This document shows positions 1 to 64,000 of a stretch of 64,000 nucleotides of DNA, one piece after another. The DNA comes from Patescibacteria group bacterium. Its GTDB lineage: Bacteria > Patescibacteriota > Minisyncoccia > Phycocordibacterales > UBA1550. The stretch is from the NCBI GenBank assembly GCA_038063615.1, contig JBBTUT010000003.1, positions 1,352 through 65,351 of the forward strand. Reading direction: 5' to 3'. The notes below the pieces were generated by a model, which did no database searches, was not told the origin of the DNA, and saw only the letters and a program-made list of their open reading frames with translations. The position numbers and the translations under genes are program-made. Position 1 is the first letter of the stretch, and every line of letters starts with the position of its first letter.

Positions 1-2238
1 TACTCGCGGTATTTGCGGATGAAAGGGTTTAATGTGATGCATCCGATCGGCTGGGATGCATTTGGGCTTCCGGCAGAAAACTATGCAATCAAAACGGGGA
101 TACATCCCGACCAGAGCACCCATCAAAATATCAAGAATTTTATCGCGCAGATGAAAGGGTTGGGTTTTTCGTCCGATTGGACGCGCGAGATCGATACATC
201 TTCACCTGAATATTATCGATGGACGCAATGGTTCTTTCTTCTTCTTTATAAAAATGGCTTGGCGTACAAAAAGAAAGCAAAAGTAAATTGGTGTGAGTCG
301 TGCAAGACGGGCCTTGCAAACGAGCAGGCCCAAGGGGGTCTTTGTGAGCGGTGTAAAAATACTGTGATCCAAAAAGATCTCGAACAGTGGTTTTTCAAGA
401 TCACTGATTATGCCGATGACCTTATCAATGATCTCGATAAGGTTGATTGGCCTTCGTCTACGGTCGCCCAGCAGCGCAATTGGATTGGCAGGAGTGAGGG
501 CGTTGAATTCAGTATGTCAATCGACGGGACAGATACATCGATAGCGGTGTACACCACGCGCATCGATACGGTTTTTGGGATGACCTATGTAGTGCTCGCG
601 CCGGAGCATCCGCTTGTTGAGACACTCTTGTCCGCGGTGAAAAATAAAAGCGAAGTTGAGGGATATATACAGGCGTCGACAAAGAAGACTGAGCTCGAAC
701 GCACCGAACTTGCGAAAGAAAAAACGGGAGTTGTCCTCGAGGGAATTCTCGCAATAAATCCGTTCACAAAAAAACCGGTACCAGTGTTTCTCGGCGACTA
801 TGTTTTGGGCAACTACGGTACGGGCGCGGTGATGGCGGTGCCAGCGCATGATGAACGGGATTTTGAATTTGCAAAAAAATATAATTTATCGATTGTTCCG
901 GTAATTGACGGATTTGACGGCAGTGAGGCATATATAAAAGACGGAACACTTATAAATTCTGGGGAATTTTCCGGCATGTTGTCTGAGGAAGCGCGAGAGA
1001 AGATGGCGTCGTGGCTCCTGTCAGAAGAGTCTGGTTTTAAGAAAGTGAATTATCGTCTTCGCGACTGGCTCATTTCGCGCCAGCGCTATTGGGGTGCGCC
1101 GATACCTGTTATTTACTGCACCATGTGTGGCGAAGTGCCGGTTCCGGAAAAAGATTTGCCGGTCTTGTTACCCAAGGATGTGGATTTTCATCCGACGGGG
1201 GAGTCACCACTCAGGCAATCAAAAAGTTTTCATGAAGTCTTGTGTCCAAAGTGCGGGATGAAAGCAACGCGCGAGTCGGACACGATGGATACTTTTGTAT
1301 GTTCGAGCTGGTACTATTTCCGCTTTGCAGATCCGAAGAATGACAAAGAATTCGCTTCGCGCGAAAAAATAGAGAAGTGGCTTCCCGTCGATATGTATAT
1401 GGGTGGAGCGGAGCATGCCGTCCTTCATCTTATGTATGCGCGTTTCTTCACAAAAGTTTTGAAAAAGCTTGATTACATTGATTTTGACGAGCCATTCTTG
1501 AAAGTTTGTCATCAAGGAATGATCCTCGCTTCCGACGGACGCAAGATGTCAAAGTCTCTTGGTAATGTGATCAACCCGAACGAGCTCGTAGAAAAGTTTG
1601 GAGCAGACACGCTTCGCCTGCATGAGATGTTTCTGGGACCGCTTGAGGATATGAAAGCGTGGAATTCGGATACGATCATCGGACCGCGCCGTTTCCTCGA
1701 GCGCGCGTGGAAGCTAAAAAATAAATTACAACAGACGACCGACAACGAACAACAAGAAAATCAAAAACTAGATACAATTCTTCACAAGACCATCAAAAAA
1801 GTCACCGATGACATCGAATCATTCAGTTTCAATACGGCGATTTCGGCGATGATGATGCTGATCAATGAGATGGAAAAGGCGCCGGTCGTTTCTAGTGAGC
1901 ATTATGAGATTTTTCTCAAGCTCCTCGCTCCGTTCGCTCCGCACATTTCAGAGGAGTTGTGGTCCGCTGTCGGCAACACAGAGTCGATTCACCTGTCCCC
2001 GTGGCCGGTGTTTGATGGTACAAAAATTGTTGAGAGCGAGGTGACGATCGCGATCCAAGTAAATGGCAAGATGCGCGACACGATCGTGGTGCCCGCTGAT
2101 GCTGAAGAAGATGTCATAAAGGGGATGGCGCTCGCACGACCCGCGGTCGCAAAATGGGTGGATGGCAAGGACATAAAGAAGGTTATCGTGGTAAAAGGAA
2201 AAATCATAAATATTGTGGTCGGTGAAACACCGTTGTAA
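1..2238 (+). CDS. leuS: Leucyl-tRNA synthetase, 5'-truncated by window edge
   Basis: Open frame runs from base 1. Class I aaRS motifs MHPIGWDAFGLP and KMSKSLGN. CP1 editing domain and C-terminal LeuRS region present. Confidence 0.9.
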   Translation, partial: YSRYLRMKGFNVMHPIGWDAFGLPAENYAIKTGIHPDQSTHQNIKNFIAQMKGLGFSSDWTREIDTSSPEYYRWTQWFFLLLYKNGLAYKKKAKVNWCESCKTGLANEQAQGGLCERCKNTVIQKDLEQWFFKITDYADDLINDLDKVDWPSSTVAQQRNWIGRSEGVEFSMSIDGTDTSIAVYTTRIDTVFGMTYVVLAPEHPLVETLLSAVKNKSEVEGYIQASTKKTELERTELAKEKTGVVLEGILAINPFTKKPVPVFLGDYVLGNYGTGAVMAVPAHDERDFEFAKKYNLSIVPVIDGFDGSEAYIKDGTLINSGEFSGMLSEEAREKMASWLLSEESGFKKVNYRLRDWLISRQRYWGAPIPVIYCTMCGEVPVPEKDLPVLLPKDVDFHPTGESPLRQSKSFHEVLCPKCGMKATRESDTMDTFVCSSWYYFRFADPKNDKEFASREKIEKWLPVDMYMGGAEHAVLHLMYARFFTKVLKKLDYIDFDEPFLKVCHQGMILASDGRKMSKSLGNVINPNELVEKFGADTLRLHEMFLGPLEDMKAWNSDTIIGPRRFLERAWKLKNKLQQTTDNEQQENQKLDTILHKTIKKVTDDIESFSFNTAISAMMMLINEMEKAPVVSSEHYEIFLKLLAPFAPHISEELWSAVGNTESIHLSPWPVFDGTKIVESEVTIAIQVNGKMRDTIVVPADAEEDVIKGMALARPAVAKWVDGKDIKKVIVVKGKIINIVVGETPL

Positions 2239-2367
2239 AATAAGGGTTTTTTGGAAAATTGTCGGGGGACTTGCAAAAAGCTTGACTCTATGCCCATTTA
2301 ATGATAGAAAGTAGTTACTTTGTGTTAGAAAATAAACAATTAATAATAGATTTTAAACAACGCACAT

Positions 2368-3396
2368 ATGTCTGTCATCACTTTTAAACCAAAACAGGTC
2401 GTCAAACGCTTACTCTCGTCTCTTTCGCCGCGCGCGCTCGATGTGATGACCAAGCGCTACGGTCTCGGCGAAGAAACAAACCGCATGACCTTGGAAGGTA
2501 TCGGCGGGACCTATGGTATTACTCGCGAACGCGTGCGCCAGATCGAAAATTTTGCATTGGGAACGATCAAGAAGTCGGACGCATTCAAAAAAGAAACGGC
2601 GGTGTTCGAGGAGCTCAATAAGCTCGTCATCTCCATGGGCGGCGTTGTGTGCGAAGAAGATTTTTTGATGCACATTTCCAAAGATGTAAGCACGCAGAAT
2701 CAGATCTATTTTCTCCTTGTGCTCGGCGAACAATTCAAGCGCGAAAAAGAAGACGAGCAGTTCAGACACCGCTGGATCGTCGATGACAAAACTTCGATGA
2801 AGGTTCACGATGCGATCAAAGAGCTTTACAAATCGCTCTCTCACGAAGACCTCGTTCCCGAGAGCGAGATTGTCGCCGCGTTCCTCAAGCACTTGAGAGA
2901 TGTGTCCGAGGAATACAAGAACGAAGAGGTCACGAAACGCTGGCTCTCTATTTCAAAAACTATTGCGAAAAATCCGCTCGGTGAGTGGGGTATCGCAGAA
3001 TCGCCGAATGTCAACGCGCGCGGTATGCGCGACTATGCGTACCTGATCATCCGCAAGCACGGATCACCGATGCATTTCACGGAGGTTGCAAAATCGATTA
3101 CGCAAGTTTTCGGCAAGAAAGCCCACATCGCCACCTGCCACAACGAACTCATCAAGGACAGCCGTTTCGTCCTCGTCGGTCGCGGACTGTACGCGCTCTC
3201 ATCGTGGGGATATGAAAAAGGCGTAGTGAGAGATGTCATCGCCAAGGTTCTCAAAAAAGAAGGTCCGCTCGCCAAAAAAGATATCATCGACCGCGTGCTC
3301 AAAGAGCGCTATGTAAAAGAGAATACGGTATTCGTAAATCTTCAAGACCCAAAGTTGTTCAAGAGGACGAAAGACGGGAGATATGCGTTGGCGTAA
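2368..3396 (+). CDS. HTH protein with sigma-70 region-4-like motif (GITRERVRQIE) and C-terminal HARE-HTH-like domain
   Basis: TRERVRQIEN is a classic sigma region 4.2 helix. LIIRKHGSPMHFTEVAKSI resembles HARE-HTH (RpoE delta-like). Confidence 0.45.
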   Translation: MSVITFKPKQVVKRLLSSLSPRALDVMTKRYGLGEETNRMTLEGIGGTYGITRERVRQIENFALGTIKKSDAFKKETAVFEELNKLVISMGGVVCEEDFLMHISKDVSTQNQIYFLLVLGEQFKREKEDEQFRHRWIVDDKTSMKVHDAIKELYKSLSHEDLVPESEIVAAFLKHLRDVSEEYKNEEVTKRWLSISKTIAKNPLGEWGIAESPNVNARGMRDYAYLIIRKHGSPMHFTEVAKSITQVFGKKAHIATCHNELIKDSRFVLVGRGLYALSSWGYEKGVVRDVIAKVLKKEGPLAKKDIIDRVLKERYVKENTVFVNLQDPKLFKRTKDGRYALA

Positions 3397-3413
3397 AAGA
3401 AGTCTATAAAGTC

Positions 3414-3475
3414 GAAAGTCCGTAAAGTCCATAAAGTAGATGCATTTGTATCCACTTTTGACTTTACGGACTTTT
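3414..3475 (+). terminator. Stem-loop with 15-nt perfect stem aaagtccgtaaagtc/gactttacggacttt
   Basis: Inverted repeat read directly, downstream of the 2368-3396 gene. Confidence 0.4.
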
Positions 3476-3530
3476 AGCTTTTAACTTGCGCGCGTTATGC
3501 GCGCGCGGTATGATATGGAGTATGAACATC

Positions 3531-4775
3531 TGGCAGACTCTCGGTTTTTCGGAACTTTTTCATCAGACCGTCGCAACCCTCGTCTCGGCTTTCGCTTGGT
3601 TCCCCTATTGGGGGCCGATATTTTTTGGGTATGTATTTTGGCATCAGTGGATGCACTTCGTGCAGGGGTACTTTATGTCGCGCACCAACTGGGTGCTCCT
3701 CGAGGTGAAAGTTCCCAAGGAAACTTTCAAATCACCGCTCGCTATGGAGATCGTGCTCAATGCGCTGTATCAAACAAGCGCGGGGAATTGGTACGATAAA
3801 ATGTGGAAAGGAAAAGTGAAAGATTATTTTTCCCTTGAAATGGTTTCTATCGACGGGCATATTAAGTTTTTCATTCGCGCCCCGGCACTTTATAAAAATG
3901 TCATTGAGGCCCAGCTCTATGGTCAGTACCCCGATGTAGAGATTTACGAGGTGCCGGACTATGTCCGCTATGTGGATTATCAAGGGAATGACGGAGACTG
4001 GAAAATTATTGCGGCCGAATACGGACTTACCAAGCCAGACCCATACCCGATAAAGACATATGTCGATTATGGTCTCGACAAAGATCCGAAAGAAGAATTT
4101 AAAATTGATCCGCTCACCTCTATCATTGAATACCTCGGCTCTGTCGGCAAAGGCGAGCAGATTTGGATCCAGATCATCGTGCAGGCGGCGGGGAATCGCT
4201 ACCATATTAAAGCAGGTAAAAAGGAGGGACAACTGGGGGATTGGAAGGATGAAGCAAAGGATATTGTAAAGAGTCTTACTACGAAAGAAAGTAAGGATAA
4301 GGATGGGAAAATGGTTATAGTATCTAAGGTACTGGAAATGACCGAAGGGGATCGCGATGTGGTCAAAGCTATCGAGCGGAGTACAGGCAAGCTTGGTTTT
4401 GATTGTGGTGTTCGCGCTATATACTTGTCTAAAAAGGATAAATACAATGTAAGCAATCTTCGGGCGCTCGGCGGACTTTTACGACCTTTTACCACAAACA
4501 ATTTAAACGGGTTCAAAACGGTAACTACGACCTTTGGCTGGAGTTATCCATGGCAGGATTATAAAGAGATGCGCCTAAACGCGAAGAGAAAGAAAATTTT
4601 CAAGGCGTACAAATATCGCTCGTGGTTTCATTTGCCGCGTAAGCTGAAGCCTTTCGTGCTCAATACCGAGGAGCTCGCGACCATCTATCACTTCCCCGGA
4701 GGTGTGGCTCAGACGCCGACATTTGGTCGTATCCCATCGCGCAAGTCAGAGGCGCCGGTCAATTTGCCAATATAG
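3531..4775 (+). CDS. Hypothetical membrane protein (two N-terminal TM helices plus large soluble domain)
   Basis: Long ORF. Start chosen at the first ATG after a GGTATGAT -10-like box; ORF track begins at TTG 3486. Hydrophobic N-terminus. No family recognised. Confidence 0.4.
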   Translation, partial: WQTLGFSELFHQTVATLVSAFAWFPYWGPIFFGYVFWHQWMHFVQGYFMSRTNWVLLEVKVPKETFKSPLAMEIVLNALYQTSAGNWYDKMWKGKVKDYFSLEMVSIDGHIKFFIRAPALYKNVIEAQLYGQYPDVEIYEVPDYVRYVDYQGNDGDWKIIAAEYGLTKPDPYPIKTYVDYGLDKDPKEEFKIDPLTSIIEYLGSVGKGEQIWIQIIVQAAGNRYHIKAGKKEGQLGDWKDEAKDIVKSLTTKESKDKDGKMVIVSKVLEMTEGDRDVVKAIERSTGKLGFDCGVRAIYLSKKDKYNVSNLRALGGLLRPFTTNNLNGFKTVTTTFGWSYPWQDYKEMRLNAKRKKIFKAYKYRSWFHLPRKLKPFVLNTEELATIYHFPGGVAQTPTFGRIPSRKSEAPVNLPI

Positions 4776-4778
4776 AGT

Positions 4779-4912
4779 TGAATGGGGAATGGGGAAGGGG
4801 GAATGAATATCGAATATCGAATGTTGAATATCGAATGTTGAATGTTGAATGTTGAATGTTGAATGTTGAATGTTGAATGTTGAATATCGAATGTTGAATG
4901 TTGAATGTTGAA
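4779..4912. repeat. Heptamer tandem repeat array (GAATGTT/GAATATC/GAATGGG units, about 17 copies)
   Basis: Direct reading: gaatggggaatgggg...gaatatcgaatgttgaatgttgaatgtt... Confidence 0.9.
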
Positions 4913-4915
4913 TTA

Positions 4916-4961
4916 GCAAAAACGCCTCCTATGTCCTATAGGACATAGGAGGCGTTTTTGC
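4916..4961. terminator. 46-nt perfect palindrome gcaaaaacgcctcctatgtcctataggacataggaggcgtttttgc
   Basis: Perfect inverted repeat with CTATAG centre, T-rich flank. Likely bidirectional intrinsic terminator. Confidence 0.7.
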
Positions 4962-5032
4962 TTCAAATATCAAATATCAAATAAACATAGATTTATTTCA
5001 GAATTACATTTGGCTATGTTATAATTTTATAC

Positions 5033-6127
5033 ATGGAACAAACACTGGGAGAACAACCAACAGCGGACACTGCTACTGAATTAACAAATTCAGCAACGGG
5101 TCAGACGATTGACAAAGAAGAAGAGAAAGCAGTAGAGAAGCTTCCTCGGACGGCTTTTCTCGCATCGCTCGGCATCGAAAATCGTTCGGCGAAAATCGTG
5201 CTCACAGGCGCGCTCGGAATCGTATTTTTTGCCACGCTCATTTCGTTTCTTTTGATGCCGCCACGCGACTTTCCCAAAGATAAAACGATTACGGTCAGGA
5301 GCGGTGTTTCTCTCGGGCAGGTGTCGCTCCTCCTAAAAGATGAGCACCTTATTCGCTCGCGCACTCTTTTTGAACTCTGCTCAAGGGCTGTCGGCGGGGA
5401 CAAACCGATTCTCGCGGGACAATACTTGTTCAAAGATTCCGCTTACGCATGCACCATCGCAATGCGTATCGCGCGCGGTATTTCGGGTATACCGAGCGTA
5501 CGCGTGACTATTCCCGAGGGAATGTCAAACAAGGAAGTTGCCGTGGTCATTGCGAAACTGCTTCCCGGCTTTGACTCCGCTTTTTTCCTTGAAAACGCGC
5601 GACAAAAAGAGGGGTATCTTTTCCCTGACACTTATTTGCTTTCCACGAGCGTGAATACCGAGAAGATCGTGTCGATAATGAGCGCAAATTTTGAGAAAAA
5701 GATAGAATCATGGATCCCGATCATCGAGTCCTCGGGACGCTCTCTCCGCGATACCATTATTATGGCGTCCATCCTCGAAAAAGAAGCAACTACCGACGAA
5801 GACAAAGAGCTCGTTTCAGGCATCCTTTGGAAGCGCATCAAGATCGGAATGCCACTTCAGGTTGACGCGACATTCATGTATCTTTTTAATAAAAAGTCGA
5901 GTGATATTACGCAAGCGGATCTCCAAATGAAATCAGTGTACAATACCTATCGCAACAAAGGTCTGCCGGGCGGCCCCATCGGCAATCCGGGTATCGCTGC
6001 CATCCGCGCGGCCATCCGCCCAAAAGATTCTCCATACCTCTACTATCTCTCCGACGACAAAGGCGTGATGCACTATGCGAAAACTTTTGCCGAGCATGTG
6101 GTGAATAAGGGGAAGTACTTAAGATAG
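5033..6127 (+). CDS. mltG: Endolytic murein transglycosylase MltG (YceG family)
   Basis: N-terminal TM segment. YceG-like motifs (EGYLFPDTY, GLPxGPIxNPG, YLYYL). TGTTATAAT extended -10 box 7 nt upstream of the ATG. Confidence 0.8.
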   Translation: MEQTLGEQPTADTATELTNSATGQTIDKEEEKAVEKLPRTAFLASLGIENRSAKIVLTGALGIVFFATLISFLLMPPRDFPKDKTITVRSGVSLGQVSLLLKDEHLIRSRTLFELCSRAVGGDKPILAGQYLFKDSAYACTIAMRIARGISGIPSVRVTIPEGMSNKEVAVVIAKLLPGFDSAFFLENARQKEGYLFPDTYLLSTSVNTEKIVSIMSANFEKKIESWIPIIESSGRSLRDTIIMASILEKEATTDEDKELVSGILWKRIKIGMPLQVDATFMYLFNKKSSDITQADLQMKSVYNTYRNKGLPGGPIGNPGIAAIRAAIRPKDSPYLYYLSDDKGVMHYAKTFAEHVVNKGKYLR

Positions 6128-6210
6128 AATATCGAATATGGAATGTTGAATATGGAATGGGTGTGTTAACCCGTATTTATTCAATATTCAATATTCGATA
6201 TTCGATATTC
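6127..6210. repeat. Heptamer repeat hairpin: gaatatcgaatatggaatgttgaatatggaatgg ... tcaatattcaatattcgatattcgatattc
   Basis: Forward and reverse-complement copies of the same GAATATC/GAATGTT units flank a 20-nt spacer between mltG and mnmA. Confidence 0.8.
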
Positions 6211-6215
6211 AGCAC

Positions 6216-7391
6216 ATGAAATTGCAGAAAAAATTAAAAAGATCCGCTAACTCAGCAAAAAAGAACAGTGTGGAAGGCAAGCGTGTCTTTGTCGGGATGT
6301 CGGGCGGGGTGGACTCGTCAGTTGCGGCGGCGCTTCTCAAAAAAGAGGGATATGAAGTGACGGGTGTTTTTATGAAGGTGTGGCAGCCGGATTTTTTGCC
6401 ATGCACTTGGCGCGAGGAACGACTGGATGCGATGCGCGTGGCGGCACAGCTCGGTATTCCGTTTTTGTCGTGGGATTTTGAGCGCGAATACAAGGAGGGA
6501 GTTGCGGACTATATGATTCGAGAATACCGTGCGGGCAGAACGCCGAATCCCGATGTCATGTGCAACAAGGAAGTGAAGTTCGGCGCGTTTTTCCGCAGGG
6601 CGATCGCAGAGGGTGCGGACTTTGTGGCGACGGGGCACTATTCGCGTACGGCGCGAATAGTGCGAGTCAAAAGTGTAAAGTCAAAAGTCAAAAGTCCGAA
6701 TGCAGAATACATGATGTTAAAGGGAGCAGACTCCACGAAAGACCAGTCGTACTTTTTGTGGACACTTGGACAGGAGCAATTGTCGAAGACTTTGTTTCCG
6801 ATCGGTGGGTTCAAAAAGTCACAAGTGCGCGCGCTTGCGAAAAAGTTTGGGCTTCCCGTTGCTGAGAAAAAAGACAGCCAAGGGCTTTGCTTCATGGGGA
6901 AGCTTGATATGAAAGATTTTCTCGCGCATTTTATGGAGGAGAAAGAGGGGAGTGTGGTCAATGAAAAAGGGGAGACTATTGGTACTCATCGCGGAGCATA
7001 TTTTTACACGCTCGGCGAGCGACACGGTTTTACTATCACGCAAAAAGGGACGGATAATGCGCCGTACTATGTCGTGGCGAAAGATCTGAGTACAAACATC
7101 ATTACCGTCGCGCATAAAGTAAAAAACACTCTCGAGTATGCTGTCAAAGAATTACAACTATCGCAAATAAATTTTTGCCGAGGAACCGTGCCTGACCTTG
7201 CCCGCGCATACACCGCGCAAGTACGCTATCACGGCGAACAATATTCTTGCCGTCTTGTTACACTTGGAGGTTCAACCTCCAAGTTGTCTTTCATGTTGCA
7301 ATTCAAAAAACCGGTTATGGCGGATGCCGGTCAATCAGTTGTGATTTATGATGGTATGGAATGTGTTGGTGGTGGGGTGATAGAAAAATAA
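6216..7391 (+). CDS. mnmA: tRNA-specific 2-thiouridylase MnmA
   Basis: PP-loop SGGVDSS. Conserved MnmA Cys residues. Contains an in-frame low-complexity insert VKSVKSKVKSP encoded by GTCAAAA-like heptad repeats (about 6660-6705). Confidence 0.85.
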   Translation: MKLQKKLKRSANSAKKNSVEGKRVFVGMSGGVDSSVAAALLKKEGYEVTGVFMKVWQPDFLPCTWREERLDAMRVAAQLGIPFLSWDFEREYKEGVADYMIREYRAGRTPNPDVMCNKEVKFGAFFRRAIAEGADFVATGHYSRTARIVRVKSVKSKVKSPNAEYMMLKGADSTKDQSYFLWTLGQEQLSKTLFPIGGFKKSQVRALAKKFGLPVAEKKDSQGLCFMGKLDMKDFLAHFMEEKEGSVVNEKGETIGTHRGAYFYTLGERHGFTITQKGTDNAPYYVVAKDLSTNIITVAHKVKNTLEYAVKELQLSQINFCRGTVPDLARAYTAQVRYHGEQYSCRLVTLGGSTSKLSFMLQFKKPVMADAGQSVVIYDGMECVGGGVIEK

Positions 7392-7398
7392 CGAGGGG

Positions 7399-7450
7399 CG
7401 CTTACTGGTATCTATTTCAAGCTATAGCTTGAAATAGATACCAGTAAGCG
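7399..7450. terminator. 52-nt perfect palindrome cgcttactggtatctatttcaagctatagcttgaaatagataccagtaagcg
   Basis: Perfect inverted repeat. Shares a 32-nt core (ATCTATTTCAAGCTATAGCTTGAAATAGAT) with the palindrome at 8980-9025. Confidence 0.7.
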
Positions 7451-7505
7451 AGTAAGCGACGAGAAGAGTTTTGTTTTGTGCTCGCGCGCATGGTAAACTT
7501 ATCAA

Positions 7506-8360
7506 ATGGTAAAAGAGCGAAATGCCGTCGCGTGGGTGATAAAGAGCACGGGGGAGCGGGAGCGGTTTTCTTTGACCAAGCTTCGGCGTTCACTCGTGCG
7601 TTCAGGCGCGGATAAAGAGACTGTTGAAACGGTCATATCGCACATCATTCCAGAGCTTCATGATGGGATGAAGACTTCGCAGATTTACAAGCATGCGTAC
7701 TCGATCCTCAAGAAGAGTAAATACCCAGTGGCTATCCGCTACTCGCTCCGCAAGGCGGTGATGGAGCTTGGACCGAGCGGATTTCCGTTTGAAAAATATG
7801 TAGCAGAGGTGCTGAGGCGCAAGGGGTACAGAGCGCAGACGGGCGTGATACTTCCCGGCTTTTGCGTATCGCATGAAGTGGATGTGCTCATGGAAAAAGA
7901 CAATCGTCATATTTTTGCCGAGTGCAAGTTCCACAATCAGCAGGGTATCAAGACCGATGTGAAGGTCGCGCTCTATGTGCACGCGCGGTTCCTCGATCTG
8001 CAAAAAGGGCACGATATGAAAGAGGGCGCGGTGCCGAAAATTCACGAGGGGTGGCTCATCACCAATACGAAACTCACGCTTGATGCTATCCAATATGCAC
8101 AATGCGCAGGACTCAATGTTATCGGGTGGGACTATCCCGAACAGGGCAACTTGCAAGACCTCATCTTGGAGACGGGGGTGCACCCGCTCACCTTCCTTTC
8201 GACGCTGAGCCAGAGTGATAAAAATAGTCTCCTCGAGCAGGGAATCGTGATGTGTCGTGATCTCAAAAATAGCCCCGCTCCGCTCAAATCAATAGGATTT
8301 TCGGACGAGCAGATAAAAAATGTCGTGAATGAGATCGACAAGGTGTGCCAAGAATTTTAA
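7506..8360 (+). CDS. ATP-cone domain protein fused to an Mrr-cat-like restriction-endonuclease fold domain
   Basis: N-terminal ATP-cone pattern (VIKSTGERERFSLTKLRRSL...). C-terminal FEKYVAEVLRRKGY...DVLME...ECKF...ITNTKLTLDAIQYA matches the Mrr catalytic-domain pattern. Confidence 0.55.
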   Translation: MVKERNAVAWVIKSTGERERFSLTKLRRSLVRSGADKETVETVISHIIPELHDGMKTSQIYKHAYSILKKSKYPVAIRYSLRKAVMELGPSGFPFEKYVAEVLRRKGYRAQTGVILPGFCVSHEVDVLMEKDNRHIFAECKFHNQQGIKTDVKVALYVHARFLDLQKGHDMKEGAVPKIHEGWLITNTKLTLDAIQYAQCAGLNVIGWDYPEQGNLQDLILETGVHPLTFLSTLSQSDKNSLLEQGIVMCRDLKNSPAPLKSIGFSDEQIKNVVNEIDKVCQEF

Positions 8361-8389
8361 GTTCTAGGAAGGGGAGTCCTTCCTAGAAC
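8361..8389. terminator. Hairpin gttctaggaagg-ggag-tccttcctagaac
   Basis: Perfect 12-nt stem immediately after the stop of the 7506-8360 gene. Confidence 0.6.
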
Positions 8390-8438
8390 TTCCTGAAATT
8401 TTTGAAATTACCAAAAGTTTGATACAATATAGTTATAT

Positions 8439-8912
8439 ATGATCACCGACATTTTTCCTCTCGATACTATTGATATGCTCCTCAAGCTGGTGGCGGCGCT
8501 TTTTTTGGGGATGTCGCTTGGAGTGGAGCGCGCAATAGCTGGCAAGACTGCCGGCATGCGCACCTATGGCTTGGTGACGATGGGGTCGGCGCTCTTTGTC
8601 ATTGTTTCAATTTCTGCCGCCGGCGGTCTGGCTTCCACAGAGGCGATCCGTGAGTCGCTCCGCTTTTCCGGTCAAATTTTGCCGGGGATTGGGTTTATCG
8701 GCGCCGGACTTATTATTTTCAGGGGTTCGAAAGTGAGCGGTATCACGACGGCAGCCGGTATTTGGGTCTCCGCCGGTGTCGGCGTTTCCGTCGGATATGG
8801 GCTATACACAGTCGCGGTCGCGACGACCATCATGGTACTCATTATTTTTACCGGATTTTGGTATGTTGAAAACAAAGTGAAGTCACTCGCGCATCTTTCT
8901 CAGGAGGACTAA
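8439..8912 (+). CDS. MgtC/SapB family membrane protein
   Basis: LKLVAALFLGMSLGVERAIAGKTAGMRTYGLV is the MgtC signature region. TGATACAAT extended -10 box just upstream; apparently leaderless. Confidence 0.75.
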   Translation: MITDIFPLDTIDMLLKLVAALFLGMSLGVERAIAGKTAGMRTYGLVTMGSALFVIVSISAAGGLASTEAIRESLRFSGQILPGIGFIGAGLIIFRGSKVSGITTAAGIWVSAGVGVSVGYGLYTVAVATTIMVLIIFTGFWYVENKVKSLAHLSQED

Positions 8913-8979
8913 TGGAGGAAAAGCGCCAGAGGGGGGGATGGGGAATAGTGAAGAGAACAGGGAAGATTTCATAATAAGT

Positions 8980-9025
8980 CCACTAACATCTATTTCAAGC
9001 TATAGCTTGAAATAGATGTTAGTGG
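8980..9025. terminator. 46-nt perfect palindrome ccactaacatctatttcaagctatagcttgaaatagatgttagtgg
   Basis: Perfect inverted repeat. Same 32-nt core as 7399-7450 but different outer stem. Confidence 0.7.
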
Positions 9026-9092
9026 ACTGTGATGGTTGACGGTATATAGTTGTGTTGGCGGAGGAAGGCAATTTGGTATAAGATAGGCGGAT

Positions 9093-10865
9093 ATGGATTC
9101 ACGAGAAATCAGGCGGCGATTCCTTTCATTTTTTGAGAAGCGCGGACATACGGTCATTCCTTCGGCGCCACTGGTGCCGGAGAATGATCCGTCGGTGCTT
9201 TTTAATACTGCGGGGATGCAGCCACTGGTGCCGTATCTCATGGGTGTCCCGCATCCGAGCGGTGCGCGTCTGGTGAATGCGCAAAAATGTGTGCGCACGC
9301 AGGACATCGACGAGGTCGGGGACAAGACGCATGACACTTTTTTTGAAATGCTCGGCAACTGGTCGCTGGGGGACTATTTCAAAGAAGATGCCATCAAATG
9401 GAGTTTTGAATTTTTGACCTCGAAAGAGGAAGGGCTCGGTCTCGACCCTGCGCGTCTCTATGTCACAGTATTCGAGGGCAACGATGATGCGCCGCGCGAT
9501 AATGAAGCGTTCGAGATCTGGAAAAAATATATGCCGGAGAAACGCATCTATTTTATGTCGGCAAAGTCAAACTGGTGGAGTCCGGGAGACAACGGTCCGT
9601 GCGGTCCCGATACGGAAATGTTTTATGATATTACCGAGCATGGACTTGGCGACATGACCAAAGAAGAATATATGGCTGCTGACGACCGACAGGATGTTGT
9701 CGAGATATGGAACGATGTGTTTATGGAGTATGAAAAAAAAGACGGCAAAGTCATCGGCAAGCTCGCAAAGAAAAATGTCGATACGGGCTCCGGTCTTGAG
9801 CGCGTGGCGATGGCGGTGCAGGGGAAAGATAATGTTTTTGATACTGATCTTTTTGAGCCACTGATGCACAGGATCCTTGATCTATCCGGCGGCACAATCA
9901 AAAGTGTTCGCGCGGCGCGTATTGTGGCGGATCATATTCGCACCTCGGTGATGATGATCGCGGACGGTGTGCGTCCCTCAAATACGGATCAGGGGTATAT
10001 TTTGCGCAGGCTTCTTCGTCGTGCGGTGCGTTTTGCGGATATTCTCGGGGTGGGACATGGGATGCTTTCCGAGCTCGTGCCAATCGTTGCCGAGAAATAT
10101 AAAGGTGTGTACGACAATGTCGCGGACATGGATGGCGCGATAGTCAAAGAGATATGGGAAGAAGAGGACAAATTCAGAAAGACGCTTGAGCGCGGGCTAA
10201 AAGAACTCACGCACCTCCTTAAGAAGGGAGCGGTTTCAAGTATCGATGCTTTTACTCTTTTTTCAACATACGGTTTTCCTATCGAGATGACTGAAGAGCT
10301 TGCAAAAGAGGAGGGAATCTCTGTCGACACGGCGGGATTTTATACTGAATTTAAAAAGCACCAAGAGCTCTCCCGTGCCGGCGCAGAGCAAAAGTTTAAA
10401 GGCGGGCTCGCGGATACAAGCGAGTCGTCGGTCAAGTACCATACCGCGACGCACATGCTCAATCAGGCGCTCCGCACGGTGCTCGGCGAGCATATCTCTC
10501 AAAAGGGTTCCAACATCACCGCCGAGAGGCTCCGCTTCGATTTTGCGCACGATGCGAAAATGACCGACGAACAAAAGAAAGCAGTCGAGGACTTGGTCAA
10601 TCAAAAGATCGCCGAAGCATTGCCGGTGACCTATGAGGATATTTCAATAGAAGAAGCAAAAAATCGCGGAGCCATTGGTGTCTTTGGCGAAAAATACGGA
10701 GAGGTGGTGCGCGTGTACCAAGTTGGCGAAGGCGACAAGCGGTTCAGTATCGAAATGTGCGGTGGTCCGCATGTGAAAAATACGAGCGAGCTTGGACATT
10801 TCAAAATTCAAAAAGAGGAGGCGGTCGCACAAGGAATTCGTAGAATTAAAGCGGTGCTGGAATAA
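9093..10865 (+). CDS. alaS: Alanyl-tRNA synthetase, short form lacking the C-terminal C-Ala domain
   Basis: N-terminus matches AlaRS class II core (LVPENDPSVLFNTAGM, FFEMLGNWSLGDYFK). HxxxH editing-domain motif (HTATHMLNQAL) near the C-terminus. 590 aa. Confidence 0.85.
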   Translation: MDSREIRRRFLSFFEKRGHTVIPSAPLVPENDPSVLFNTAGMQPLVPYLMGVPHPSGARLVNAQKCVRTQDIDEVGDKTHDTFFEMLGNWSLGDYFKEDAIKWSFEFLTSKEEGLGLDPARLYVTVFEGNDDAPRDNEAFEIWKKYMPEKRIYFMSAKSNWWSPGDNGPCGPDTEMFYDITEHGLGDMTKEEYMAADDRQDVVEIWNDVFMEYEKKDGKVIGKLAKKNVDTGSGLERVAMAVQGKDNVFDTDLFEPLMHRILDLSGGTIKSVRAARIVADHIRTSVMMIADGVRPSNTDQGYILRRLLRRAVRFADILGVGHGMLSELVPIVAEKYKGVYDNVADMDGAIVKEIWEEEDKFRKTLERGLKELTHLLKKGAVSSIDAFTLFSTYGFPIEMTEELAKEEGISVDTAGFYTEFKKHQELSRAGAEQKFKGGLADTSESSVKYHTATHMLNQALRTVLGEHISQKGSNITAERLRFDFAHDAKMTDEQKKAVEDLVNQKIAEALPVTYEDISIEEAKNRGAIGVFGEKYGEVVRVYQVGEGDKRFSIEMCGGPHVKNTSELGHFKIQKEEAVAQGIRRIKAVLE

Positions 10866-10904
10866 TTGAATTAAGATTTCTTCTCGTGCTATACTGAATG
10901 CACG

Positions 10905-12098
10905 ATGGCTTTTTCTTTTTTTACAAAACGCATACAGAACGAAGGTGTTGCCCTCCTTATAGACATTGGGTCGGCGAGCGTTGGGGGCGCGCTGGTGAAA
11001 ATTGAGAAAGGCAGAGCCCCGCACATTCTAGCGACGACGCGCGAAGATATTTCATTTCAAGAGGAGCTCTCCTCGACGCGTTTTGTGCTCGCGATGAATC
11101 ACGCTCTCGACCGAGCGCTGAAAACAGTTCAGGCAAAAATAAAAACAACAGGGGTTGGGGCTCCGGCACACATTTTCTGCACACTTTCATCGCCATGGTT
11201 CATTTTAAAAAGCCGTCATATCCATATTGCGCGAGAAAAAGCATTTGAAGTGTCTGAGCGTTCTCTTGAAGAATTTTTAAACGAGGAGATAGAGAAGTTG
11301 AAAGGGGAGCTCAAAGAAACGCTTCCGCCAAAGGATGTGCGGATCATCGAAAAGAATATCATCCAGATGAAGCTCAATGGCTATGAGGTGAAAAATCCTT
11401 ACGGGCGGGAAATATCGCAAATGGAGCTCACGATGACCGTCGGCGTCTCTTCTTTGCGGGTCATTCAGAGTATCGAAAGGAAATTGAGCAATTTTTTCCA
11501 CACGACTTCGCTTCATTTTGGCGTGTTTCCTCTCGCGGCGTTTAGCACTATTCGAGATATGTTCTCCGACGAAAAGAATTTTCTTTTTCTCGATATTACC
11601 GGCGAAGCGACCGATGTATCGTTGGTGAACAATGACCTTCTGGTGAGCACCATGTCGTTCCCCTATGGCAAAAACTTTTTCATCCGTGAAATATCCACGG
11701 GGCTCCATACTCCTCACGAGGAAGCGGTGTCATTGCTGAACATGTTTCTTGCGGGGACATTGGACGGCTCGAAGCATAACGATGTGAAAAACCTCGTCGA
11801 GTATGTAGAAAATAAATGGCTGGCGCGGTTTGAAAAAATACTCGCCTCGTTTTCGGGGCAGGGAGTCCTCCCGCGCACGGTGTTCTTTACGGCGGACACC
11901 GATATTGCAGAGCTTTTTTCGAAAATTATCGGCAGAGCGAAAATAGAACCTCGCACAAGTGAACCTCTCGATATCAAGCATCTCGACCAGTTTCTCGCGG
12001 CGAAGTTCGTCTCGTTCGAGAGCGAGGTCATTCGCGATCCGTTCATCGCGGTCGAAGCGCTTCTCGCGGCAAAGATCGTTTCATCATTAAAAAAATAA
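10905..12098 (+). CDS. Actin-fold ATPase-like protein (FtsA/PilM-like), hypothetical
   Basis: LLIDIGSASVGGALV and FLDITGEATDVSLV resemble the phosphate-1 and phosphate-2 motifs of the ASKHA fold. No firm family call. Confidence 0.35.
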   Translation: MAFSFFTKRIQNEGVALLIDIGSASVGGALVKIEKGRAPHILATTREDISFQEELSSTRFVLAMNHALDRALKTVQAKIKTTGVGAPAHIFCTLSSPWFILKSRHIHIAREKAFEVSERSLEEFLNEEIEKLKGELKETLPPKDVRIIEKNIIQMKLNGYEVKNPYGREISQMELTMTVGVSSLRVIQSIERKLSNFFHTTSLHFGVFPLAAFSTIRDMFSDEKNFLFLDITGEATDVSLVNNDLLVSTMSFPYGKNFFIREISTGLHTPHEEAVSLLNMFLAGTLDGSKHNDVKNLVEYVENKWLARFEKILASFSGQGVLPRTVFFTADTDIAELFSKIIGRAKIEPRTSEPLDIKHLDQFLAAKFVSFESEVIRDPFIAVEALLAAKIVSSLKK

Positions 12099-12102
12099 AA
12101 AT

Positions 12103-13437
12103 ATGGATGATATTATTCGAAAACCGATGAAAGATGTGATTGTACCGCACAATGAGATCGCGCGCCGACCGGCTATGGCTCCGGAACCCCGTCACGAGGA
12201 GGGGAAAGGAGAGGACCGCATCGAAAAGAATCCATTTTTTGAAAAAGGTCCGAGCAGGGGAGGATTTGCTCCTGAAGGAAAGAAGTCAGGTTCGCGGAAC
12301 ATTATTTGGATCTTTGCCGTCCTCGTTCTTCTCGGCGCCGTATTCCTTGTCGCAAACTATTTTTCGTCGGCGACGGTCGAGATCGCTCCCCTCACGCGCA
12401 ATGCGCGTATCGAGCACGACTTTGTCGCGACGGCGTTGAAAGGGGCCACCGAAGACGACCTCGCTTTCAATTTTACGAGTATCACCGAGGAGAAGACAAA
12501 AGAAGTGCCGGCGACGATAGAGAAAAAGATCCAAAAGAAAGCGTCGGGCAGGGTGCTTATTTTCAACGCGTACAATAGTAGTAGCCAGCGACTGATCAAA
12601 AATACGCGCCTCGAATCGGCGGACCGCAAGATCTTCCGCATCGATGAATCGGTGGTGGTCCCCGGAATGAAGGTTGTTGGCGGAAAAAGCGTACCGGGAT
12701 CGGTTGAAGCTATCGTATACGCCGATGTGCCGGGAAAAGAATACAACATCGGGCTCGGAGACTTCACGATTCCCGGGTTCAAGGGCGATCCGCGCTATGC
12801 GAAGTTTACCGCGCGTTCCAAAACGGAATTTCCCATCAGCGGGGGATTTTCGGGAACCATAAAAGTTCCCTCGGACGAAGCGGTTCTCTCCGCGCAGGAT
12901 GAGCTCAAGCAAGACCTCAAAAAAATTGCTGTTGAAAAAGTGCGCGCGGAAGTTCCCGAGGGCATGTCATTATTCCCGGGGAGCATGGTCATCAAGTTTG
13001 AAGAAGTACCGCAGGAGCTCACTGCGAGCGATGTGTCAAAGGTCATCGTGCGCGCCACCGCCTCGGTATTTTTCTTCGACACCGATCTGCTTGCGCGGAA
13101 GTTTGCCGAGGCGTCGCTGTCAGAATATAAAGGGAACCATCTTTCCGTTTCCAATATGTCCGCGCTCGCTTTTTCTTTCATTGACCCCGTGGACAATGTG
13201 ATTTTGTCCGACCTGTCAAAGATTCGTTTTCATATAGTTGGCGACGCGGTGTTTGTGGGACAGATCGACGAGCAAAAGATCCGCTCCGCGCTCATCGGGA
13301 AAAATAAAAAAGATTTCGGCAAGATCATCATCGACCAAAACAATGTCGGAAAAGCGGAGGCGGTGATCCGTCCGATGTGGAAGACGGCATTTCCACTTGA
13401 CCCCGCAAAGATCACGATAAAAATACTCAATGATTGA
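12103..13437 (+). CDS. Hypothetical membrane-anchored protein (single N-terminal TM helix)
   Basis: Long ORF, 4 nt after the previous gene. TM segment IIWIFAVLVLLGAVFLVANYF. Confidence 0.4.
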   Translation: MDDIIRKPMKDVIVPHNEIARRPAMAPEPRHEEGKGEDRIEKNPFFEKGPSRGGFAPEGKKSGSRNIIWIFAVLVLLGAVFLVANYFSSATVEIAPLTRNARIEHDFVATALKGATEDDLAFNFTSITEEKTKEVPATIEKKIQKKASGRVLIFNAYNSSSQRLIKNTRLESADRKIFRIDESVVVPGMKVVGGKSVPGSVEAIVYADVPGKEYNIGLGDFTIPGFKGDPRYAKFTARSKTEFPISGGFSGTIKVPSDEAVLSAQDELKQDLKKIAVEKVRAEVPEGMSLFPGSMVIKFEEVPQELTASDVSKVIVRATASVFFFDTDLLARKFAEASLSEYKGNHLSVSNMSALAFSFIDPVDNVILSDLSKIRFHIVGDAVFVGQIDEQKIRSALIGKNKKDFGKIIIDQNNVGKAEAVIRPMWKTAFPLDPAKITIKILND

Positions 13438-13473
13438 CGCCGGCATATACTTTTGGTATTATACAATCTCACA

Positions 13474-13689
13474 ATGGCAGAAATAGAAAAAGAAGAAATT
13501 GTCCAAGGGGAAGTCATCGAATCGCTTCCGAGTGCGATGTTTCGCGTAGAGTTTCCTGACGGGAAGGTCCTCATATCTTACCTTGCGGGCAAAATGCGCT
13601 TGCATCGTATCAAGGTGCTGGTGGGGGACAAGGTTTTGGTGAAGATTGACCCCTATGGCGGAAAGGGCAGGATCACCAAGAGATTGTAG
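13474..13689 (+). CDS. infA: Translation initiation factor IF-1
   Basis: S1-like IF-1 signature (VIESLPSAMFRVEFPDGKVLISYLAGKMR...IKVLVGDKVLVKIDPYGGKGRI). TGGTATTAT extended -10 box upstream. Confidence 0.85.
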   Translation: MAEIEKEEIVQGEVIESLPSAMFRVEFPDGKVLISYLAGKMRLHRIKVLVGDKVLVKIDPYGGKGRITKRL

Positions 13690-13720
13690 GGACAATTGTC
13701 AATTGTTTTTAGTCAATTGT

Positions 13721-13741
13721 GGCATCCGCTTCGCGGATGCC
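13721..13741 (+). terminator. Hairpin ggcatccgc-ttcg-gcggatgcc
   Basis: Perfect 9-nt stem after infA. Confidence 0.5.
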
Positions 13742-13790
13742 TTGCATTTAATTTCAAAATGCGGTAGAGTACTCAAATCGTTTTAAAAAT

Positions 13791-13904
13791 ATGAAAGTAC
13801 GAGCATCAGTAAAGAAAATCTGCGTGAAATGCAAGACGGTCAAGCGCGGTGATCGTATTCGCGTCATCTGCGCAGACCCGCGCCATAAGCAGCGCCAAGG
13901 ATAG
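13791..13904 (+). CDS. rpmJ: 50S ribosomal protein L36
   Basis: Translates to [37 protein letters not shown] (37 aa), the canonical L36 zinc ribbon. Absent from the ORF track because it is shorter than 60 aa. Confidence 0.9.
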
Positions 13905-13935
13905 ATATTTTTTCATTAATTATTCATTTTATATT

Positions 13936-14316
13936 ATGCGCATCCTAGGAGTAACTATACCGGACGAAAAGAGATTGGAGATCAGCTTGACCGCGGTGTA
14001 CGGTATCGGTCGTGCTCGCGCAAAGGAGCTTCTCGACAAAGCAAAGATCGAGCACGGCAAACGCGCCAAAGAGCTCTCCGCTGACGACGAGGCAAAGATC
14101 CGCAAGATGGTCGAAGGCCTCACGCTCGAAGGCGATCTCAAGCGTGAAATCTCGACCAATGTCAAACGGCTGAAGGAGATCAAATCCTACCGCGGTTCGC
14201 GCCATATGAAAAAGCTTCCTGCACGGGGACAGCGCACCAAGACGAACTCGCGCACGGTGCGTGGCAATGTGAGGAAGACGATGGGTAGCGGGCGTCGTAA
14301 GGCAGACAAGAAGTAA
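13936..14316 (+). CDS. rpsM: 30S ribosomal protein S13
   Basis: MRILGVTIPDEKRLEISLTAVYGIGRARAKEL is the S13 N-terminal signature. The ORF-track start at 13849 is an upstream in-frame extension. Confidence 0.9.
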   Translation: MRILGVTIPDEKRLEISLTAVYGIGRARAKELLDKAKIEHGKRAKELSADDEAKIRKMVEGLTLEGDLKREISTNVKRLKEIKSYRGSRHMKKLPARGQRTKTNSRTVRGNVRKTMGSGRRKADKK

Positions 14317-14412
14317 TTTAACAAACAACAAACAACTGACAACTAACAACAAGCACGGGGGAGAAGGCATTGATTGTAGAGAGTAAGTCGTGAGTTGTAA
14401 GTCAAAAACACC

Positions 14413-14847
14413 ATGGGCAAAAAACGAATTATCAAAAAAGAAGGACAGAGTGTTGATCAGGGATTGGTATCCCGCGCTCTTTCTCGCACCGCAAAAAAGA
14501 AGCTCGTTCAGGGAACGCTCTTTGTTCAGTCGACCTATAACAATACAAAGGTGCTCCTTGCCGACAATGTCGGGAACGCACTCGTATGGTCGTCGTCCGG
14601 TTCGCTCGGTTTCAAGGGGGCGAAGAAGGGGACCCCGTTTGCCGCCGCAAAGGTCGGCGAGCTCGTGGGAGAAAAGGCGGCGGCAATCGGTATCAAAGAA
14701 GTTGTCGTCGTCGTGAAAGGCGTTGGTGCCGGCCGTGAGAGCTCGATTCGCGGGTTCAATTCAAAAGGCATTGACATTACTTTGATCCGCGATGTGACTC
14801 CCGTCCCGCACAATGGACCGAAGCCAAAGAAGCCACGCAGAATCTAA
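14413..14847 (+). CDS. rpsK: 30S ribosomal protein S11
   Basis: VQSTYNNTKVLLADNVGNALVWSSSGSLGFKGAKKGTPFAA ... DVTPVPHNGPKPKKPRR. Confidence 0.9.
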   Translation: MGKKRIIKKEGQSVDQGLVSRALSRTAKKKLVQGTLFVQSTYNNTKVLLADNVGNALVWSSSGSLGFKGAKKGTPFAAAKVGELVGEKAAAIGIKEVVVVVKGVGAGRESSIRGFNSKGIDITLIRDVTPVPHNGPKPKKPRRI

Positions 14848-14883
14848 TTGTCCATTTTATTTTAATCGTTTTAGTATTTGCAT

Positions 14884-15516
14884 ATGATCACCGACCAGAA
14901 ATGTAAAAAATGCCGTCGTGCCGGAGAAAAACTCTTCCTCAAAGGAGAACGATGCTTCACGCCGAAATGCGCAATGGAGCGCAAGCCGTATCCTCCGGGA
15001 CGGCTTATCTCCGAGAAGAAGCATCGTTCGTCGGTGACCGAGTACGGTACGCAGATGAAGGAGAAGCAAAAGGTGCGCAATACCTATCGTGTTACCGAAA
15101 AACAGTTTTCAAACTATGTGAAAGAAGCTTCCGGCAAGCGCGGAGCAAACCCGGCAGAAAACCTTTTTGAGAGCTTGGAGTCGCGCCTCGACAGCGCCGT
15201 ATTCCGCGCTGGATTCGCGGGATCTCGTTCGCTTTCGCGCCAGATGGTGGCGCATGGGCATATTACGGTCAATGGGCGCCGTACCACCATCGCGTCTCGC
15301 CAGCTCAAAGTCGGCGATGTCCTCGCGATTCGCGCGGGAAGTGCCGGCTCGAAGCTTTTTGAAGGGTTGGGTGAGAAATGGAAGACCGCAACCGTGCCGA
15401 CATGGATCAAGACTGATGCCGGCAAGCTCACTGCAGTATTTCAGGGCAAGCCGAAGGTTGGACAAGGGGAGTCGTCGTTCAACCTCACTTCGGTCATTGA
15501 GTTTTACAGCCGTTAG
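14884..15516 (+). CDS. rpsD: 30S ribosomal protein S4 (with N-terminal Cys4 zinc ribbon)
   Basis: CKKCRRAGEKLFLKGERCFTPKC followed by an S4 domain (RLDSAVFRAGFAGSRSLSRQMVAHGHITVNGRR). ATG at 14884; ORF track starts at TTG 14878. Confidence 0.85.
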   Translation: MITDQKCKKCRRAGEKLFLKGERCFTPKCAMERKPYPPGRLISEKKHRSSVTEYGTQMKEKQKVRNTYRVTEKQFSNYVKEASGKRGANPAENLFESLESRLDSAVFRAGFAGSRSLSRQMVAHGHITVNGRRTTIASRQLKVGDVLAIRAGSAGSKLFEGLGEKWKTATVPTWIKTDAGKLTAVFQGKPKVGQGESSFNLTSVIEFYSR

Positions 15517-15585
15517 CCGTTAGCGTTTGCATTTATCAAGAAGATAATGTATAGTTTCCTCGTCTAATTTATATTTTAAATCACT

Positions 15586-16554
15586 ATGCTCGACTACAAC
15601 ATCACATTGCCATCGAAACCGAAAGTTCTCGCAGAGGACGGTTTTAAAGGGAGTTACGAGATTGAAGGCCTTTACCCGGGGTACGGACATACGCTTGGCA
15701 ATTCCCTCCGCCGCATCATCCTTTCTTCGCTTTTCGGCGCGGCTATTACGACGGTGAAGATTGACGGCGTATCGCACGAGTTCTCAACGCTCGAGGGCGT
15801 GAAAGAGGATGTCATCACCATTCTTCTCAATTTGAAAAAAGCGCGATTCAAGCTTTCGACGATGGAGCCACAGACGGTGACGCTTTCGGTCAAAGGGGCA
15901 AAAAATGTGACCGCCGGCGACATCAAAGTTTCCGGTCAGGTGGAAGTTTTGAATCCTGAACAGCACATCGCAACCTTGACCGACAAGAGCGCGTCGCTCA
16001 ATATCGAGATTGTGGTGGCAAAAGGCTTCGGATATGTTCCAAAGGAGGTGCATCAGAAGGAAAAGGTGGACATCGGCACTATCGCCGTGGATGCAATCTT
16101 TACGCCTATTCGCCGTGTAAACTACGAAGTGGACAACATGCGCGTAGGTGATCGTACCGACTACAATCGTTTGAGCATCAGCATCGAGACCGACGGGACT
16201 ATTTCTCCGCGCACCGCGCTCGAGGCATCGATTGAGATCATGATAAACCAGCTCAAGGCGATTATCGGTTTCGTCGAAAAAGAGGAAGTCGAGAAAAAGG
16301 AAGCTGCGACAAAAGCGGATGAGAAGCCGGCAAAGAAAGAAACGGCAGACAATGATTTCTTGAAGACGCGCGTAGAGAGTCTCGACCTTTCCGCTCGCAC
16401 GACGAACGCGCTTTCAAACGCAAACATCCGCACGATCGGCGGGCTTGCACGCAAGACCGAAGAGGACCTTTTGGAGATCGACGGTTTGGGCGACAAGGGC
16501 ATTCAGGAGATCAAGCGCGCACTCGGAGCACACGACATCACGCTCAAGGCATAA
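15586..16554 (+). CDS. rpoA: DNA-directed RNA polymerase subunit alpha
   Basis: GYGHTLGNSLRRILLSSL N-terminal domain motif. C-terminal alphaCTD (ARTTNALSNANIRTIGGL). Confidence 0.9.
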   Translation: MLDYNITLPSKPKVLAEDGFKGSYEIEGLYPGYGHTLGNSLRRIILSSLFGAAITTVKIDGVSHEFSTLEGVKEDVITILLNLKKARFKLSTMEPQTVTLSVKGAKNVTAGDIKVSGQVEVLNPEQHIATLTDKSASLNIEIVVAKGFGYVPKEVHQKEKVDIGTIAVDAIFTPIRRVNYEVDNMRVGDRTDYNRLSISIETDGTISPRTALEASIEIMINQLKAIIGFVEKEEVEKKEAATKADEKPAKKETADNDFLKTRVESLDLSARTTNALSNANIRTIGGLARKTEEDLLEIDGLGDKGIQEIKRALGAHDITLKA

Positions 16555-16591
16555 ACTATTGACTATTTACTACTAACTATCAACTGCTACC

Positions 16592-16954
16592 ATGAAACAT
16601 CACAAGTCGATTCGAAAATTTGGACGAGACCACGCAGGACGCATTGCGCTCCTCCGCTCCCTCGCGCTTGCGCTCATTACGCGCGAGCACATTCAGACGA
16701 CCGAGGCGCGCGCCAAGGAACTCCGTCCATTCATCGAAAAGCTCGTGACTCATGGTCGCGTAGCCGACCTCGCATCTCGCCGTCTTATCATTTCTCGCTT
16801 GGGCGGTGTGGATGGCGAGAGCGGTGCGAAAAAGATCATCGAAGAGATCGCGCCTCGCTACAAAGAGCGTGCGGGCGGGTACACTCGTGTTTTGAAACTC
16901 CCTCGTCGTCAAGGGGATGCAAGCAAAATGGCAATTATTGAATTTGTGAATTAA
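16592..16954 (+). CDS. rplQ: 50S ribosomal protein L17
   Basis: MKHHKSIRKFGRDHAGRIALLRSLALALITREHIQTTEARAKELRP. Confidence 0.9.
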   Translation: MKHHKSIRKFGRDHAGRIALLRSLALALITREHIQTTEARAKELRPFIEKLVTHGRVADLASRRLIISRLGGVDGESGAKKIIEEIAPRYKERAGGYTRVLKLPRRQGDASKMAIIEFVN

Positions 16955-16956
16955 CA

Positions 16957-17004
16957 GACAACAGACAACAGACAACAGACAACAGACAACAGACAACAGA
17001 TACG
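16957..17004. repeat. (CAGACAA)x7 tandem heptamer followed by GTCGTAAGTCGTAAGTTGTAGGTTGTAAG (about 17020-17050)
   Basis: Direct reading. The two blocks are roughly complementary. Confidence 0.85.
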
Positions 17005-17065
17005 GGTACGAAAGCAGAGCATCCGTCGTAAGTCGTAAGTTGTAGGTTGTAAGTTAAACTAAACC

Positions 17066-17410
17066 ATGACCTATAAAATTGACGCAAAAGGAAAATCCGT
17101 AGGACGCGTCGCCACCGAGGCGGCGAGTGTTCTCATGGGCAAAACTTCACCCGCATTTCAGAAGCACTTGGCCGCCGATGTCGAGGTGGTGATCGAGAAT
17201 GCATCGAAGGCGACGATCGCGCCAAGCAAGCTCGGTGAGGTTCGCACAAAATCATTCTCCGGCTATCCGGGAGGACTCAAGGAGCGCACGACAGCGCAAG
17301 TCATCGAGAAGAAAGGCTTTGGCGAGATTTTTATTCATGCTATTTCTCGTATGATCCCGCGCAATCGCTTGCACAAAGTGCGCATGAAGAATTTAACGAT
17401 CACCGAATAA
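17066..17410 (+). CDS. rplM: 50S ribosomal protein L13
   Basis: L13 family pattern. Position immediately upstream of rpsI. Confidence 0.85.
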   Translation: MTYKIDAKGKSVGRVATEAASVLMGKTSPAFQKHLAADVEVVIENASKATIAPSKLGEVRTKSFSGYPGGLKERTTAQVIEKKGFGEIFIHAISRMIPRNRLHKVRMKNLTITE

Positions 17411-17411
17411 T

Positions 17412-17915
17412 ATGACGACCAAAGATACTACAACAGAAAAAGAAGTTAAGGAGAAAGCGGCGGTAAAAAAGGCGCCTGTAGCAAAGGCAGTCGCTGGCAA
17501 GCCCGCTGTCGCAAAGGCGGTGGCTGGCAGGTACATCGAGGCTGTCGGTCGTCGCAAGACTTCGACCGCGCGCGTGCGTATTACAGAAGCCACAAAAGAA
17601 AGTGTCGTTGTGAACGACAAGGATGTAAAAACTTATTTTCCTACAGCAGAGCTTCAGAAGATCGTCGCCGAGGCAGTTGAAAAATCAAAGGTTGCAGGCA
17701 AGTTTGCCGTTTCGGTGCTCGTCAAGGGCGGAGGTATCCACTCGCAAGCCGAGGCAGTTCGTCACGGACTCTCCCGTACGATCATAAAGTTTGACGAAGA
17801 GACCAGAAAGCGCCTCAAGAAACTCGGCTTTCTCAAGCGCGACCCACGCATGAAAGAGCGCCGCAAGTTCGGCCTCAAAAAGGCGCGCAAGGCACCACAA
17901 TGGTCCAAGCGTTAA
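17412..17915 (+). CDS. rpsI: 30S ribosomal protein S9 (with Ala/Lys-rich repetitive N-terminal extension)
   Basis: C-terminus GLKKARKAPQWSKR is the S9 signature. N-terminal AVAKAVAGKPAVAKAVAG duplication. Confidence 0.9.
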   Translation: MTTKDTTTEKEVKEKAAVKKAPVAKAVAGKPAVAKAVAGRYIEAVGRRKTSTARVRITEATKESVVVNDKDVKTYFPTAELQKIVAEAVEKSKVAGKFAVSVLVKGGGIHSQAEAVRHGLSRTIIKFDEETRKRLKKLGFLKRDPRMKERRKFGLKKARKAPQWSKR

Positions 17916-18052
17916 AATATTGAGCGACTGCTTCGTTGCGACGCAGGAAATCTCTGTCAATGTACTCCGTGTACATCTCCGTCGATTTCCTTTCCGCGCC
18001 TCGCATTCATCTCAATATTTGAATGTTTAATTTAAAGATTTTACAAACACAA

Positions 18053-18089
18053 AGAGCGGGATTGCCTTCGGCAATCCCGCTCTTTGCTT
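18053..18089 (+). terminator. Hairpin agagcgggattgcc-ttcg-gcaatcccgctctt plus T-rich tail
   Basis: Perfect 14-nt stem after the r-protein operon. Confidence 0.75.
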
Positions 18090-18140
18090 TATCTCATAAA
18101 AGGTGATAAAATCTCATATATTAGATAATATCAGTAAATT

Positions 18141-19202
18141 ATGGACGATAACGCACGAAAATTTGACCACCGAGTAAAAAACCCCGAGCCCCATATCGTG
18201 GCGCTTTTGGCAGCGATAGACGAAGCGCGCGGCGTTTTCCGCGTTGGCGTTCGTATGACCCCGCAGGCAATCAGCACCCTCCGAAGGTCGATACTGGTGA
18301 CATCGGCCGGCGCATCGACTCGTATTGAAGGGTCGAAACTTTCAGATGAGGAGGTAAAGAAGATTATGCAGGGGCTCTCGATCTCAAAGTTTGCCGATCG
18401 TGATTCCCAAGAAGTGCAGGGGTACCTTGAGACGCTCCAAAATGTTTTCGACAGTTTTCAAACATTAGCACTTCGAGAAAGTACCATCCAAGCACTCCAC
18501 AAAGAGCTTCTCAAGTATTCAACCAAAGACGATCTTCATAGAGGCGAGTACAAAAAGAAAGAAAACATCGTTGGTGTCTTCGGCGAAGACGGCAAAGTTG
18601 CACGCATCGTATTTGAAACTACTCTTGCATGGCAAACACCCGCAGAGATGACCGAGCTCGTAGAGTGGACGCACGAGGCACTCGAAAAGAAACGATTTCA
18701 TCCGCTGCTCATTATCGGCAATTTTCTTATAGAATTTCTCAAGATTCATCCATTTGAAGATGGCAACGGGCGCCTCTCTCGCGTACTCACCAATATGCTT
18801 CTTCTTCGATCTGGTTATACATTTGTGCAGTTCGTTTCGCATGAGCAACTTGTCGAGAAGCGCAAGGATGAATACTATCTCGCACTGCGTGAGTCCCAGA
18901 AAACATTTAAAACGGAGAGCGAATCGATCGCGCCGTGGCTCAATTTCTTTTTGTCTATCGTAAAAGAACAAGCAACCAAAGCACTGGCACTTGTGGACAA
19001 GGAGCATGAAGAAGGCTTGTCGCCGAAGCAAAACGAGGTGCTTCAATTCTTTGCGTCGGTACCCGAAGCAAGCCCCGCCGAAATTGCGGCCGCAACTGGT
19101 ATGATTATTGTCACAGTGAGAAAATCGCTCGAACGGCTTCTTGAGCTTGGGAAAGTGAAGCGCATCGGTCGCGGGAGAGGAACGCGGTATGTGAGGATTT
19201 AA
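18141..19202 (+). CDS. Fic/DOC family protein (AMPylase-type) with C-terminal winged-helix
   Basis: Canonical Fic motif HPFEDGNGRLSRVLTNMLL. Confidence 0.85.
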   Translation: MDDNARKFDHRVKNPEPHIVALLAAIDEARGVFRVGVRMTPQAISTLRRSILVTSAGASTRIEGSKLSDEEVKKIMQGLSISKFADRDSQEVQGYLETLQNVFDSFQTLALRESTIQALHKELLKYSTKDDLHRGEYKKKENIVGVFGEDGKVARIVFETTLAWQTPAEMTELVEWTHEALEKKRFHPLLIIGNFLIEFLKIHPFEDGNGRLSRVLTNMLLLRSGYTFVQFVSHEQLVEKRKDEYYLALRESQKTFKTESESIAPWLNFFLSIVKEQATKALALVDKEHEEGLSPKQNEVLQFFASVPEASPAEIAAATGMIIVTVRKSLERLLELGKVKRIGRGRGTRYVRI

Positions 19203-19294
19203 ATTTATGACATCATTTTGGGAATTTAGTATAGGGGATGAATGTGGGAATCCAGTAGTTCATTATTGGTTCAAAAAGTGGTAGGATTACAAAA

Positions 19295-20251
19295 ATGGAA
19301 AAGAAATCTTTAAATAAAAACTTGCACAAGGCAAGCGCTGAAAAGAAAGACGAGTTTTACACTCAACTCGCTGATGTTGAAAAGGAACTCAGGCACTACA
19401 AAGACCAATTTCGTGGTAAGGTGGTATTTTGTAATTGTGATGATCCAAGAGAAAGCAACTTTGTTAAATATTTCAGTACAAATTTTGAACATTTGGGGCT
19501 GAAGAAATTAATCGCAACGCATTACAAAGATGCAAATTTGTTTACAAGGGAGACACCATATAAACTAGTGTACGCTGGCGACAAGAACGGGAATCGCATG
19601 CCTGATACGGATGAGTTTATGACCGAAATGATCGGCACGGGCGATTTCCGTAGCGAGGAATGTATTGAATTACTCAAAGAAGCCGATATAGTAGTAACCA
19701 ACCCACCATTTTCTTTGTTTCGTGAGTATGTCGCACAGCTGATGGAATACAATAAAAAGTTTTTGATTCTTGGCAATCAGAATGCCATTACATACAAGGA
19801 TACATTTAAGCTTATTAAAGAAAACAAATTGTGGCTGGGTTATGACAATGGTGGCACAAAGTGGTTTCAGGTTCCTGTGGGCTATGACATACAAACCGAA
19901 TCGAGAATAAAAGTCGAAAATGGTATTAAGTTTTTCAGCATGGGTAGCATAGTATGGTTTACAAACCTAGACACCACAAAGCGCCATGAAAAATTAGTGC
20001 TTTACAAAAAATACACGCCTGAAGAATACCCTAATTACGATTACCAAGACATTATAGAGGTTTCAAAAGTAGCAGAAATACCATTTGACTACGATGGAAC
20101 GATGGCGGTCCCGAAAACTTTTATTGATAAATATAACCCAAAACAATTTGAGTTGTTGGGTTTTTTGAACGGTGGTGGCAAGGACGAGACAGTACTAAGT
20201 AAACATCCATTCGCGAGAATCTTAATAAGAAATAAGGAAATAAAAAAATAA
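19295..20251 (+). CDS. N6-adenine DNA methyltransferase (gamma-class, NPPF motif IV)
   Basis: DEFYTQ motif-X-like N-terminus. IVVTNPPFSLF catalytic motif. AT-rich (about 36% GC). Confidence 0.6.
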   Translation: MEKKSLNKNLHKASAEKKDEFYTQLADVEKELRHYKDQFRGKVVFCNCDDPRESNFVKYFSTNFEHLGLKKLIATHYKDANLFTRETPYKLVYAGDKNGNRMPDTDEFMTEMIGTGDFRSEECIELLKEADIVVTNPPFSLFREYVAQLMEYNKKFLILGNQNAITYKDTFKLIKENKLWLGYDNGGTKWFQVPVGYDIQTESRIKVENGIKFFSMGSIVWFTNLDTTKRHEKLVLYKKYTPEEYPNYDYQDIIEVSKVAEIPFDYDGTMAVPKTFIDKYNPKQFELLGFLNGGGKDETVLSKHPFARILIRNKEIKK

Positions 20252-20252
20252 C

Positions 20253-21344
20253 ATGAAAATTGAACTTCATCGAATTTCTGTGCGCGAAGTTATTGTCGGC
20301 TACAAGGATAGTGCTGAAGAGGGCGTTGTAGCTTATGGTGGCAAACTCGATATTCGCCCAAAATATCAACGCGAATTTGTTTATAACGGCAAACAGCGCG
20401 ACGCTGTTATTGAGACAATTAAAAATGGTTTTCCGCTCAATGTGATGTATTGGGTTAAAACCGATGAGGGCAATTACGAAGTTTTAGACGGACAGCAACG
20501 CACTATTAGCATAGGACAATATATAAATGGTGATTTCTCATTAAATAATTTCAATTTTCATAACTTGACGGATGAAGAGCAAAAACAAATTTTGGATTAT
20601 GAATTGATGATTTATTTCTGCGAGGGTAATGATAGGGAAAAATTGAACTGGTTCAAAATCATCAACATTGCTGGAGAGAAACTGACCGAACAAGAATTGC
20701 GCAATGCGGTATATACTGGCCCATGGCTTTCTGACGCAAAGCTTAAATTCAGTAAATCAAGCTGCGCGGCGTACCTTTTAGCACACGACGGCGGGCAGTT
20801 AGTGAGTGGATCTCCCATCCGTCAAGAATATTTGGAGACCGCGCTTTCGTGGATCAATGATGGCAAAATAGAAGATTACATGGCAAAGCATCAGCATGAC
20901 ACGAACGCCGATGAATTGTGGAACTATTTCCAAAATGTAATTGCATGGGTGCGAGCGACTTTTACGAATTACCGCCGAGAAATGAACAGTGTAAAGTGGG
21001 GCGAGCTGTACAACAAATTCAAAGACAAGAAACTGAATGCTGGCAAACTGGAAACCGAGATCAATGAGTTGATGCAAGACGAGGATGTGACGAAAAAATC
21101 CGGCATTTATCCGTATGTTTTGACGAGGCAGGAAAAATATCTTTCAATTCGCGCTTTTACCGAGAAGCAAAAGAGGGAAGTATACGAAAAACAAAAAGGC
21201 ATCTGCGTAAAATGCAAGAAACATTTTGGAATAGAAGAAATGGAAGCAGACCATATAACACCTTGGCATGAGGGAGGAAAAACAAATGCCAAAAATTGCC
21301 AAATGTTGTGTAAACAAGACAATCGCACCAAATCTGGAAAATAA
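20253..21344 (+). CDS. DUF262 (ParB/GmrSD-N-like, DGQQR motif) plus C-terminal HNH nuclease domain protein
   Basis: YEVLDGQQRTISI (DUF262). C-terminal CVKCKKH...ADHITPWHEGGKTNAKNCQMLCKQDN (HNH). Starts 2 nt after the methyltransferase stop. Confidence 0.75.
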   Translation: MKIELHRISVREVIVGYKDSAEEGVVAYGGKLDIRPKYQREFVYNGKQRDAVIETIKNGFPLNVMYWVKTDEGNYEVLDGQQRTISIGQYINGDFSLNNFNFHNLTDEEQKQILDYELMIYFCEGNDREKLNWFKIINIAGEKLTEQELRNAVYTGPWLSDAKLKFSKSSCAAYLLAHDGGQLVSGSPIRQEYLETALSWINDGKIEDYMAKHQHDTNADELWNYFQNVIAWVRATFTNYRREMNSVKWGELYNKFKDKKLNAGKLETEINELMQDEDVTKKSGIYPYVLTRQEKYLSIRAFTEKQKREVYEKQKGICVKCKKHFGIEEMEADHITPWHEGGKTNAKNCQMLCKQDNRTKSGK

Positions 21345-21390
21345 TATGACGAGTAGTCTTTTTGCAAAGGTAGAATATGAATTTTTGTCA

Positions 21391-21412
21391 TACTGGGTCA
21401 GGTACCCTTTCC
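21391..21412. repeat. REP-like element tactgggtcaggtaccctttcc
   Basis: Same GGTCAGGTACCCTTTCC core as the hairpins flanking the IS200-like transposase at 35024-35098. Confidence 0.6.
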
Positions 21413-21470
21413 TAAAATTGAATCCAAAAACTAAAATTAAAAATTTTGATGAGGCGGGGGCTGTGGTAGA

Positions 21471-22016
21471 ATGAAATGCATGAAGAATAACAGTGGTAAA
21501 ATTTCAAAGGAGAAGATTTTACCAAACATTGTTTTGAGGTATTATCATTCGCCACAGAAACGGAGTGATAATAAATTATCGGGAATTACTTGCGCCTTCT
21601 GTCTTGAAAAAAACATAATAAATATCGGCGGTGGTTTCCATGACAAAAAGGGTAAACCCCATCAGATTTGCGAAAAATGCGCGGTATGGCGATATCGAGA
21701 TGATAACGGGTTCCGTACTCTGTCCGCAGCAAAAGCGCGCCGCCGTAGAATATTTGATGTTGGGTATATATTTAACGAAATGGTGATTGATAGGTATATA
21801 AGCATAAAGGGTGTTAAAAATTACGATGCCTTACCCACTGGGGTTGCGGATGTGATTTTTATAGATGCTGCTAATCTTTACAACTATCTTTTTAGTAAGG
21901 AGGATAAAATTAGAATCGAAGAAATTGAGAGGCAGGATGAGATTGCGGACGAATTGCGAAAGAGGATTGAAATTATTGATTTCAAAAAATATTTTACCGA
22001 AAAAGGACTTTTGTGA
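21471..22016 (+). CDS. Hypothetical Cys4 zinc-ribbon protein
   Basis: CAFC...CEKC zinc-ribbon-like motifs. Preceded by TGTGGTAGAATGAAATG (-10-like TAGAAT abutting the ATG); first residues MKCM shared with ORF 24356. Confidence 0.45.
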   Translation: MKCMKNNSGKISKEKILPNIVLRYYHSPQKRSDNKLSGITCAFCLEKNIINIGGGFHDKKGKPHQICEKCAVWRYRDDNGFRTLSAAKARRRRIFDVGYIFNEMVIDRYISIKGVKNYDALPTGVADVIFIDAANLYNYLFSKEDKIRIEEIERQDEIADELRKRIEIIDFKKYFTEKGLL

Positions 22017-22063
22017 TGTAACTTGGTTTGACGATATGGCGTGGTACATGGTAGTATTGTTGC

Positions 22064-22192
22064 ATGAAACAGCAATTTACTGCAGTATATAAAAAGAGTG
22101 GAAAATGGTATCTTGGGTGGGTTGAGGAAATTTCCGGCGTGAATACACAAGGTCGTACACTTGCTGAAGCGCGCGAAAATCTTAATGAATAG
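22064..22192 (+). CDS. HicB-like (UPF0150) antitoxin-family small protein, possibly C-terminally truncated
   Basis: MKQQFTAVYKKSGKWYLGWVEEISGVNTQGRTLAEARENLNE fits the UPF0150/HicB consensus (...pGcvtqGetleEAlenl.ea). 42 aa, below the ORF-track cutoff. Stop immediately followed by a REP-like element. Confidence 0.5.
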   Translation: MKQQFTAVYKKSGKWYLGWVEEISGVNTQGRTLAEARENLNE

Positions 22193-22222
22193 GTGTCAGG
22201 TACCTTTGACTTGAATTTGAGC
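22191..22222. repeat. REP-like element aggtgtcaggtacctttgacttgaatttgagc
   Basis: Related to 24249-24290 and to the RAYT-flanking hairpins. Confidence 0.55.
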
Positions 22223-22253
22223 AGAATCTTCCCCGGCATGTTATAGTTGCTGT

Positions 22254-22517
22254 ATGGTAACTTTTACCAAACACGCGAAAGATAAGTTTGGAATTCTGAA
22301 AAAACATAAATTTTCAGTATCTGAGGAGCAGGTTTTGGCGACTGTTGCGATGCCTGACCTGATTGATCATTCTCGAATTCCGCTCTTGGTAGCTCAACGA
22401 AAAATTGACAGGAACCTTGTATTGAGGGTAGTATATAAGCAAGAAAGAGGAACCGTAAAGATAATCACATTTTATCCGGGGAAATCTAAACAATATAAAA
22501 ATGAAAACAAAAGATAA
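22254..22517 (+). CDS. DUF4258-like small protein (putative toxin component)
   Basis: FTKHAKDKF...SEEQV...RVVY...IITFYP pattern resembles DUF4258. Overlaps the next gene by 17 nt. Confidence 0.4.
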   Translation: MVTFTKHAKDKFGILKKHKFSVSEEQVLATVAMPDLIDHSRIPLLVAQRKIDRNLVLRVVYKQERGTVKIITFYPGKSKQYKNENKR

Positions 22518-22743
22518 AGCAAAAATTTCATACGAGCCGGAATCCGATGTTTTAATGTGGGAAATATCTGGCAGTTCTATCGATTATGCTAAAGAAATTG
22601 GCAATTTTGTAGTGCATTTTACAAAAAACAATGTACCCGTTTTGATCGAGATATTGGAGGCGAGTAAATTTTTGGCAAAGACAAAAAATGTCGTAGAGAA
22701 AGGGAGCAGTGTTTTTATAAAAAGACACGCTTTGGCGGTGTAG
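22501..22743 (+). CDS. DUF2283-like small protein (putative antitoxin partner of DUF4258)
   Basis: ISYEPESDVLMWEISGSSIDYAKEIGNFVVHFTKNNVPVLIEILEAS matches the DUF2283 consensus. Confidence 0.45.
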   Translation: MKTKDKAKISYEPESDVLMWEISGSSIDYAKEIGNFVVHFTKNNVPVLIEILEASKFLAKTKNVVEKGSSVFIKRHALAV

Positions 22744-22889
22744 ATTTTGCATAATTGGGACAGTCACGATTGTTTCGTAAATTATGTGGTGTAGTTTGGG
22801 TGCAAACTCAATGCAGGTTACTTTTGTAGCATTATAGTAGTCAATTTACTCAAGAGAGGTGGCGTTTTGTAAATCTCAAAGACGCAGGA

Positions 22890-24182
22890 TTAGCATAATT
22901 GCTCATACAGCTCGAGTTCCTCGCGCGGGTCGCTCCACTCGACTTCGTTGATATCAAATCGTGTTACATCAGAAAGCTCTTTGCGTACGGCATCATCCAC
23001 TTCATCAGGACCGTACCCCGCTTGCTCTGCCGTCCACCAGAGAGTCTCCTCATGTTCAGGATGTTTCTTGTCTTTGAGAATGTCCATTTTTTCATAGTAC
23101 CCAAAAAGTGCGCCGGAATCTTCGTATGGGCAACGATTCTTGCCTGCGAGAATATCCGGTACTTTCATACCATCAGTGCGTGGAAGTATTTTTTCAAGTG
23201 TGATCCTATGCCCCCAACCGTCTCCGAAGTCATACATATACCATACCGCGTCTTTTTCTTTTTTCAGAAAATCTGATATCCCCGTATTCCTTTCGTCGAG
23301 CGACGCCTTGTCAGAAAAAATTTCATCGTCCGGATGCGGAATCTTGATGCTTGTTGCGTCTCTGCTGGTATATGGCGAGCAATCAAAAAATTCATGCAAG
23401 TGATACCCGAACCACCCCATCGCGTCTTGAATGGCAACATGCAAATCAAAGAAAGAATATTCCTCAGGTACAATAATCCTGCGCCAAATGAGTGGCTTTG
23501 AGCCGGAAAGCTCTATTTTGAGTCGCAGAATATTATTGCCGGTAATATGCTTGGCGGGTTTTGCGTGCGCGACATCCGTTTGAGGAGCCATACTTTTTCT
23601 TCTTTGCTCCAATTGTTCTTCCACATGCCGCATTGTTTCTTCTGTCGCGAAAGCTTGCGCGAGTTTAGTCGCATCGCCACCTTCACCTTTTCTTATTAAC
23701 TCACACATCGCGCACCCACCACATCCTTCAAATTCGGAAGTAACGGAAAAATGGGGGGACCCCGATAACCACTCTTCGGCAATTTGACCCGCTTCGTCCG
23801 CGAGATATTGATGCCAGCCATGAACCCAGCCGTCAGTGTTTTCTTTCAGGTGTCTCTCCATGGCGCGCCAATTCCCTGAACTAAGCGCCTTCACTGCTCC
23901 GCGCGCTTCATCTCCAGATGCCATGACTGACAGAATATCAGCGATAAAGTCGCGCGCAATCTGGTCGCGATATTCGTCATTGAGATGCTCGACGAGAAAA
24001 TATTGTTTTGAGTTTCCAATTTTTATCACCCAGTCGTGTAAACCTTTTACTGAGGAAACCGCAACCAGTGTGCCAGTCTTTATGTCCAAGTATTGCTGCG
24101 GGTAATCCTCGGTGGCAAGAATCGCATCTACGACTGCCTCAATATCCACTCGAACTCGGTTGGGGAGATACCATGCGTCCAT
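22890..24182 (-). CDS. pRiA4b ORF-3-like domain protein (N-terminal UPF0158-like region)
   Basis: ILRLKIELSGSKPLIWRRIIVP ... FFDLHVAIQDAMGW ... YMYDFGDGWGHRITLE matches the PRiA4_ORF3 family pattern. Confidence 0.5.
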   Translation of the reverse strand: MDAWYLPNRVRVDIEAVVDAILATEDYPQQYLDIKTGTLVAVSSVKGLHDWVIKIGNSKQYFLVEHLNDEYRDQIARDFIADILSVMASGDEARGAVKALSSGNWRAMERHLKENTDGWVHGWHQYLADEAGQIAEEWLSGSPHFSVTSEFEGCGGCAMCELIRKGEGGDATKLAQAFATEETMRHVEEQLEQRRKSMAPQTDVAHAKPAKHITGNNILRLKIELSGSKPLIWRRIIVPEEYSFFDLHVAIQDAMGWFGYHLHEFFDCSPYTSRDATSIKIPHPDDEIFSDKASLDERNTGISDFLKKEKDAVWYMYDFGDGWGHRITLEKILPRTDGMKVPDILAGKNRCPYEDSGALFGYYEKMDILKDKKHPEHEETLWWTAEQAGYGPDEVDDAVRKELSDVTRFDINEVEWSDPREELELYEQLC

Positions 24183-24248
24183 AATGTTGATAGTATGCTC
24201 GTATCGTTCATAATAATCAAGGCTCTAGACTAGTTAACCTAGGGGGGA

Positions 24249-24290
24249 TAGGTGTCAGGAGATACTGGGTCAGAGACCTTTGACTCAAAA
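24249..24290. repeat. Composite REP-like element ataggtgtcaggagatactgggtcagagacctttgactcaaaac
   Basis: Contains both the aggtgtcagg (as at 22191) and gatactgggtcag (as at 21391) variants. Confidence 0.55.
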
Positions 24291-24295
24291 CTTCC

Positions 24296-24338
24296 AACGG
24301 CTCATTTCCGCCCATTTGAGCCGTTGGGGTTTTGTTGA
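24296..24338 (+). terminator. Hairpin caacggctca-tttccgcccattt-gagccgttgg plus ggttttgtt
   Basis: Perfect 10-nt stem plus U-tract. Confidence 0.55.
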
Positions 24339-24355
24339 GGTAAGTCTGTGGTAGA

Positions 24356-24544
24356 ATGAAATGTATGACAGAAGAAGAAATCGCGGTTAAACAACTATCG
24401 GAGGAATACGCAGGACTCTCTGATTTTTTATTGCGTGCGTCGTCTGATGAAAAGAAGAAAATAATCACTGAAGCGGCTCGTCGTGCGAACGAGGATCAGT
24501 TCGAGGTTTTTACTAAAGCAAGGCTTAAGATTGGGGCGAATTAG
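24356..24544 (+). CDS. Hypothetical small protein (62 aa)
   Basis: Preceded by TGTGGTAGAATGAAATG, identical to the module at 21460. Starts MKCM like ORF 21471. Followed by a conserved terminator-like element. Confidence 0.4.
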   Translation: MKCMTEEEIAVKQLSEEYAGLSDFLLRASSDEKKKIITEAARRANEDQFEVFTKARLKIGAN

Positions 24545-24617
24545 TGATATTGAGTGTTAGCCCCACACCCGCACAGACTAAGAATAGTATAATGATGTGC
24601 GGGCAAAAATAGGCAAA

Positions 24618-24680
24618 AGAAAAGGGCTCCTTAGGTAATTAGCCGTTCGGAACCCTTTTCGTCTGAATATACTCATACTA
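24618..24680. repeat. Conserved terminator-like element aaaagggctccttagg...ccgttcggaacccttttcgtctgaatatac (second copy at 53749-53815)
   Basis: About 60-nt similarity between the two copies, with aaaggg/cccttt stem. Confidence 0.65.
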
Positions 24681-24743
24681 CCAAAGGAGACGAGAAAGTC
24701 AAGTTTCACCTATTCGCTTGATGTGATAAGATAGAAGCACATT

Positions 24744-25379
24744 ATGATAGACAAAGAACACGACGAAAAAGACGAGGAAGTGGTGGGGGCGGAAGCTCCT
24801 GCGGGGGCTCTTGACACGCAGGAGGATGCTCTGTATAGTAGCGAGGCTCCGGAGATAAGTTTTGAGAGTGAAGAGGATTTGGAGAGTCCGGCGCTTGCGC
24901 TCAAGAAGTTGCGCGAGAAACTGAAGGGCTGCGAGAAAGAAAAGAAGGAATATCTCGATGGATGGCAGAGGATGCGCGCGGACTTTGCAAATGCGCGCAA
25001 AGAAGAAGAGACTCGTCGCGGAGAGATGATCAAGTTTGCGGCAGAAGGGCTCGTCGACGACTTGCTACCCGTGCTCGATAGCTTTTCGATGGCGTTTTCA
25101 AACAAAGAGGCATGGGAAAAAGTGGACGCAAACTGGCGCAAAGGGGTTGAATATATTTACGCGCAAATGTATTCTGTCCTCGAGTCGAGGGGGCTCACGG
25201 AGATTGGGAAAGTGGGCGAGCAGATCGATCCGCGACTCTATGTTGCCGTCGAGGAAATACCGGCGACAGAACCTTCTCAAGCGAATACGGTCGCGGAGGT
25301 TGTCCAAAAAGGGTATCGTCTTCACAGTAAAGTTATCCGTCCGGCAAAAGTGAAAGTGTTTGGTTCCGCGAAGCCGTAA
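24744..25379 (+). CDS. grpE: Nucleotide exchange factor GrpE
   Basis: Coiled-coil N-terminus. GrpE core (DGWQRMRADFANARKE ... GYRLHSKVIRPAKVKV). Confidence 0.85.
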   Translation: MIDKEHDEKDEEVVGAEAPAGALDTQEDALYSSEAPEISFESEEDLESPALALKKLREKLKGCEKEKKEYLDGWQRMRADFANARKEEETRRGEMIKFAAEGLVDDLLPVLDSFSMAFSNKEAWEKVDANWRKGVEYIYAQMYSVLESRGLTEIGKVGEQIDPRLYVAVEEIPATEPSQANTVAEVVQKGYRLHSKVIRPAKVKVFGSAKP

Positions 25380-25427
25380 AAATAATGTGTCGAAATTTAT
25401 TAAATAATTAATCATCACAACAACATC

Positions 25428-27332
25428 ATGGCAAAAATTTTAGGCATTGACTTGGGTACAACGAATTCAGCGGTCGCTATCATCGAAGGTGGTGAACCGC
25501 GCATCGTAGAAAATATAGAAGGCGCGCGCACGACGCCGTCCATTGTCGCTGTTTCAAAGAGCGGCGAGCGTTTGGTGGGACTTCTTGCAAAACGGCAAGC
25601 GGTGACCAATCCGCAGAATACGCTTTTTGGCATCAAGCGCATGATCGGGCATACATTTGAAGACGAGGGTGTCCAGCGCGATAAAAAGACCGCGCCGTTT
25701 GCCATTGACCGCTCGACGACCGGCGGGGTGATGGTGAAGATGGGCGACCGACAGTATCGTCCGGAAGAAATTTCCGCAATGGTCCTCCAGAAGCTCAAGG
25801 CGGACGCGGAGGCGAAGCTCGGCGAGAAGATCACCGAGGCGGTCATCACCGTGCCTGCATATTTCAACGACTCACAGCGCCAAGCGACCAAAGACGCGGG
25901 GCAGATTGCGGGCTTCGATGTAAAGCGCATCATCAACGAGCCTACGGCGGCTGCTCTCGCATATGGTTTTAATAAAAAGAAAGATGAGAAGATCGTCGTC
26001 TATGATTTCGGCGGAGGCACCTTTGATGTGTCGGTGCTTGAAGTGGGTGGTGATGTTATCGAAGTGAAATCGACCGATGGTGATGTACATATGGGAGGCG
26101 AGGATATCGACCAGAAGATCATCAAGCACATTGCGAGCGAATTCAAAAAGGAATCAGGCATCGATGTGTCGACCGATGTGATGGCGCTTCAGCGCTTGAA
26201 GGAGGCGGCGGAAAAGGCAAAGCACGAGCTTTCGACGACGACAGAATCGGAGATAAACATCCCATTCATCACTTCCGGCGCAGAGGGTCCAAAGCATCTC
26301 CTTATGAAGCTTTCTCGCGCAACTCTCGATGACCTCGCACGCGAATACATCGACAAATCGATCGAGATCACCAAGCGCGCCATCGCGGCGTCGCCGTTCA
26401 AAAAAGAAGACATCAACGAAATCATTATGGTCGGCGGACAGACCCGTATGCCCGCTATCGTGAATGCGGTGAAGGAGCTTTTCGGCAAGGAGCCAAATCG
26501 CTCGATCAACCCCGATGAAGTGGTGGCGATCGGCGCGGCTATTCAGGCGGGAATTTTGCAGGGTGATGTGAAAGATGTGCTCTTACTCGATGTCATCCCA
26601 CTCTCGCTCGGCATTGAAACATTTGGCAATGTCGCGACGAAGCTCATCGAAAAGAATACGACGATTCCCGCATCGCGCTCGCAGGTGTTCTCGACAGCGG
26701 CGGATAATCAAACATCAGTCGAAATCCATGTTGTGCAGGGTGAGCGCCCAATGGCACCGGACAACAAGTCTCTCGGCAGATTTATTTTGGACGGCATTCC
26801 GCCGGCACACCGCGGTATGCCGCAAGTGGAAGTCTCTTTCGATGTGGACGCAAACGGCATCTTGCAGGTAAAGGCAAAGGAAAAGACGACCGGCAAAGAG
26901 CAATCGATACGCATCGAGGCAAGCTCGGGCCTTTCAAAAGATGATATCGCGCGCATGCAAAAAGAGGCGGAGATGAACGCAGAGGAGGATGCGAAAAAAC
27001 GCGATACAGCGGAAACTAAAAATGTACTTGAGCAGATGGTGTACACTGCTGAAAAAGCGCTCCGCGACAATGGCGACAAAGTTTCTGCGGAGATCAAAAC
27101 AGCAGTGGAAGAAAAGCTTGCGAATGCAAAGACGGCAAGCACGGGCACCGATATTGACGCGATGAAGAAAGCATCCACGGAGCTTTCAGAAGAGCTTTCA
27201 AAAATCGGTGAAGCGATGATGAAGAGTGCTGAGGGCGCGAAACCGGAAGGCGCCGGTGAAAATCCCGAAGGAGGCGACGGGAAAGTGCATGATGCGGAGT
27301 ACCGCGACGGGGAGGACAAGAAAGACAATTAA
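25428..27332 (+). CDS. dnaK: Chaperone DnaK (Hsp70)
   Basis: [31 protein letters not shown] Hsp70 signatures. Confidence 0.95.
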
Positions 27333-27410
27333 CATGTGACAATTGACATGTGACAAGGGCGAACCAGTATTTCGTCAATGGTCAAAAGTCAGTTGTCAAA
27401 TGTTCCCAGT

Positions 27411-28490
27411 ATGGCAAAGGATCACTACAAAACACTCGGCGTTGAAAAGGGCGCATCTCAAGACGAAATCAAAAAAGCGTTTCGCAAGCTTGCGCACCAG
27501 CATCATCCCGACAAGGGCGGTGATGAGAAGAAATTCAAAGAGGCGAGCGAGGCGTATCAAGTACTCTCTGACGAAAAGAAGCGTACCGAATATGACACCT
27601 ATGGAAGTGCTGGGCCTAGTCAGGGTTTTGGCGGTGGGCAAGGAGGAGGTTTTGACTATTCCGGCTTCGGTGGTTTTCAAGGCGGGCAAGGGTTTGAGGG
27701 GGTGGATCTGAACGACATTTTTGGTGACTTTTTCGGCGGGGGAAATGGTCGCGGGCGCACGCAAGCGCGCCGAGGGCGCGACATTTCAGTAGACCTCGAG
27801 ATCTCATTTTCCGAGGGCGTGTTTGGTGTGGAGCGCAAAGTGTTCATCACGAAAACTTCAGCGTGTGGTACCTGCCACGGCAGTGGTGCAAAGCCGGGCA
27901 CGAAAACGAAAACCTGCGCCGAGTGTAAAGGGCAGGGTCGCATCCAAGAAATGAAGCGCTCGTTCCTCGGCACTATTTCTCAGGTGCGCGAGTGTTCTGC
28001 GTGCGCGGGTACCGGCAAGATTCCCGAGGAAAAGTGCACGGACTGCAAAGGGCACGGCGTCCTCCGCAAGCAAGAGGAAATCACTATCCGTGTTCCATCT
28101 GGTATTCAAAACGGCGAGATGGTGCGCTTGATGGGCGCGGGCGAAGCGGTGCAAAACGGCACGGCGGGGGATTTGTATGTCAATATCCACATCGCACCGC
28201 ACAAAGTTTTCAAGCGCGAAGGGGTCAACCTCGTGATGAACCTCGGCGTGAAGCTTACCGACGCGCTCCTTGGTGCCGAGCACTCTATCGAAACTCTCGA
28301 CGGGCAGATAAAGGTCAAAATTCCGCGCGGAGTTTCCTCGGGAGAGACATTGCGCGTGCGAGAAAAAGGCGTACCGTTTGCTCAAAAACACCGCGGTGAC
28401 CTCCTCATCAAAGTCGAAGTGAAAACCCCCGCGAAACTTTCCCGCACAGCGGAAAAACTCATCGAGAATCTTCGTGAGGAGGGGATATAA
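27411..28490 (+). CDS. dnaJ: Chaperone DnaJ
   Basis: J-domain HYKTLGV...HHPDK. Gly/Phe region. Four CxxCxGxG zinc-finger repeats. ORF track starts at in-frame ATG 27378. Confidence 0.9.
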   Translation: MAKDHYKTLGVEKGASQDEIKKAFRKLAHQHHPDKGGDEKKFKEASEAYQVLSDEKKRTEYDTYGSAGPSQGFGGGQGGGFDYSGFGGFQGGQGFEGVDLNDIFGDFFGGGNGRGRTQARRGRDISVDLEISFSEGVFGVERKVFITKTSACGTCHGSGAKPGTKTKTCAECKGQGRIQEMKRSFLGTISQVRECSACAGTGKIPEEKCTDCKGHGVLRKQEEITIRVPSGIQNGEMVRLMGAGEAVQNGTAGDLYVNIHIAPHKVFKREGVNLVMNLGVKLTDALLGAEHSIETLDGQIKVKIPRGVSSGETLRVREKGVPFAQKHRGDLLIKVEVKTPAKLSRTAEKLIENLREEGI

Positions 28491-28495
28491 CTATT

Positions 28496-29191
28496 ATGAT
28501 TTTTTTTGCAATCACACCGTTCATCTTGCAGACGCTCGTATACCCATTCACTTGGGTTTCGCTCAGCTTTTTCGCAAAAATTCGCATTTTGGGTAAAGAG
28601 AATATTCGCGGGCATAAACACGGAGTGATATTTGCGGTCAATCATGCAAGCGAGCTTGACCCAATCCTCATCCCCGCAACACTCGATCCATTTTCGCGCC
28701 TAATGCCGATGTTTTATCTCGCGCGCGAGAGTGCATTCTACGAGAAGAGCGGGCTTGCGAAATATATCTACGGCGGACTTTTTTTCAAGATCTGGGGCGC
28801 GTACCCGGTGACCGTAGGAACAAGAGGCGACTATGAGCATGCACTCAGGCACCATATCAAAATTCTTGAACGCGGGAAGAGTATCTGTATTTTCCCTGAG
28901 GGAGGCAAAACAAAAAACGGCGAAATCGGCGAAGGAAAGCCGGGCGTCGCATACCTCCTCTGGCGCACCGGCAGACCCGTGATCCCTGTCGCCATCCGCG
29001 GCCACTATCAAATGAGTGCGCATAGATTCCTCACCCGCAAACACTCCATCACCGTTTCCTACGGCGCACCCATCACCAAAGAAGAGCTCTTTGGTGCGCG
29101 AGCAGATGCGATCTCGCCAACCCGCGAAGAATTAAAAGTAGCCACGCAAGTTATTATGTCGCGTATTCGGGAGATGTATGAGGGGATATAA
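28496..29191 (+). CDS. plsC: 1-acyl-sn-glycerol-3-phosphate acyltransferase
   Basis: NHASELD (HX4D) and FPEGG acyltransferase motifs. Confidence 0.8.
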   Translation: MIFFAITPFILQTLVYPFTWVSLSFFAKIRILGKENIRGHKHGVIFAVNHASELDPILIPATLDPFSRLMPMFYLARESAFYEKSGLAKYIYGGLFFKIWGAYPVTVGTRGDYEHALRHHIKILERGKSICIFPEGGKTKNGEIGEGKPGVAYLLWRTGRPVIPVAIRGHYQMSAHRFLTRKHSITVSYGAPITKEELFGARADAISPTREELKVATQVIMSRIREMYEGI

Positions 29192-29202
29192 GATTTTTTC
29201 TT

Positions 29203-31002
29203 ATGAAATCAAAACATTCCAATATCGAATATCCGGAAGTTCGCATGCGTGATGTGGCGTCTTCTTTGTGGCAAGGGATGAGCAAAAGCTGGGTTATGAT
29301 GCTCGCCATCCTCTTTGGTATTGGGGGAGCAAATGCTTTTGAAATTGTAATACCACTCTATTATAAAAAGTTTTTTGATACTCTTTTGTTGCCGGAGTCC
29401 AAGGCAGAGCTTTCGCCACAACTTGTTCATATCATTCTCTTTATTTTATTGCTTAACGGAGCTGGTTGGGTTTGTTGGCGTATTGGATCGTATGCGATCA
29501 TACGCGTTCAAGCAAGATCAATGGCGACTCTTCGCCAACAAGCTTATGACCGTCTTTTGCATCATTCATATAGTTTTTTTGCCAATAATTTCACTGGGGC
29601 ATTGGTTCAGCGTGTCGGGAGATATGCCCGTGCATTTGAACGCATCACAGACCGTATCACATGGGATATTCTCCCACTCATTGTGCGTATTTCCGGTGCG
29701 GTCATTATTACTGCGTACATCTTTCCAATGCTCGCCACTATCATTTTTGGGTGGGTGGTTTTGTATATGGCGGTCAATGTTGTTTATTCGAGGTGGCGCC
29801 TAAAATATAACCTGCAAATGGTAGAAGCGGACTCGCGCACGACTGCGGTGCTTGCCGATACTATTACCAATCAAAACAATATTGATATTTTCAGCCAACA
29901 CGCATACGAGCAGAAGTATTTTAAAGAGGTAACAGATGATCAGGCAAAAATTACTTTTCGTAATTGGGGTGTCGGTCAGGTGCTCGATGCCATGCAAGCG
30001 GCACTCATTGTCCTTATGGAGTTCGCAATTTTTTATCTCCTTATTCACTACTGGGAACAGGGGCCTGTTATGGTGGGGACATTTATCATGGTCCAGCTGT
30101 ATGTTTTGGGACTCGGAAAGAGATTATGGGATTTTGGACGCATCATCCGCGACGCTTATGAAGGATATGCGGATGCTAAAGAAATGGTGGAGATTATGAA
30201 ACTTCCATATGAAATAAAAGATGTGCCTGCTGCGGTACCGCTTCATGTTTCTGGCGGGGAGATTGTTTTCAGTGATGTTTCGTTCGCCTTCAACCAAACA
30301 CGCGAAGTTTTGCAAAATATAAACTTCACGATCAAGGCCGGTGAAAAGATTGCTCTCGTTGGTCCGTCTGGCGCAGGCAAGACGACATTCGTGCGCCTGC
30401 TTTTGCGGTTTTATGATGTGACGAGTGGCAAGATTTTGATTGATGGTCAGAACATTCGTTATGCAACACTTGAAACGCTTCGCAACAAGGTGAGTCTTGT
30501 CCCGCAGGACCCGCTTCTTTTCCACCGAACTATTATGGAGAACATTCGCTATGGCAAGCCCAGCGCGACAGAGGCCGAGGTCATGGAGGCCGCACGCCTA
30601 GCACATTGCGATGAGTTTATAAATGCATTGCCAAAACAATACGAAACATATGTGGGAGAGAGAGGGATAAAACTTTCCGGCGGGGAACGACAGCGGGTTG
30701 CCATTGCGCGTGCTATTTTGAAAAATGCACCAATACTCGTACTTGATGAAGCAACATCAAGCTTGGACTCGCATTCCGAAGCGCTCATTCAGGACGCGCT
30801 TGATACATTAATGAAAGGTAAGACTGTCGTTGTCGTTGCCCATCGTCTATCAACCATCCGCAAGATGGACCGCATTGCGGTACTCAAAGACGGGGCCATC
30901 ATCGAGGAAGGCACTCACGACGACCTAACCAAACAAAACGGCAGTCTCTACGCAAAGCTCTGGGACCTCCAAGCCGGCGGATTTTTACGCGAAGAGGATT
31001 GA
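29203..31002 (+). CDS. ABC exporter, fused permease/ATPase (MsbA-like), canonical signature
   Basis: 6-TM N-terminal domain. Walker A GPSGAGKTT, signature LSGGERQR, Walker B ILVLDEATS. Confidence 0.85.
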   Translation: MKSKHSNIEYPEVRMRDVASSLWQGMSKSWVMMLAILFGIGGANAFEIVIPLYYKKFFDTLLLPESKAELSPQLVHIILFILLLNGAGWVCWRIGSYAIIRVQARSMATLRQQAYDRLLHHSYSFFANNFTGALVQRVGRYARAFERITDRITWDILPLIVRISGAVIITAYIFPMLATIIFGWVVLYMAVNVVYSRWRLKYNLQMVEADSRTTAVLADTITNQNNIDIFSQHAYEQKYFKEVTDDQAKITFRNWGVGQVLDAMQAALIVLMEFAIFYLLIHYWEQGPVMVGTFIMVQLYVLGLGKRLWDFGRIIRDAYEGYADAKEMVEIMKLPYEIKDVPAAVPLHVSGGEIVFSDVSFAFNQTREVLQNINFTIKAGEKIALVGPSGAGKTTFVRLLLRFYDVTSGKILIDGQNIRYATLETLRNKVSLVPQDPLLFHRTIMENIRYGKPSATEAEVMEAARLAHCDEFINALPKQYETYVGERGIKLSGGERQRVAIARAILKNAPILVLDEATSSLDSHSEALIQDALDTLMKGKTVVVVAHRLSTIRKMDRIAVLKDGAIIEEGTHDDLTKQNGSLYAKLWDLQAGGFLREED

Positions 31003-31010
31003 GCGAAATA

Positions 31011-31053
31011 TAAATTCCCCAATTTAACCCTATAGGGCGCGATTGGGGAATTT
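31011..31053. terminator. Nested hairpin aaattccccaat-ttaaccctatagggcgcg-attggggaatttt
   Basis: Inverted repeat with CCCTATAGGG core. Confidence 0.55.
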
Positions 31054-31086
31054 TGAAGTTTCTTATTTTTCTGTGTTGGTAATTTT

Positions 31087-31132
31087 CCAAATCCGCCAGC
31101 TTGGACCTATAGGTCCAAGCTGGCGGATTTGG
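31087..31132. terminator. 46-nt perfect palindrome ccaaatccgccagcttggacctataggtccaagctggcggatttgg
   Basis: Perfect inverted repeat with CTATAG centre. Confidence 0.7.
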
Positions 31133-31191
31133 AATTTCGATTTTGCTACGCTATATCGTGATACGAGAGACTGTGATATAATGCTCAAAAT

Positions 31192-32997
31192 ATGGAGGAT
31201 AAAAATACAAAATTGTCATTTTTGAAATTTCTGGATACGCTGAGGTGGTTGTTTGTTTATAATATAAAACTGGCGCCTGTGGCGGCCAGCTTCAACGCGT
31301 TTGCCGCTATCTTTTCGACGGCGAGTCCTTTGGTCAATGCATATATTTTTGCGAGATTGTTGGATGATGTCATAAAGATTGCTACGGCGCATGGAGATCC
31401 GAAAGAAATCATCCCGATGCTCGGGGTGCTCCTTGCATATAATTTGATTAATTCAGCAATCAATGCCACAAACGGATATGCATCGCAGGTGATGAGTGCT
31501 GCAACTCAGTACAAGTCACCACAAATCTTATATCGCCACATTCATTCATTGGGCATTCAGACACTGGAAAATCCTGAAGTTGCCAATAAGATACAACGGT
31601 CAAAGGAAATCATCGGAGCATTATATGGTGATTTTGAACGGGCAGTAGCATTCTTCGCAAAAATCTTCACGCTGATTGCCGCGGCCTTTATTGTAGTCAA
31701 AGTGATGCCTGTAGTAATGGCGATCATTGCCATCTCGATACTTCCGGAGATGGCCTCAAATAAATTCCATATGAGGAAAGAATGGAAGCTATATAGAGAT
31801 GAGACCGAAAATAGACGGAGGGCGAATTTCATTTTTTCTTCGCTCATAGAAACTTCAAACCTCCAAGAGGTCACCATAACCTCCGCGTATGAATATCTGA
31901 ATAATGTATACAAAAAATTCGCTGACTGGTTTACAAAGGAGGACTTAAAGATTCTTAAGGGTTGGCAATTTTTTGGTTTTCTGTTTGGGTCAATAACAGA
32001 TGTCACCAGCATCTTTGGGTACTTCACCATTTTAAAAAACCTTTTTAGTGGAATTGCTTCCATTGGTACGGCGACATTTCAAATGAGGTCGTTAGACACT
32101 TTTGTCAACAACTTGCTGACCGTGGGGAATGCATATGTCGGGCTCACCGAGAGGTGTATCCGTATGAGCGAGATCAAAGAATTGTTCGAGATGAAGCCGA
32201 TGGTTTCTGATGGCGGTGTGGAGATGGCAGTCTCTGCGGATGCCCCGAACATATCATTGAAGGGAGTCAGTTTCAAATACCCAAACTCCGATCGGTTTAT
32301 TATCAATGACCTGAACCTCGAGATTAAGCCGGGAGAAAAGATTGCAATCGTCGGAGAAAACGGCGCGGGAAAGACTACGCTCGTGAAATTGTTGAGCAGA
32401 TTTTACAAGGTGGACAAGGGTGGTGTCTATTTGAACGATGAGAATATCAATGACATTAAGATAGACAGTTGGTACAAGAATCTGGGAGTGCTGTTTCAGG
32501 AATACAATACCTACGGGTCACTGACGCTGAAAGAAAATATCCTTTTGGGAGATGCGCACCGAGAGCCGGATGAGGCGAAAATGAAGATTGCGGCGGACAG
32601 GGCAAATGTCAATTCATTCATTTCCAATTATAAAAATGGGTACGATCAGGTGCTCAGCGAAAAATTCAAAGGAGGCACCCGCCCGAGTACGGGGCAGTGG
32701 CAGAAGATTGCCATCGCGCGGTTCTTTTATCGTGATTCGCCCGTTGTTATTTTCGACGAGCCCACGGCTTCCATTGATGCGGTTGCGGAGGCGGAGATCT
32801 TTGGGCAAATTTACGAATTTTTCAAAGACAAAACGGTGATTATTATCTCGCACCGATTCTCAACAGTGCGCAATGCGGACAAGATCTATGTCTTGGACGG
32901 CGGGAAAATAGCAGAAAGCGGCAATCATGACCAGCTGATGAAGCTGAAAGGGAAGTACCACAAAGCGTTTATCATTCAGGCCGAGGGGTATAAGTAA
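31192..32997 (+). CDS. ABC exporter, fused permease/ATPase, degenerate signature motif (probable heterodimer partner of 29203-31002)
   Basis: Walker A GENGAGKTT, Walker B VIFDEPTASID, but signature STGQWQK instead of LSGGQ. Confidence 0.8.
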   Translation: MEDKNTKLSFLKFLDTLRWLFVYNIKLAPVAASFNAFAAIFSTASPLVNAYIFARLLDDVIKIATAHGDPKEIIPMLGVLLAYNLINSAINATNGYASQVMSAATQYKSPQILYRHIHSLGIQTLENPEVANKIQRSKEIIGALYGDFERAVAFFAKIFTLIAAAFIVVKVMPVVMAIIAISILPEMASNKFHMRKEWKLYRDETENRRRANFIFSSLIETSNLQEVTITSAYEYLNNVYKKFADWFTKEDLKILKGWQFFGFLFGSITDVTSIFGYFTILKNLFSGIASIGTATFQMRSLDTFVNNLLTVGNAYVGLTERCIRMSEIKELFEMKPMVSDGGVEMAVSADAPNISLKGVSFKYPNSDRFIINDLNLEIKPGEKIAIVGENGAGKTTLVKLLSRFYKVDKGGVYLNDENINDIKIDSWYKNLGVLFQEYNTYGSLTLKENILLGDAHREPDEAKMKIAADRANVNSFISNYKNGYDQVLSEKFKGGTRPSTGQWQKIAIARFFYRDSPVVIFDEPTASIDAVAEAEIFGQIYEFFKDKTVIIISHRFSTVRNADKIYVLDGGKIAESGNHDQLMKLKGKYHKAFIIQAEGYK

Positions 32998-33039
32998 TTG
33001 GGAGGGGAAACAAACAACTGACAACTAACAATCGACAAT

Positions 33040-33149
33040 ATGAATCCCGTTAGAAGTTTTTCTGTAATTTTTACAGAAGACAAATAAGCAGATAATTGGT
33101 AAGATAATATTGATAATTAATTTTTAATAACTAAACTTCTAACGGGATG
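33040..33149. mobile_element. MITE-like miniature element with 15-nt terminal inverted repeats TCCCGTTAGAAGTTT, flanked by ATGAA/ATGAAAA, sitting on the eno start codon
   Basis: atgaaTCCCGTTAGAAG ... CTTCTAACGGGatgaaaat. Same termini as the GIY-YIG element at 56684-57019. Confidence 0.7.
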
Positions 33150-34436
33150 AAAATAAAATCAATCAATGCGCGAGAGGTATTAGATAGCAGGGGGAATCCA
33201 ACTGTCGAGGCGGTGGTCATTTTGGAAAATGGTTCGATTGGTTCTGCGATGGTGCCGTCGGGGGCTTCTACGGGGAAATACGAGGCGGTGGAGCTTCGCG
33301 ATGGTGATACAGAGAGGTACGGCGGACTCGGTGTATTGAAAGCGGTGGGGAATATCAAAAATGAGATTGCGGGAGCTTTGGTCGGGATGGATGCCGCAGA
33401 CCAGAGGGCTATCGATACCGCGATGATCGCGCTCGACGGGACGGAAAACAAAACCAAGCTTGGCGCGAATGCAATCTTGGCGGTGTCTCTCGCTGTTGCA
33501 AAAGCAGAGTCGGTGGCGGAGGGTAAGCCGTTGTATGACTATCTCACAAAATTCAATCCAGATTTCAACGGGAAATTCATCATGCCGATACCGATGATGA
33601 ATATAATGAACGGAGGCAAGCATGCGAGCTGGGCGACGGACATTCAGGAATATATGATCGTGCCTGTTGGTGCCGGCTCGGTCACTGAAGCAGTGAGAGT
33701 ATGCGCGGAAGTGTATGCGTGCCTCAAAAAGACATTGAAAGAAAAAGAATATGCTACCAATGTCGGTGACGAGGGTGGTTTTGCTCCCGCAGTGAAAGAC
33801 AATAAAGAGCCGTTTGAACTGATGTCCGAAGCTGTTGCGAAAGCCGGCTATACGCTTGGCAAAGATGTTTTCTTCGGCATCGACGCCGCCGCTTCTGAAT
33901 TTTTCGAGAACGGTTTGTACCAGCTCCGCAAAGAGGGGAAGAGCGTAAATGGCGAAGAGCTGTCTTCTTTCTATCGCGGGCTTGCAGAAGAGTACCCGAT
34001 CATTTCGATGGAGGATATTTTTGCCGAAGATGACTGGGAATCCTTTGGTAAGTTTACCACTGAGAATGGCAGTCACACGCAGATTGTCGGTGACGATTTG
34101 TATGTCACTAATATGAAGAGATTGGAGCGTGGTGTCGCGGAGAAAACGACCAACTCTATTTTGATCAAATTGAATCAGATCGGAACATTGACCGAAACGA
34201 TTGACACAATCCTTTTGGCGGAAAAGAATAATTTTACTTCGATTATCTCTCATCGGAGTGGCGAAACGGAAGATACTTTTATTGCCGACCTCGTCGTCGC
34301 GATGGGTACCGGACAGATCAAAACGGGTGCACCGTGTCGCAGTGAGCGCACCGCAAAGTACAATCGCTTGATGGCGATAGAAGAGGAAGTAGGCGACAAA
34401 GCAGAGTATGCGAAGTTTCCGTTTCTAAAAAAATAA
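33147..34436 (+). CDS. eno: Enolase
   Basis: Full-length enolase (SGETED, catalytic Lys/Glu regions, IKLNQIGTLTETI). Confidence 0.95.
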   Translation: MKIKSINAREVLDSRGNPTVEAVVILENGSIGSAMVPSGASTGKYEAVELRDGDTERYGGLGVLKAVGNIKNEIAGALVGMDAADQRAIDTAMIALDGTENKTKLGANAILAVSLAVAKAESVAEGKPLYDYLTKFNPDFNGKFIMPIPMMNIMNGGKHASWATDIQEYMIVPVGAGSVTEAVRVCAEVYACLKKTLKEKEYATNVGDEGGFAPAVKDNKEPFELMSEAVAKAGYTLGKDVFFGIDAAASEFFENGLYQLRKEGKSVNGEELSSFYRGLAEEYPIISMEDIFAEDDWESFGKFTTENGSHTQIVGDDLYVTNMKRLERGVAEKTTNSILIKLNQIGTLTETIDTILLAEKNNFTSIISHRSGETEDTFIADLVVAMGTGQIKTGAPCRSERTAKYNRLMAIEEEVGDKAEYAKFPFLKK

Positions 34437-34437
34437 A

Positions 34438-34462
34438 GGGACACCGGAATGTCCCTTTTGGT
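34438..34462 (+). terminator. Hairpin gggacaccggaatgtccc plus ttttgg
   Basis: Perfect stem after the eno stop. Confidence 0.7.
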
Positions 34463-34577
34463 CAGCGCCAGCGCCTACTCTTCTTGTTTGCCGGTTCAGG
34501 ATGATGCGAGGAATGATGCTCACACAGCGTGTGCAAACATTTTTTTTGGTCGCACGCCCCATTTTCTATCCATACCC

Positions 34578-34817
34578 TTAAATTAGTTTTACCATTTGGG
34601 CAATCTTGGTTTTCTGCCATTCCCATACCCACCTCCTTTTAAATTTTTTCCTCTCAGGGTTTCTGTCCTGCGGTGTACCGGAGATCATCCCCGCAAACAC
34701 ACGGACATTTCTGTGTGTCGTGCCGAAAGTTTCATCGATAGACTTTGCCGAAGGAAAATCATAATTGAAAATTTCCTTCTTGCTCATACCGAGTATTCTT
34801 CGAGCTACTATGCTCAT
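34578..34817 (-). CDS. Hypothetical small protein (79 aa) with strong Shine-Dalgarno
   Basis: AAAAAGGAGGcagacATG on the minus strand. No homology recognised. Confidence 0.3.
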   Translation of the reverse strand: MSIVARRILGMSKKEIFNYDFPSAKSIDETFGTTHRNVRVFAGMISGTPQDRNPERKKFKRRWVWEWQKTKIAQMVKLI

Positions 34818-35023
34818 GTCTGCCTCCTTTTTAAGAACTATGAATTTTATTCTTCCCTAAAACTACTCTTAAATCACCAAAAAGTCAAAAGTTGCGGGTT
34901 CTGCTATAATGCGGTTTGTATGTCTGACCAAAACAAAACAGAGGCAAATTCACTCGATCAAAAAGAACAGATGAAAAAAGGTTTGCGCGCGGTATGGCGC
35001 CATGTGCGACCGTTTAAAAAAGG

Positions 35024-35798
35024 GGGAAAGGGGGTCAGGTACCCTTTCCCTTTACTTCTGGGGAAAGGGGGTCAGGTACCCTTTCCCTTTACTTCTGATA
35101 TACTAACCATATGCCTCGCATCACTCGTACCGACATCGGCAATCATTGCTATCATGTCATAAACCGTGCCAACGCGCGTATGCCGATTTTCTTCGCAGAA
35201 AAGGACTATGTTTTGTTTGAGCAAGTCCTAGAGGAAGCGCAAGAAAAGTTCTCTATGAGAATCCTCGCATACTGCCTCATGCCAAACCATTTTCACCTTG
35301 TGTTGTATCCAAAAAATGATGGTGACATGGGAAAATTCATGCAATGGCTCACGCTCACCCATACCCAGCGCTGGCATCAGGCGAACAATACGAAAGGAAG
35401 TGGGCATCTCTACCAAGGAAGGTACAAATCTTTTTTGATACAGGGCGACAACCATCTTCTCTCTGTTATTCGTTATGTCGAGCGAAACTCGCTTCGCGCA
35501 AAACTTGTTAGAAAAGCAGAGAACTGGGGTTTTTGTAGTTTAGCACGACGACTATCAATCAACACAAGAAAAAAGAAACTCTTGTCAGCATGGCCGATAC
35601 CGGAGCCAAGAGATTATCTCTCATTTGTTAGCACCCCGCAAACAAAAGAAGAGGAAGAAAGCATCAGAGGATCTGTCGTAAGAGGGAAGCCGTTTGGTGC
35701 AGATGCATGGGCTACAAAAATGATCGAGAAGTTTGGACTTGAAGCTACCGTGCGCTCGACAGGGAGACCCAAAAAGGGTACCTGACCCCCTTTTTCTC
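35024..35798 (+). mobile_element. IS200/IS605-like (RAYT-like) element: two tandem 38-nt left hairpins, a Y1 transposase gene, and an inverted right hairpin
   Basis: Left: gggaaagggggtcaggtaccctttccctttacttctg twice (35024-35098). Right: aaaaagggtacctgaccccctttttctc (35771-35798), inverted. Transposase stop TGA lies inside the right hairpin. Confidence 0.7.
35111..35785 (+). CDS. IS200-like / REP-associated tyrosine transposase (Y1 HUH)
   Basis: HUH motif in CLMPNHFHLVLYP. Transposase_17-like N-terminus (YHVINRANARMPIF). Confidence 0.7.
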   Translation: MPRITRTDIGNHCYHVINRANARMPIFFAEKDYVLFEQVLEEAQEKFSMRILAYCLMPNHFHLVLYPKNDGDMGKFMQWLTLTHTQRWHQANNTKGSGHLYQGRYKSFLIQGDNHLLSVIRYVERNSLRAKLVRKAENWGFCSLARRLSINTRKKKLLSAWPIPEPRDYLSFVSTPQTKEEEESIRGSVVRGKPFGADAWATKMIEKFGLEATVRSTGRPKKGT

Positions 35799-36467
35799 AA
35801 AAGAGCGATGCGCGGGGTTGATATTCTGCGTCAATATGATATCCACCCGGGGGTGATTTGTACTGTTACCAAGAAAACGGTGAAATATGCCGAAGAAATC
35901 CTTCATGGGTTGGTTTCTGCCGGTTTCAAAAACATCGCTTTCAACGCCTTTTATAACACGGCATCGGAAAGTGGCGGAGACGAGTATGGGTTATCGGATA
36001 AAGACTGGTACGGTTTCCTTAGAGAAATCTTTGAATCATGGCTGGAAATTAATGATGAAACGATTCGTGTGCGCGAGCTGGATGCTATACTGGCGTGGAC
36101 GCTAGGGAAGTCAACAAACGAATGTTCTTTCCGCGGAAGTTGCGATAAATGGTTTGCGATTGACCACGCAGGTGATGTTTACCCTTGTGAAAGGTTTGGG
36201 AAGAAAGTCAATTTTGGAAGTCTTGATTCTCTTGGGGTCTACGGAAATCTCATTATGAGTCAAACTTTTCTTGAGTGGAAAGATTCAATCCAAGTATTAC
36301 CGAGTAAATGCAGGGCTTGCACTTTTCTATCATTGTGTAACAATGGTTGTAGTAGTCATAGGCAAGCTGATGATCAAGGGGTGCCTCTTTATACCTATTG
36401 TGAAAGTCGGCTGGATTTCTATGGTTTTGTACAAAATCGGATAAAGAAAGGAGGTGAGACGCTATGA
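35733..36467 (+). pseudogene. Radical-SAM/SPASM maturase (anSME-like) C-terminal fragment; N-terminal Cx3Cx2C core missing, interrupted by the IS element
   Basis: Twitch/SPASM Cys clusters (CSFRGSCDKWFAIDHAGDVYPCERF; CRACTFLSLCNNGC) align with the C-terminal half of anSME-type enzymes. No CxxxCxxC. The frame enters from the IS right hairpin. A separate 35-codon ORF upstream of the IS (34921-35025) has its own TATAAT. Confidence 0.6.
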
Positions 36468-36770
36468 ACAGTGGTTCTTTAGTATCAAGTAGTAAGGGAG
36501 GCAGATCTTTGCTTTCTTCAAATAGGGCACTTCAAGGTGCTTTTGGAAGGATTGAGAGTTTATCCGCAAGAGGAGAAACTGGTTACAGTGATTCTTCAGG
36601 AGAAGAAGGTGGCTGGGATGACGGCAAGCATTCAGATGGGTATGATGACTCAAGTGAACACAATGATTCATCTACTTAGTAATTGAAAGTGAATAGGTGG
36701 GTGATAATTAATTCACTATCATTAAAACGCGGGTTTGCAAAAATCCGCGTTTCTTTTTATTATATAAAAT

Positions 36771-37583
36771 ATGAATCATATAAACACAGACTTATTATTA
36801 TCAGACGAAGAGCATCTCGCGCTCCCAAAAGAAATAAGACAAAAAGTGCCGTACCTGTATTCTTTTGAGTGTAATGGTCAAATTCTTTACTACTTTGGTT
36901 CTAAACATGTGATGGACCCGAAACATCCCCAGTTTGAATTTCTGCACGAAAAATGGCAGGACTTTTTAGATAAAACGCGTGGCAGAAAATCGATAGTAAT
37001 CCATGAGGGAATCGTGAATGAAAAGAATTTAATATCTCTAGAGCGTGTGATTGAACAACATGGCGAATCCGGTGCCATTGTGTACTGGGCGGACAAGGAT
37101 AAGGTGCCTTGTTTTCGCCCTGAGCCAACGATAGCTGATGAGACCAGAGAATTATTGAAGGAATTTTCTCGAGAGGATATATTCTACTTTTTTATGATGA
37201 GAGGAACGGCAACATGGCAGAGAAAAGTTGCTCCTGAAAATTTTAACGAATTTATCACACGAAATATCCAACGCTATAAAAAAGAATTAGACTGGTCTGG
37301 TTTTGATTTTTCTTTTGAATCTGCAATTGGGAAAGTGCATAAAAAGATCTTTGGAAAAGAATTTAGTTTGGAAGACAAGGACTTTTTGGCACAAATCAAG
37401 AATCTTTCATTTTATGAATCTCACATTAATAAAGTAGCAAAAAGTTCTTTGAGAATAAGGGATGTTTTTATTTTGGAACACATAGGAAAGTATTGGTATG
37501 AAGGATATAATATTTTTATTGTTTACGGCTCGCACCATGCTAGAATTCAAGAACGAGCGATTAAGGATATGGTAGAAGCATAA
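36771..37583 (+). CDS. Hypothetical protein (270 aa)
   Basis: Long AT-rich ORF. No family recognised. Confidence 0.35.
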   Translation: MNHINTDLLLSDEEHLALPKEIRQKVPYLYSFECNGQILYYFGSKHVMDPKHPQFEFLHEKWQDFLDKTRGRKSIVIHEGIVNEKNLISLERVIEQHGESGAIVYWADKDKVPCFRPEPTIADETRELLKEFSREDIFYFFMMRGTATWQRKVAPENFNEFITRNIQRYKKELDWSGFDFSFESAIGKVHKKIFGKEFSLEDKDFLAQIKNLSFYESHINKVAKSSLRIRDVFILEHIGKYWYEGYNIFIVYGSHHARIQERAIKDMVEA

Positions 37584-37724
37584 AATTAAGGTCAATTGTA
37601 CCAAAACCCATAACTAGCATAAAAGATTTTTGTTCTTGTTGCTGGCATGGTATGATTGAATGGAAGAAAATGAGGTTGAGAGGGTTTTTGATTCTATCGC
37701 ATTAGGTATTTAAAAATATCATGA

Positions 37725-37967
37725 ATTCAGAATATTACTCTGTTGATGTGGATGTGTGTATAATTACTCGAAAAAAGCTTGACATTTTGTTCTTAGCGCG
37801 ATACTCTTTTGGTAGACAGTAGCGGATGCTTTGAGATTGGCTTGAGGTGACGCTAGGGTACTTTAAAAAGGGAGGTGATGCCACGCAACTTTGTAAGGTA
37901 TTAGGAGGTTCGGCTCGAGATTGGCTTGAGATGACTCCAAAGATTTCTTTAAAAAAGGAGATTTATT
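37725..37967 (+). promoter_or_regulatory. Promoter (TTGACA-N17-TACTCT) plus about 190-nt conserved 5' leader, copy A
   Basis: About 85% identical to 39200-39434. Contains two internal copies of GAGATTGGCTTGAG. Confidence 0.5.
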
Positions 37968-38189
37968 ATGAAAAAAAGTAAAAATGCTACACCCAGCCAT
38001 AACCCTTTTGCTTCTGAAGGGTTCAAACTATCTTCCTATACCCACAAATGCTGTTGCGTTGCGGTGCGTATAGGGGACACTGTGGACCTCCGTGACACCA
38101 AAAACCCAAATAGTCCCACGCTTTCTTTCAATAGGAAAGAGTGGAAGGCCTTTGTGAAAGGCGTGCAGTCCGGCGAGTTCAATGTCTGA
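37968..38189 (+). CDS. DUF397 (BldB-like) small protein, copy A
   Basis: FKLSSYTHKCCCVAVRIGDTVDLRDTKNPNSPTLSFNRKEWKAFVKGVQSGEFNV fits the DUF397 consensus (KSSYS..CVEVA...VRDSKDP.GP.L.F...EW.AF..GVK.GEFD). Confidence 0.55.
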   Translation: MKKSKNATPSHNPFASEGFKLSSYTHKCCCVAVRIGDTVDLRDTKNPNSPTLSFNRKEWKAFVKGVQSGEFNV

Positions 38190-38249
38190 GCTGAAGAAGC
38201 TTCGGAGGGGGTGTTTTTACACTCCCTCCGTTTTTATTTAAATAATAGT

Positions 38250-38993
38250 ATGGAAAAGAAACTAAAAATAAAAGTATCAGAAAAGAATTATATATACGGA
38301 CGACTGAGCGGATCATCTCGCCAACCGCTTTTTATCGTTGTCCACGGCCTTCCTGGGTCAATGGACGAAGATTTTTATCTAAACGCAACACGCTGGTTTG
38401 TAAAACGAGGGTATGCTTCGTTTCGTTTTAATCTTTATGGCACAGAGAAAAATTCTCGGCAAATGATGGACTCAACACTAAAAACACATGCATCCGATAT
38501 TGATGCGGCCGTGCGTTATTTCCGTGGGAAAAAATTTCAGAAGATATTTATTGCGGGGCACAGTTACGGTGGTCCAAGCATCTTACTTTCAAGTGAGCAA
38601 AAATTTGACGGAGCGGTCCTATGGGATCCTTCATATAAAGTATCATTCACAAAAACACAGCACGGTTTTCCTGCCGTAAAATATATCAAGGAGATAAAAG
38701 GGTATATTATGAATTGGGGAACAAATCTTATTGTCGGAAAGGCAATGGCTGACGAGGCAAATACGATAAACTGGAACGAACTCACCAAGAATTTTCATCT
38801 GCCCCTAAGAATCATCGCTGCTGGGAAAGGGCACTTGGTGCGCGGTGCGAAACATTATTTTAGGACGGCCAATGACCCCAAGGAACTGACAGTCATCAAA
38901 GACGCAACTCATTATTTTAATGATACGGAAGATATGCGCGAAAAAGTATTCAAAATTTCAGAAGATTGGTTCAAAAAAATATCAAATAGATAG
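38250..38993 (+). CDS. Alpha/beta-hydrolase fold protein (esterase/peptidase-like)
   Basis: Nucleophile elbow GHSYGG. ORF track starts at 38211. Confidence 0.6.
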   Translation: MEKKLKIKVSEKNYIYGRLSGSSRQPLFIVVHGLPGSMDEDFYLNATRWFVKRGYASFRFNLYGTEKNSRQMMDSTLKTHASDIDAAVRYFRGKKFQKIFIAGHSYGGPSILLSSEQKFDGAVLWDPSYKVSFTKTQHGFPAVKYIKEIKGYIMNWGTNLIVGKAMADEANTINWNELTKNFHLPLRIIAAGKGHLVRGAKHYFRTANDPKELTVIKDATHYFNDTEDMREKVFKISEDWFKKISNR

Positions 38994-38999
38994 AAGATA

Positions 39000-39050
39000 G
39001 CCGTGTTTTTTTGTTTTCTTTTTTTGTGCGGGGCGTGGTATGATTGGGGG
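39000..39050. repeat. 51-nt module gccgtgtttttttgttttctttttttgtgcggggcgtggtatgattggggg, duplicated exactly at 50127-50178
   Basis: Terminator tail plus GGCGTGGTATGAT extended -10 box. Identical copy upstream of the 50202 gene. Confidence 0.8.
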
Positions 39051-39199
39051 GAGAAGGGAAATTTAATTTAAAAAATCAATGGCAACAGATCATTTTGGGG
39101 AAGTTGTGCGAGCCGTGCGTAAGGAGGGACTTTATCCGGAAATCCCGATTGTTCAAAGTGCTGCAACGGAGACAAAAATTGTTGTCGACGGGAAAGACT

Positions 39200-39434
39200 T
39201 CTTACTCTGTTGATGTGGAGGTGTGTGGGTAATTACTCGAAAAAAGCTTGACAGTTTGTTCGTGGTGGGATACTCTGTGGGTAGACGGTAGTGGATGCTT
39301 TGAGGTGGGCTCGAGGTGGCGCTAGTGTACTTTAAAAAGAAAGGAGGTGATGAAAAATTGATATTGATTGGGAGGTTCGACTCGAGATTGGCTTGAGACG
39401 ACTCCAAAGAGCTCTTTAAAAAAGGAGATTTGCC
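39200..39434 (+). promoter_or_regulatory. Promoter plus conserved 5' leader, copy B
   Basis: Paralogous to 37725-37967. Confidence 0.5.
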
Positions 39435-39623
39435 ATGAAAAAGAGTAAGAACACTCGTGTGAGCAAGAATGAGCGTGGTGATAAAGTTATCACTCTGTGT
39501 GGGGTCAGTAACTGTTGCCCTACGGTGACGATTGATAGGGGAGGCAACCATGTCATCAAAGATGACTTCGGAGGTTCAGTCGTACTATCTAAAGAGCAGT
39601 TCGGGATGCTCAAAGAGGTTTAA
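39435..39623 (+). CDS. DUF397-like small protein, copy B (divergent)
   Basis: MKKSKN start shared with copy A. VITLCGVSNCCPTVTIDRGGNHVIKDDFGGSVVLSKEQFGML resembles the DUF397 core. Confidence 0.4.
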   Translation: MKKSKNTRVSKNERGDKVITLCGVSNCCPTVTIDRGGNHVIKDDFGGSVVLSKEQFGMLKEV

Positions 39624-39680
39624 CCGTAGTTCCACTGCATCAAGACGCCTCAAGCTTTACTGTGCGAGGCGTCTATTTTT

Positions 39681-40682
39681 ATGAAAAAACAACATACAGA
39701 ACTTTTATTTGTTCAGATTACCCCTGAGTGTAATATGGGTTGTCGATATTGTCCTTTTTCTAACCAAAATAATCTTATAAATAGACAAAATAATTTTAGT
39801 GCGCAGATCAATTCAATCAAAAACACTTTTGACTCAAAATCTTTCACAGAGAGTTCTTTCGGTGAGTTAATTGTATATGGAGGAGAGGCGCTTCTTTACT
39901 TTGACCAAGTTAAAAGAATAATTAATGAATATAAAAATTTCCGACATTACGGAAAAATAACAGTATGCACTAACGGCATTCTTATTAATCAAGATGTCAT
40001 TACCTATTGTAAAACCAACAAGATAAATGTGACTATAAATATGGATGGGGATTTTAATTTAGTCGCAAGTAATAAATTTTTTTCTAAAACAGATTGGGCT
40101 AAACTCACTGGTAATATAAAAGGACTTCATTCAGAGGGAATACCATATGATTTCTCTACGACCATTACACCTCACTTTATTGAAAATTTTAATTCACAAG
40201 TAAAATTTTTAGAATCTTTGCACCCGAGAATGATAGGTTTTAATTTTTTGAGGGATACTCAAGCACAAAAAGAATTTGGAATAAGCAACCCTGATAATTA
40301 TTTGCAAGATGCTACTTCTTTGGTGTTTAAATATAACTCAGTTGTGAATTTTAATCGAAATAAAAAACTGAGAGCTTTTAAAGAGAAAAAACAGATTTCT
40401 GATTGTATATGTTCTGGGATGGGTATAACTATCCTCGCAACCGGTGAATATACGACATGCGGAATATTTCCATCTCAAAGATGCAGGACATCAAGAGAGG
40501 TAATCAGCATCATGAAGGAAAATTATAAAAAATTATTTTTAGACATAGAACTAGGACAAAACATAAAAGACTTACCAACTTTTGGAGGAGGTTGTTCAAA
40601 GCTCTTGCGAGAGGACAATAAAAGATTTTCTTATTATAATGCTTGGGTAAGTTTTGAACAGTTTAATTATGAAAAATTATAA
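39681..40682 (+). CDS. Radical SAM enzyme with C-terminal SPASM domain
   Basis: CNMGCRYC (Cx3Cx2C) at residues 17-24. C-terminal Cys clusters (CICSGMG...CGIFPSQRC...GGGC). Confidence 0.75.
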   Translation: MKKQHTELLFVQITPECNMGCRYCPFSNQNNLINRQNNFSAQINSIKNTFDSKSFTESSFGELIVYGGEALLYFDQVKRIINEYKNFRHYGKITVCTNGILINQDVITYCKTNKINVTINMDGDFNLVASNKFFSKTDWAKLTGNIKGLHSEGIPYDFSTTITPHFIENFNSQVKFLESLHPRMIGFNFLRDTQAQKEFGISNPDNYLQDATSLVFKYNSVVNFNRNKKLRAFKEKKQISDCICSGMGITILATGEYTTCGIFPSQRCRTSREVISIMKENYKKLFLDIELGQNIKDLPTFGGGCSKLLREDNKRFSYYNAWVSFEQFNYEKL

Positions 40683-41457
40683 AATAGGGGTTATTGGCGG
40701 CTCTGGGATATACACTCTGCAAGACTATAAGTTTTTTGCAGGTAATTTTGACAATGAGTACAAAGATAGTGAGTTGGGAATAGAAAAATATAAATTTAGT
40801 AATTGTGAAATATATTTTTTATCTAGACATGGCAAAAATCATATGATCCTACCTCACGAGATAGATTATTTGACCAATATTAAGGCATTTGATGATTTGA
40901 AAGTTGATTGCATCATATCTTTTTGCACTGTTGGTTCATTAGATTCTAATTTCCAGCCCGGCTTGTATGTTACCCCAAAAGATATCATTGATTTTACCTA
41001 CAACAGGAAAGGATGGAACTACACCAAAGAAAACAAGCATGTTGATATACAGCCAGTTTTTGGCGAGGATTTAATGAGAGTTTGTAAGCAACTGTTTAAT
41101 AATATTAATGTTCCATTGAATAATGAGGGAACACTTGTTGTAATTGAAGGACCAAGGTTTGCTACTCTGGCAGAGCAAAATATGTACAAAATATTCGGTG
41201 GTAGTTTTTTGAATATGACCCAAGCGCAAGAAATTTATTTGTCGCATGTTTTCCAAATCCCATTTATTTCTCTGTGCCACATAACCGACCTGACCTCAAT
41301 CGTAAATAAAAACTATGACCTAACTTCAAGTGATGCGATATCGGTATTCAAAAGCAATTACAGTAAAGTGGAGAGGATATTGAGCGCGCTGGTCAAATAT
41401 TTAAGTGAAAATAAACCAGAAATAAAGTATCATAGTGATAAGCAAACTTTCGTGTAA
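40672..41457 (+). CDS. Purine nucleoside/5'-methylthioadenosine phosphorylase family protein (MTAP-like)
   Basis: IGVIGGSGIY N-terminus, SRHGKNHMILPHEIDY, VIEGPRFATLAE, HITD: PNP_UDP_1/MTAP pattern. Overlaps the radical-SAM gene end. Confidence 0.65.
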   Translation, partial: KNYKIGVIGGSGIYTLQDYKFFAGNFDNEYKDSELGIEKYKFSNCEIYFLSRHGKNHMILPHEIDYLTNIKAFDDLKVDCIISFCTVGSLDSNFQPGLYVTPKDIIDFTYNRKGWNYTKENKHVDIQPVFGEDLMRVCKQLFNNINVPLNNEGTLVVIEGPRFATLAEQNMYKIFGGSFLNMTQAQEIYLSHVFQIPFISLCHITDLTSIVNKNYDLTSSDAISVFKSNYSKVERILSALVKYLSENKPEIKYHSDKQTFV

Positions 41458-41550
41458 CTGCTTGCTATTTTTTACAATATGTTGTACTCTATCCTGAGGA
41501 TAAGTACCTTAACAATGGTATAATAAATTAGCAACAAAAGGAGGCCGATT

Positions 41551-43227
41551 ATGATAAAAGTACAAAATCTTCAGAAAAGCTACGGTTCATTAACAGTGCT
41601 CTCCGATATTTCTTTTTCACTTGGAAGAGGACAGAAGGTGGCATTGGTTGGACTCAATGGAACCGGGAAAACAACTCTGCTTAAAATTGTGGCCGGTCTT
41701 GAGGAGCAGGATGCTGGAAAGATCGACCTTGCAACGGATGCCTGTATCGGTTATCTACCTCAAGATACGGGCCTTTCGGGGAACGAACCCATTATGGACT
41801 ATCTGAGGAAAGTGTCTGGCATTGATGTGCTCGAGAAAGAAATAGGAATTTTGTCTTCTGAGCTGGGTGACCCTGAAAAGGTCAAGCGTTACGGTGATGT
41901 TCGCAGTAAATATGAGCATCTCGACGGTTACTCTTTTGCTCACAGAGCAGAAGTGATGCTTTCAGGATTCGGGCTTGAAGATGTTGGGCTTGACCGCCCA
42001 CTGTCTAATCTGAGCAGTGGGCAGAAAAGCAAAGTGGTACTTGCGGGTATTTTGCTTAAGGGTGTTGATTTGCTTTTGCTTGATGAGCCTACGAACAACC
42101 TCGATCTCCCTGCTCTCATTTGGCTCGAGGATTTTCTGCAAAAATCCAAGGCATCATGCATCGTTGTTTCGCATGACCGCAGATTTCTCGACAAAGTTGT
42201 AAGAAAGATCTTCGAAATTGATTGGCGTACACGCGCACTTACCATCACTGGAGGCACATATAGTGATTATCTGGAAATGGTGGCAAAGCGTGTTGCATGT
42301 CAAAAGGAAGAGTACCGGCTTCAACAGGAGGAAATCGAGCGTCTGAACGAACGGGCGCGCGAAAAGAAGGCGGATGCTACTCGAGGATCACACTGGTCTC
42401 CACGCGACAATGACAAGTTTTTAAAGGGGTTTAAGCGTGATCGTGCTACGAAGTCTTCGAAGGCGGCAAAGGCTATTGAAAAGCGGGTAGAACAAATGGA
42501 TAAGATTGAAAAGCCAATAGAAAGAAAGCCGTTTGAGATACCTCTCAATGCTGAAGTTGATTCTGGTACGCTTGATGTTCGTCTCTCAGATGTTGTGATT
42601 GAATACCCAAACACTTTCCGTATTGGCCCACTGTCTTTTGAGGCACGCTATGGTAGCAGGGTCGGCATAATGGGTCTAAACGGATCAGGAAAATCGACAT
42701 TGCTAAAGACCATAACTGGACAGATGGCGCCTACTCACGGGAAAATTGAGGTTGGTTCTGGTCTCAGGATTGGCAATATGATGCAGGAGCACGAAACGCT
42801 TCCTCGCGAACGCACATTGCTTGAGTTTCTTGAAGAACGGGCACATCTAAGCAAGCAGGATTCATATGCCAAACTGTCAAAGTTTGGGTTCGATGAAAGA
42901 CAGGTCAAGTTGCCTATCAGCACCTTAAGTCCGGGTGGGCGCGCGCGCCTCCTGCTAGCTTTATTCTCAGCCCAGTCGGTCAATATGCTTGTTTTGGATG
43001 AGCCAACAAACCATCTCGATATCGAAGCACTGAATGCCCTTGAAGAAACACTGAGAACTTATCGTGGCACGGTACTGCTCGTCTCTCATGACAGATATTT
43101 CATCGAAAAAGCTTCGCTGGATACAACTTATGTTTTGTCTGACGGAGCTCTGACAAAGATTCCTGATTTTAAGACTTATGTTAAAACAGCAGAAGAGAAA
43201 GCACGAAAGTTGCTTAAACTGTTATGA
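41551..43227 (+). CDS. ABC-F family ATPase (two ABC domains, no TM domain)
   Basis: GLNGTGKTTLLK / LSSGQKSKVVLA / LLLDEPTNNLD, then GLNGSGKSTLLK / LSPGGRARLLLA / LVLDEPTNHLD with an inter-domain linker. Confidence 0.85.
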   Translation: MIKVQNLQKSYGSLTVLSDISFSLGRGQKVALVGLNGTGKTTLLKIVAGLEEQDAGKIDLATDACIGYLPQDTGLSGNEPIMDYLRKVSGIDVLEKEIGILSSELGDPEKVKRYGDVRSKYEHLDGYSFAHRAEVMLSGFGLEDVGLDRPLSNLSSGQKSKVVLAGILLKGVDLLLLDEPTNNLDLPALIWLEDFLQKSKASCIVVSHDRRFLDKVVRKIFEIDWRTRALTITGGTYSDYLEMVAKRVACQKEEYRLQQEEIERLNERAREKKADATRGSHWSPRDNDKFLKGFKRDRATKSSKAAKAIEKRVEQMDKIEKPIERKPFEIPLNAEVDSGTLDVRLSDVVIEYPNTFRIGPLSFEARYGSRVGIMGLNGSGKSTLLKTITGQMAPTHGKIEVGSGLRIGNMMQEHETLPRERTLLEFLEERAHLSKQDSYAKLSKFGFDERQVKLPISTLSPGGRARLLLALFSAQSVNMLVLDEPTNHLDIEALNALEETLRTYRGTVLLVSHDRYFIEKASLDTTYVLSDGALTKIPDFKTYVKTAEEKARKLLKLL

Positions 43228-43230
43228 GCA

Positions 43231-43275
43231 TAGAACCCAACAAGCATAAAAGCTTGTTGGGTTCTATTTATTTCG
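43231..43275 (+). terminator. Hairpin agaacccaacaagc-ataaa-gcttgttgggttct plus atttatttc
   Basis: Perfect 14-nt stem after the ABC-F stop. Confidence 0.7.
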
Positions 43276-43414
43276 GCATGGATTTTAGTATGCCGATGTA
43301 TTCAATGCAAAATTTCTTTCATTTTTCGCATCGGGCGTGGTATAATTGAAATGTAAAAGTTCGTACAAATACTGATTCGAGCGTTGGGTATGAGAAAAAT
43401 AGTTTGTTTTTAAA

Positions 43415-44182
43415 ATGATAAAATTAACTTTTATTGGAAGTGGCTGTTGGCAGGGTATTCCAGCGCCTTTTGGTGCGGATAAAATTAGCCAGAATGTAGA
43501 ATGGGGTTCAAAAGATTTTCGCTTTAGGACATCTCTCCATATTGAAACTGAAAATGGGAAAAGTATTGTAGTTGAGGCAACACCTGATATTAGGTTGCAA
43601 TCATGGAAGTTTAAGTTAGGAAAACCTGATGCTATTCTTGTTTCTCATTGGCACTGGAATCATTTATTTGGGTTGCTCGATTTAGATTGGTTTGCTAAAA
43701 AGAACCCACTTATTGTCTATGGGAATAGTGTGACGAAAGAGTGGTACGAAGAAAGGATGAATCATGTGAATGTTAATTTTCAAACATTTAAGTCGTATGA
43801 GCCGTTTGAAATTGATAATCTTAGGATTACTCCTGTTGCCGTTGAACATGTCAGCGGTACAGATGGGTTTCTGTTTGAAGATTTAAATAGTGGCAAAAGA
43901 TTTGCGTATCTTTCTGATTTAAGTGGGATACCCGATGATACCGTTGGAATGATTAGAGATATTGATTTAATCATCACCGATGTCACATACATTGAATCAG
44001 ATATAAATGATGACCCTACTCATTTAAAGAAGGATCAAATTATTCCGTTTCTCAAGAATCTCAAAGCAAAGGAAATAGTTCTAGTAAACATAGGGTCGTA
44101 TCAAAAGCTTACGCACGATGACCTCGAACAAAAATTTCCTCAATATGCTATTGCGTATGACGGAATGGAGCGATGGTTTTAA
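43415..44182 (+). CDS. MBL-fold metallo-hydrolase-like protein (variant HWHWNH motif)
   Basis: VSHWHWNHLFGL sits where HxHxDH normally is (Asp replaced by Asn). TGGTATAAT box at about 43330. Confidence 0.55.
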   Translation: MIKLTFIGSGCWQGIPAPFGADKISQNVEWGSKDFRFRTSLHIETENGKSIVVEATPDIRLQSWKFKLGKPDAILVSHWHWNHLFGLLDLDWFAKKNPLIVYGNSVTKEWYEERMNHVNVNFQTFKSYEPFEIDNLRITPVAVEHVSGTDGFLFEDLNSGKRFAYLSDLSGIPDDTVGMIRDIDLIITDVTYIESDINDDPTHLKKDQIIPFLKNLKAKEIVLVNIGSYQKLTHDDLEQKFPQYAIAYDGMERWF

Positions 44183-44221
44183 TAGCTATCTAAAAAAGAA
44201 ATTAATATTAAACTATATATT

Positions 44222-45343
44222 ATGAAGTTAAAATCAAATCTCATAGACCAGTTGGACAAGGCAGACAGCCTATTTAAAAACGAAATAATATCCGAATTTG
44301 GAATTCCTGTTTATAATCCAGAATCTCATTATTTGGAGCTAACAAAATCAAAGTATTATTGGGCGTTACTTACCCTCCGCCATTGCCTCAAGGTCTCATC
44401 TGACCAGTACTTTAGTGTTGATGTTGGGGCTACTAACATAGATTTATTTATGATGACACCAAGTGTTTCTTCTCCAATGGGACCAGGTTCTGATTCTGAG
44501 GCAATACCGATAAAGTTTGGGAACCTGGTTACTTTTCTTGTTGATTCGTCCCAGTTTGGTTTTGAGCCACTACTAATTAATAATTTTGATAAAGTATATT
44601 GCTACCTCCCTTCAATGCGTGGTGAAGATCACGACAAGAGGCATCTTAATCAATTTTATCATTGTGAAGCAGAAATAAGAGGAGAATTAGGTGATTTAAC
44701 CCCAATCATAGAAAAATATATTAAGATTTTGGCCGAGACATTAAAAGCTTTGCCAAATCTAACTGAAAAAATTAGTGCTAATATGTCCGCCACAAATAGT
44801 GCAATAGAAGCTATAATATCGGCTGATAAATTCCCTGTGATTACTTTTGACGAAGCGATTGTGTTGTTGGAAGAAAACGGGCATCAGTCACTTGTCAATT
44901 ATTCCGAACATGGGCGGGACATTACTTCTTATGGGGAAATTATTTTATCAAAGATGTTAGGATTTAAAACACCTTTTTGGGTGCACGGCTATGATCGTGG
45001 CAGAGTTGCTTTTTATCAAAAGCCAGACCCTAATAACCTTGACAAGGTTATTAATGCTGACTTAATCTTCCCACCACTTTTTGAAGGGGCATTTGGTGGG
45101 GAAATTGTTGGATGCGGACAGAGACAGGACAATAAAAGTGAGATACTTGAGTCATTGAGAATTCAAAATATATCATCTGAGCCATACGAATGGTATATAA
45201 ATTTGAGAGAGTTACCAGAGTACAAAACCACTTCCGGTTTTGGGCTTGGCATAGAAAGATTTATAACATGGGCACTCGGTCATGATGATATTAGAAATTC
45301 TATTCCGTACCCTCGTCTGAAGAATGTACTAACCTTACCATAA
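44222..45343 (+). CDS. Class II aaRS-like catalytic-core protein (AspRS/AsnRS paralog lacking anticodon-binding domain; AsnA / AS-AR-like)
   Basis: Motif 2-like MRGEDHDKRHLNQFYHCEAEI and motif 3 GFGLGIERFITW. Homologous to the C-terminal half of the aspS at 58349. No OB-fold N-terminus. Confidence 0.65.
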   Translation: MKLKSNLIDQLDKADSLFKNEIISEFGIPVYNPESHYLELTKSKYYWALLTLRHCLKVSSDQYFSVDVGATNIDLFMMTPSVSSPMGPGSDSEAIPIKFGNLVTFLVDSSQFGFEPLLINNFDKVYCYLPSMRGEDHDKRHLNQFYHCEAEIRGELGDLTPIIEKYIKILAETLKALPNLTEKISANMSATNSAIEAIISADKFPVITFDEAIVLLEENGHQSLVNYSEHGRDITSYGEIILSKMLGFKTPFWVHGYDRGRVAFYQKPDPNNLDKVINADLIFPPLFEGAFGGEIVGCGQRQDNKSEILESLRIQNISSEPYEWYINLRELPEYKTTSGFGLGIERFITWALGHDDIRNSIPYPRLKNVLTLP

Positions 45344-45347
45344 AAAT

Positions 45348-46208
45348 ATGAAAAATATGCCAAACTACTACAATAAAGTTACTGAATATTTTAACGAGAA
45401 AGCATCTAGTTATGATGAAGTTGACAACCAAAAATATTGGGTGTTGTCCGATATGTTCTTTAAAGAAATTCTACGAAGAGAACTCCCGGCACTTATTGGG
45501 GACAAAAAACATATCAACCTTTTAGATGCTGGAGCTGGCACTGGTCGCTGGACAATTTTTTTTGATGAAATATTTAAAGATCAATATGATATAACAGGCA
45601 CCCTTGTAGATATTTCAAGTAAAATGCTTGATGAGGCATCTAAAAAATTAAAGGCAAGTGGCGCAGACACCCGCTTTAAGATTAAGAACACTAATATTGA
45701 AAATCTCGAAGATTTCCCCAATAAGAATTTTGATTTAAGTTTATCTTTCTATAATGTCATAAGCTTCGTGGAAGATCCTAAACGGGCACTTACTGAAATA
45801 CATCGAGTTTTGAGTGATGATGGTGTGCACATAAGTATTGTAGCTAATAAATATCATGCATACTACTTTTCGTTCCTTACTAACCGGCTCTCATCAATAG
45901 ATTCAATAAAAAAAGACTCGAAGGTTCGTTTCAATGACCTCATGCCGGCTATCCACTGCTTTACCCCAGAAGAACTAAAAGATCTTTATCTCTCGGCTGG
46001 TTTTAAAACCTGTAGGGTTATTGGTGGCCCAAATTTTATTTATCCTGGAATGGAAGAAACTTATGTGCACGGCAGCACCCCCTCATTGCAAGAGAAGCTT
46101 GCTGAGGCTGATAATTTCCAAAAAATACTAGAAGCCGAACTTGAGTACTACAACATGCCTGATATTGTGGGAAGAGGGAATGTATTACTCGCAATTGCCA
46201 CTAAATAG
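45348..46208 (+). CDS. Class I SAM-dependent methyltransferase
   Basis: Motif I LLDAGAGTGRWT. Confidence 0.65.
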   Translation: MKNMPNYYNKVTEYFNEKASSYDEVDNQKYWVLSDMFFKEILRRELPALIGDKKHINLLDAGAGTGRWTIFFDEIFKDQYDITGTLVDISSKMLDEASKKLKASGADTRFKIKNTNIENLEDFPNKNFDLSLSFYNVISFVEDPKRALTEIHRVLSDDGVHISIVANKYHAYYFSFLTNRLSSIDSIKKDSKVRFNDLMPAIHCFTPEELKDLYLSAGFKTCRVIGGPNFIYPGMEETYVHGSTPSLQEKLAEADNFQKILEAELEYYNMPDIVGRGNVLLAIATK

Positions 46209-46218
46209 AAACATTCTT

Positions 46219-47259
46219 ATGTCTACTCTCTCACTAAAACCACACTATTTGGAAAAAGGGGATACCGTCGGGCTAATAAGCCCAGCTGCCCCCCTTGCTG
46301 GGTTGGTGCCTCACCGTACTGACCAAGGAATCAAAATGTTGGAAGAGCTTGGTTTTAAGATAAAAATTGGATTGAACGCTATGAATATAACTGGCTATAC
46401 TGCTGGCACTGCAGAAGAAAGGGCGTCAGATATAAATAACTTTTTTGCTGACCCAGAAGTAAAAGGAATTGTTTCTTTTATAGGGGGGAATCATTCGAAT
46501 CAAATTTTAGAATATCTTGATTTTGATATTATTAAAAAAAACCCGAAAGTATTTATTGGGTACTCTGATATTACTGTTCTGCATTTAGCCATATATGCAA
46601 TGACTGAGCTAACTACTTTTTATGGTCCAGCAGTTTTGACACAGTTTGCTGAAAATCCTGCAATAATGGAATATACAAAAAAATATTTTTTGAAAGCAGT
46701 TACACAAAAAAGTCCAATTGGCGTGATCGAGCAATCAGTAGAGTGGACAGATGAAACTCTAAATTGGTTCACAAAAGAAGATTTGCAAGGAGCACGCCAG
46801 ATGAAGCTTAATTCCGGATGGAGATGGCTTAAGAGTGGTACGGCTCAGGGGAAATTACTCGGTGGGTGTCTTGCCTCAATGATGCATCTTCGTGGAACAA
46901 AGTATTGGCCAGATTTTGAAAAGGCAATTTTATTTTGGGAAATCTCCGAGGGTGAGGCAGATTTTCGTTTAGGAGAGAGTGTGTCAACAATAGATGCGCA
47001 TTTAACCGATTTGGAGTTGTCTGGCGTCTTCACCTCTATTCAGGGAATGATAGTCGGTCGTCCTTTTGGATATGACTCAGGCCAAGAACAAAAATTAATA
47101 GAAAAAATTTTAGAGAGAACAAAAAAGTATTCATTCCCAATTCTTTATGGTGTTGATATCGGACACACAGACCCGATGATCACTCTTCCTATTGGGGTAA
47201 AAGTAATGATTAATTCAGACAAGAATATTTTTGAAATTTTAGAGAGTGGCGTAATGTAG
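46219..47259 (+). CDS. Peptidase S66 family (LD-carboxypeptidase LdcA / microcin C immunity MccF-like)
   Basis: GYSDITVLH nucleophile motif. C-terminal DIGHTDP catalytic His region. ORF track begins at 46141. Confidence 0.7.
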   Translation: MSTLSLKPHYLEKGDTVGLISPAAPLAGLVPHRTDQGIKMLEELGFKIKIGLNAMNITGYTAGTAEERASDINNFFADPEVKGIVSFIGGNHSNQILEYLDFDIIKKNPKVFIGYSDITVLHLAIYAMTELTTFYGPAVLTQFAENPAIMEYTKKYFLKAVTQKSPIGVIEQSVEWTDETLNWFTKEDLQGARQMKLNSGWRWLKSGTAQGKLLGGCLASMMHLRGTKYWPDFEKAILFWEISEGEADFRLGESVSTIDAHLTDLELSGVFTSIQGMIVGRPFGYDSGQEQKLIEKILERTKKYSFPILYGVDIGHTDPMITLPIGVKVMINSDKNIFEILESGVM

Positions 47260-47379
47260 AACCTCATGGTTGAATGTACCACCGGGGCACTTGACAAATT
47301 ACAAGAACTAATATACATTGTTGCTAGTTTAGTTTTTTGAAATTTCACAAAGGAAACAAACAAATAAGGAGGTGCTAAG

Positions 47380-48675
47380 ATGACACATACAATGTTTGTC
47401 CAGGCGCATTTGGGTGCTGAGTTTTCCGGGATGGCTAGAGTTTTATCCAAGAGGCATATCGGCAAGATTTTATTTTGTGGGGCACGCCTTTTGGAAGAAA
47501 ACATTCAGTTAGTATTTAGAGAGGAACACCTCGCAAACTATCGACACATCGTTAGTCTGCCGAGAGGGAGTTTGCTCAAGGTCTCTGGGAATAAAATACA
47601 TACTCGGAGCGGCACACCATCACTGGAAATAACTTCCGCAGACATTATCCATATCGTCAAAGAAAACTTACCAGATAAACAAAATTGCCTGAGTAGGTCG
47701 CTTCGATATCGTCGCCGAACGATTGATCTTATGACGAACGACACATCTTTCGTCTTTTTTAGGAGGCAATCAGAGGTCTTGATGATAATAAGGAAGTTTC
47801 TTTATGATTTGGGGTATCATGAGTTCATTACTGGCACATTGCAGGAAGTGTTTGAAGGTGGACAGTCTGTGTCTTTCGACACATACTGCAAGGCGACTGG
47901 TAAAAATGTTACTCTTAGCTTAACAAGTGAACTGAAGCTTAGGCGGTTGCTTGTCTCTGGGTTTGATCGTGTGTTTGAGATTGCTCAATCATTTCGAAAT
48001 GAAGGTTCTGACAAACTACATTCTCCTGAGTTTACTCTTTTGGAAATGTATGCTCGCAGTTCTGGACATTTAGAAATGATGGAATTGCTTGAGTCAATGG
48101 TTTCAGAAATTGCTGGGAAAATACAAGATGATTCCGATGTCCTGTTTACTCCAGAAAGATACCGTGCTCCGTTTCAGCGTATTCTTTTTCGAGAGGTATT
48201 CGAAAATCATTTTGGTGATTTTAGCAGATTTAACATTCAGTATTTCTCAGAATTAATGCCAGAGATGTTCAATGTGGCAATGTCTCATTTCACTTGGACA
48301 ATGAAGCTCATTGAAAAAGTGATTCTTCCAACTATTCGTGGACCAGCATTTCTTGTTGAGTTACCAGTTGGAATGTCTCCATTCGTTAAAAATTCAAGCG
48401 ATGGTGTAACCACACAGAGAGCATTCTTTGTCGCTGATGGATTATTTGTCGCCGATATTTATTCTGACGAGAATAATCCAGACATAATACAAAAGAATCT
48501 CGAACAGCAATCAATGGCGGTTGGGAATGTCTTAAATAAAGATTATGTTGAGATATTATCGCTTGGGCTTGGCGAGTCAGCCGGTCTAGGCATGGGCTTA
48601 AATCGTTTATCGATGCTCTTTTTGGGCACTTTGCCTCGCGATATTAAAGAAACTATATTGTACCCAATTCTCTAA
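47380..48675 (+). CDS. Lysyl-tRNA synthetase-like paralog (class IIb, divergent)
   Basis: OB-fold-like N-terminus. Motif 2 FRNEGSDKLHSPEFTLLEMY. Degenerate motif 3 GLGMGLNRLSMLF (Asn in place of the conserved Asp). Confidence 0.6.
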   Translation: MTHTMFVQAHLGAEFSGMARVLSKRHIGKILFCGARLLEENIQLVFREEHLANYRHIVSLPRGSLLKVSGNKIHTRSGTPSLEITSADIIHIVKENLPDKQNCLSRSLRYRRRTIDLMTNDTSFVFFRRQSEVLMIIRKFLYDLGYHEFITGTLQEVFEGGQSVSFDTYCKATGKNVTLSLTSELKLRRLLVSGFDRVFEIAQSFRNEGSDKLHSPEFTLLEMYARSSGHLEMMELLESMVSEIAGKIQDDSDVLFTPERYRAPFQRILFREVFENHFGDFSRFNIQYFSELMPEMFNVAMSHFTWTMKLIEKVILPTIRGPAFLVELPVGMSPFVKNSSDGVTTQRAFFVADGLFVADIYSDENNPDIIQKNLEQQSMAVGNVLNKDYVEILSLGLGESAGLGMGLNRLSMLFLGTLPRDIKETILYPIL

Positions 48676-48689
48676 AAAGGAGGTCTATC

Positions 48690-50090
48690 ATGAACCGTTA
48701 CCCCGATTCTTTTTACAAGAGTCACTCTATTCTTCAAGTAATATCTGAGCATGAAGATTTAGTTAAGGATGTAACCGAAGTCACTACTGCAGGGAGAGTG
48801 CTTGCGCGACGAGCTTTTGGTAAAATCATATTCCTCGATATCCAGGATTTTTCTTCAAAGATCCAGTGCTATGCGAGGGAGGATATCTTAGGTTCGACTA
48901 AACAGGTATTTATTGCGAAGCAACTCAAAGTTGGAGATGTTGTTGGCGTGCGTGGCACAGCGTTCCTCCCAAAATCAGGAGAAAAGTCTATTAAGCTTAC
49001 TGATATATTTTTGCTTTCGGAAACAACTCTTCCGTTCCCAGAAAAATATCACAGGCTAGTAGACCAAGAGGCCCGTTATCGCCAGCGTTATCTTGATCTC
49101 ATTATGAATTCTGATACGCGGAAGATTTTCCAGACACGGTTCTTGTTGTTGAAAGAACTGCGCCGTTTCCTTGATGGTCGTGGCTTTATTGAGGTAGAAA
49201 CACCGATATTCCAACATACCCCTTGCGGTGCATCGGCGAACCCATTTCGGACACGGCACGACGCAAAAGGAATTGATCTTTATCTTCGTATCTCACCAGA
49301 GACATATCTTAAGCAGTTGATAGTAGCTGGGATAGATAGGGTGTATGAGATTGGTAAAAACTTTCGAAACGAGGGGGTTGACCCGACACATCTTCAAGAG
49401 TTTACGATGCTCGAGTTCTATGTCTCCTATTGGAGCTATCGTGAGAATATCGTGTTTGTTCAAGAGCTGTTGCGAGAAATCATTCAGAGGAGCACTGGCG
49501 GGCTGTCTATCCCATGCAACGAGATAACACTCGATTTTGGCGCAGAATGGAGCCATGTGAAATATCGAGATGTTTTACTTTCTGGAACGGGGATAGATGT
49601 TCTTGAGATGCGGAATACTACGGAGCTTCTGGCTGAAATGAAGCGGTGTGGTGTTGAAATTGAGCATGAGAAAGTGGAGTCGCTGGGTTCGATGGTTGAT
49701 AAGCTGTACAAGCGTTTTGTACGACCAAATCTTGTTCAGCCAACAATCTTAATGCAGCATCCAGCATATTTACTGCCTCTTGCTCGCCCAAGTGATGAAG
49801 ACCCTCGTGTTGCGGACTCATTTCAGGTACTGGTTAACGGGTGGGAGATAGTCAAAGCGTATTCGGAACTGGCTGACCCGGAGCTACAACGGTCACTCCT
49901 CGAAGGTCAATCTCAGTCTCGTAAAGACGGCGACAAAGAAGCCATGTTTTTAGATGAAGATTTTCTTCTTTCTTTAAAGTATGGCATGCCACCTGTCTCT
50001 GGGGTTGGAATTGGTATTGATCGGCTTCTCGCGATTCTTACTAATCAACGAAACCTCAATGAAGTTGTTTTGTTCCCTTTGATGAAGTAG
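48690..50090 (+). CDS. lysS: Lysyl-tRNA synthetase (class IIb), canonical motifs
   Basis: Motif 1 region, motif 2 FRNEGVDPTHLQEFTMLEFY, motif 3 GVGIGIDRLLAIL. N-terminal anticodon-binding OB fold. Confidence 0.75.
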   Translation: MNRYPDSFYKSHSILQVISEHEDLVKDVTEVTTAGRVLARRAFGKIIFLDIQDFSSKIQCYAREDILGSTKQVFIAKQLKVGDVVGVRGTAFLPKSGEKSIKLTDIFLLSETTLPFPEKYHRLVDQEARYRQRYLDLIMNSDTRKIFQTRFLLLKELRRFLDGRGFIEVETPIFQHTPCGASANPFRTRHDAKGIDLYLRISPETYLKQLIVAGIDRVYEIGKNFRNEGVDPTHLQEFTMLEFYVSYWSYRENIVFVQELLREIIQRSTGGLSIPCNEITLDFGAEWSHVKYRDVLLSGTGIDVLEMRNTTELLAEMKRCGVEIEHEKVESLGSMVDKLYKRFVRPNLVQPTILMQHPAYLLPLARPSDEDPRVADSFQVLVNGWEIVKAYSELADPELQRSLLEGQSQSRKDGDKEAMFLDEDFLLSLKYGMPPVSGVGIGIDRLLAILTNQRNLNEVVLFPLMK

Positions 50091-50099
50091 CATAGTTCT

Positions 50100-50140
50100 T
50101 CTTTGTTTCCTTGCACGGCTATTGATTTTAAAATCAATAG
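50100..50140 (+). terminator. Hairpin acggctattgatttt-aaaatcaatagccgt plus U-tract, followed by the duplicated 51-nt module
   Basis: Perfect stem after lysS. Confidence 0.7.
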
Positions 50141-50201
50141 CCGTGTTTTTTTGTTTTCTTTTTTTGTGCGGGGCGTGGTATGATTGGGGGAACGGAACGA
50201 T

Positions 50202-51275
50202 ATGGAATTCGCTTTTTTAGTACACCCAAGGGATTTGTCGGATGTTTTTAAAAAATATCCGTTGCTTAAGTTTTTCCCTGTATCATTGACCGAATTCTTT
50301 CTATTAAAATTTTGGCCACCTGTTTTTGTTGCAAAAATAACAGGGTTAAAATTGGTGGGTGGTGGTAATTCTACAAATGGGTGTGTTCTTAGCATTCCTT
50401 TAACCGCAAGGCAGATGATGGAGAATAGGACTGTTGCTTCGAAAAAGATATTAGATGCGACAATTTTTGCTAAAAACATTGGTGTGAAAATTATTGGATT
50501 GGGGGCTCTGACTTCCTCCCTTAGTAAAGGCGGGTTAGATTTAATAGATAAAGTAGATATCAATATAACGACAGGGCATGCTTATACCGCATACAATGTA
50601 ACAAAAAATATATTTGAACTTTGTCGTATTCTCGATCTTGATAAAACAAAAATAACTGTTGCAATTGTTGGGGCGGCTGGGTCTATTGGTTCTACCTCAG
50701 CTCGAGTTCTTGCTCGTGCTGGGTACCAGAATCTACTACTGGTTGATCTTGAAAGAAAGCGACACTTTTTTGAAAAACTCGAAAGCGAACTTAGGAATTT
50801 TAATAGTGGGATTAATATTAAGTTTTCACATCAAATCAAAGATATTATTAATGCTGATGTTGTCATTACTGCAACAAACGCTCCAGAGGCTTTGGTAGAA
50901 GCAGGAGACCTTAAGGTTGGAGCTATCGTTGTTGATGATGCTCAACCATCTGATATTTCAGAAAATGTTTTTGAGAGAGAAGATGTTCTAGTTGTTTCTG
51001 CTGGAGTTGTACATACTCCAAATATCGAAACTCATTTTAATTTCGGGTTAGCAGATAAGTTTGATAATTTTTGTTGCCTTGCCGAGTTGCTGATTTTGGC
51101 ATCGCATAAATGGGACAAACATTATATAATTGATCGAGCAACTCTTGAATCAGTTGATGAAATAGCTGAGTGGGGGGAAGCACTTGGTTTTCATTTGGCA
51201 AAGTTTCAAAACCCAAGAGGGCTAATCTCCACGGAAAAACTCAGTGAAATAAAAAGAATAATTCATCAAAAATAA
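50202..51275 (+). CDS. Acyl-ACP-reductase-like NAD(P)-dependent thioester reductase (AAR / glutamyl-tRNA-reductase superfamily)
   Basis: Architecture parallels cyanobacterial AAR: N-terminus FAFLVHP, W-PP...ITG block, GLGALTS, Rossmann VAIVGAAGSIGS, and conserved catalytic-Cys context NFCCLAELLIL (AAR: MFACFAEAMLL). ORF track begins at TTG 50184. Confidence 0.55.
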   Translation: MEFAFLVHPRDLSDVFKKYPLLKFFPVSLTEFFLLKFWPPVFVAKITGLKLVGGGNSTNGCVLSIPLTARQMMENRTVASKKILDATIFAKNIGVKIIGLGALTSSLSKGGLDLIDKVDINITTGHAYTAYNVTKNIFELCRILDLDKTKITVAIVGAAGSIGSTSARVLARAGYQNLLLVDLERKRHFFEKLESELRNFNSGINIKFSHQIKDIINADVVITATNAPEALVEAGDLKVGAIVVDDAQPSDISENVFEREDVLVVSAGVVHTPNIETHFNFGLADKFDNFCCLAELLILASHKWDKHYIIDRATLESVDEIAEWGEALGFHLAKFQNPRGLISTEKLSEIKRIIHQK

Positions 51276-51276
51276 A

Positions 51277-53061
51277 ATGATACTTAACCTTGATATCAAA
51301 AATACATTAATATTGATTATCGCGGTAATCAATATTACATACGGCGCAATCATTTATTTAAAAGATAAAAAGAGCGCTACCAGTAGCTGGTTTTTCCTTT
51401 TGGCCGTCTCGGTGGGATTATGGGGAGTAAGTATGTTTTTATTTCGATCTGCTCAAGAAGAGTATTTGGCCAGTATTTTTTCAAGAATTTTGTATTTCTC
51501 AGCAGCGGTTATCCCCATCGTGTTTATTTATTTTTCAGCTGTCTTCCCAAGTGTTTCATCTGTATTTGGTTTTCGACAAAAATATATTCTGCCAATCCCA
51601 TTTTTTATAATAGCTTTATTCTCCTTAACTCCTGATTATCTGGTAAAGAGTACGCAGATTCTAGTAGGTGAAGAAACACACATTTTATTTAATAATTTTT
51701 ATCATACACTTTATGTTTTTTACATAAATATTTTTTTCGCATACGGATATTTTTTATTGGTTAAAAAATATTTTGTAAGCAGATTTCAAGATGTTGTTTT
51801 AAGTAAGCAAATTATTTATATTATCGCAGGAACATTTATTTCGACAATGATTGGTGTTTTTACAAACCTGCTTGGACCATATATGGGTATATTTAAGTTT
51901 AATTGGGTTGGTCAAATTGGAAATGTCGTTATGATTTCAGCTATCTCATATGCAATAGCTAAACATCAGTTGTTTAACATCAAACTCATCCTCGTTGAAT
52001 TGGCGATTTTGTTGCTTAATATGTTTCTTTTGTTCAATGTGTTTACTTCGCATGCGACGGTGGACTTTGTGCTCAATATCTCGGTGTCATTGTTTGTCTT
52101 TATCTTCAGCATCATCCTTATGCGCGGTATTTACAAGGATATTCGGGACAGAGAGCGGATCGAGGGATTGGCGAAAGAGATGGCGGTGACGAACGAGAAG
52201 CTCCATATACTGGAACAACAAAAGACGGAGTTTGTGTCCATCGCTTCGCACCAGCTCCGCACTCCGCTGACAGTCATCAAGGGCTATGCGTCGATGATCC
52301 TCGAGGGGACTTTTGGCACCATTGCCACTCCGGTGCACGATGCTATGGACAAGCTGTACAAGTCGAGCGAGAGGATCGTGGCACTGGTGGAGGACCTGCT
52401 GACGGTGTCGCGACTGGAGCAGGGGAGAGGCGCGCTTCATTTTGAGACGGTGGACCTCGTGAGAGTCATTCAAATGGTGACGATGGAAATGGATGAAGAT
52501 ATCAAGAGGTCAAATCTCGACTTCTCGTTTACGGTGGAAGAGGGGGGAGAATTCCCCGTCGCAATCGACGAGAAAAAGTTCAAGCAAGTGGTGAAGCACA
52601 TCCTCGACAATGCCATCGAGTACACAAACGCCCCCGGCAGAGTGCGTATCGCTATCAATGAAGACAACATCGCCGACAAAATCCGTCTCACGGTTTCTGA
52701 TACCGGGGTGGGGATGACCGCGGAGCAGATCCAGAGTATTTTTGAGAGGTTTAATTTGAAGATTAAAGAGCAGACGACAAACGACGGACAACAGACGACG
52801 GGGGAAGGGGAAAGGAAAAAGGAAGGAAAGTTTTTATGGCCGAGCCACGAATCAGCTGATTCGAAGTTGAAAGTGGAAAGTGGAATACAAGAATCAAAAT
52901 CAGAAGAACCAGAGACAGAGGCGCCAAACCAGCGCACGCCCGGTATCGGGCTCTACATTGCGCAGGAAATTATCGAAGCCCACCACGGCACCCTGCACAT
53001 CGAGTCCGCCGGCATGAACGAAGGCACGACGGTGATCGTGGAGTTGCCGAGGGCTAAATAA
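51277..53061 (+). CDS. Membrane sensor histidine kinase (multi-TM sensor, HisKA, HATPase_c with low-complexity insertion)
   Basis: H-box SIASHQLRTPLTVIKGY. G1 DTGVGM and G2 GIGLYIA are separated by an about 45-aa Gly/Glu/Lys-rich insert. Confidence 0.8.
   Translation: MILNLDIKNTLILIIAVINITYGAIIYLKDKKSATSSWFFLLAVSVGLWGVSMFLFRSAQEEYLASIFSRILYFSAAVIPIVFIYFSAVFPSVSSVFGFRQKYILPIPFFIIALFSLTPDYLVKSTQILVGEETHILFNNFYHTLYVFYINIFFAYGYFLLVKKYFVSRFQDVVLSKQIIYIIAGTFISTMIGVFTNLLGPYMGIFKFNWVGQIGNVVMISAISYAIAKHQLFNIKLILVELAILLLNMFLLFNVFTSHATVDFVLNISVSLFVFIFSIILMRGIYKDIRDRERIEGLAKEMAVTNEKLHILEQQKTEFVSIASHQLRTPLTVIKGYASMILEGTFGTIATPVHDAMDKLYKSSERIVALVEDLLTVSRLEQGRGALHFETVDLVRVIQMVTMEMDEDIKRSNLDFSFTVEEGGEFPVAIDEKKFKQVVKHILDNAIEYTNAPGRVRIAINEDNIADKIRLTVSDTGVGMTAEQIQSIFERFNLKIKEQTTNDGQQTTGEGERKKEGKFLWPSHESADSKLKVESGIQESKSEEPETEAPNQRTPGIGLYIAQEIIEAHHGTLHIESAGMNEGTTVIVELPRAK
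52801..52885. repeat. 85-nt element (ggggaagggg...aagtttttatggccgagc...aatcagctgattcgaagt.gaaagt) inserted in-frame in the kinase ATP-lid; second copy at 56216-56300
   Basis: Shared 19-nt and 24-nt blocks between the two loci, read directly. Confidence 0.7.
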
Positions 53062-53242
53062 TTTTGTGGATATGTTTTTTGCAAAATTATCGCCCGAACA
53101 TTTGTAAACAAATGTTTTAGAGGGAGGGGCAGTTAAATAGCCAATAGTGAATAGTCAATAATATTACGCGGCGACCCCTCTGTTTTTGTGTTTGGTGTGG
53201 TAGAATGATATGGAGGAAAAAGATTCTAGTATATATTGGTAT

Positions 53243-53764
53243 ACAAACATGTCTCAAGAAAAAAATTTAGCGTTTATTGACGGACAAAACTTACACCTAG
53301 GAACCACGCAAAATGGGTGGAAAGTTGATCATAATAAATTGAGAGTGTATTTGAAAGATAAGTATCATGTAACGGAAGCATATTATTTTTTGGGGTATGT
53401 CTCAGAAGAAGAACAAGACCTCTACAATAATCTGCAAAAAGCAGGATTCATTGTTTTGTTCAAGGAACACAACTCAAATCTGAAAGCAAAAAAGAAAGGG
53501 AATGTTGATACCGATATTGTGTTTGAAATAATGAAACACCTTGTTGACAATAAAGATTTTGACAAGTTTCTTTTGGTTTCTGGTGATGGTGATTATAAAA
53601 AGGTGGTTGATTATTTGATAAAGAAAAACAAATTTAGAAAGATCCTTTTCTCAAATAAAAAATTCGCTTCTTCTTTGTTTAAAAGCCTAGGATCTGAATT
53701 CTTCGATTACATGGAAAACTTCAAAACATACATAGAGTGGTCTAAAAAAGAAAAGGGCTCCTAA
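53243..53764 (+). CDS. NYN/LabA-like domain protein
   Basis: KNLAFIDGQNLHLGT, GNVDTDIV, LVSGDGDY motifs. An upstream in-frame ATG at 53210 follows a GGTAGAAT box. The stop lies inside the conserved terminator-like element. Confidence 0.7.
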   Translation, partial: TNMSQEKNLAFIDGQNLHLGTTQNGWKVDHNKLRVYLKDKYHVTEAYYFLGYVSEEEQDLYNNLQKAGFIVLFKEHNSNLKAKKKGNVDTDIVFEIMKHLVDNKDFDKFLLVSGDGDYKKVVDYLIKKNKFRKILFSNKKFASSLFKSLGSEFFDYMENFKTYIEWSKKEKGS

Positions 53765-53815
53765 GGCACTAACACCTTTCGGATCCCTTTTCGTCTGGAT
53801 ACACAGCCATTATAT
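53749..53815. repeat. Second copy of the terminator-like element (aaaagggctcctaagg...cggatcccttttcgtctggatacac)
   Basis: See 24618-24680. Confidence 0.65.
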
Positions 53816-53861
53816 AGTATCTGTAGTCGAAAAGTCAAGCGTTTTGTGTTATATTACTTTT

Positions 53862-54206
53862 ATGATTATTAAGATCGTTGAAGATACTATCAGTGTAGAC
53901 GAGCTACGGGAAATAGCTACGGAATACTATATCGATATGGTAAAGGGCGTGGTGGATATTTCAAAGGGGACAGTTGCTTTCGGTGGAGAATACCATATGG
54001 ACGCGAATGTGAAGATCTTGGAAAATGGGTCTGTTCAGCGTGATGTGTGGGGATTTAATATCTTTTTTGACCGACCGCAAGAGGAACGAATTGAGTTTAC
54101 TTCGCTTATCAATATCCGACCGCAAGCGGGGAATAGATCGATGGAAGTGGAAGATGAGATGACCCGCAAGAAAATGCGTGATATTATTGACCGCAAAATT
54201 ACTTGA
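53862..54206 (+). CDS. Hypothetical protein
   Basis: ORF only. Start chosen at MIIKIVED. Confidence 0.3.
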   Translation: MIIKIVEDTISVDELREIATEYYIDMVKGVVDISKGTVAFGGEYHMDANVKILENGSVQRDVWGFNIFFDRPQEERIEFTSLINIRPQAGNRSMEVEDEMTRKKMRDIIDRKIT

Positions 54207-54210
54207 TACC

Positions 54211-54504
54211 ATGGAACGAACTCCTCTTTTTTATTTGGCAAATCTTGGCAGTGAAGTGAATAGGATTTTTGTATTGAAGGAGAAAGGGCTATTGAAGGAA
54301 GCGGGGGAAGCGCATACTCGGGCAAATGGCATTATAGAAAAACTTTTGAGTCATCCAGAGCTCGAAGGCAGGACGGAGGAGGTCAGAATGTTGAAGGATT
54401 ATTTGGAGCAGTCTCTGGGGAGCGAGCGAACCGAATTTTTGAAGAAGGAATGGCAGGGGTATTTTTCTCCGTATGCGAATAGGTTGTTTTCTGTGAGCTC
54501 GTAG
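54211..54504 (+). CDS. Hypothetical helical protein
   Basis: ORF only. Start chosen at MERTPLFY. Confidence 0.3.
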   Translation: MERTPLFYLANLGSEVNRIFVLKEKGLLKEAGEAHTRANGIIEKLLSHPELEGRTEEVRMLKDYLEQSLGSERTEFLKKEWQGYFSPYANRLFSVSS

Positions 54505-54556
54505 GGTTGTGGATATTTGAGTAAAATTTTTTGCCGGGGCGTGGTATACTTTTCGT

Positions 54557-56215
54557 ATGTCCGTTACGGTACTTGCAATTGTGCAAAATATTTCGATTGA
54601 GGGATGGGGTGTCTCGGCTGCGGGACTGCTCGCGGTATTTTTTTCGAGCATTGTCTTTTGGCAGGATCCTGCGAAGCGCAGTAACAGAACTTTTTTATTT
54701 TTTGGGGCGGCTGTCAGCGTGTGGGGCATTGCGTTCGCGGTCTTCACGGGGACATACGGCACTCCCGCTATCCATGGCGCGCTGTCGATGATTTATCTTG
54801 TCGCGCCACTCGTGCCTCTCTCGCTATTCCTTTTTTTGTATGATTTTTCAATAAAAGGAAGCCCATTTTCATTTTGGAAATTTGCTGGAATTTTCACTCC
54901 TTATTTGTGTCTTGCGGGATTGCTTTCTATTCCCAATTTCATCACCGGTTACGACGAAACGCTGGATGGTGGCTTGGGGGGCAGGGTTTTTGGAAAAGGA
55001 TACCCGATCTATAGCTTCTACATGCTCGCATTCCTTTCTGCGGGGGTCATTGTCCTCATTAAAAAATATCGCGAGAGTGCGGGGATATTCAAATTTGCAA
55101 TCAGAAATATTCTGCTTGCGTTTTTCGCGATGAGCGTTCTTGCTACCACGGTGATGCTCCTTTTTCCTCTTTTTTGGGTAGGGTACGACTTGTTTTGGGT
55201 CGGGCTCCTCGGCGTAATCATCTTTGAGTTTGTCATCGCACTCATCCTTATCAAATATAATTTTTTGAGCTTGAAGGTCATTGCGACCGAGTTTTTCATT
55301 TCAATCATTGCTCTGGTTTTGGTTGTGGAGCTTTTCCTCGCGACTTCGACGCTCGACTTGCTCATCAAGGCGGGTATCGCGATGCTCATTATTTTTTCAA
55401 GTTCATTTCTCGTCGGAAGCATCAAGCGCGAGATCCAGTCCAGCGACAAAATCGCGCGCCTCTTGGGCGACCTCGACTATATGCACAAACAGCTCAAGGT
55501 GCTCGACAAGAAAAAGTCTGATTTCCTCTCTATCGCTTCACACCACTTGCGCGATCCGCTGACCGCTATCAGGGGGTATGCCTCGATGCTCACCGAGGGT
55601 TCCTTTGGTGAGCTCTCGGTATCCTTGAGAGAAGCTGTTGAAAAAATCCTCGATTCGAGCGAACGCCTCATCACGATGATCTCTGATTTTATGGATATTT
55701 CGCGCATCGAGAGCGGGGATATGAATTATAAGTTTGTTGATGTCGATATGAAGAAGCTGGTGCTCGACCTTGCTGATGAAATGAAGTTCAACGCCGAGCG
55801 CGCACATCTTGGGTTTAATGTTGCGGTAGGCAAGGACTTGTTGAAAGATGAATCGTTCGTGACGGTGGGAGATGCGGGCAAGTTGCGTCAAGTGGTTTCA
55901 AATATCATTGATAACTCGATCAAATACACTCCGCAGGGTGAACTGTCGCTCCTGCTTTCCAAGAGTCCGGACCGAAAGAAAATACTTTTCAGTGTCTCGG
56001 ATACGGGTATCGGCATGAATGCAAGCACGCTCGAAAAGATTTTCAGAAAATTCAGCCGTGCCGATGGGGTAAGCAAAGTCTATACCGAGGGCACCGGTCT
56101 GGGTCTCTATGTGGCAAAGGAGATCATCAAAAAACACGAAGGGCGCATCTGGGCGGAGTCCAAAGGCGAGGGTATGGGTTCGAGTTTCTATATGGAGTTG
56201 GAGGCGAAGGTGTAG
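54557..56215 (+). CDS. Membrane sensor histidine kinase (second copy)
   Basis: H-box SIASHHLRDPLTAIRGY. N, G1 (DTGIGM) and G2 (GTGLGLYVA) boxes. GGCGTGGTATACT box directly upstream; likely leaderless. Confidence 0.8.
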   Translation: MSVTVLAIVQNISIEGWGVSAAGLLAVFFSSIVFWQDPAKRSNRTFLFFGAAVSVWGIAFAVFTGTYGTPAIHGALSMIYLVAPLVPLSLFLFLYDFSIKGSPFSFWKFAGIFTPYLCLAGLLSIPNFITGYDETLDGGLGGRVFGKGYPIYSFYMLAFLSAGVIVLIKKYRESAGIFKFAIRNILLAFFAMSVLATTVMLLFPLFWVGYDLFWVGLLGVIIFEFVIALILIKYNFLSLKVIATEFFISIIALVLVVELFLATSTLDLLIKAGIAMLIIFSSSFLVGSIKREIQSSDKIARLLGDLDYMHKQLKVLDKKKSDFLSIASHHLRDPLTAIRGYASMLTEGSFGELSVSLREAVEKILDSSERLITMISDFMDISRIESGDMNYKFVDVDMKKLVLDLADEMKFNAERAHLGFNVAVGKDLLKDESFVTVGDAGKLRQVVSNIIDNSIKYTPQGELSLLLSKSPDRKKILFSVSDTGIGMNASTLEKIFRKFSRADGVSKVYTEGTGLGLYVAKEIIKKHEGRIWAESKGEGMGSSFYMELEAKV

Positions 56216-56300
56216 GGAGGGGTAAAAAAGTTTTTATGGCCGAGCTTGCGCCCAAGGCGTGAACCTGCTGATTCAGAATCAGCTGATTCGAAGTGGAAAG
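56216..56300. repeat. Copy of the 85-nt element immediately after the kinase stop codon
   Basis: See 52801-52885. Confidence 0.7.
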
Positions 56301-56340
56301 TATGGTGTAGGAGCCGGCAAGAAGGAGATACAAAAAAACA

Positions 56341-56360
56341 CGGAGAACTTTTGTTCTCCG
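56341..56360. terminator. Hairpin cggagaac-tttt-gttctccg
   Basis: Perfect 8-nt stem. Confidence 0.5.
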
Positions 56361-56396
56361 TGAGAATGATCTAGTTTCCGCGAAATTCAGACATGG

Positions 56397-56573
56397 TTAC
56401 CGTCCGGCTAATTTTTTTCGGAATTCCTCGCGCCCATGGAGCAATCCTTTCATGTATTCTTCATTGTCTTTTTCCTGTGCCTTACCTTTTGGTATAGGGT
56501 AAGGTGGTTTAGACGGCAACCCATTACTACCATCGTTGAAACCTTTTCCCCTAGGACTCTTTTTTTGGTTCAT
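56397..56573 (-). CDS. Hypothetical small protein (58 aa) with strong Shine-Dalgarno
   Basis: Minus-strand ATG preceded by AAGGAGGAGAAAA. Translates MNQKKSPRGKGFNDGSNGLPSKPPYPIPKGKAQEKDNEEYMKGLLHGREEFRKKLAGR. Confidence 0.3.
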   Translation of the reverse strand: MNQKKSPRGKGFNDGSNGLPSKPPYPIPKGKAQEKDNEEYMKGLLHGREEFRKKLAGR

Positions 56574-56683
56574 TTTTCTCCTCCTTTGTTTTTTGTACGA
56601 TTTAACATCCTCAGTGTATTCTACATACGAAATAATAAAATGTCAATATCTCCGCAATTTCATTTTTCTGCTATTATACAGAA

Positions 56684-57019
56684 ATGAATCCCGTTAGAGA
56701 TTCCCTGCCCACTTTCGCCAGAACACAAATTTGAGCTCAAGTGATGGCGGGCGGGCTCAGTTATGTATTATGTTTATGTTATTCAGAATGACAAAGGTAC
56801 ATGGTATACTGGCAGCACAGGAGACCTACGGAAACGCTTGAGGGAGCATAACACTGGCAGGTCAACTTGGACAAAAGGTAAGGGGGCGTGGGAGGTTATT
56901 TATTACGAAGCATGTCTTAATGAGCAAGATGCTCGGTCGAGAGAAATGTATTTAAAATCGGGAATGGGTAAGCGCTATCTAAAAACTAGACTCAAGCGTT
57001 TCCTATCTCTAACGGGATG
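56684..57019. mobile_element. GIY-YIG nuclease-encoding element with 12-nt terminal inverted repeats TCCCGTTAGAGA/TCTCTAACGGGA, flanked by ATGAA/ATGAAAA, on the trpS start codon
   Basis: atgaaTCCCGTTAGAGA ... TCTCTAACGGGatgaaaaag. The nuclease stop TGA overlaps the trpS ATG (gggATGA). Gene-less derivative at 33040-33149. Confidence 0.7.
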
Positions 57020-57020
57020 A
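56763..57020 (+). CDS. GIY-YIG nuclease domain protein (UPF0213-like, 85 aa)
   Basis: MYYVYVIQNDKGTWYTGSTGDLRKRLREHN matches the GIY...YIG motif. Confidence 0.75.
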   Translation: MYYVYVIQNDKGTWYTGSTGDLRKRLREHNTGRSTWTKGKGAWEVIYYEACLNEQDARSREMYLKSGMGKRYLKTRLKRFLSLTG

Positions 57021-57988
57021 AAAAGACGCTGCTTTCGGGGGTCAAGCCGACGGGTACGGCTCATATCGGCAACTATTTTGGCGCGATGCGCCAGTTTGTG
57101 GATTTTCAGGATGAGTACCGTCAGTTTATTTTTATTGCAAACTATCACGCGCTCACGAGCGTGTCTGATGGCGCGCTTTTGCGCAAGCTTTCGCTCGAGC
57201 TCGCGATGGACTATCTCGCTGTCGGCGTCGACCCGAAAAAAACGACGATGTTCCTCCAGTCTGATGTGCCCGAGGTGACCGAGCTCGCGTGGATATTCAA
57301 CACCATCACGACGGTGCCGTACCTCATGCGCGCGCATGCGTACAAAGACGCCGAGGCGAAAAACAAAGAGGTGAATGTCGGGCTTTTTGATTACCCTATT
57401 CTCATGGCGGCGGATATTTTGATATACGGCGCGGATGTCGTGCCCGTCGGTCTCGACCAGAAACAGCACATCGAGATCGCGCGCGATACGGCGCAAAAAT
57501 TCAATCGCACATTTGGCGAGACATTCACCGTGCCCGAACCACTCATTCTCGAAGAGGTGCAGACTATCATGGGCACCGACGGGCGCAAGATGAGCAAGAG
57601 CTATGGAAACGGGATTGGACTTTTTGCTTCAGATGAGGAGATCCGAAAAGCGGTGATGAGTATCCCGACTGATTCAAAAGGGGTAGAAGAACCGAAAGAC
57701 CCGGAGGTCTGCAAGGTATTTTATTTCCACAAATTGGTGAGTGGCAATGATTTGGAAAGTATCCGCGCACGCTACCTCGCGGGGGGCATTGGGTATAAAG
57801 AGTCGAAAGATATTTTGTTCGAGAATATGCGCGCATTCATCGCGCCGATGCGCGCGCGGAGAGATGAGATCGCGCGCGACCCGGAGGCGGTCATCCGCAT
57901 TCTCCGCGAGGGGGGAGAGGTCGCGCGGGCGGAAGCGCGAAAGAAAATGAATGAGGTGCGGGAGAAGGCGGGGCTGATATTAAAATAA
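57017..57988 (+). CDS. trpS: Tryptophanyl-tRNA synthetase
   Basis: Class I motifs TGTAHIGNYFG (HIGH-like) and KMSKS. 323 aa. Confidence 0.9.
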   Translation: MKKTLLSGVKPTGTAHIGNYFGAMRQFVDFQDEYRQFIFIANYHALTSVSDGALLRKLSLELAMDYLAVGVDPKKTTMFLQSDVPEVTELAWIFNTITTVPYLMRAHAYKDAEAKNKEVNVGLFDYPILMAADILIYGADVVPVGLDQKQHIEIARDTAQKFNRTFGETFTVPEPLILEEVQTIMGTDGRKMSKSYGNGIGLFASDEEIRKAVMSIPTDSKGVEEPKDPEVCKVFYFHKLVSGNDLESIRARYLAGGIGYKESKDILFENMRAFIAPMRARRDEIARDPEAVIRILREGGEVARAEARKKMNEVREKAGLILK

Positions 57989-57993
57989 ATACC

Positions 57994-58257
57994 ATGGGAT
58001 TTTTGGAAAGAATTATAAATAGAACAGAAAAGCTGATCAATCCGAAGCAACATTCGTTCGATATCAAGCAGTCGGCGCAGACAGAGCTCATACAAAAGGC
58101 GGGCGGAGATGATTTCGCGGGGACTTGGATCGATGCGAATGGAAGACGGTTTGAAGAGCTGGTAAATGACCCGAGGTACAACTTTATCGAACGACTGGGG
58201 GATGAGAAGACGCACGCCGAGGCGCTCAAAGAGATAGATAGTAAACTTTATCACTAA
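57994..58257 (+). CDS. Hypothetical small protein (87 aa)
   Basis: ORF only. Confidence 0.3.
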   Translation: MGFLERIINRTEKLINPKQHSFDIKQSAQTELIQKAGGDDFAGTWIDANGRRFEELVNDPRYNFIERLGDEKTHAEALKEIDSKLYH

Positions 58258-58263
58258 CGGGGA

Positions 58264-58314
58264 TAGAATGTTGAATATCGAATATCGAATATTGAATATG
58301 GAATGGGGAATGGG
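58264..58314. repeat. Heptamer repeat block gaatgttgaatatcgaatatcgaatattgaatatggaatggggaatggg
   Basis: Same unit family as 4779-4912 and 6127-6210. Confidence 0.85.
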
Positions 58315-58348
58315 TACGCTAACTTTATTAACTTTACAAACTAAATTC

Positions 58349-59686
58349 ATGGAACGCACATACATAAAAGATTTAAAGGAGCACATAGGTACGGAAGTTG
58401 TTGTCGCTGGCTGGGTGGATATTCGCCGCGACCACGGCAAGCTCATTTTTCTCGACCTCCGCGATATGTCCGGCAAGGTGCAGATGGTAGCGCTCCCGAA
58501 CCATCCCGAGGCTGTAGCTCTCGCCAGCACGGTGCGTTCCGAATGGGTCATCGAGGTGCGCGGCATGGTGAATGCGCGCCCGCCGAAGATGGTGAAAGAG
58601 GGTGTGTTGAATGGCGAGCTTGAGATCGAGATGCTTGAGGTCAAAGTGCTTTGCAAAGCGCAGGAGCTTCCTTTTGAGCTCGGCACAGAACTTAATCTCG
58701 ATACCTATCTCGACAATCTTCCGCTAACGCTTCGCGAAGAAAAAGCGCATGCGGTGTTCAAGGTGCAGGCAATGATTATTCACGCATTCCGTAATTTTCT
58801 CGTTGGCGAGGGCTTCACCGAGTTTCAAGCACCGAAGCTCATTGGTGAGGATGCCGAGGGCGGCGCAAACTCGTTTAATGTGGAATATTTTGGTCATACC
58901 GCGCACCTTGCGCAGAGTCCACAGCTCTACAAACAAATAATGGTCGGCGTGTTTGAGCGCGTGTTTACGACGGGCAATGTATACCGCGCAGAAAAGCACA
59001 GCACAACGCGACATATCAATGAATACACGAGCCTCGACATAGAGATGGGATTCATCAAAGACCATACTGATGTGATGAATATGGAAAATCGAATTCTTGC
59101 CTATATCGTGAAAGAGCTCAAAGAAAAATGCTCTGATGAATTTGCACTTTTTGGTGCCACAATACCCGAAGTGCCGGAGAAAATTCCCGCAATGAAACTC
59201 CGTGAAGCGCAGGAAATCATCAAGAAAGAAACAGGGGAGGACTGCACAAAAGAGCTCGACCTCGAGCCGGCACACGAGCGCTTCCTTTGCGAATATGCGA
59301 AGAAAGAATTCAATTCAGATTTTATTTTTATCACGCATTTCCCAATTTCAAAGCGACCATTCTATACTTATGAGGATGAAAATGACATTGGCTATGCAAA
59401 GGGCGGAGACCTGCTTTTCCGCGGTGTTGAGATCACTACGCTCGCACAACGCATCCACGACTACGACACTCTCGTCGCGTCGATGAAGACAAAAGGCCTC
59501 GACCCTGAAAAATTCCGCTTCTACCTGCAAGCCTTCAAGTATGGTATGCCTCCGCATGGCGGCTTTGGTCTCGGCCTCGAGCGCCTCACCGCAAAGCTCC
59601 TCGGCCTCGAAAATGTGAAAGAAGCGACTTTGTTCCCCCGCGACCTGAATCGGATTGATACCTTGTTGTCGACTAAATTGGGATAA
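58349..59686 (+). CDS. aspS: Aspartyl-tRNA synthetase, archaeal/eukaryotic type (probably non-discriminating)
   Basis: EYFGHTAHLAQSPQLYKQ, YRAEKHSTTRHINEY, FRFYLQAFKYGMPPHGGFGLGLERL, LFPRD match archaeal-type AspRS. ORF-track start at 58268 reads through the repeat block. Confidence 0.8.
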   Translation: MERTYIKDLKEHIGTEVVVAGWVDIRRDHGKLIFLDLRDMSGKVQMVALPNHPEAVALASTVRSEWVIEVRGMVNARPPKMVKEGVLNGELEIEMLEVKVLCKAQELPFELGTELNLDTYLDNLPLTLREEKAHAVFKVQAMIIHAFRNFLVGEGFTEFQAPKLIGEDAEGGANSFNVEYFGHTAHLAQSPQLYKQIMVGVFERVFTTGNVYRAEKHSTTRHINEYTSLDIEMGFIKDHTDVMNMENRILAYIVKELKEKCSDEFALFGATIPEVPEKIPAMKLREAQEIIKKETGEDCTKELDLEPAHERFLCEYAKKEFNSDFIFITHFPISKRPFYTYEDENDIGYAKGGDLLFRGVEITTLAQRIHDYDTLVASMKTKGLDPEKFRFYLQAFKYGMPPHGGFGLGLERLTAKLLGLENVKEATLFPRDLNRIDTLLSTKLG

Positions 59687-59708
59687 AGTACCTAACCATG
59701 TTGGTATT

Positions 59709-60254
59709 ATGTTAAACAAAATTAATAAAAACCAAGGAATCCCAGCTCTTTTTGCACTGATCTTGTCTGGCGCAACTTTCTTTTTCTCCGATCAAAAATG
59801 GTGGGTTCTAGTTATTATTATGATAACTATTTTGCTTATGGTCAGTATTCATTTGTATGAAAAAAGGAAGCCAAAAAATTTCAAAGACACACAAAAAGCA
59901 TCTAGAATTCTCTTTGTTGATGACAAGGAGTGTCAAATTGTAACAAATCTACGGCGGAATAATTTTGATGTTAGAAAAATCGATGACATTTTATCACCGG
60001 CGACGGACATTGATGTGCAGTGGGCGAATATAATTTTTGTTGATTATAAAGATGTTGGTAAAAAACTTTGTGGCAAAAAAGAAGGGCTTGGGCTCATCAG
60101 TGAATTGAAGCGTGTTTATGGAGACAAAAAACGCTATATTATTTATTCATCAGTGCAGGATTTTGACGGGCTGGTCGAATTTCCTTATATTAGGAAAAAT
60201 GCCTCTTATGATGAGTTTATTTCATTAATTACCGCAGAAATAACCAAATTATGA
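59709..60254 (+). CDS. Hypothetical membrane protein with REC-like cytoplasmic domain
   Basis: Two TM helices, then ILFVDDKECQIV... resembling a receiver-domain start. Confidence 0.3.
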   Translation: MLNKINKNQGIPALFALILSGATFFFSDQKWWVLVIIMITILLMVSIHLYEKRKPKNFKDTQKASRILFVDDKECQIVTNLRRNNFDVRKIDDILSPATDIDVQWANIIFVDYKDVGKKLCGKKEGLGLISELKRVYGDKKRYIIYSSVQDFDGLVEFPYIRKNASYDEFISLITAEITKL

Positions 60255-61252
60255 TTTGCTTGAAGGTTACAGTTCCAACCAGCGGTGTGGTAGTGAATTC
60301 ATTTCCAGATGACTTTACTGTGCCAAAACAAGAAAGTCAAAAGAACAAAAAGTCTCGTTATTTTCGTAAAAATACCTCATTCGGTATTTTGGAATTTTTG
60401 TTGATTGAAGAGGAGAGAGTCGCTAATAGCAATAAGGTCTTCAATGCTTTTGTCGTTGCAATCGAAACGGCGTTAGAAAAATCTATCTCCCATAATTTAG
60501 AAAAAGCTCGGGAGATGGCAGATGATTACCTCCATAATATAATAAAGATCCACGGGAATCAGAAAAGTATAGTAGAACGATGTGTCTTTGGGGCGGAAGG
60601 ACAGGAAAGTTATACCGATTTTGTTTCAGTGGTTAAAGAAAATGTGCAAAGAAACCCTGATATGTTCGCTGAAGATATTTGCGCTCTTTCGAAGGAGATA
60701 AGATTGGTAGATTACCACATCGGTGGCTACAATCTCCTTCGTGACGCATCTTCAAGAGTTACGATTACAGATAACCATAACCTCAAGAAGTTTTTACTCG
60801 GACTTTCTCATTTGTTTTTCGAGTTTTTTAGAAAGAACAATGTGGTGGTGAGTCTTCATGATATTAGCGAAAGTTTTCTTTGCTCCTTTGAATATGAGAC
60901 ATTTAATATTGCAATGCATAGCTTTCTTGAAAACACGGTTAAGTACTCAAAACCCTATTCTAGAATAATAGTTTATACACGGACTGAGTCAGGTGAGTTA
61001 ATATTTCAAATGGAAAGTGTTCGCATTGAGAAAGATGAAATTATTAAGATCTTTGAAAGAGGGGTTTTTGGTCGCTGTGTGCCGGAAGATTTGAGAGGAA
61101 GTGGTATTGGTATGTATCAATTAAAAAAAGCTTTGGATAGGAGTAGGATATCAGTTACTGTTTCTCCGGATCATTCCCAAAGCTCGGAAGTGAACGGAGT
61201 TAGATATACAAAAAATACTTTTTCTTTTCGTTTTCCAAAATACTCGAACTAA
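60251..61252 (+). CDS. Histidine-kinase-like ATPase domain protein (non-canonical)
   Basis: C-terminal HATPase_c-like region (LENTVKYSKP...GSGIGMYQLK). Confidence 0.4.
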   Translation: MICLKVTVPTSGVVVNSFPDDFTVPKQESQKNKKSRYFRKNTSFGILEFLLIEEERVANSNKVFNAFVVAIETALEKSISHNLEKAREMADDYLHNIIKIHGNQKSIVERCVFGAEGQESYTDFVSVVKENVQRNPDMFAEDICALSKEIRLVDYHIGGYNLLRDASSRVTITDNHNLKKFLLGLSHLFFEFFRKNNVVVSLHDISESFLCSFEYETFNIAMHSFLENTVKYSKPYSRIIVYTRTESGELIFQMESVRIEKDEIIKIFERGVFGRCVPEDLRGSGIGMYQLKKALDRSRISVTVSPDHSQSSEVNGVRYTKNTFSFRFPKYSN

Positions 61253-61323
61253 GTGCTATTTTATAAGTACTGTTGGTATGTTTTGTATTAAAAAACGATT
61301 GGCGGTATACTGAGCTTGTTAAT

Positions 61324-62985
61324 ATGTCCAAATTAAAAGATACCCCCATTGTTGATAGACCCCGAGAAAAATTCTTGGAAAAGGGTGCCGACGCGCTTAC
61401 CAAGAGCGAGCTTTTGGCCATTCTTCTCGGAAGTGGTATCAAGGGAACGAATGTCAAAAAACTTTCCGAGCAAATTCTCAGAAAATTCGGGAAAAAGTTT
61501 TTTGATGTGACGGTTGACGATCTTTGCCAGGTTAACGGAATAGGGCAGGCGAAAGCTTTGCAAATAGTTTCCGCGATTTCTCTGACAAAAAGAATTTATG
61601 AGGAACAAAAACCTCAAGAAAATCTGGTGCTTTCCGCAAACGATGCCGCTTTGCTTGTTTCCGATTTAAAAAATAAAAAACAGGAGCATCTCGTTTGTTT
61701 GTATTTAAACGCTCGGAATGTTTTGCTTCAAAAAGAAACTGTTTCAATCGGAACGCTCGACAGAAGCATCGTGCATCCGAGAGAAATTTTTGCTCCCGGA
61801 TTGAAATTGCACGCAGCGGGGGTAATTTTGATTCACAACCATCCGTCCGGCGATCCGACTCCAAGCAATCAAGACAAAGAGATTGCTTGGAAAGTCGTGG
61901 AAGCTGGGAAATTGATGGGCGTTAATGTTATTGATTTTATTATTGTTGCGGAAAACGGCATTCACAGTGTTTTGGGTGAAATAAAGAAAAAAAAGGATTT
62001 TTCAAGTGTCGAGTATGTCGCGGACGGCGAGCAAGCGTCTTTGTTCGACATGTTGGTGGATGAAAGATCTTTTATGAGCTACAAAGTGTCAGCACTGCAA
62101 AAAGCGACGAGCAAAAATGACAAAATAAAAGTTATAGATCTGTTCGCGGGGATAGGGGGCTTTCATTTGGCATTTCACAATGCTGGGGCGGAGTGCGTGT
62201 TTGCTTCCGAGTGGGATACTCCGGCGCGTAAAACTTACCAGCATAATCTTTACAACATATCCCCGGAACTTTTTGACTCGGGAAGTTTTGTCGGCGATAT
62301 TACAAAAGTCAATCCAAAAGATATACCCGATTTCAATATTTTATGCGCAGGGTTCCCGTGCCAGCCGTTTTCGCAAGCGGGTTTTAAAAAGGGGTTCAAC
62401 GAAACAAAAGGGACGCTTTTCTTTGATATCGTAAACATAATCAACGAGAAAAAACCCCAAGCGTTTTTCTTAGAAAATGTTCGGCATTTGTTTAAGCACG
62501 ATAACGGTCGCACATTTGAAACAATAAAAAAAATTATTGAAGAAGATTTGGGGTATTCTTTTTTCTATAAAATAATTAAGGCTTCCGACTATGGATTACC
62601 GCAACACAGGCCACGCCTTTTTATGGTTGGGTTCAAAGATAAAAGTATAGATTTTAAGTTTCCGGATCCAGTACCGTTGAAATATACGCTTTCGGATGTT
62701 TTTGGTGGAAAATGCGAAAAAGATGTCGGCTTTACTCTCCGCGTAGGTGGTCGTGGCAGTAGAATTGAGGATAGGCACAACTGGGATGCGTATATTGTTG
62801 ACGGAAAGGCCAGAAGGCTCGGTTCGAAAGAGGGAATAAAGATGCAAGGATTTCCCAACGATTTCGAGTTCCCTGTTACAGAGGTTCAAGCTATGAAGCA
62901 ACTGGGAAATTCTGTTGCGGTTCCCGCCATACAAATGGTGGCGGAGGAAATCGTCAAACAACTTAAAAAACATGGAAAACAATAA
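61324..62985 (+). CDS. RadC-like JAB/MPN domain fused to DNA (cytosine-5)-methyltransferase
   Basis: N-terminus has HhH and JAMM motif (HNHPSGDPTPSNQD). C-terminus has C5-MTase motifs I (DLFAGIGGF), IV (GFPCQPFS), ENV and QLGNSVAVP. One continuous ORF. Confidence 0.7.
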   Translation: MSKLKDTPIVDRPREKFLEKGADALTKSELLAILLGSGIKGTNVKKLSEQILRKFGKKFFDVTVDDLCQVNGIGQAKALQIVSAISLTKRIYEEQKPQENLVLSANDAALLVSDLKNKKQEHLVCLYLNARNVLLQKETVSIGTLDRSIVHPREIFAPGLKLHAAGVILIHNHPSGDPTPSNQDKEIAWKVVEAGKLMGVNVIDFIIVAENGIHSVLGEIKKKKDFSSVEYVADGEQASLFDMLVDERSFMSYKVSALQKATSKNDKIKVIDLFAGIGGFHLAFHNAGAECVFASEWDTPARKTYQHNLYNISPELFDSGSFVGDITKVNPKDIPDFNILCAGFPCQPFSQAGFKKGFNETKGTLFFDIVNIINEKKPQAFFLENVRHLFKHDNGRTFETIKKIIEEDLGYSFFYKIIKASDYGLPQHRPRLFMVGFKDKSIDFKFPDPVPLKYTLSDVFGGKCEKDVGFTLRVGGRGSRIEDRHNWDAYIVDGKARRLGSKEGIKMQGFPNDFEFPVTEVQAMKQLGNSVAVPAIQMVAEEIVKQLKKHGKQ

Positions 62986-64000
62986 TACAAAAGCAAACAA
63001 GGGCGAGTGGTCCGAATTCTATGCTTTCCTGAAAATTCTGGAGCAAAAACAACTTCCGGCCGCTGATAAAAATCTTAACCCGATAGCAGGGAAATTTTTC
63101 GTATTTCATAAAGTTATCAGAGAAGAAAAGGATGAGCCGATAAAAATATACGATATTTCCGCTGGGACGGAGATACTTATTACGAGTGAAGACGGTTCCG
63201 TATTAAAGAAAGTTTCAGACGAAAATCTAAACTCAAAAATCTTTAATATTTTTGAGAAAATAAGAAACGGACAGAGCGCATCCTTTGAGATTTCTGAAGC
63301 AAAAGCCGTCATGGAAGAATTTTTGTGCACAAAAGTTAAAGCAAGCAATGATAAAAAAGCCGATATCGTTGCGGTCATTTATGATAGAATCTCCGAAACG
63401 ATGCCGATGTTAGGGTTTTCGGTAAAGTCCATGATTGGCGGTGCATCAACACTACTCAACGCGGGGAAGACGACGAATTTTGTTTTTAAAGTTGGAGGGT
63501 TTAGCGGGGAAATTGGAGAAGTAAACGGTATCGACAGTAAGTCAAAAATCAGAGATCGCCTGTCCGCAATTATTGAGAAAGGTGGGGTTTTGTCGTTTGA
63601 TCATGTTTTGAGTGAGGCGTTTGCCTCGAATCTGAAAAACATAGATACCGCTTTTCCGAAATTTGTTGCGCAAATGCTACTCGATTTTTTTCTCGGAAAA
63701 GAGTCAACGGTTAGCGGGCTTATAAATGAACTGACAAAAAATAGCGAATTCAACAAAGAGTTCGGGCTTTCTCTTTCCGGTTATGAACTGAAGTTTAAAA
63801 ACTTTCTTGATGCGATTGCGCTCGGTATGGTGCCAAGCGTGGAATGGGACGGGTTTACGAAGGCGCACGGCGGATATATTGTAGTAAAAGAAAACGGCGA
63901 TGTCCTCTGTTACCACCTCTACAATAGAGACGAATTTCGCTCCTACCTGTATGAAAATACAAAATTTGAAAGTGCAAGCAGTACGAGACATGATTATGGA
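62972..64000 (+). CDS. Hypothetical protein, 3'-partial (runs off window); candidate type II restriction endonuclease partner of the C5-MTase
   Basis: Open frame with no stop to the window end. Start overlaps the MTase stop by 14 nt. Functional call rests on position only. Confidence 0.3.
   Translation, partial: MENNNTKANKGEWSEFYAFLKILEQKQLPAADKNLNPIAGKFFVFHKVIREEKDEPIKIYDISAGTEILITSEDGSVLKKVSDENLNSKIFNIFEKIRNGQSASFEISEAKAVMEEFLCTKVKASNDKKADIVAVIYDRISETMPMLGFSVKSMIGGASTLLNAGKTTNFVFKVGGFSGEIGEVNGIDSKSKIRDRLSAIIEKGGVLSFDHVLSEAFASNLKNIDTAFPKFVAQMLLDFFLGKESTVSGLINELTKNSEFNKEFGLSLSGYELKFKNFLDAIALGMVPSVEWDGFTKAHGGYIVVKENGDVLCYHLYNRDEFRSYLYENTKFESASSTRHDYG

Follow-up and report, generated by a model that had tools for sequence, protein, structure and literature searches.

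Gene content and setting of the locus

The window analysed here, a stretch of 64,000 nucleotides from a Patescibacteria genome of roughly 50% GC, contains two adjacent open reading frames on the plus strand, confirmed at 19295-20251 (318 aa) and 20253-21344 (363 aa). The first encodes an N6-adenine DNA methyltransferase of the M.EcoRI family (the methylase, M) and the second a nuclease (R) that combines a DUF262 domain with an HNH domain and is presumed to be a restriction endonuclease. Both genes occupy an accessory island located, by the ORF map, between the rpsD-rpoA-rplQ-rplM-rpsI block and grpE-dnaK; in a composition scan of the window, GC content falls to 0.38-0.42 over 19000-23000, compared with about 0.46-0.55 on either side. 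The features of the locus are as follows:

19000-23000, no strand: AT-rich accessory island with the cassette (GC content and ORF map; context only)
19282-19286, plus strand: candidate ribosome-binding site TAGGA, 8 nt 5' of the methylase ATG (from reading of the sequence)
19295-20251, plus strand: gene for the M.EcoRI-family N6-adenine DNA methyltransferase, 318 aa (PF13651, PADLOC MTase_II PDLC03297, identity to M.EcoRI)
19700-19711, plus strand: catalytic motif IV, NPPF, methylase residues 136-139 (sequence)
20234-20255, plus strand: junction, with AAGGAA, TAA (20249-20251), c (20252) and ATG (20253-20255) (sequence)
20253-21344, plus strand: gene for the DUF262-HNH nuclease, 363 aa, presumed restriction endonuclease (PADLOC REase_II PDLC03418, Pfam GmrSD_N and HNH, AF2 model)
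20352-20714, plus strand: DUF262 / ParB-Srx-like domain, nuclease residues 34-154 (PF03235 GmrSD_N, E 6.4e-17)
21204-21335, plus strand: HNH nuclease domain, nuclease residues 318-361 (PF01844, E 3.7e-11)

The first-pass annotation described a tightly coupled operon of an adenine methyltransferase and a DUF262-HNH nuclease, and the two plus-strand frames with their TAA-c-ATG junction bear this out. Its statement that stop and start are 2 nt apart is right as a difference of coordinates, but just one base, 20252, intervenes. Separate, adjacent M and R genes on one strand with a 1-nt spacer conform to the Type II gene arrangement. AAGGAA, within the 3' end of the methylase gene, is a possible ribosome-binding site for the nuclease gene; no terminator-like site was seen between the two genes, and scans for promoters and terminators returned background level only.

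Of the surroundings described in the same annotation, the AT-rich block and the upstream Fic gene both stand, the latter (18141-19202) matching PF02661 and PADLOC SoFic (1.3e-43). The downstream toxin-antitoxin genes were recovered in part: an 80-aa DUF2283 protein (22501-22743) is present, but the 87-aa ORF that overlaps it by 17 nt has no family match. Nor was a family match found for the 181-aa ORF that lies between the cassette and these two genes. Apart from one weak Fic match, the flanking genes have no counterparts beside the pair at the 80 related loci described below.

The methylase

Residues 9-294 of the methylase match positions 1-304 of 345 in the PF13651 EcoRI_methylase profile (E 4.7e-124; 414.6 bits against a cutoff of 26.4), and residues 2-315 of 318 match the PADLOC MTase_II model ("Type II methyltransferase", PDLC03297; E 1.1e-115). 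The genuine M.EcoRI, encoded beside R.EcoRI on an E. coli plasmid, is 50.8% identical over 327 aligned columns (E 2e-90); full-length similarity to both the profile and M.EcoRI places the protein in this family. NPPF fits motif IV of AdoMet-dependent amino-methyltransferases, (D/N/S)PP(Y/F), as expected of a Type II methylase, and the block in which it lies (residues 136-150) is the best conserved of the methylase family, with 0.91 identity among 69 homologues. Hence the motif-IV assignment, on which the earlier identification as a DNA methyltransferase had been made to depend, is solid, as is membership of the M.EcoRI family (PF13651). The core of these methylases is well conserved, and their divergence is concentrated in three surrounding segments, loop-like and rich in indels. 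M.EcoRI itself falls among the methylases linked to DUF262-HNH nucleases in an unrooted NJ tree.

The nuclease

The PADLOC REase_II model ("Type II restriction enzyme", PDLC03418) aligns with the nuclease from end to end (residues 1-363 against profile positions 1-372 of 372; E 3.4e-137), while NsnA and PD-T4-2_A are weak PADLOC matches. The N-terminal domain carries the QR (39-40), DGQQR (79-83; nt 20487-20501) and FxxxN (134-138) motifs, as defined for DUF262 proteins in PMC12137116, and all three are 0.96-1.00 conserved across 116 cluster representatives with a mean identity to the query of 45%. In the C-terminal domain are Cys318, Cys321, Cys349 and Cys353, Asp333-His334, Asn348 and Asn357; conservation in the same representatives reaches 0.97 for both His334 and Asn348. 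By motif content the active site is intact, as a Type II endonuclease would require. The C-terminus also matches PF14279, and no match to DUF1524 (PF07510) was found at E<=0.01 in the Pfam profile search. The GmrSD/SspE-type architecture proposed previously thus holds for DUF262 with its DGQQR motif, but the expected DUF1524 is replaced by a classical Cys4 HNH domain.

An AF2 model of the nuclease has a mean pLDDT of 82.7, with 84-95 in the HNH region. The HNH domain resembles PDB 4H9D, the Gme HNH nicking endonuclease (phmmer E 1.1e-3, Foldseek E 4.6e-3), and Foldseek also related the model to the N-domains of ParB, Noc, KorB and sulfiredoxin, at E values between about 1e-2 and 3e-1. A phmmer search of the PDB gave no significant match among Type II HNH enzymes of solved structure. 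Neither the literature nor the PGAP and UniRef names yielded the REBASE enzyme on which model PDLC03418 is based, the names being just 'DUF262 domain-containing protein' or 'HNH endonuclease', and in the searchable literature we found no biochemical or genetic data for any family member.

Conservation and spread of the pair

Conservation of the pair was assessed in 80 genomic loci, picked by similarity of the nuclease (homologues of 78-87% identity). An EcoRI-family methylase lies upstream on the same strand in 78; in the two exceptions the nuclease is within 1 kb of a contig end, and hence all 78 testable loci are paired. In most of the 80, the last position of the methylase ORF and the first of the nuclease ORF differ by 2 (for example, 9999 and 10001). 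Among nucleases of 39-63% identity the order M then R is retained too, on plasmids from Enterococcus, Lactobacillales, Staphylococcaceae, Actinomycetota, Proteobacteria and Bacteroidota, and in Flavobacterium phage laban6-1. Co-conservation in other genomes, the second point on which the first-pass annotation had staked its proposal, is thus seen in every testable locus, on plasmids and in one phage.

The cassette is mobile and has spread horizontally. Nucleases 71-99% identical occur in hosts assigned to different phyla and in unrelated contexts, and the pair is frequent on small plasmids, some of which carry resistance genes; in pK205-4b-C, optrA is located between M and R. In other loci, genes of defence type (RhuM, AbiEii-like AAA_21, Bro-N, T5orf172) are inserted at this position, and gene insertions of such kind are known from bona fide immune loci. 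One protein of 688 aa is a fusion of EcoRI_methylase, GmrSD_N and HNH. In two loci the methylase appears broken, by an in-frame stop (L058) or a frameshift (L039), with the nuclease ORF intact in both; these could be assembly errors, or the nuclease may not always be lethal without its partner.

Among the related loci mean pairwise identity is 81.5% for the nuclease against 60.9% for the methylase (r = 0.16), from which one might conclude that the specificities of the two proteins are decoupled, but we set this aside since the loci were chosen by nuclease similarity. Decoupling is further disfavoured by the confinement of methylase divergence to loop-like segments, with the core kept, and by the roughly equal divergence of both proteins at greater distances.

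Recognition site and word counts

The 51% identity of the methylase to M.EcoRI, together with the nesting of M.EcoRI within this group of methylases, suggests a target of GAATTC type; GAATTC or a related site is, in our estimation, a guess and more likely wrong than right. The EcoRI-like-family methylase M.MpnI modifies CTAT, so that the recognition site is not fixed by family membership. Avoidance of words was evaluated for 4-, 5- and 6-mers through maximum-order Markov observed/expected ratios, in the window and in the 80 loci pooled, and no consistently depleted word emerged that could indicate the site. GAATTC occurs 25 times in the window against 21.8 expected, showing no depletion, and the pooled ratios over the 80 loci are 0.83 for GAATTC and 1.00 for AATT.

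As a separate observation, the word ACGT is entirely missing from the window (0 observed against 113 expected). No link between this absence and the methylase-nuclease pair was found: the loci with the closest methylases are near-normal (36 observed against 41 expected in L071, 78% identical; 44 against 55 in L020, 75%), many other loci with the pair are normal (53 against 58 in L012; 95 against 84 in L068), and pair-bearing plasmids and phage show no ACGT depletion. Loss through m5C deamination was also rejected, ATGT/ACAT not being enriched (1.04). The absence of ACGT is a more surprising feature of the window than the cassette and merits a study of its own.

Interpretation of the cassette

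The pair is probably a mobile, two-gene restriction-modification cassette of Type II style, protected by methylation and of a known kind. This reading is supported by the end-to-end PADLOC Type II models, the Pfam domains, the linkage in 78 of 80 loci, the 1-nt junction and the unchanged gene order on distant plasmids and in the phage; by the unconserved flanks, the M-R fusion protein and the near-invariant catalytic and pocket residues; and by the identity to M.EcoRI, its position in the tree and the defence-type insertions between M and R elsewhere. With both proteins matched throughout by Type II models, the unconventional restriction-modification-like or modification-sensing system that was first proposed is not supported, nor is the pair an unrecognised one.

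In the mechanism we envisage, the methylase would mark a particular short sequence of the host chromosome and the nuclease, its gene presumably coupled in translation to that of the methylase through the 1-nt spacer, would cleave DNA without the mark at a zinc-stabilised HNH (beta-beta-alpha-metal) active site. That methylation protects and that the nuclease cuts unmethylated DNA we regard as likely. The ParB/Srx-like DUF262 domain, with its intact nucleotide pocket, probably binds or hydrolyses NTP and might thereby license the HNH domain: such gating is suggested by the invariant QR/DGQQR/FxxxN pocket and by analogy with GmrSD, BrxU and SspE, and we place it somewhat short of an even chance. 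Orthodox Type II enzymes do not, to our knowledge, feature an NTP-binding domain, which counts against the Type II-style reading, and the conserved pocket raises doubt, at the level of sequence, about operation with 'Mg2+ only'.

A possible, albeit doubtful, extension is that DUF262-HNH enzymes form a mechanistically distinct restriction subclass, Type II by gene content yet equipped with a ParB-like NTP switch, possibly for CTP or GTP, that would either license cleavage or make the enzyme move along DNA. If true, this large family, which is abundant in Patescibacteria, would represent a compact counterpart of GmrSD, BrxU and SspE that is blocked by methylation. It is a further possibility that the nuclease system is a non-homologous isoschizomer of EcoRI.

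Sensing of the self mark in the manner of SspE is improbable: DUF262 would read the host's own m6A and modulate an NTPase controlling an HNH nickase on unmarked invading DNA, rather than a simple site-specific double-strand cutter. SspE provides a precedent: there, the modification that the host itself makes stimulates the DUF262 NTPase, which in turn drives the nuclease domain (PMC10952713). Furthermore, nothing in the nuclease family is better conserved than the QR, DGQQR and FxxxN motifs, and 4H9D, the closest HNH relative of solved structure, is a nickase. However, DUF1524 is absent, SspE and BrxU are about twice as large as this protein and PADLOC labels it a Type II REase, while the outcome would be the same as for the methylation-protected cassette, the mechanism alone differing.

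We think it equally unlikely that the pair is mainly a selfish cassette for addiction or mobility, with phage defence minor, in which post-segregational killing upon methylase loss stabilises plasmids and islands. The high nuclease identity across hosts of different phyla and unrelated contexts, and the presence on small plasmids, some with resistance genes (including optrA inside the pair), and in a phage, speak for such an element, but a defence role is compatible with it, classical Type II systems doing both; here the cassette adjoins the defence-type SoFic, and elsewhere it hosts embedded defence genes. A GmrSD-like, modification-dependent (Type IV) nuclease merely beside an unrelated or orphan methylase is highly improbable: the Pfam family of the N-terminal domain is named for GmrSD and weak matches exist to NsnA and PD-T4-2_A (PADLOC) and BrxU (Foldseek E 0.065), but the methylase linkage is obligatory in all 78 testable loci, with the 1-nt junction conserved, pairing persists at 39% identity in distant phyla and phage, an M-R fusion exists, DUF1524 is lacking and an m6A-dependent cutter beside an m6A methylase would destroy its own host.

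As a restriction-modification system the cassette is ordinary, one of thousands caught by standard defence-system annotation, because the family is large, comprising at least 507 clusters, already catalogued and horizontally spread. Its discovery value is little, and its modest worth is as a pointer to a widespread nuclease family with a near-invariant ParB-type pocket. Patescibacteria are largely without CRISPR, and the cassette illustrates their acquisition of defence through horizontal transfer.

Comparison with known systems

Among HNH Type II enzymes, KpnI, Hpy99I, PacI, NlaIII, SphI, MnlI and HphI share the beta-beta-alpha-metal domain and a methylase partner, and Cys4 zinc sites are frequent among enzymes of this type (PMC2441816; PMC4081073). 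In contrast to the nuclease here, no HNH subfamily in these two papers is described with a ParB/DUF262 nucleotide-binding domain; 'ParB' is absent from the 2008 classification (PMC2441816). That classification gives the fold of R.CviAII as unknown, and we found no support for R.CviAII or NlaIII-type CATG systems as relatives.

The ParB, Noc and KorB CTP-binding N-domains and sulfiredoxin share the fold of residues about 30-160 of the nuclease model (Foldseek), but these proteins serve in partition or regulation or, for sulfiredoxin, in redox catalysis, and have neither a nuclease domain nor a methylase partner. GmrSD, BrxU and SspE, which are Type IV or phosphorothioate-sensing effectors, correspond in layout: a ParB/Srx-like DUF262 domain bearing QR, DGQQR and FxxxN stands at the N-terminus, then come helices, then a C-terminal His-Me-finger nuclease. 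The DUF262 motifs are present here, but neither the DUF1524 C-terminus of those proteins, in place of which stands the classical Cys4 HNH (PF01844), nor a stand-alone effector without cognate methylase, the nuclease being methylase-paired in all testable loci; its 363 aa compare with the 580 residues of the BrxU chain in the PDB, and the structural match to BrxU is weak (Foldseek E 0.065, TM 0.23).

The EcoRI system is likewise a two-gene cassette on small mobile plasmids, and its methylase is a full-length homologue that shares the Pfam family, NPPF as motif IV and an N-terminal DEFYTQ block. In EcoRI, however, R precedes M, whereas M precedes R here, and R.EcoRI is annotated as an EcoRI-family endonuclease, to which the DUF262-HNH nuclease is unrelated. 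R.EcoRI-family genes adjoin M.EcoRI homologues on plasmids of E. coli and Klebsiella but not at this locus, where the nuclease matches GmrSD_N and HNH models only, and which is therefore not an EcoRI system in the strict sense.

Gene layout and genomic setting

The two genes of the pair occupy exactly the coordinates at which the first-pass annotation had placed them, both on the plus strand in the ORF map of the window:

19295-20251, plus strand: ORF1, methylase, 318 aa
20253-21344, plus strand: ORF2, DUF262-HNH nuclease, 363 aa

The ORF1 stop codon (TAA, 20249-20251) is separated from the ORF2 ATG at 20253 by a single base, which agrees with the spacing of 2 nt by coordinates claimed earlier, and a putative ribosome-binding site (AAGGAA) that could serve ORF2 lies 13 nt upstream of its start. 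The surrounding block was rightly described as AT-rich: GC content is 0.38-0.42 across 19000-23000 against ~0.46-0.55 on both sides, the block being situated between a ribosomal-protein/rpoA cluster and grpE-dnaK. A Fic protein is indeed encoded upstream (PF02661; PADLOC SoFic, 1.3e-43), but the toxin-antitoxin genes reported downstream are only half identified. There, a 181-aa ORF is followed by an 87-aa ORF overlapping an 80-aa DUF2283 protein, and next by a PRiA4_ORF3 protein on the minus strand; neither the 181-aa nor the 87-aa ORF matched any family, and the 87-aa ORF and its DUF2283 partner are toxin-antitoxin-like. The ORF2 protein is identical to an annotated protein of a Patescibacteria MAG, and in its 3' part (from 50251) the window matches contigs of Hainich groundwater well H41.

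Elsewhere in the window, two heptanucleotide tandem repeats occupy the short stretch that separates the genes for ribosomal proteins L17 and L13: a perfect one, (AACAGAC) x 6.9, at 16953-17000 and an imperfect one, (GTCGTAA) x 4.3, at 17025-17054. Positions 35111-35785 encode an IS200-like Y1 transposase (PF01797, E 6e-17).

The methylase belongs to the EcoRI family

ORF1 matches Pfam EcoRI_methylase (E 4.7e-124) and, over almost its full length, the PADLOC 'Type II methyltransferase' model PDLC03297 (E 1.1e-115). Its NPPF motif, at residues 136-139, falls within the best-conserved block of the family, and the motif IV assignment made previously is upheld. Identity to M.EcoRI, here the product of an E. 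coli plasmid gene adjoining a 'type-2 restriction enzyme EcoRI', is 50.8% end to end. ORF1 is thus as near to M.EcoRI (51%) as to many methylases that accompany other DUF262-HNH nucleases (37-60%), among which M.EcoRI is itself placed in a midpoint-rooted NJ tree; hence, a GAATTC-like recognition site would be a reasonable guess for the pair. Against this guess counts M.MpnI, a member of the same Pfam family that methylates CTAT (PMC3536716). Word-avoidance analysis of the window and 80 related loci gave no signal for a recognition site.

The nuclease combines DUF262 and HNH domains

Of the architecture first proposed for ORF2, DUF262 with an HNH/DUF1524-type C-terminus, the DUF262 (GmrSD_N, residues 34-154, E 6.4e-17) and HNH (PF01844, residues 318-361, E 3.7e-11) domains are found by Pfam search, which returned no match to DUF1524. 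The PADLOC 'Type II restriction enzyme' model PDLC03418 covers ORF2 residues 1-363 with profile positions 1-372 of 372 (3.4e-137). Solved structures include no close relative, the Gme HNH nicking endonuclease (PDB 4H9D) matching the HNH part only. An AlphaFold model built from 52 homologues (mean pLDDT 82.7) has an alpha/beta domain at the N-terminus, then a helical region and finally a beta-beta-alpha unit at the C-terminus; Foldseek related the N-terminal part to ParB, Noc, KorB and sulfiredoxin folds and the C-terminal part to HNH domains, with a weak match to BrxU (E 0.065).

Residue conservation was assessed in 116 full-length representatives (mean identity 45%).

Fraction conserved among 116 nuclease representatives
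Gln39-Arg40: 1.00
DGQQR: 0.97-1.00
Phe134: 0.96
Asn138: 1.00
His334: 0.97
Asn348: 0.97
Three of four Cys: 0.91-0.97

Both domains are therefore strongly constrained, and conservation is highest of all in the nucleotide pocket. A 50%-identity cluster library contains 507 family representatives at E<=1e-30, most of them 360-410 aa long; one, the 688-aa P0215, unites the C-terminal part of EcoRI_methylase with GmrSD_N and HNH, and this single case could be either a natural fusion of the two genes or an artefact of a frameshifted junction.

The pair is a conserved, mobile cassette

Scanning one genome per species yielded 167 loci with a nuclease relative, of which the best 80 (78-87% identity) were analysed; these are mostly from Patescibacteria, together with bins labelled Omnitrophota, Gammaproteobacteria, Elusimicrobiota and Flavobacteriaceae. 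In 78 of these 80 the nuclease is preceded on the same strand by an EcoRI-family methylase, bearing out the expectation of co-conservation; that of the remaining two (L041, L060) begins <1 kb from a contig end. Methylase end and nuclease start are 2 nt apart in most of the 80, as in the window. The genes that flank the pair in the window do not accompany it in these loci, a single weak Fic match excepted, and therefore the conserved unit is the two-gene cassette. The same order persists at 39-63% nuclease identity on plasmids of Enterococcus, Lactobacillales, Macrococcoides/Mammaliicoccus, Gordonia, Variovorax, Sulfitobacter, Aeromonas and Chryseobacterium, and in Flavobacterium phage laban6-1.

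Around 17 of the 80 loci carry one to three further genes between methylase and nuclease, among them genes for RhuM, AAA_21/AbiEii-like ATPase, Bro-N, DUF2130 and T5orf172/GIY-YIG-like proteins (L014, L018, L025, L027, L028, L031, L040, L044, L047, L049, L050, L056, L061, L062, L063, L078, L079). Embedded accessory or defence genes seem to use the cassette as a landing pad. On Enterococcus dispar plasmid pK205-4b-C (L001, 61-4699), the two genes of a homologous cassette, EcoRI-family methylase and DUF262-HNH, are separated by optrA, an oxazolidinone/phenicol resistance gene.

Two methylases appear to be inactivated, judging by their reading frames, beside intact nuclease ORFs: in that of L058 (8968-9972) an in-frame stop takes the place of a conserved Trp codon, and that of L039 (8928-9996) has its N-terminal and C-terminal parts in separate frames. 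Either errors of assembly or decay of the systems would account for this. Across the 80 loci (L004-L083), mean pairwise identity is 81.5% for the nuclease versus 60.9% for the methylase (r = 0.16), and in 98% of pairs it is the nuclease that is better conserved. R-M systems usually show the reverse; the difference here is partly a selection effect. Methylase divergence is focused at residues 76-120, 196-215 and 286-300.

Proposed mode of action

The simplest and most likely account of the pair is that of a restriction system with protection by methylation, in which the methylase would place a mark on host DNA and the HNH nuclease would cut DNA lacking it, while the methylase-first order and 1-nt junction would tie translation of the nuclease to that of the methylase. 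Domain content and linkage are established by the searches above; the direction of discrimination, against unmethylated DNA, we infer from the labels of the PADLOC families and because the methylase partner is obligatory. A modification-dependent (Type IV) nuclease is unlikely, since it would set an m6A-sensitive killer beside an m6A methylase and leaves the invariant methylase linkage unexplained. In GmrSD-type enzymes, the QR, DGQQR and FxxxN motifs of DUF262 bind and hydrolyse NTP (PMC4619093, PMC10952713, PMC12137116); ORF2 retains all three, and an NTP-controlled step is therefore plausible by analogy.

Word depletion, a second R-M system and candidate defence genes

ACGT is absent from the 64-kb window, where 113 copies are expected under a maximum-order Markov model and 244 from base composition. 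It is also missing from the 7 kb that follow the window, with 0 observed against 33 expected in the overlapping 21-kb locus L089. Deamination of m5C is an unlikely cause because ATGT/ACAT is not enriched (1.04), and the loss looks like the result of selection; ACGG and ACGA are enriched. No ACGT-specific system was found in the window; the loss might reflect a restriction enzyme, its sites having been purged from the genome, not methylated. The absence is not common to the closest relatives of the cassette, and relatives of the pair mostly have normal counts, although a few other Patescibacteria loci are nearly ACGT-free (observed/expected: L004 1/18, L014 0/9, L058 2/32, L031 3/23). Other words strongly depleted in the window are CCAGG/CCTGG (7 observed, 55 expected), GGCC (56, 131) and GCAGC/GCTGC (28, 74), and GGGCCC, AGGGCC and CCAGGG do not occur. 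The uncultured plasmid pRGI00069 (L002, 7.7 kb examined), which has a homologous cassette, contains zero TGCA, GCGC, GTAC, GGCC, CTAG and ACGT, with 13-32 of each expected.

A second Type II R-M system lies at the 3' end of the window and continues in L089 (12722-14233), a Vsr mismatch endonuclease just past the window end belonging to it. Directly upstream of this HpaII-type system are two overlapping ORFs, without a Pfam family, that match a PADLOC candidate defence system:

59655-60254: PDC-M43A match, E 9.5e-19
60251-61252: PDC-M43B match, E 5.3e-39
61273-62985: UPF0758_N, RadC-like JAB and C5-cytosine methylase fusion, single ORF, 570 aa
62915-64000+: HpaII-family endonuclease, cut by the window end

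Comparison with known systems

A literature search for a characterised DUF262-HNH restriction enzyme found no paper. The pair falls outside the GmrSD/SspE family, to which its architecture had been likened, because it lacks DUF1524 and has a methylase partner. Nor is it an EcoRI system: its methylase is homologous to M.EcoRI, but its nuclease is unrelated to R.EcoRI. Comparative-genomic surveys have noted fusions of ParB/DUF262 domains to HNH that are linked to R-M systems (PMC3632139), and dedicated PADLOC Type II models recognise both proteins; hence, the pair is not the unconventional system once supposed, and is a further example of a type already catalogued.

Follow-up and report, generated by a model that had tools for sequence, protein, structure and literature searches.

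Apparent gene cassettes in a Patescibacteria genome are probably two unrelated features, a leaderless extended −10 promoter and a predicted small RNA gene on the opposite strand

The leaderless genes of Actinobacteria and Deinococcus-Thermus carry an extended −10 box of the form TGTGnTAnnAT (TGn, or the Gram-positive TRTGn '−16 region'), while the −35 is weak or missing. Their ATG follows the −10 at 6-8 nt and the transcript begins with AUG, which is a genome-wide habit and not a special element. In the type I toxin-antitoxin (TA) systems txpA/RatA and bsrG/SR4 of B. subtilis, a small RNA with a strong promoter is convergent with a potentially harmful gene, overlaps its 3' end and has a bidirectional terminator in common with it. 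Type III TA systems (ToxIN) couple a ribonuclease gene to a small structured RNA with conserved loops as possible protein contacts; the tandem repeats of ToxI lie 5' of toxN, on its strand, and are processed by ToxN. The ctRNA of repABC plasmids (RF00489, ctRNA_p42d) is an antisense RNA of about 50 nt whose single stem-loop is the terminator. Integron cassettes are normally promoterless and consist of a short gene unit with an imperfect inverted repeat behind it. REP-associated tyrosine transposase (RAYT) genes encode a Y1 transposase and lie between inverted short palindromic repeats that are also scattered intergenically. CPR/Patescibacteria account for much of bacterial diversity, yet their regulatory RNAs are, to our knowledge, almost wholly uncharacterised.

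We analysed a window of 64,000 nt, the whole stretch of DNA presented here. An earlier note had read some of its genes as modular, possibly mobile promoter-gene-terminator cassettes sharing a 5' promoter module and a conserved 3' element. Our analysis points instead to two unrelated features that were probably read as one cassette, namely a leaderless extended −10 promoter and a small RNA gene on the opposite strand. The features bearing on the 5' module are the following.

21462-21478, plus strand: 5' module copy 1, predicted extended −10 promoter TGTG-G-TAGAAT with the discriminator GAAATG
21480-22016, plus strand: coding sequence of a 178-aa protein of unknown function, putative leaderless start 7 nt past the −10 box
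24347-24363, plus strand: 5' module copy 2, predicted extended −10 promoter identical to that of copy 1
24365-24544, plus strand: coding sequence of a 59-aa protein, orphaned here, with a putative new leaderless 5' end (P0004 starts MTDEEI)
53196-53212, plus strand: 5' module variant TGTGGTAGAATGATATG, predicted NYN promoter, about 30 nt 5' of the start of that gene

The 17-mer TGTGGTAGAATGAAATG occurs in the window in exact copies at 21462-21478 and 24347-24363 and with one mismatch at 53196-53212. Three matches compare with 0.18 expected, and at least three were reached in 0 of 100 shuffles. The identical 17-mer that had been reported at two open reading frames beginning MKCM is therefore real, with true coordinates 2-4 nt off those first given, and the variant placed at 53195 is also present. 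At 3 of 3 sites, TGTG-G-TAGAAT has TG/TRTG directly 5' of a TAnnnT box, as in an extended −10 promoter of sigma-70. Judged by its sequence, the module is such a promoter (TGTGGTAGAAT), 7-8 nt ahead of the real ATG of the 178-aa and 59-aa genes. Since the NYN promoter lies about 30 nt before the start codon, the NYN mRNA is probably leadered.

The earlier note had set the TAGAAT −10 box directly on the ATG. The −10 element does abut the start of the genes, but the ATG that it overlaps (21471 in copy 1) is not the real start. Both mechanically called frames indeed read MKCM, yet this is not the real N-terminus. It is an over-extension of the frame, because the homologues and the NCBI annotation begin at the fourth codon. 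NCBI protein P0020 is 100% identical to the 181-aa frame, yet it is annotated with 178 aa from M4 (MKNNSG), where all homologues start and from which 20 of 20 align. Transcription would begin at the A of the ATG 7-8 nt downstream of the box, so that the 178-aa and the 59-aa protein would be made from leaderless mRNAs, and the ATG within the box and the 'MKC' codons would be noncoding promoter and discriminator DNA. The three substitutions found in these codons when copies and orthologues are compared (AAA/AAG, TGC/TGT) leave the amino acids unchanged, so that translation from the upstream ATG is conceivable.

In ten genes of the window, TGNTANNNT ends 6-7 nt ahead of the ATG. The comparison sample of 146 other CPR loci (775 kb) had spacings of 6 nt in 67 cases, 7 in 29, 8 in 22, 9 in 28 and 10 in 19, with a background of about 5. 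The spacing of 7 at both the 178-aa and the 59-aa genes falls within this lineage-wide peak at 6-7 nt. To judge from these distances, a −10 box close to the ATG is the norm for operon first genes in the Patescibacteria/CPR lineage, and leaderless expression, as the earlier note proposed, is the best reading of the spacing statistics. The layout resembles that of Actinobacteria and Deinococcus-Thermus; it differs in belonging to the CPR/Patescibacteria and in that the start sites here are placed by an E. coli-type −10-to-+1 distance. No description of leaderless initiation in CPR/Patescibacteria was found in the literature searched. Gene callers extend frames too far, into the −10 box. In CPR genomes, a box 6-7 nt ahead of the ATG could be used to correct start codon calls and the limits of operons.

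The earlier note had named, as a refutation of its cassettes, that the 5' module is simply the common promoter of the lineage. This holds for its architecture, an extended −10 placed 6-7 nt from the ATG. It does not hold for the 17-mer in its exact form, a sequence that is rare elsewhere. The exact 11-mer was found three times in the window versus once in 775 kb of other CPR DNA, and the commonest form among 22 gene-proximal boxes was TGGTA. The GAAATGTA discriminator is also found at a promoter at 43338 without a nearby frame start. The 17-mer is common to a few genes of a toxin-antitoxin/defence island and their orthologues in close relatives; upstream of the L156 orthologue of the 59-aa gene the 5' module is kept. 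As far as the compared sequences reach, the exact 17-mer is a local promoter variant of this genome and its close relatives.

The 178-aa protein has no match in Pfam, NCBIfam or PADLOC, and distant homologues of the 181-aa frame have other promoters (L157, L159) and other neighbours. The 59-aa family is usually found behind Zeta-toxin or Fic genes with a 4-nt overlap, which suggests an antitoxin-like partner. In the 21.4-24.5 kb island, several small genes are arranged in the order REP-like repeat, promoter, leaderless ATG. These repeats and a RAYT-like gene are listed here.

21395-21410, plus strand: REP-like repeat GGGTCAGGTACCCTTT of repeat family D7, about 50 nt 5' of module copy 1
22193-22208, plus strand: degenerate REP-like repeat, 5' of the promoter of an 87-aa/DUF2283 gene pair
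24267-24282, plus strand: degenerate REP-like repeat of family D7, about 65 nt 5' of module copy 2
35111-35785, plus strand: REP-associated tyrosine transposase-like gene, flanked by the REP 16-mer at 35032 and 35069 (plus) and 35773 (minus)

The product of the last gene scored 71.6 bits with NCBIfam REP_Tyr_transpos (cut-off 80) and 18.9 with IS200. Gene and repeats resemble a REP/RAYT system, with the differences that the score is just below the cut-off, the lineage is CPR and about 7 copies are visible in 64 kb. It is possible, though rather unlikely, that the 5' module belongs to a portable unit of REP and promoter that was spread by RAYT-mediated or homologous recombination in TA/defence islands. 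The REP 16-mer lies 50-80 nt 5' of both exact 17-mer copies and of a third promoter, the window holds the RAYT-like gene between such REPs, and the copies of a second promoter family are identical over up to 54 nt. The L156 and L161 orthologues are preceded by the same order of REP, TTTTGA-AGG, a 6-nt spacer and CTGTG-TAGAATGAARTGYATG. However, the spacers between REP and promoter vary in length and sequence, the module copy at 53196 has no REP, and just 3 copies are open to comparison. The presence of the module at orthologous sites speaks for vertical inheritance rather than mobility. The portable unit is compatible with our main explanation and goes beyond an independent match to the promoter consensus.

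We now turn to the 3' element and its two loci.

24615-24668, minus strand: predicted small RNA, class B, orphan, between the 59-aa gene and the grpE promoter (CM 82.7 bits on the minus strand)
24675-24702, minus strand: predicted promoter of the class B small RNA, TTGACT, 16-nt spacer, TGG-TAGTAT
24722-24732, plus strand: predicted promoter of grpE, TGTGATAAGAT, divergent from the neighbouring small RNA promoter
53243-53764, plus strand: NYN-domain nuclease gene (LabA-like, PIN-like fold; Pfam PF01936, 8.7e-19)
53744-53800, minus strand: predicted small RNA, class A (CM 78 bits minus versus 27 bits plus)
53809-53838, minus strand: predicted promoter of the class A small RNA, TTGACT, 18-nt spacer, TATAAT, 11 of 12 consensus positions
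53845-53855, plus strand: predicted promoter TGTGTTATATT of a DUF5674 gene whose leaderless ATG is at 53862, divergent from the neighbouring small RNA promoter

The sequence AAAAGGGCTCC...CCCTTTTCGTCTG occurs in the window only at 24620-24665 and 53751-53797 (0 expected), so the earlier note was right that the same element is present at two loci. The sequence folds as a hairpin with −21 to −22 kcal/mol (z −2.8 to −3.9), and the whole hairpin element covers about 24615-24668 and 53744-53800. At the second locus the stop codon (TAA, 53762-53764) is inside the hairpin, as had been noted. Of the two genes said to end in the element, the one at 53243 does, but the frame at 24356 ends at 24544, about 70 nt short of it. 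The element has the geometry of an intrinsic terminator on both strands, with UUUUCUUUU(UU) on the minus strand and UUUU followed by CGUCUG on the plus strand; with its loop of more than 8 nt it escaped a simple terminator scanner. What does not hold is its role as a cassette terminator, since it appears to be a separate unit of the opposite strand tied to the NYN gene. The similarity between the copies runs about 45 nt beyond the element, up to GAAA(A)GTCAAG, which is a −35 box on the opposite strand.

The hairpin was present at 66 loci of distinct species-representative CPR genomes, with one or two copies per genome. In an independent sample drawn by the NYN protein alone, it was found at the NYN stop in 77 of the 77 loci with enough flank. 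Helix 1 was 99.2% paired in the orientation antisense to NYN. It had 41 G.U cells there, which are A.C in sense, and the reverse kind numbered 0. Of 1065 cells, 1005 were canonical in antisense versus 939 in sense. Double changes were seen at 10 pairs versus 2.8 in shuffles (0 of 500), counted in 71 NYN-derived, mutually related sequences, because the 66 pattern-derived loci are stem-invariant by construction. We also observed that NYN coding constrains part of the 3' arm, which may bias which arm varies. Upstream of the predicted RNA, a −10 box at a fixed distance had T in 108, A in 118, A in 83 and T in 96 of 132 sequences, TTGAC with a 16-18 nt spacer was present in 84 of 132, and the A seven nt downstream of the −10 box was invariant (131 of 132).

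Promoter, predicted 5' A, minus-strand covariation with G.U asymmetry and U-tract are the signs of an independent small RNA gene. The 3' element is thus predicted to be an apparently undescribed small RNA gene of about 55 nt, located on the strand opposite NYN and conserved across the CPR. From a consensus −35/−10 promoter, the RNA would start at the invariant A and consist of a tail of about 8 nt, a hairpin of about 43 nt and a U-tract. The hairpin has a conserved internal loop, in which GAA(C/A) faces U(A/U)A, together with an A.G mismatch. Rfam gave no family at gathering thresholds over the whole window. The best match was RF00489 on the minus strand with 28.2 and 15.8 bits, and membership was rejected against the gathering cut-off of 50. 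There is no rep gene context here, and the similarity consists only of an A-rich/U-rich stem and a U-tail.

Regnase-type NYN/PIN nucleases target 3'-UTR stem-loops. The hairpin could be nothing but a part of the NYN mRNA, as its sense-strand intrinsic terminator or as a regulatory 3'-UTR structure such as a target of autoregulation by NYN, with no antisense RNA at all; its place at the NYN stop, followed by TTTT on the sense strand, and the Regnase precedent fit this. We regard it as improbable, since the wobble asymmetry of helix 1 (41 G.U to none) points to the antisense strand, which also carries the consensus promoter with the start-site A at a fixed distance and the longer U-tract, and since orphan copies without NYN retain promoter and hairpin.

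On the small RNA reading, the class A RNA, with a 5' tail, a long hairpin with the conserved internal loop and then a U-tract, is convergent with NYN and covers the last ~21 nt of the gene and the 3' UTR. RNA and gene would share the bidirectional terminator, and the pair is kept across CPR classes. The RNA may act as a cis-antisense, antitoxin-like regulator or as an RNA partner of the NYN nuclease, either by pairing with the 3' end of the NYN mRNA or by binding the NYN protein with its conserved loop. As in type I TA systems, the predicted antisense RNA overlaps the mRNA of its partner, and two paralogous pairs may coexist in one genome (window; L113). It departs from type I in this partner, a soluble 173-aa NYN-domain nuclease, where type I toxins are small hydrophobic membrane peptides that are toxic when over-expressed. 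In addition, the overlap is confined to the terminator and ~20 nt of coding sequence, the RNA sequence is conserved across the classes of the superphylum, and the pair is near-universal and not patchy. The coupling of a ribonuclease gene to a small structured RNA recalls type III, which was rejected because only one hairpin is present, at the 3' end and on the opposite strand.

A cis-antisense function would be incomplete as an explanation because the conservation of the RNA sequence goes far beyond what a pure antisense regulator would require and because ~15-20% of the hairpin copies are orphans. This genome has one full NYN/RNA pair (53.2-53.8 kb) and one orphan RNA 5' of grpE, beside which tblastn found no NYN remnant. 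The grpE promoter is kept in relatives that lack the RNA. Orphan copies and the defence genes adjoining them would be accounted for if the 3' end of the RNA were an integration hot spot for genomic islands, as tRNA/tmRNA genes are. Orphans adjoin Abi_2, Bro-N, Fic, HicB-like, PRiA4 and MTase genes, and the island at 18.1-24.6 kb faces the 3' end of the RNA. This explanation seems to us quite unlikely, since neither an integrase nor a partial direct repeat of the 3' half of the RNA was found in the window, and the rpsI-grpE gap of relatives holds islands without the RNA.

The mobile cassettes of the earlier note, integron-like or other, with the two modules as the ends of a unit carrying different genes, would explain the 17-mer common to two genes, the element after two genes and the REP-like repeats that mark the boundaries of units in the island. 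The same hairpin also holds the ends of different genes (Abi_2, Bro-N) in other genomes. We consider such cassettes very improbable. Both modules occur at one gene only (24365-24544), whose 62-aa orthologues (L156, L151) have no hairpin; the gene of the frame at 21471 has no 3' element. The hairpin is restricted to one or two copies per genome and follows NYN wherever this could be tested, no partial repeat of the element was found elsewhere in the window, and the 18.1-24.7 kb island showed neither an integrase nor a recombinase. An integron attC site was rejected, as the GTTRRRY core (RYYYAAC/GTTRRRY) and the R'/R'' sites are absent from the hairpin, the nearest sequence is GTTCGGA, and the conservation is explained by the opposite-strand RNA hairpin. 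A promoterless cassette with Pc and intI was rejected as well, since the units have their own extended −10 promoters and no intI was found among the island proteins. The two repeats were therefore rejected as cassette ends, being unrelated features, and the apparent cassettes should not be annotated as mobile elements.

Returning to the predicted small RNA, we tentatively propose, with slightly less than even confidence, an unrecognised CPR-wide RNA family in an obligate pair with NYN. This pair would be a housekeeping RNP or a new type of RNA antitoxin with a nuclease toxin. The RNA would persist as an orphan or next to exchanged effectors (Abi_2, Bro-N), and defence islands would nucleate at its locus. 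An RNA of ~55 nt that is near-invariant, has its own promoter and is linked to NYN in 77 of 77 loci would offer a tractable entry to RNA regulation in the CPR. It should be readily detectable in metatranscriptomes and testable with purified NYN protein. This 173-aa protein scored 68.9 bits with PF01936 (cut-off 24.2), its acidic residues D13, D89, D115 and D117 are invariant in the alignment and D91 nearly so, and its closest solved structure is 2QIP.

The 17-mer TGTGGTAGAATGAAATG, proposed in the earlier note as a shared 5' module, was borne out: it occurs exactly at 21462-21478 and 24347-24363 and with one mismatch at 53196-53212, which makes three copies in the window against 0.18 expected. 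Its TGTG-G-TAGAAT core belongs to the TRTGn type of extended -10 promoters. As had been noted, both mechanical ORFs (21471 and 24356) start with MKCM. Their first ATG overlaps the -10 hexamer and therefore is absent from any transcript of that promoter. The next in-frame ATG (21480 and 24365, respectively) lies 7 nt after the hexamer and its A is the eighth base, within the usual range of start sites as predicted from the E. coli spacing. Every homologue of the 181-aa ORF at 21471 aligns from the Met of MKNNSG, the NCBI annotation of a protein identical to that of the window gives 178 aa starting with MKNNSG, and one homologue of the small protein starts with MTDEEI. Since the homologues and the annotation begin at the later Met, 'MKCM' is, on this comparison, an over-extension of the ORFs into promoter DNA.

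The box TGNTANNNT ends 6-7 nt before the ATG in ten genes of the window and 9-11 nt before it in six more. When the ATGs of ORFs of at least 80 aa were counted in 146 other loci of the Candidate Phyla Radiation (CPR; 775 kb), the spacing peaked at 6 (67), 7 (29), 8 (22), 9 (28) and 10 nt (19) over a background of about 5. A -10 box abutting the ATG, the predicted leaderless layout, is by this count the rule in the window and in other CPR loci and not the exception. The module is thus common to the lineage in its layout but not in its exact sequence, which is not CPR-wide: TGTGGTAGAAT was found once in the 775 kb of other loci versus three times in the window. The discriminator GAAATGTA is also present at a promoter at 43338, with no start nearby. 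The exact module has been kept in related species (L156, L161), where it precedes the orthologues of the two small genes and itself comes, in every case, after a TTTTGA..AGG block and a REP-like repeat (GGGTCAGGTACC or GGGTCAAGTACC). The copy at 53196 is the promoter of the gene at 53243-53764 and lies about 30 nt from its start, so that this mRNA is leadered.

The 3' element, AAAAGGGCTCC...CCCTTTTCGTCTG, was found in the window only at 24620-24665 and 53751-53797 and folds as a stable hairpin. The likeness of the two copies runs about 45 nt further, up to GAAA(A)GTCAAG. Of the two genes thought to end in this element, the one at 53243, encoding an NYN-domain nuclease, has its stop codon inside the hairpin, whereas about 70 nt separate the end of the 24356 ORF from the element. 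An exact-pattern scan with one genome per species detected the hairpin in 66 loci, each from a separate genome, nearly all Patescibacteria and spread over many classes. Among the labels were Paceibacterota, Moran-, Nomura-, Wolfe-, Andersen-, Uhr-, Berkel-, Jorgensen- and Komeilibacteria; MAGs labelled Saccharibacteria were also matched, and some MAG taxon labels are unreliable. Most of the 66 loci have an ORF of 160-185 aa that ends inside or just before the hairpin and is homologous to the NYN protein of the window (42-74% identity, catalytic Asp residues kept). The bias of the pattern was removed by picking metagenome contigs by NYN protein similarity alone (80 loci) and running on them a covariance model trained on the pattern-derived set. 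The hairpin was present in 77/80 loci, and the remaining three contigs stop at the gene. All 77 hairpins adjoin the stop codon of NYN and lie on the opposite strand. These comparisons show an obligatory linkage of the hairpin to the gene of an apparently active NYN nuclease.

The strand of the hairpin was tested with 71 NYN-sampled sequences, which are phylogenetically related and in which part of one arm is coding. Read antisense to NYN, helix 1 had 99.2% canonical pairs; 41 G.U cells in this orientation are A.C mismatches on the sense strand, and the converse was observed 0 times. The apical pairs showed the same asymmetry (U.G 33, G.U 36), and 1005/1065 cells were paired antisense versus 939/1065 in sense. 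Covariation was clear at pairs 21-53 (GC 40, AU 30) and 25-49 (UA 46, CG 20). Double changes occurred in ten pairs versus 2.8 in shuffles (0/500), and slid controls collapsed. On the antisense strand of 132 distinct loci, a -10 box is fixed in position (T 108, A 118, A 83, T 96), 84/132 loci also have TTGAC at a spacer length of 16-18 nt, and an A exactly 7 nt after the -10 box is invariant in 131/132. The hairpin and then UUUUCUUUUU follow. In the window, the promoters are:

24702-24675, minus strand: promoter of the small RNA, class B copy, TTGACT-16-TGGTAGTAT
53838-53809, minus strand: promoter of the small RNA, class A copy, TTGACT-18-TATAAT

The 'GAAAGTCAAG' likeness between the copies is accounted for by the -35 box of the small RNA promoter. 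The 3' element is best read as a discrete small RNA of about 55 nt on the minus strand, at 24668-24615 and about 53800-53744. The alignments show a conserved promoter and a structured antisense hairpin, predicted to double as a bidirectional terminator.

One locus (L157, 3420-4525) has a more distant NYN gene, behind which lies a different terminator hairpin, on the sense strand. The match to the small RNA was unconvincing there (15.8 bits), and the antisense RNA is therefore specific to one NYN subfamily. A homologue of the 178-aa protein comes directly after this gene and its terminator.

No family of Rfam 15 matched the small RNA at gathering thresholds; in E-value mode, the best hit was a sub-threshold plasmid ctRNA (28 bits vs a threshold of 50) and the rest was noise. 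A blastn search of RNA plus promoter against a phage collection gave no match, and nothing relevant was found in the literature on CPR small RNAs, NYN in CPR or leaderless translation in Patescibacteria. For the conserved loop, visual comparison with K-turn, loop E, SRP domain IV, tRNA T-arm, CIRCE and 16S anti-SD mimicry gave no convincing fit. Complementarity of the RNA to the NYN 5' UTR was limited to A/U-rich 6-7-mers, judged not significant.

The small RNA has two apical forms, class A GGUGUNAGUGCC and class B GGYUAAYUACC. One Hainich contig has two NYN paralogues with an RNA beside each. The RNA paired with NYN at 53.2-53.8 kb in the window is of class A; the one upstream of grpE is of class B and has no NYN gene. 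This orphan is among the top matches of the covariance model (82.7 bits) and has kept its promoter. With tblastn, no NYN pseudogene or remnant was found upstream of it; an A-rich tail of about 25 nt is the sole resemblance to an NYN 3' end. Relatives with the same rpsI...grpE layout and grpE promoter are without the small RNA. About a dozen of the RNAs at 65 species-representative loci have no NYN beside them. At three such loci, an Abi_2 (L008) or a Bro-N gene (L006, L010) converges on the RNA and ends in the hairpin instead, and other orphans adjoin Fic, HicB-like, PRiA4 or methyltransferase genes. The Abi_2 and Bro-N genes retain the last few NYN-like codons (..KRAP / ..EKGS).

We infer that the RNA would regulate or neutralise NYN. 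It could pair with the 3' end of the NYN mRNA, as in the type I toxin-antitoxin pairs txpA/RatA and bsrG/SR4, or, in the manner of type III systems, bind the NYN protein via its invariant internal loop. Antisense or antitoxin-like control of this kind is a tentative reading. The defence-island neighbourhoods, the swapped effectors at orphan loci and the coexistence of paralogous pairs argue for a toxin-antitoxin or defence role, whereas the near-universal and apparently vertical distribution, a sequence conserved far beyond the need of antisense pairing and the persistence of orphans without a cis target argue against it. An RNA-protein partnership of another kind is only somewhat less likely, and the remaining weight falls on some other function.

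The window has a GC content of 44.5% and carries almost all genes on the plus strand; no tRNA or tmRNA was found in a scan of its whole length. Identical contigs are present in Hainich groundwater metagenomes and in a Patescibacteria MAG. Between rpsI and grpE-dnaK-dnaJ, it contains a toxin-antitoxin/defence island (18.1-24.7 kb):

within 18.1-24.7 kb: SoFic-like Fic
within 18.1-24.7 kb: type II methyltransferase and GmrSD/HNH restriction enzyme
within 18.1-24.7 kb: 178-aa protein, no assigned function
within 18.1-24.7 kb: HicB fragment
within 18.1-24.7 kb: 87-aa/DUF2283 gene pair
within 18.1-24.7 kb: PRiA4_ORF3
within 18.1-24.7 kb: small 59/62-aa protein

The proposal of mobile promoter-gene-terminator cassettes was rejected. 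Only one gene has both modules, and its orthologues are without the hairpin. The more distant homologues of the 181-aa gene carry other promoters, and attC-like cores are missing from the hairpin. The island contained no integrase, and the window no att-like partial repeats of the hairpin. A modest remnant of the idea is that several short units at 21.4-24.5 kb are ordered REP-like repeat, extended -10 promoter and predicted leaderless ATG.

The rpsI-grpE gap (18141-24700 in the window, compared with loci L151 and L153) is a variable toxin-antitoxin/defence island. Genes of the 59/62-aa family usually have a 4-nt overlap with the end of a Zeta-toxin (L151) or Fic (L153) gene, which makes the protein a probable antitoxin or adaptor. 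In the window, the gene stands apart from toxin genes, and the N-terminal region of the protein has been replaced. Upstream of the gene, at 24295-24330, is a hairpin AACGGCTCATTTCCGCCCATTTGAGCCGTT whose reverse complement lies downstream of the L151 orthologue (4213-4245), a hint of an inversion or rearrangement at this place. The end of the 42-aa HicB/UPF0150 fragment (22064-22192; Pfam 25.7 bits vs a cut-off of 27.3) coincides exactly with the start of a REP-like repeat, which suggests truncation through rearrangement at the repeat.

Copies of GGGTCAGGTACCCTTT, two direct and one inverted, flank a gene at 35111-35785 that resembles those of REP-associated tyrosine transposases (RAYT; NCBIfam REP_Tyr_transpos, 71.6 bits vs a cut-off of 80; region 35023-35800). 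This repeat is also dispersed in the defence island (21395, 22193, 24267) and occurs in the close relative L156; 152 other loci, of which nearly all belong to other CPR genomes, are without it. In a CPR genome, a REP/RAYT system seems unusual.

A second promoter family of the window, GGGGCGTGGTATRATTG, is identical between copies over up to 54 nt, and repeated promoter segments are therefore a habit of this genome. The 54-nt segment, a terminator tail plus promoter GGGGCGTGGTATGATTGGGGG, is found at 38997-39050 and 50137-50190, and related promoters precede three further genes (37627, 43317, 54535). Intergenic tandem heptamer arrays follow several genes:

4790-4927, 6105-6179, 58251-58325: heptamer arrays, (T/C)GAAT(A/G)T
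14320-14349, 16953-16996, 33002-33031: heptamer arrays, ACAAC(A/T)G

A segment of about 230 nt is duplicated (37753-37984 vs 39222-39451, 84-88% identity) and carries an SD sequence and a small Cys-rich ORF (..KCCCVAV..). Its neighbours (35733-36467; 39681-40682) were assigned by eye as radical-SAM/SPASM-type genes, one of which is apparently truncated and adjoins RAYT. The region may be a RiPP-like locus. Its genes have SD sequences, unlike most of the window.

Follow-up and report, generated by a model that had tools for sequence, protein, structure and literature searches.

QhpD, a radical-SAM enzyme, forms Cys-to-Asp/Glu thioethers in the small gamma subunit of quinohemoprotein amine dehydrogenase. 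In hopanoid synthesis (HpnH/HpnG) and in the futalosine pathway (MqnE/MqnB), a radical-SAM enzyme adds an adenosyl group to a lipid or small molecule and works in one pathway with a nucleoside phosphorylase or nucleosidase of the PNP_UDP_1 superfamily. 5'-deoxyadenosine has been shown to inhibit radical-SAM enzymes and to be cleaved in vivo by MTA phosphorylase in Synechococcus (PMC8102628). Canonical DUF397 proteins have regulators as their partners (PMC10294661, PMC10364602).

We analysed a 64,000-nucleotide stretch of DNA (the window) from a groundwater Patescibacteria genome and found that this genome carries a reduced, divergent copy of a widespread operon, in which a gene for a small cysteine-rich protein (gene B) is followed by a radical-SAM gene and a gene for an MTAP-like phosphorylase. 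No description of this module was found in Pfam, NCBIfam or the searchable literature. Our sequence comparisons suggest that the radical-SAM enzyme probably modifies B and that the MTAP-like enzyme probably clears the by-product of the reaction. The order of B-type gene, hairpin, radical-SAM gene and overlapping MTAP-like gene is present in all eight close loci (the window, L008-L013 and L078). A DNA pattern for LCGxxGCCPT yielded 28 further, more distant B-type genes from Patescibacteria classes, Bacillota and Actinomycetota (Pseudonocardiales); a radical-SAM gene lies directly downstream in each of the 26 distant loci with enough 3' DNA, and an MTAP-like gene follows it, mostly overlapping, in all 20 that could be assessed. 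Overall, 34 of 34 loci, which come from several phyla and range in GC content from 0.33 to 0.64, show the order B-type, radical SAM, MTAP-like with overlaps between stop and start codons, while the genes upstream of the module show no conservation across loci. All genes of the module are under purifying selection.

Gene B (39435-39623; all features described here lie on the forward strand) encodes a 62-amino-acid mini-protein with the motif LCGxxNCCPTV...KDDFGG. The first-pass annotation had assigned two small proteins of this locus to DUF397, which an HMM search upholds for gene A (44.1 bits against Pfam PF04149, cut-off 24) but not for gene B, since neither B nor 100 of its relatives, searched at lenient thresholds, matched Pfam DUF397, and no model for B is present in Pfam or NCBIfam. 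Our data indicate that B belongs to a separate family that is remotely DUF397-like through profile-profile comparison only (hhalign probabilities of 79% and 70%, in the same register). This family (approximately 100 clusters; 103 representatives) has the motif LCGxxGCCPTV...DDFGG. Across 91 sequences C22, C28, P29 and D44 never vary and C27, D43, G46, G47 and V49 are kept in at least 90%, while the N-terminus is variable and has no leader-like conservation. AlphaFold2 confidently predicts that B folds (pLDDT 89) into five strands and a C-terminal helix, and its dN/dS is 0.04-0.11.

Between gene B and the radical-SAM ATG lies a hairpin (39643-39674) followed by a T-run (39643-39680 together). 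It is kept in seven of seven close loci, where 4 of 11 pairs are altered on both sides, and similar hairpins stand between B-type and radical-SAM genes in most distant loci. The element looks like an attenuator or a partial terminator. The downstream gene (39681-40682) encodes a 333-amino-acid protein that had been described as an intact radical SAM/SPASM enzyme. Its radical-SAM identity stands (Pfam Radical_SAM, 46.2 bits, cut-off 29.5; CxxxCxxC at C17/C21/C24), but SPASM gave no match, and only four C-terminal cysteines are conserved (C242, C244, C260 and C305), forming an auxiliary-cluster domain that is twitch-like rather than SPASM. The best NCBIfam matches of the window enzyme are peptide or protein maturases throughout, all under cut-off, with CcpM and PapB on top, and the closest solved structure is CteB (5WGG). 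All of the nearest families and structures (CteB, anSME, QhpD, PapB and FibroRumin) modify peptides or proteins. The distant-locus enzymes are 440-490 amino acids long because they are extended at the N-terminus, and the added part can be aligned with the N-terminal region of CteB; the enzyme of the window clade is without this substrate-binding extension.

The module resembles the sactipeptide and ranthipeptide systems (CteB/SCIFF, PapB, CcpM) in the succession of small cysteine-containing gene, hairpin and radical-SAM maturase, and in the structure and family matches given above. However, its scores remain under the cut-offs, its enzyme has four auxiliary cysteines and no SPASM domain, B is a conserved folded domain of 60 amino acids without a leader-plus-core arrangement, and the module contains an MTAP-like gene and no protease or exporter genes. 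QhpD/QhpC is similar in that its radical-SAM enzyme has auxiliary Fe-S cluster(s) and is coupled to a small cysteine-rich protein, not a short peptide, and B likewise has invariant Cys and Asp residues. QhpD (TIGR03906) is among the better matches of the window enzyme (34.6 bits) and of the L055 enzyme (89.1 bits), both far under the cut-off of 453. In contrast to the QhpD system, the module is without dehydrogenase subunit genes, the fold of B is DUF397-like, and the MTAP-like and ABC-F genes have no counterpart.

The gene for the MTAP-like phosphorylase (40669-41457; 262 amino acids; Pfam PNP_UDP_1, 103.8 bits) shares 14 nt with the 3' end of the radical-SAM gene, or 29 nt when counted from a TTG start. 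The overlap had been noted at first pass and is real, but the protein misses the MTAP family cut-off (TIGR01694, 170.9 bits against 274.85). Its closest solved structures are archaeal MTAPs, and the window protein has TDLT in place of the TDYD motif, so that the second Asp is missing. Like HpnH/HpnG and MqnE/MqnB, the module pairs a radical-SAM enzyme with a member of the PNP_UDP_1 superfamily, but here the radical-SAM enzyme is peptide-maturase-like and its partner appears to be a protein. In the window, the MTAP-like gene is followed by one for a ribosomal-protection-like ABC-F ATPase (41551-43227; NF000355, 421.5 bits, cut-off 380). An ABC-F gene comes at this place in L008 and L078 as well and in 9 of approximately 13 assessable distant loci, whereas L009-L013 have a reduced ABC-F-type form there. 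A Udk/PRK-like (uridine-kinase-like) kinase recurs in 6-7 loci and is absent from the window clade. Together with tRNA synthetases, the ABC-F and uridine kinase genes are housekeeping-type neighbours.

These data suggest that B might be an abundant protein substrate of a peptide-maturase-like radical-SAM enzyme with one auxiliary-cluster domain, and that the MTAP-like enzyme might remove 5'-deoxyadenosine; we give this reading an approximately even chance of being correct. It builds on the conserved gene order, the hairpins with compensatory changes, the peptide- and protein-modifying relatives of the enzyme, the CteB-like extension in distant loci, the conserved Cys and Asp residues, and confident fold of B, the purifying selection on all genes, and the reported inhibition by 5'-deoxyadenosine and its cleavage by MTA phosphorylase (PMC8102628). 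A strong promoter and a stabilising leader would cause B to be made in excess, only a fraction of transcripts would pass the hairpin into the enzyme genes, and the MTAP-like gene would be translationally coupled to the radical-SAM gene. The radical-SAM enzyme would then modify B post-translationally at the Cys loop (C22, C27, C28, P29) and/or the neighbouring Asp loop (D43, D44, G46, G47), with a Cys-to-Asp thioether cross-link or a related H-atom abstraction on Cys as the likeliest chemistry and one SAM spent per modification event. Phosphorolysis of 5'-deoxyadenosine by the MTAP-like enzyme would relieve product inhibition and recover adenine in a bacterium that presumably relies on purine salvage, as other Patescibacteria do. 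A first-pass proposal that the small DUF397-like proteins are radical-SAM substrates or partners, with the MTAP-like enzyme acting on 5'-deoxyadenosine, is strongly supported by cross-phylum linkage for gene B but not for gene A, whose neighbour is an alpha/beta-hydrolase. Several observations count against B as a substrate: it is predicted to fold compactly and its N-terminus varies, unlike a leader-plus-core peptide, the window clade enzyme has no N-terminal extension, and ordinary radical-SAM RiPP clusters are without their own MTAP. Strict conservation of the MTAP-like gene, even in phyla that normally have housekeeping MTA/5'-deoxyadenosine enzymes, hints at a more specific role. In addition, this reading leaves the frequent ABC-F and uridine-kinase-like neighbours unaccounted for, no match attains the cut-off of a radical-SAM or MTAP family, and the window MTAP-like protein lacks the second Asp of the TDYD motif.

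The three Cys and the Asp of B could equally be metal or cluster ligands, and B may instead be an accessory of the radical-SAM enzyme (a metal/Fe-S electron donor, a cluster chaperone or a regulatory subunit), the true substrate being a small molecule or other protein encoded elsewhere. We consider this unlikely. A well-folded (predicted) protein with three conserved cysteines and acidic residues in adjoining loops and no conserved leader-like N-terminus would suit such a helper, as would the missing substrate-recognition extension of the window clade enzyme, and Patescibacteria often lack the usual flavodoxin-type reductants. However, an attenuator hairpin that puts the small gene in excess over the enzyme would be expected for a stoichiometric substrate more than for a catalytic helper, adjacent cysteines are unusual cluster ligands, and the distant-locus enzymes retain a peptide-maturase-like N-terminal region. 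It is also improbable that the linkage merely reflects gene neighbourhood rather than shared chemistry, with the MTAP-like, ABC-F and kinase genes serving housekeeping salvage and translation, and A and B being DUF397-type regulators or toxin-like proteins (cf. XRE-DUF397/BldB-WhiJ) located upstream by chance. The DUF397 membership of A, the remote similarity of B, the action of canonical DUF397 proteins with regulators (the L079 pair is an example) and the housekeeping-type neighbours would agree with this, yet no HTH/XRE gene was found within approximately 10 kb of A or B among the Pfam matches of called genes, and the module keeps its order and overlaps across phyla while the upstream genes vary.

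The strict conservation and translational coupling of the MTAP paralogue, in phyla expected to possess housekeeping enzymes anyway, would also be consistent with adenosylation, by analogy with HpnH/HpnG and MqnE/MqnB: the radical-SAM enzyme would attach a 5'-deoxyadenosyl group to B (e.g., at Cys) or to a bound ligand, the MTAP-like enzyme would cleave adenine from the MTA-like adduct, and the Udk/PRK-like kinase, where it recurs, would act on the ribosyl product. In chemical terms, a Cys-S-5'-adenosine adduct would be an analogue of MTA, and there is a weak HpnG-family match. Since the closest relatives of the radical-SAM enzyme are H-abstracting peptide maturases rather than MqnE or HpnH, and the window clade has no kinase, we regard this as quite improbable. 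Least probable is a modified nucleoside or anti-ribosomal product (cf. prokaryotic viperins and nucleoside antibiotics), for which the radical-SAM enzyme, phosphorylase and kinase would act on nucleosides, the ABC-F protein would protect the ribosome, and B would be a carrier or regulator. Weak pVip profile matches (42 bits), the adjoining ABC-F gene that exceeds its family cut-off, and the kinase and phosphorylase genes point this way, but the pVip matches are limited to the generic radical-SAM core and score under the peptide-maturase matches, viperins to our knowledge have no auxiliary-cluster domain, and a strictly conserved, folded cysteine-rich protein would be left unexplained.

Gene A (37968-38189) encodes a 73-amino-acid protein with an H-K-C-C-C motif that, by its Pfam match, is a true DUF397 protein. 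Its homologues fall into 23 clusters, DUF397 throughout, its dN/dS of 0.11 reflects purifying selection, its AlphaFold2 model has a pLDDT of 82, and tblastn with gene A matched actinobacterial DUF397 genes. DUF397 outside actinomycetes had been called unexpected, which is true of the literature (PMC7159879), although NCBI already labels A as a Patescibacteria DUF397 protein. With the actinomycete XRE-DUF397/WhiJ-BldB pairs gene A has in common a conserved Cys strand, an R-D-T/S motif and a terminal helix (PMC7159879), and B aligns in the DUF397 register. In contrast to those pairs, there is no adjacent HTH gene here and the partners are enzymes, a hydrolase for A and the radical-SAM and MTAP-like enzymes for B; canonical DUF397 proteins have a single Cys, whereas A has CCC and B has C-x4-CC. 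A terminator-type hairpin with a T-run (38203-38230; 12-bp stem, 8 G-C pairs) separates gene A from the gene for an alpha/beta-hydrolase (38250-38993; Pfam Hydrolase_4 and Abhydrolase_1; GHSYG nucleophile elbow), and an equivalent hairpin lies 3' of gene A in five of five A-type loci. In all five lineages examined, the conserved neighbour of A is an alpha/beta-hydrolase or hydrolase-like gene and not radical SAM; the pairing is seen in L073/L074 and L077, with weak hydrolase-like partners in L072 and L075. Gene A would work in a separate conserved pair with the hydrolase.

Genes A and B are each preceded by a copy of a direct repeat. Unit A (37735-37984) consists of an A-tract, TTGACA (37779-37784), a structured leader of approximately 185 nt, the Shine-Dalgarno sequence AAGGAG (37955-37960) and the first six codons of gene A; unit B (39202-39451), which is fused to gene B, comprises a copy of the promoter-like region (TTGACA at 39248-39253), of the leader and of the MKKSKN codons. 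The duplication reported at first pass, as near-identical units of approximately 240 nt, is present, but the units of approximately 250 nt, these six codons included, are similar rather than near-identical (83-87% identity; BLAST E 2.7e-66). The claim of a promoter in each unit was not confirmed, since no good -10 box lies 16-18 nt from TTGACA and a consensus scan did not call this promoter. Proteins of the A family usually begin with MKKSK, which B-type proteins elsewhere do not have. The promoter-like region, the leader and the first six codons therefore seem to have been copied from gene A onto gene B in the window lineage, which would lead to co-expression of both small proteins.

STAB-SD type 5' mRNA stabilisers carry a non-initiating Shine-Dalgarno sequence. 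The leader is similar to these in that one hairpin lies close to its 5' end and that an extended match to the Shine-Dalgarno sequence, AAAGGAGGTGAT, is present far upstream of the real start. RNAalifold predicts two consensus hairpins from four leaders: H1 (37822-37853; 39291-39322 in unit B) retains all pairs, several through one-sided G-U changes, and H2 (37904-37938; 39371-39405 in unit B) shows compensatory double changes at two pairs and is also kept in L008. Between them lies an internal Shine-Dalgarno-like AAAAAGGGAGGTGATG (37865-37880; 39340-39352 in unit B), the ATG of which starts an 8-codon upstream ORF (37878-37904) that ends at H2, similar to leader-peptide attenuators, in three of the four leaders; the unit B version has just three codons. 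Unlike either type of element, the leader has no Rfam match and was found only in the window lineage and its sisters; in L077 a conserved counterpart of unit A precedes the A orthologue. The leader evolves slower than synonymous sites.

Our data indicate that gene B (39435-39623, forward strand), which encodes a 62-aa Cys-rich mini-protein, heads a conserved module. On the same strand it is followed by a hairpin with a T-run (39643-39680), a radical-SAM gene (39681-40682), an MTAP-like gene that overlaps the latter (40669-41457) and an ABC-F ATPase gene (41551-43227). We regard this module as a putative system in which a radical-SAM enzyme matures a small protein, its novelty lying in the substrate fold and the built-in MTAP paralogue. 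No description of it was found in Pfam (2025), NCBIfam 20.0, PADLOC or the searchable literature on DUF397, radical SAM, MTAP, RiPPs and CPR. The close relatives of the radical-SAM enzyme form a small family with 41-88% identity to the window enzyme, and on readable contigs each of them has a homologue of gene B (B-type gene) directly upstream and an MTAP-like gene directly downstream. The close loci read were L008, L009, L010, L011, L012, L013 and L078; the B-type gene of L009 had previously gone uncalled.

More distant B-type genes were sought with a degenerate DNA pattern for LCGxxGCCPT(V/I/M) in one genome per species, a pattern that carries no information on neighbouring genes. This search yielded 28 further B-type genes. 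The next gene on the same strand encodes a radical-SAM protein at all 26 distant loci with enough downstream DNA, and these proteins are only 22-27% identical to the window enzyme. The MTAP-like gene stands third, usually overlapping, in 20 of the 20 assessable distant loci. According to their record titles these loci belong to Saccharibacteria, Paceibacterota, Kerfeldbacteria, Uhrbacteria, Minisyncoccales, a Bacillota MAG and two Pseudonocardiales MAGs (GC 0.61-0.64 at the latter two loci); some are labelled as 'Gammaproteobacteria' MAGs, labels that we do not trust. Patescibacteria have tiny genomes with very few biosynthetic genes. That a three- or four-gene module is nevertheless kept in many of their lineages, and is also found in Bacillota and Actinomycetota, suggests an important and unstudied function. 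No gene upstream of the B-type gene is conserved.

We found that a G+C-rich hairpin with a T-run separates the small gene from the radical-SAM gene in all seven close loci, where four of 11 pairs are altered on both sides with pairing kept. Most distant loci have a similar hairpin (14 of 27 when no mismatch is allowed, and more on visual inspection), and there is none in the actinobacterial loci, where the two genes overlap. Such a hairpin would cause the small protein to outnumber the enzymes, as in the layout of many precursor-plus-maturase operons.

The first-pass annotation had assigned the gene B protein to DUF397, and the HMM check did not bear this out: PF04149 was absent at E ≤ 0.1, DUF397 was not among the Pfam families listed for 91 family members, and ten further members, actinobacterial ones included, gave no DUF397 match at E ≤ 10. 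Gene B has no family in Pfam, NCBIfam or PADLOC, its profile found no match in a PDB sequence search, and a B-type query found none in a plasmid collection. An exhaustive HMMER search gave 103 representatives, mostly 50-80 aa, with the signature (V/I)xLCGxxGCCPT(V/I)...(K/R)DDFGGxVxLTxEQ(W/F). Among 91 members C22, C28, P29 and D44 are invariant, and C27, D43, G46, G47 and V49 are conserved in at least 90%. Gene B is thus a distinct family without a database model.

Profile comparison nevertheless points back to DUF397. With hhalign, the gene B family aligned to the Patescibacteria DUF397 family with 79% probability (E 1.6e-5) and to three canonical actinobacterial DUF397 domains with 70% (E 4.2e-5). 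Both alignments share one register, in which C28 corresponds to the conserved Cys, K-D-D to R-D-S/T and EQF/W to EW; many gene B members also end in GEL or GELDV, comparable to the GEF end of DUF397. Cross-HMM scores between gene B and DUF397 were weak (9-12 bits), with shuffled controls at no more than 8.6 bits. [quoted passage not shown] At the aligned positions gene B reads C28-P-T and K42-D-D, and gene A, the 73-aa DUF397 gene of the same region, reads C30-V-A and R42-D-T; the Glu of CxE is missing from both. The AlphaFold2 models of both proteins consist of strands and a C-terminal helix, that of gene B (pLDDT 89, pTM 0.72) being compact with five short strands. Foldseek searches of the PDB gave no match for gene A and nothing significant for gene B, where the KhtT N-domain was best (TM ~0.7, E ~0.4). 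We conclude that a distant relationship of the gene B family to DUF397 is probable but not certain. It does not have the build of a classical RiPP precursor, with conserved leader and released core: the N-terminus is the variable part, and the remainder is a conserved domain with a confident predicted fold. Furthermore, no conserved protease or exporter gene belongs to the module.

The radical-SAM assignment of the enzyme was confirmed by its CxxxCxxC motif (C17/C21/C24), kept in all full-length relatives, and by PF04055 (46.2 bits against 29.5). The SPASM domain also proposed for it did not hold, since neither PF13186 nor TIGR04085 matched within 39681-40682; the SPASM match is likewise absent from the enzyme of L055, a distant locus. 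Only C242, C244, C260 and C305 are conserved C-terminally, and four cysteines would be enough for one auxiliary cluster in a twitch-like arrangement. None of the named maturase families (CcpM, PapB, SCIFF/CteB, HxsB, AmcB, QhpD, anSME, FibroRumin) was reached at the NCBIfam cut-off, the best scores being 64.6 bits against 500 for the window enzyme and 121.8 against 400 for the L055 enzyme. NF038283 scored 37.3 bits with the window enzyme (cut-off 180), and pVip models matched only part of the protein, the radical-SAM core, at 26-42 bits, short of a pVip assignment. The window-clade enzyme has 333 aa and no N-terminal extension, and its nearest solved structure is CteB. The distant-locus enzymes have 440-490 aa; their top families, all of them maturases of peptides or proteins (FibroRumin, QhpD, nif11, PapB, CcpM and anSME), score far below cut-off and their nearest solved structures are anSME, ChlB and CteB, the alignment with CteB starting in its N-terminal region, before the radical-SAM core.

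For the third gene, membership of the PNP_UDP_1 superfamily stood (103.8 bits), and the narrower MTAP reading fell short of its model (TIGR01694, 170.9 bits against a cut-off of 274.85). The window protein is closest to archaeal MTAPs and has TDLT instead of the base-binding motif TDYD. The L055 protein keeps TDYD and scores 252.7 against 274.85 and 271.5 against 306 bits. All the genes show purifying selection, with dN/dS values of 0.04-0.11 (gene B), 0.17-0.21 (radical-SAM gene) and 0.10-0.14 (MTAP-like gene).

We consider the chances evenly balanced that gene B is the substrate, that the radical-SAM enzyme modifies it and that the MTAP-like enzyme clears 5'-deoxyadenosine, a reading drawn from sequence. 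The gene B protein would be a stoichiometric substrate, modified in its invariant Cys loop and/or its Asp loop, which, from the topology of the model, are predicted to project from the same end of the sheet. Our best guess for the chemistry would be formation of a Cys-Asp thioether, by analogy with QhpD and PapB. The MTAP-like enzyme would then remove 5'-deoxyadenosine, a step proposed because radical-SAM enzymes are inhibited by this compound, which is cleaved by MTA phosphorylase in Synechococcus (PMC8102628). If each molecule of an abundant substrate costs one SAM, adenine would be drained from a host presumed to depend on purine salvage, which would explain the translational coupling of the salvage enzyme to the radical-SAM enzyme. 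If so, the module may reveal a new class of radical-SAM maturase substrate, a folded DUF397-like domain, and the first by-product removal by an MTAP paralogue built into the operon, for which the searchable literature held no earlier case. It may also offer a handle on the long-enigmatic DUF397/BldB fold.

We considered four rival explanations. The genes might be neighbours without shared chemistry; their order recurs at close and distant loci alike. Gene B might instead be a metal- or redox-active accessory protein of the enzyme; its conserved cysteines would suit this role as well as that of substrate, and the hairpin-based excess of small protein over enzymes is the arrangement expected of a substrate. 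A third rival is adenosylation followed by adenine removal. The 5'-deoxyadenosyl group would, for example, be placed on a Cys of the DUF397-like domain, and once the MTAP-like enzyme has taken off adenine, either a protein with a ribosyl(-phosphate) tag or a cofactor derived from the protein would be left. We regard it as rather improbable that the mini-protein is modified by such chemistry other than an ordinary thioether and that the product, for example a ribosyl-tagged protein, acts on translation. Such a product would explain the accompanying ABC-F ATPase, and it would give DUF397-like domains their first biochemical role.

The downstream genes bear also on a fourth rival, a nucleoside or anti-ribosomal product. 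The ABC-F gene follows the MTAP-like gene in the window clade and in nine of about 13 assessable distant loci, and its window copy is ribosomal-protection-like (NF000355, 421.5 bits against a cut-off of 380). In the low-GC clade of L009 (7731-9053) and L010 (4276-5604) the ABC-F protein is reduced to 440 aa and its start overlaps the MTAP-like stop by 4 nt. A uridine-kinase/PRK-family P-loop protein of ~215 aa recurs in 6-7 loci (L041, L045, L055, L065, L066 and L070 among them), ~2.3-4.7 kb downstream of the B-type gene and after the MTAP-like or ABC-F gene; it is missing from the window clade. The ABC-F neighbour may link the module to translation, and under the substrate reading as well this could reveal a connection between protein modification and an ABC-F translation factor.

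Gene A (37968-38189, forward strand) is separate from the B module and is paired with a hydrolase. Its DUF397 assignment was upheld by the HMM check (PF04149, 44.1 bits, E 2.4e-11, gathering threshold 24), and all 23 clusters of its homologues carry PF04149, nearly all with an H-K-C-C-C motif. The only paper we found that discusses the fold describes it as 'currently found only in actinobacteria' (PMC7159879). A tblastn search from gene A reaches actinobacterial DUF397 genes, including a canonical HTH/XRE-DUF397 pair on a Streptomyces plasmid (locus L079). No such partner appeared near the small genes of the window: Pfam matches of called genes within ~10 kb on either side include no HTH family. 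Gene A is followed on the forward strand by a strong hairpin with a T-run (38203-38230) and an alpha/beta-hydrolase gene (38250-38993), and this order of gene, terminator-type hairpin and hydrolase is seen at five independent A-type loci, those with gene A homologues. The partner is clearly an alpha/beta-hydrolase in the window, L073/L074 and L077; in L072 and L075/L076 it is a 191-196-aa protein with sub-threshold hydrolase similarity only. The comparison of distant loci found no A-type gene near a B module outside the window. Proteins identical to those of genes A and B also occur on Hainich aquifer contigs (well H41).

In another Patescibacteria lineage (L073 2946-4415, L074 818-2287) the A-type DUF397 and hydrolase genes lie beside a different peptide-maturase pair, a gene for a 53-aa Cys-rich peptide and one for a 408-aa radical-SAM protein with an N-terminal extension. 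In two lineages A-type genes with HKCCC adjoin genes for DUF305, a CsoR-type metal repressor and a heavy-metal P-type ATPase (L072 3053-3577; L075 611-3710; L076 578-1415). These neighbours hint at a possible link between triple-Cys DUF397 proteins and the handling of copper or other metals.

Genes A and B are preceded by repeat units A (37735-37984) and B (39202-39451), both on the forward strand, which had been described as near-identical promoter and leader units. The duplication stood (83-87% identical over ~235-250 nt, BLAST E 2.7e-66; both units span the first six codons, MKKSKN), while the promoter call proved weak. The candidate has a perfect TTGACA with an upstream A-tract, its only -10 options are GATACT (15 nt) and TACTCT (17 nt), and a consensus promoter scan left the TTGACA site uncalled. 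The leader folds into two hairpins with some compensatory change; behind each come an A-rich stretch and a Shine-Dalgarno sequence. The Shine-Dalgarno match behind hairpin 1, AAAGGAGGTGAT, is extended, and the start codon after it is too near to be used efficiently; in three of the four leader copies this start opens an 8-codon upstream ORF whose stop lies at the foot of hairpin 2. The leader also precedes the A orthologue of L077 and the B orthologues of L078 and L008, and was not found before the B-type genes of L009, L010 and all distant loci or the A-type genes of L072-L076. Because it is missing from these more distant loci, it is not ancient, and we abandoned a riboswitch reading for that of a leader confined to this lineage that would serve expression or stability. 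Rfam 15 gave no match at gathering score in the whole window, and only chance-level matches at E ≤ 10 in 37600-39700.

If L077 and L078 are taken as one lineage, the A and B leaders are 83% and 82% alike within a lineage, and orthologous leaders are 75% and 80% alike between lineages. Jukes-Cantor divergence is 0.19-0.31 for the leader against synonymous divergence of 0.37-0.9 and above in adjacent genes. This low divergence and within-lineage likeness indicate functional constraint on the leader and, probably, gene conversion between its two copies. Proteins of the A family normally start with MKKSK, which B-type proteins elsewhere lack; the repeat unit was therefore most probably copied from gene A to gene B. 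The radical-SAM and MTAP-like genes have a GC of 0.31 and 0.34, against 0.45 for gene B, 0.46 for the ABC-F gene and 0.445 for the window; compared with the distant locus L041, the ABC-F protein is 81% identical and the radical-SAM and MTAP-like proteins only 25-28%. These contrasts suggest that a low-GC version of the cassette took the place of the resident one upstream of the ABC-F gene, which stayed, and was then connected to copied gene A expression signals.

Further upstream of both units lies a promoter-like motif, TGGTATGATTG (repeat family D3), with copies at 37627-37658, 39015-39046 and 43317-43348. It consists of a T-rich stretch and GGC(G/A)TGGTAT(G/A)ATTG and resembles an extended -10 box. 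Since two of the three copies precede the duplicated leader units, the real transcription starts may lie further upstream than the TTGACA site.

A 44-aa ORF (39079-39213, forward strand) has its stop within repeat unit B and is called as a gene on public contigs. We presumed it to be the N-terminus of a Kbl/BioF-type aminotransferase; such a remnant found no match in PDB, Pfam or NCBIfam and was not retained. If the likeness were real, the ORF would be the residue of a gene cut short on arrival of the B cassette. Downstream, 44222-50090 holds three class-II aminoacyl-tRNA-synthetase-like genes, one encoding a 373-aa AsnA/AsnRS-like protein without an anticodon-binding domain; among them are genes for a methyltransferase and a Peptidase_S66 protein (LD-carboxypeptidase/MccF family). 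Upstream, a Y1 transposase gene (35111-35785; IS200-like, possibly REP-associated) has a perfect 37-nt tandem repeat (35023-35096) on one side and an inverted 21-nt copy (35773-35793) on the other. It adjoins a gene fragment (35733-36467) that, unlike the 39681-40682 enzyme, matches SPASM. Its similarity is confined to the C-terminal 60% of anaerobic-sulfatase-maturase-type radical-SAM/SPASM enzymes, and it looks like a second, disrupted radical-SAM gene.
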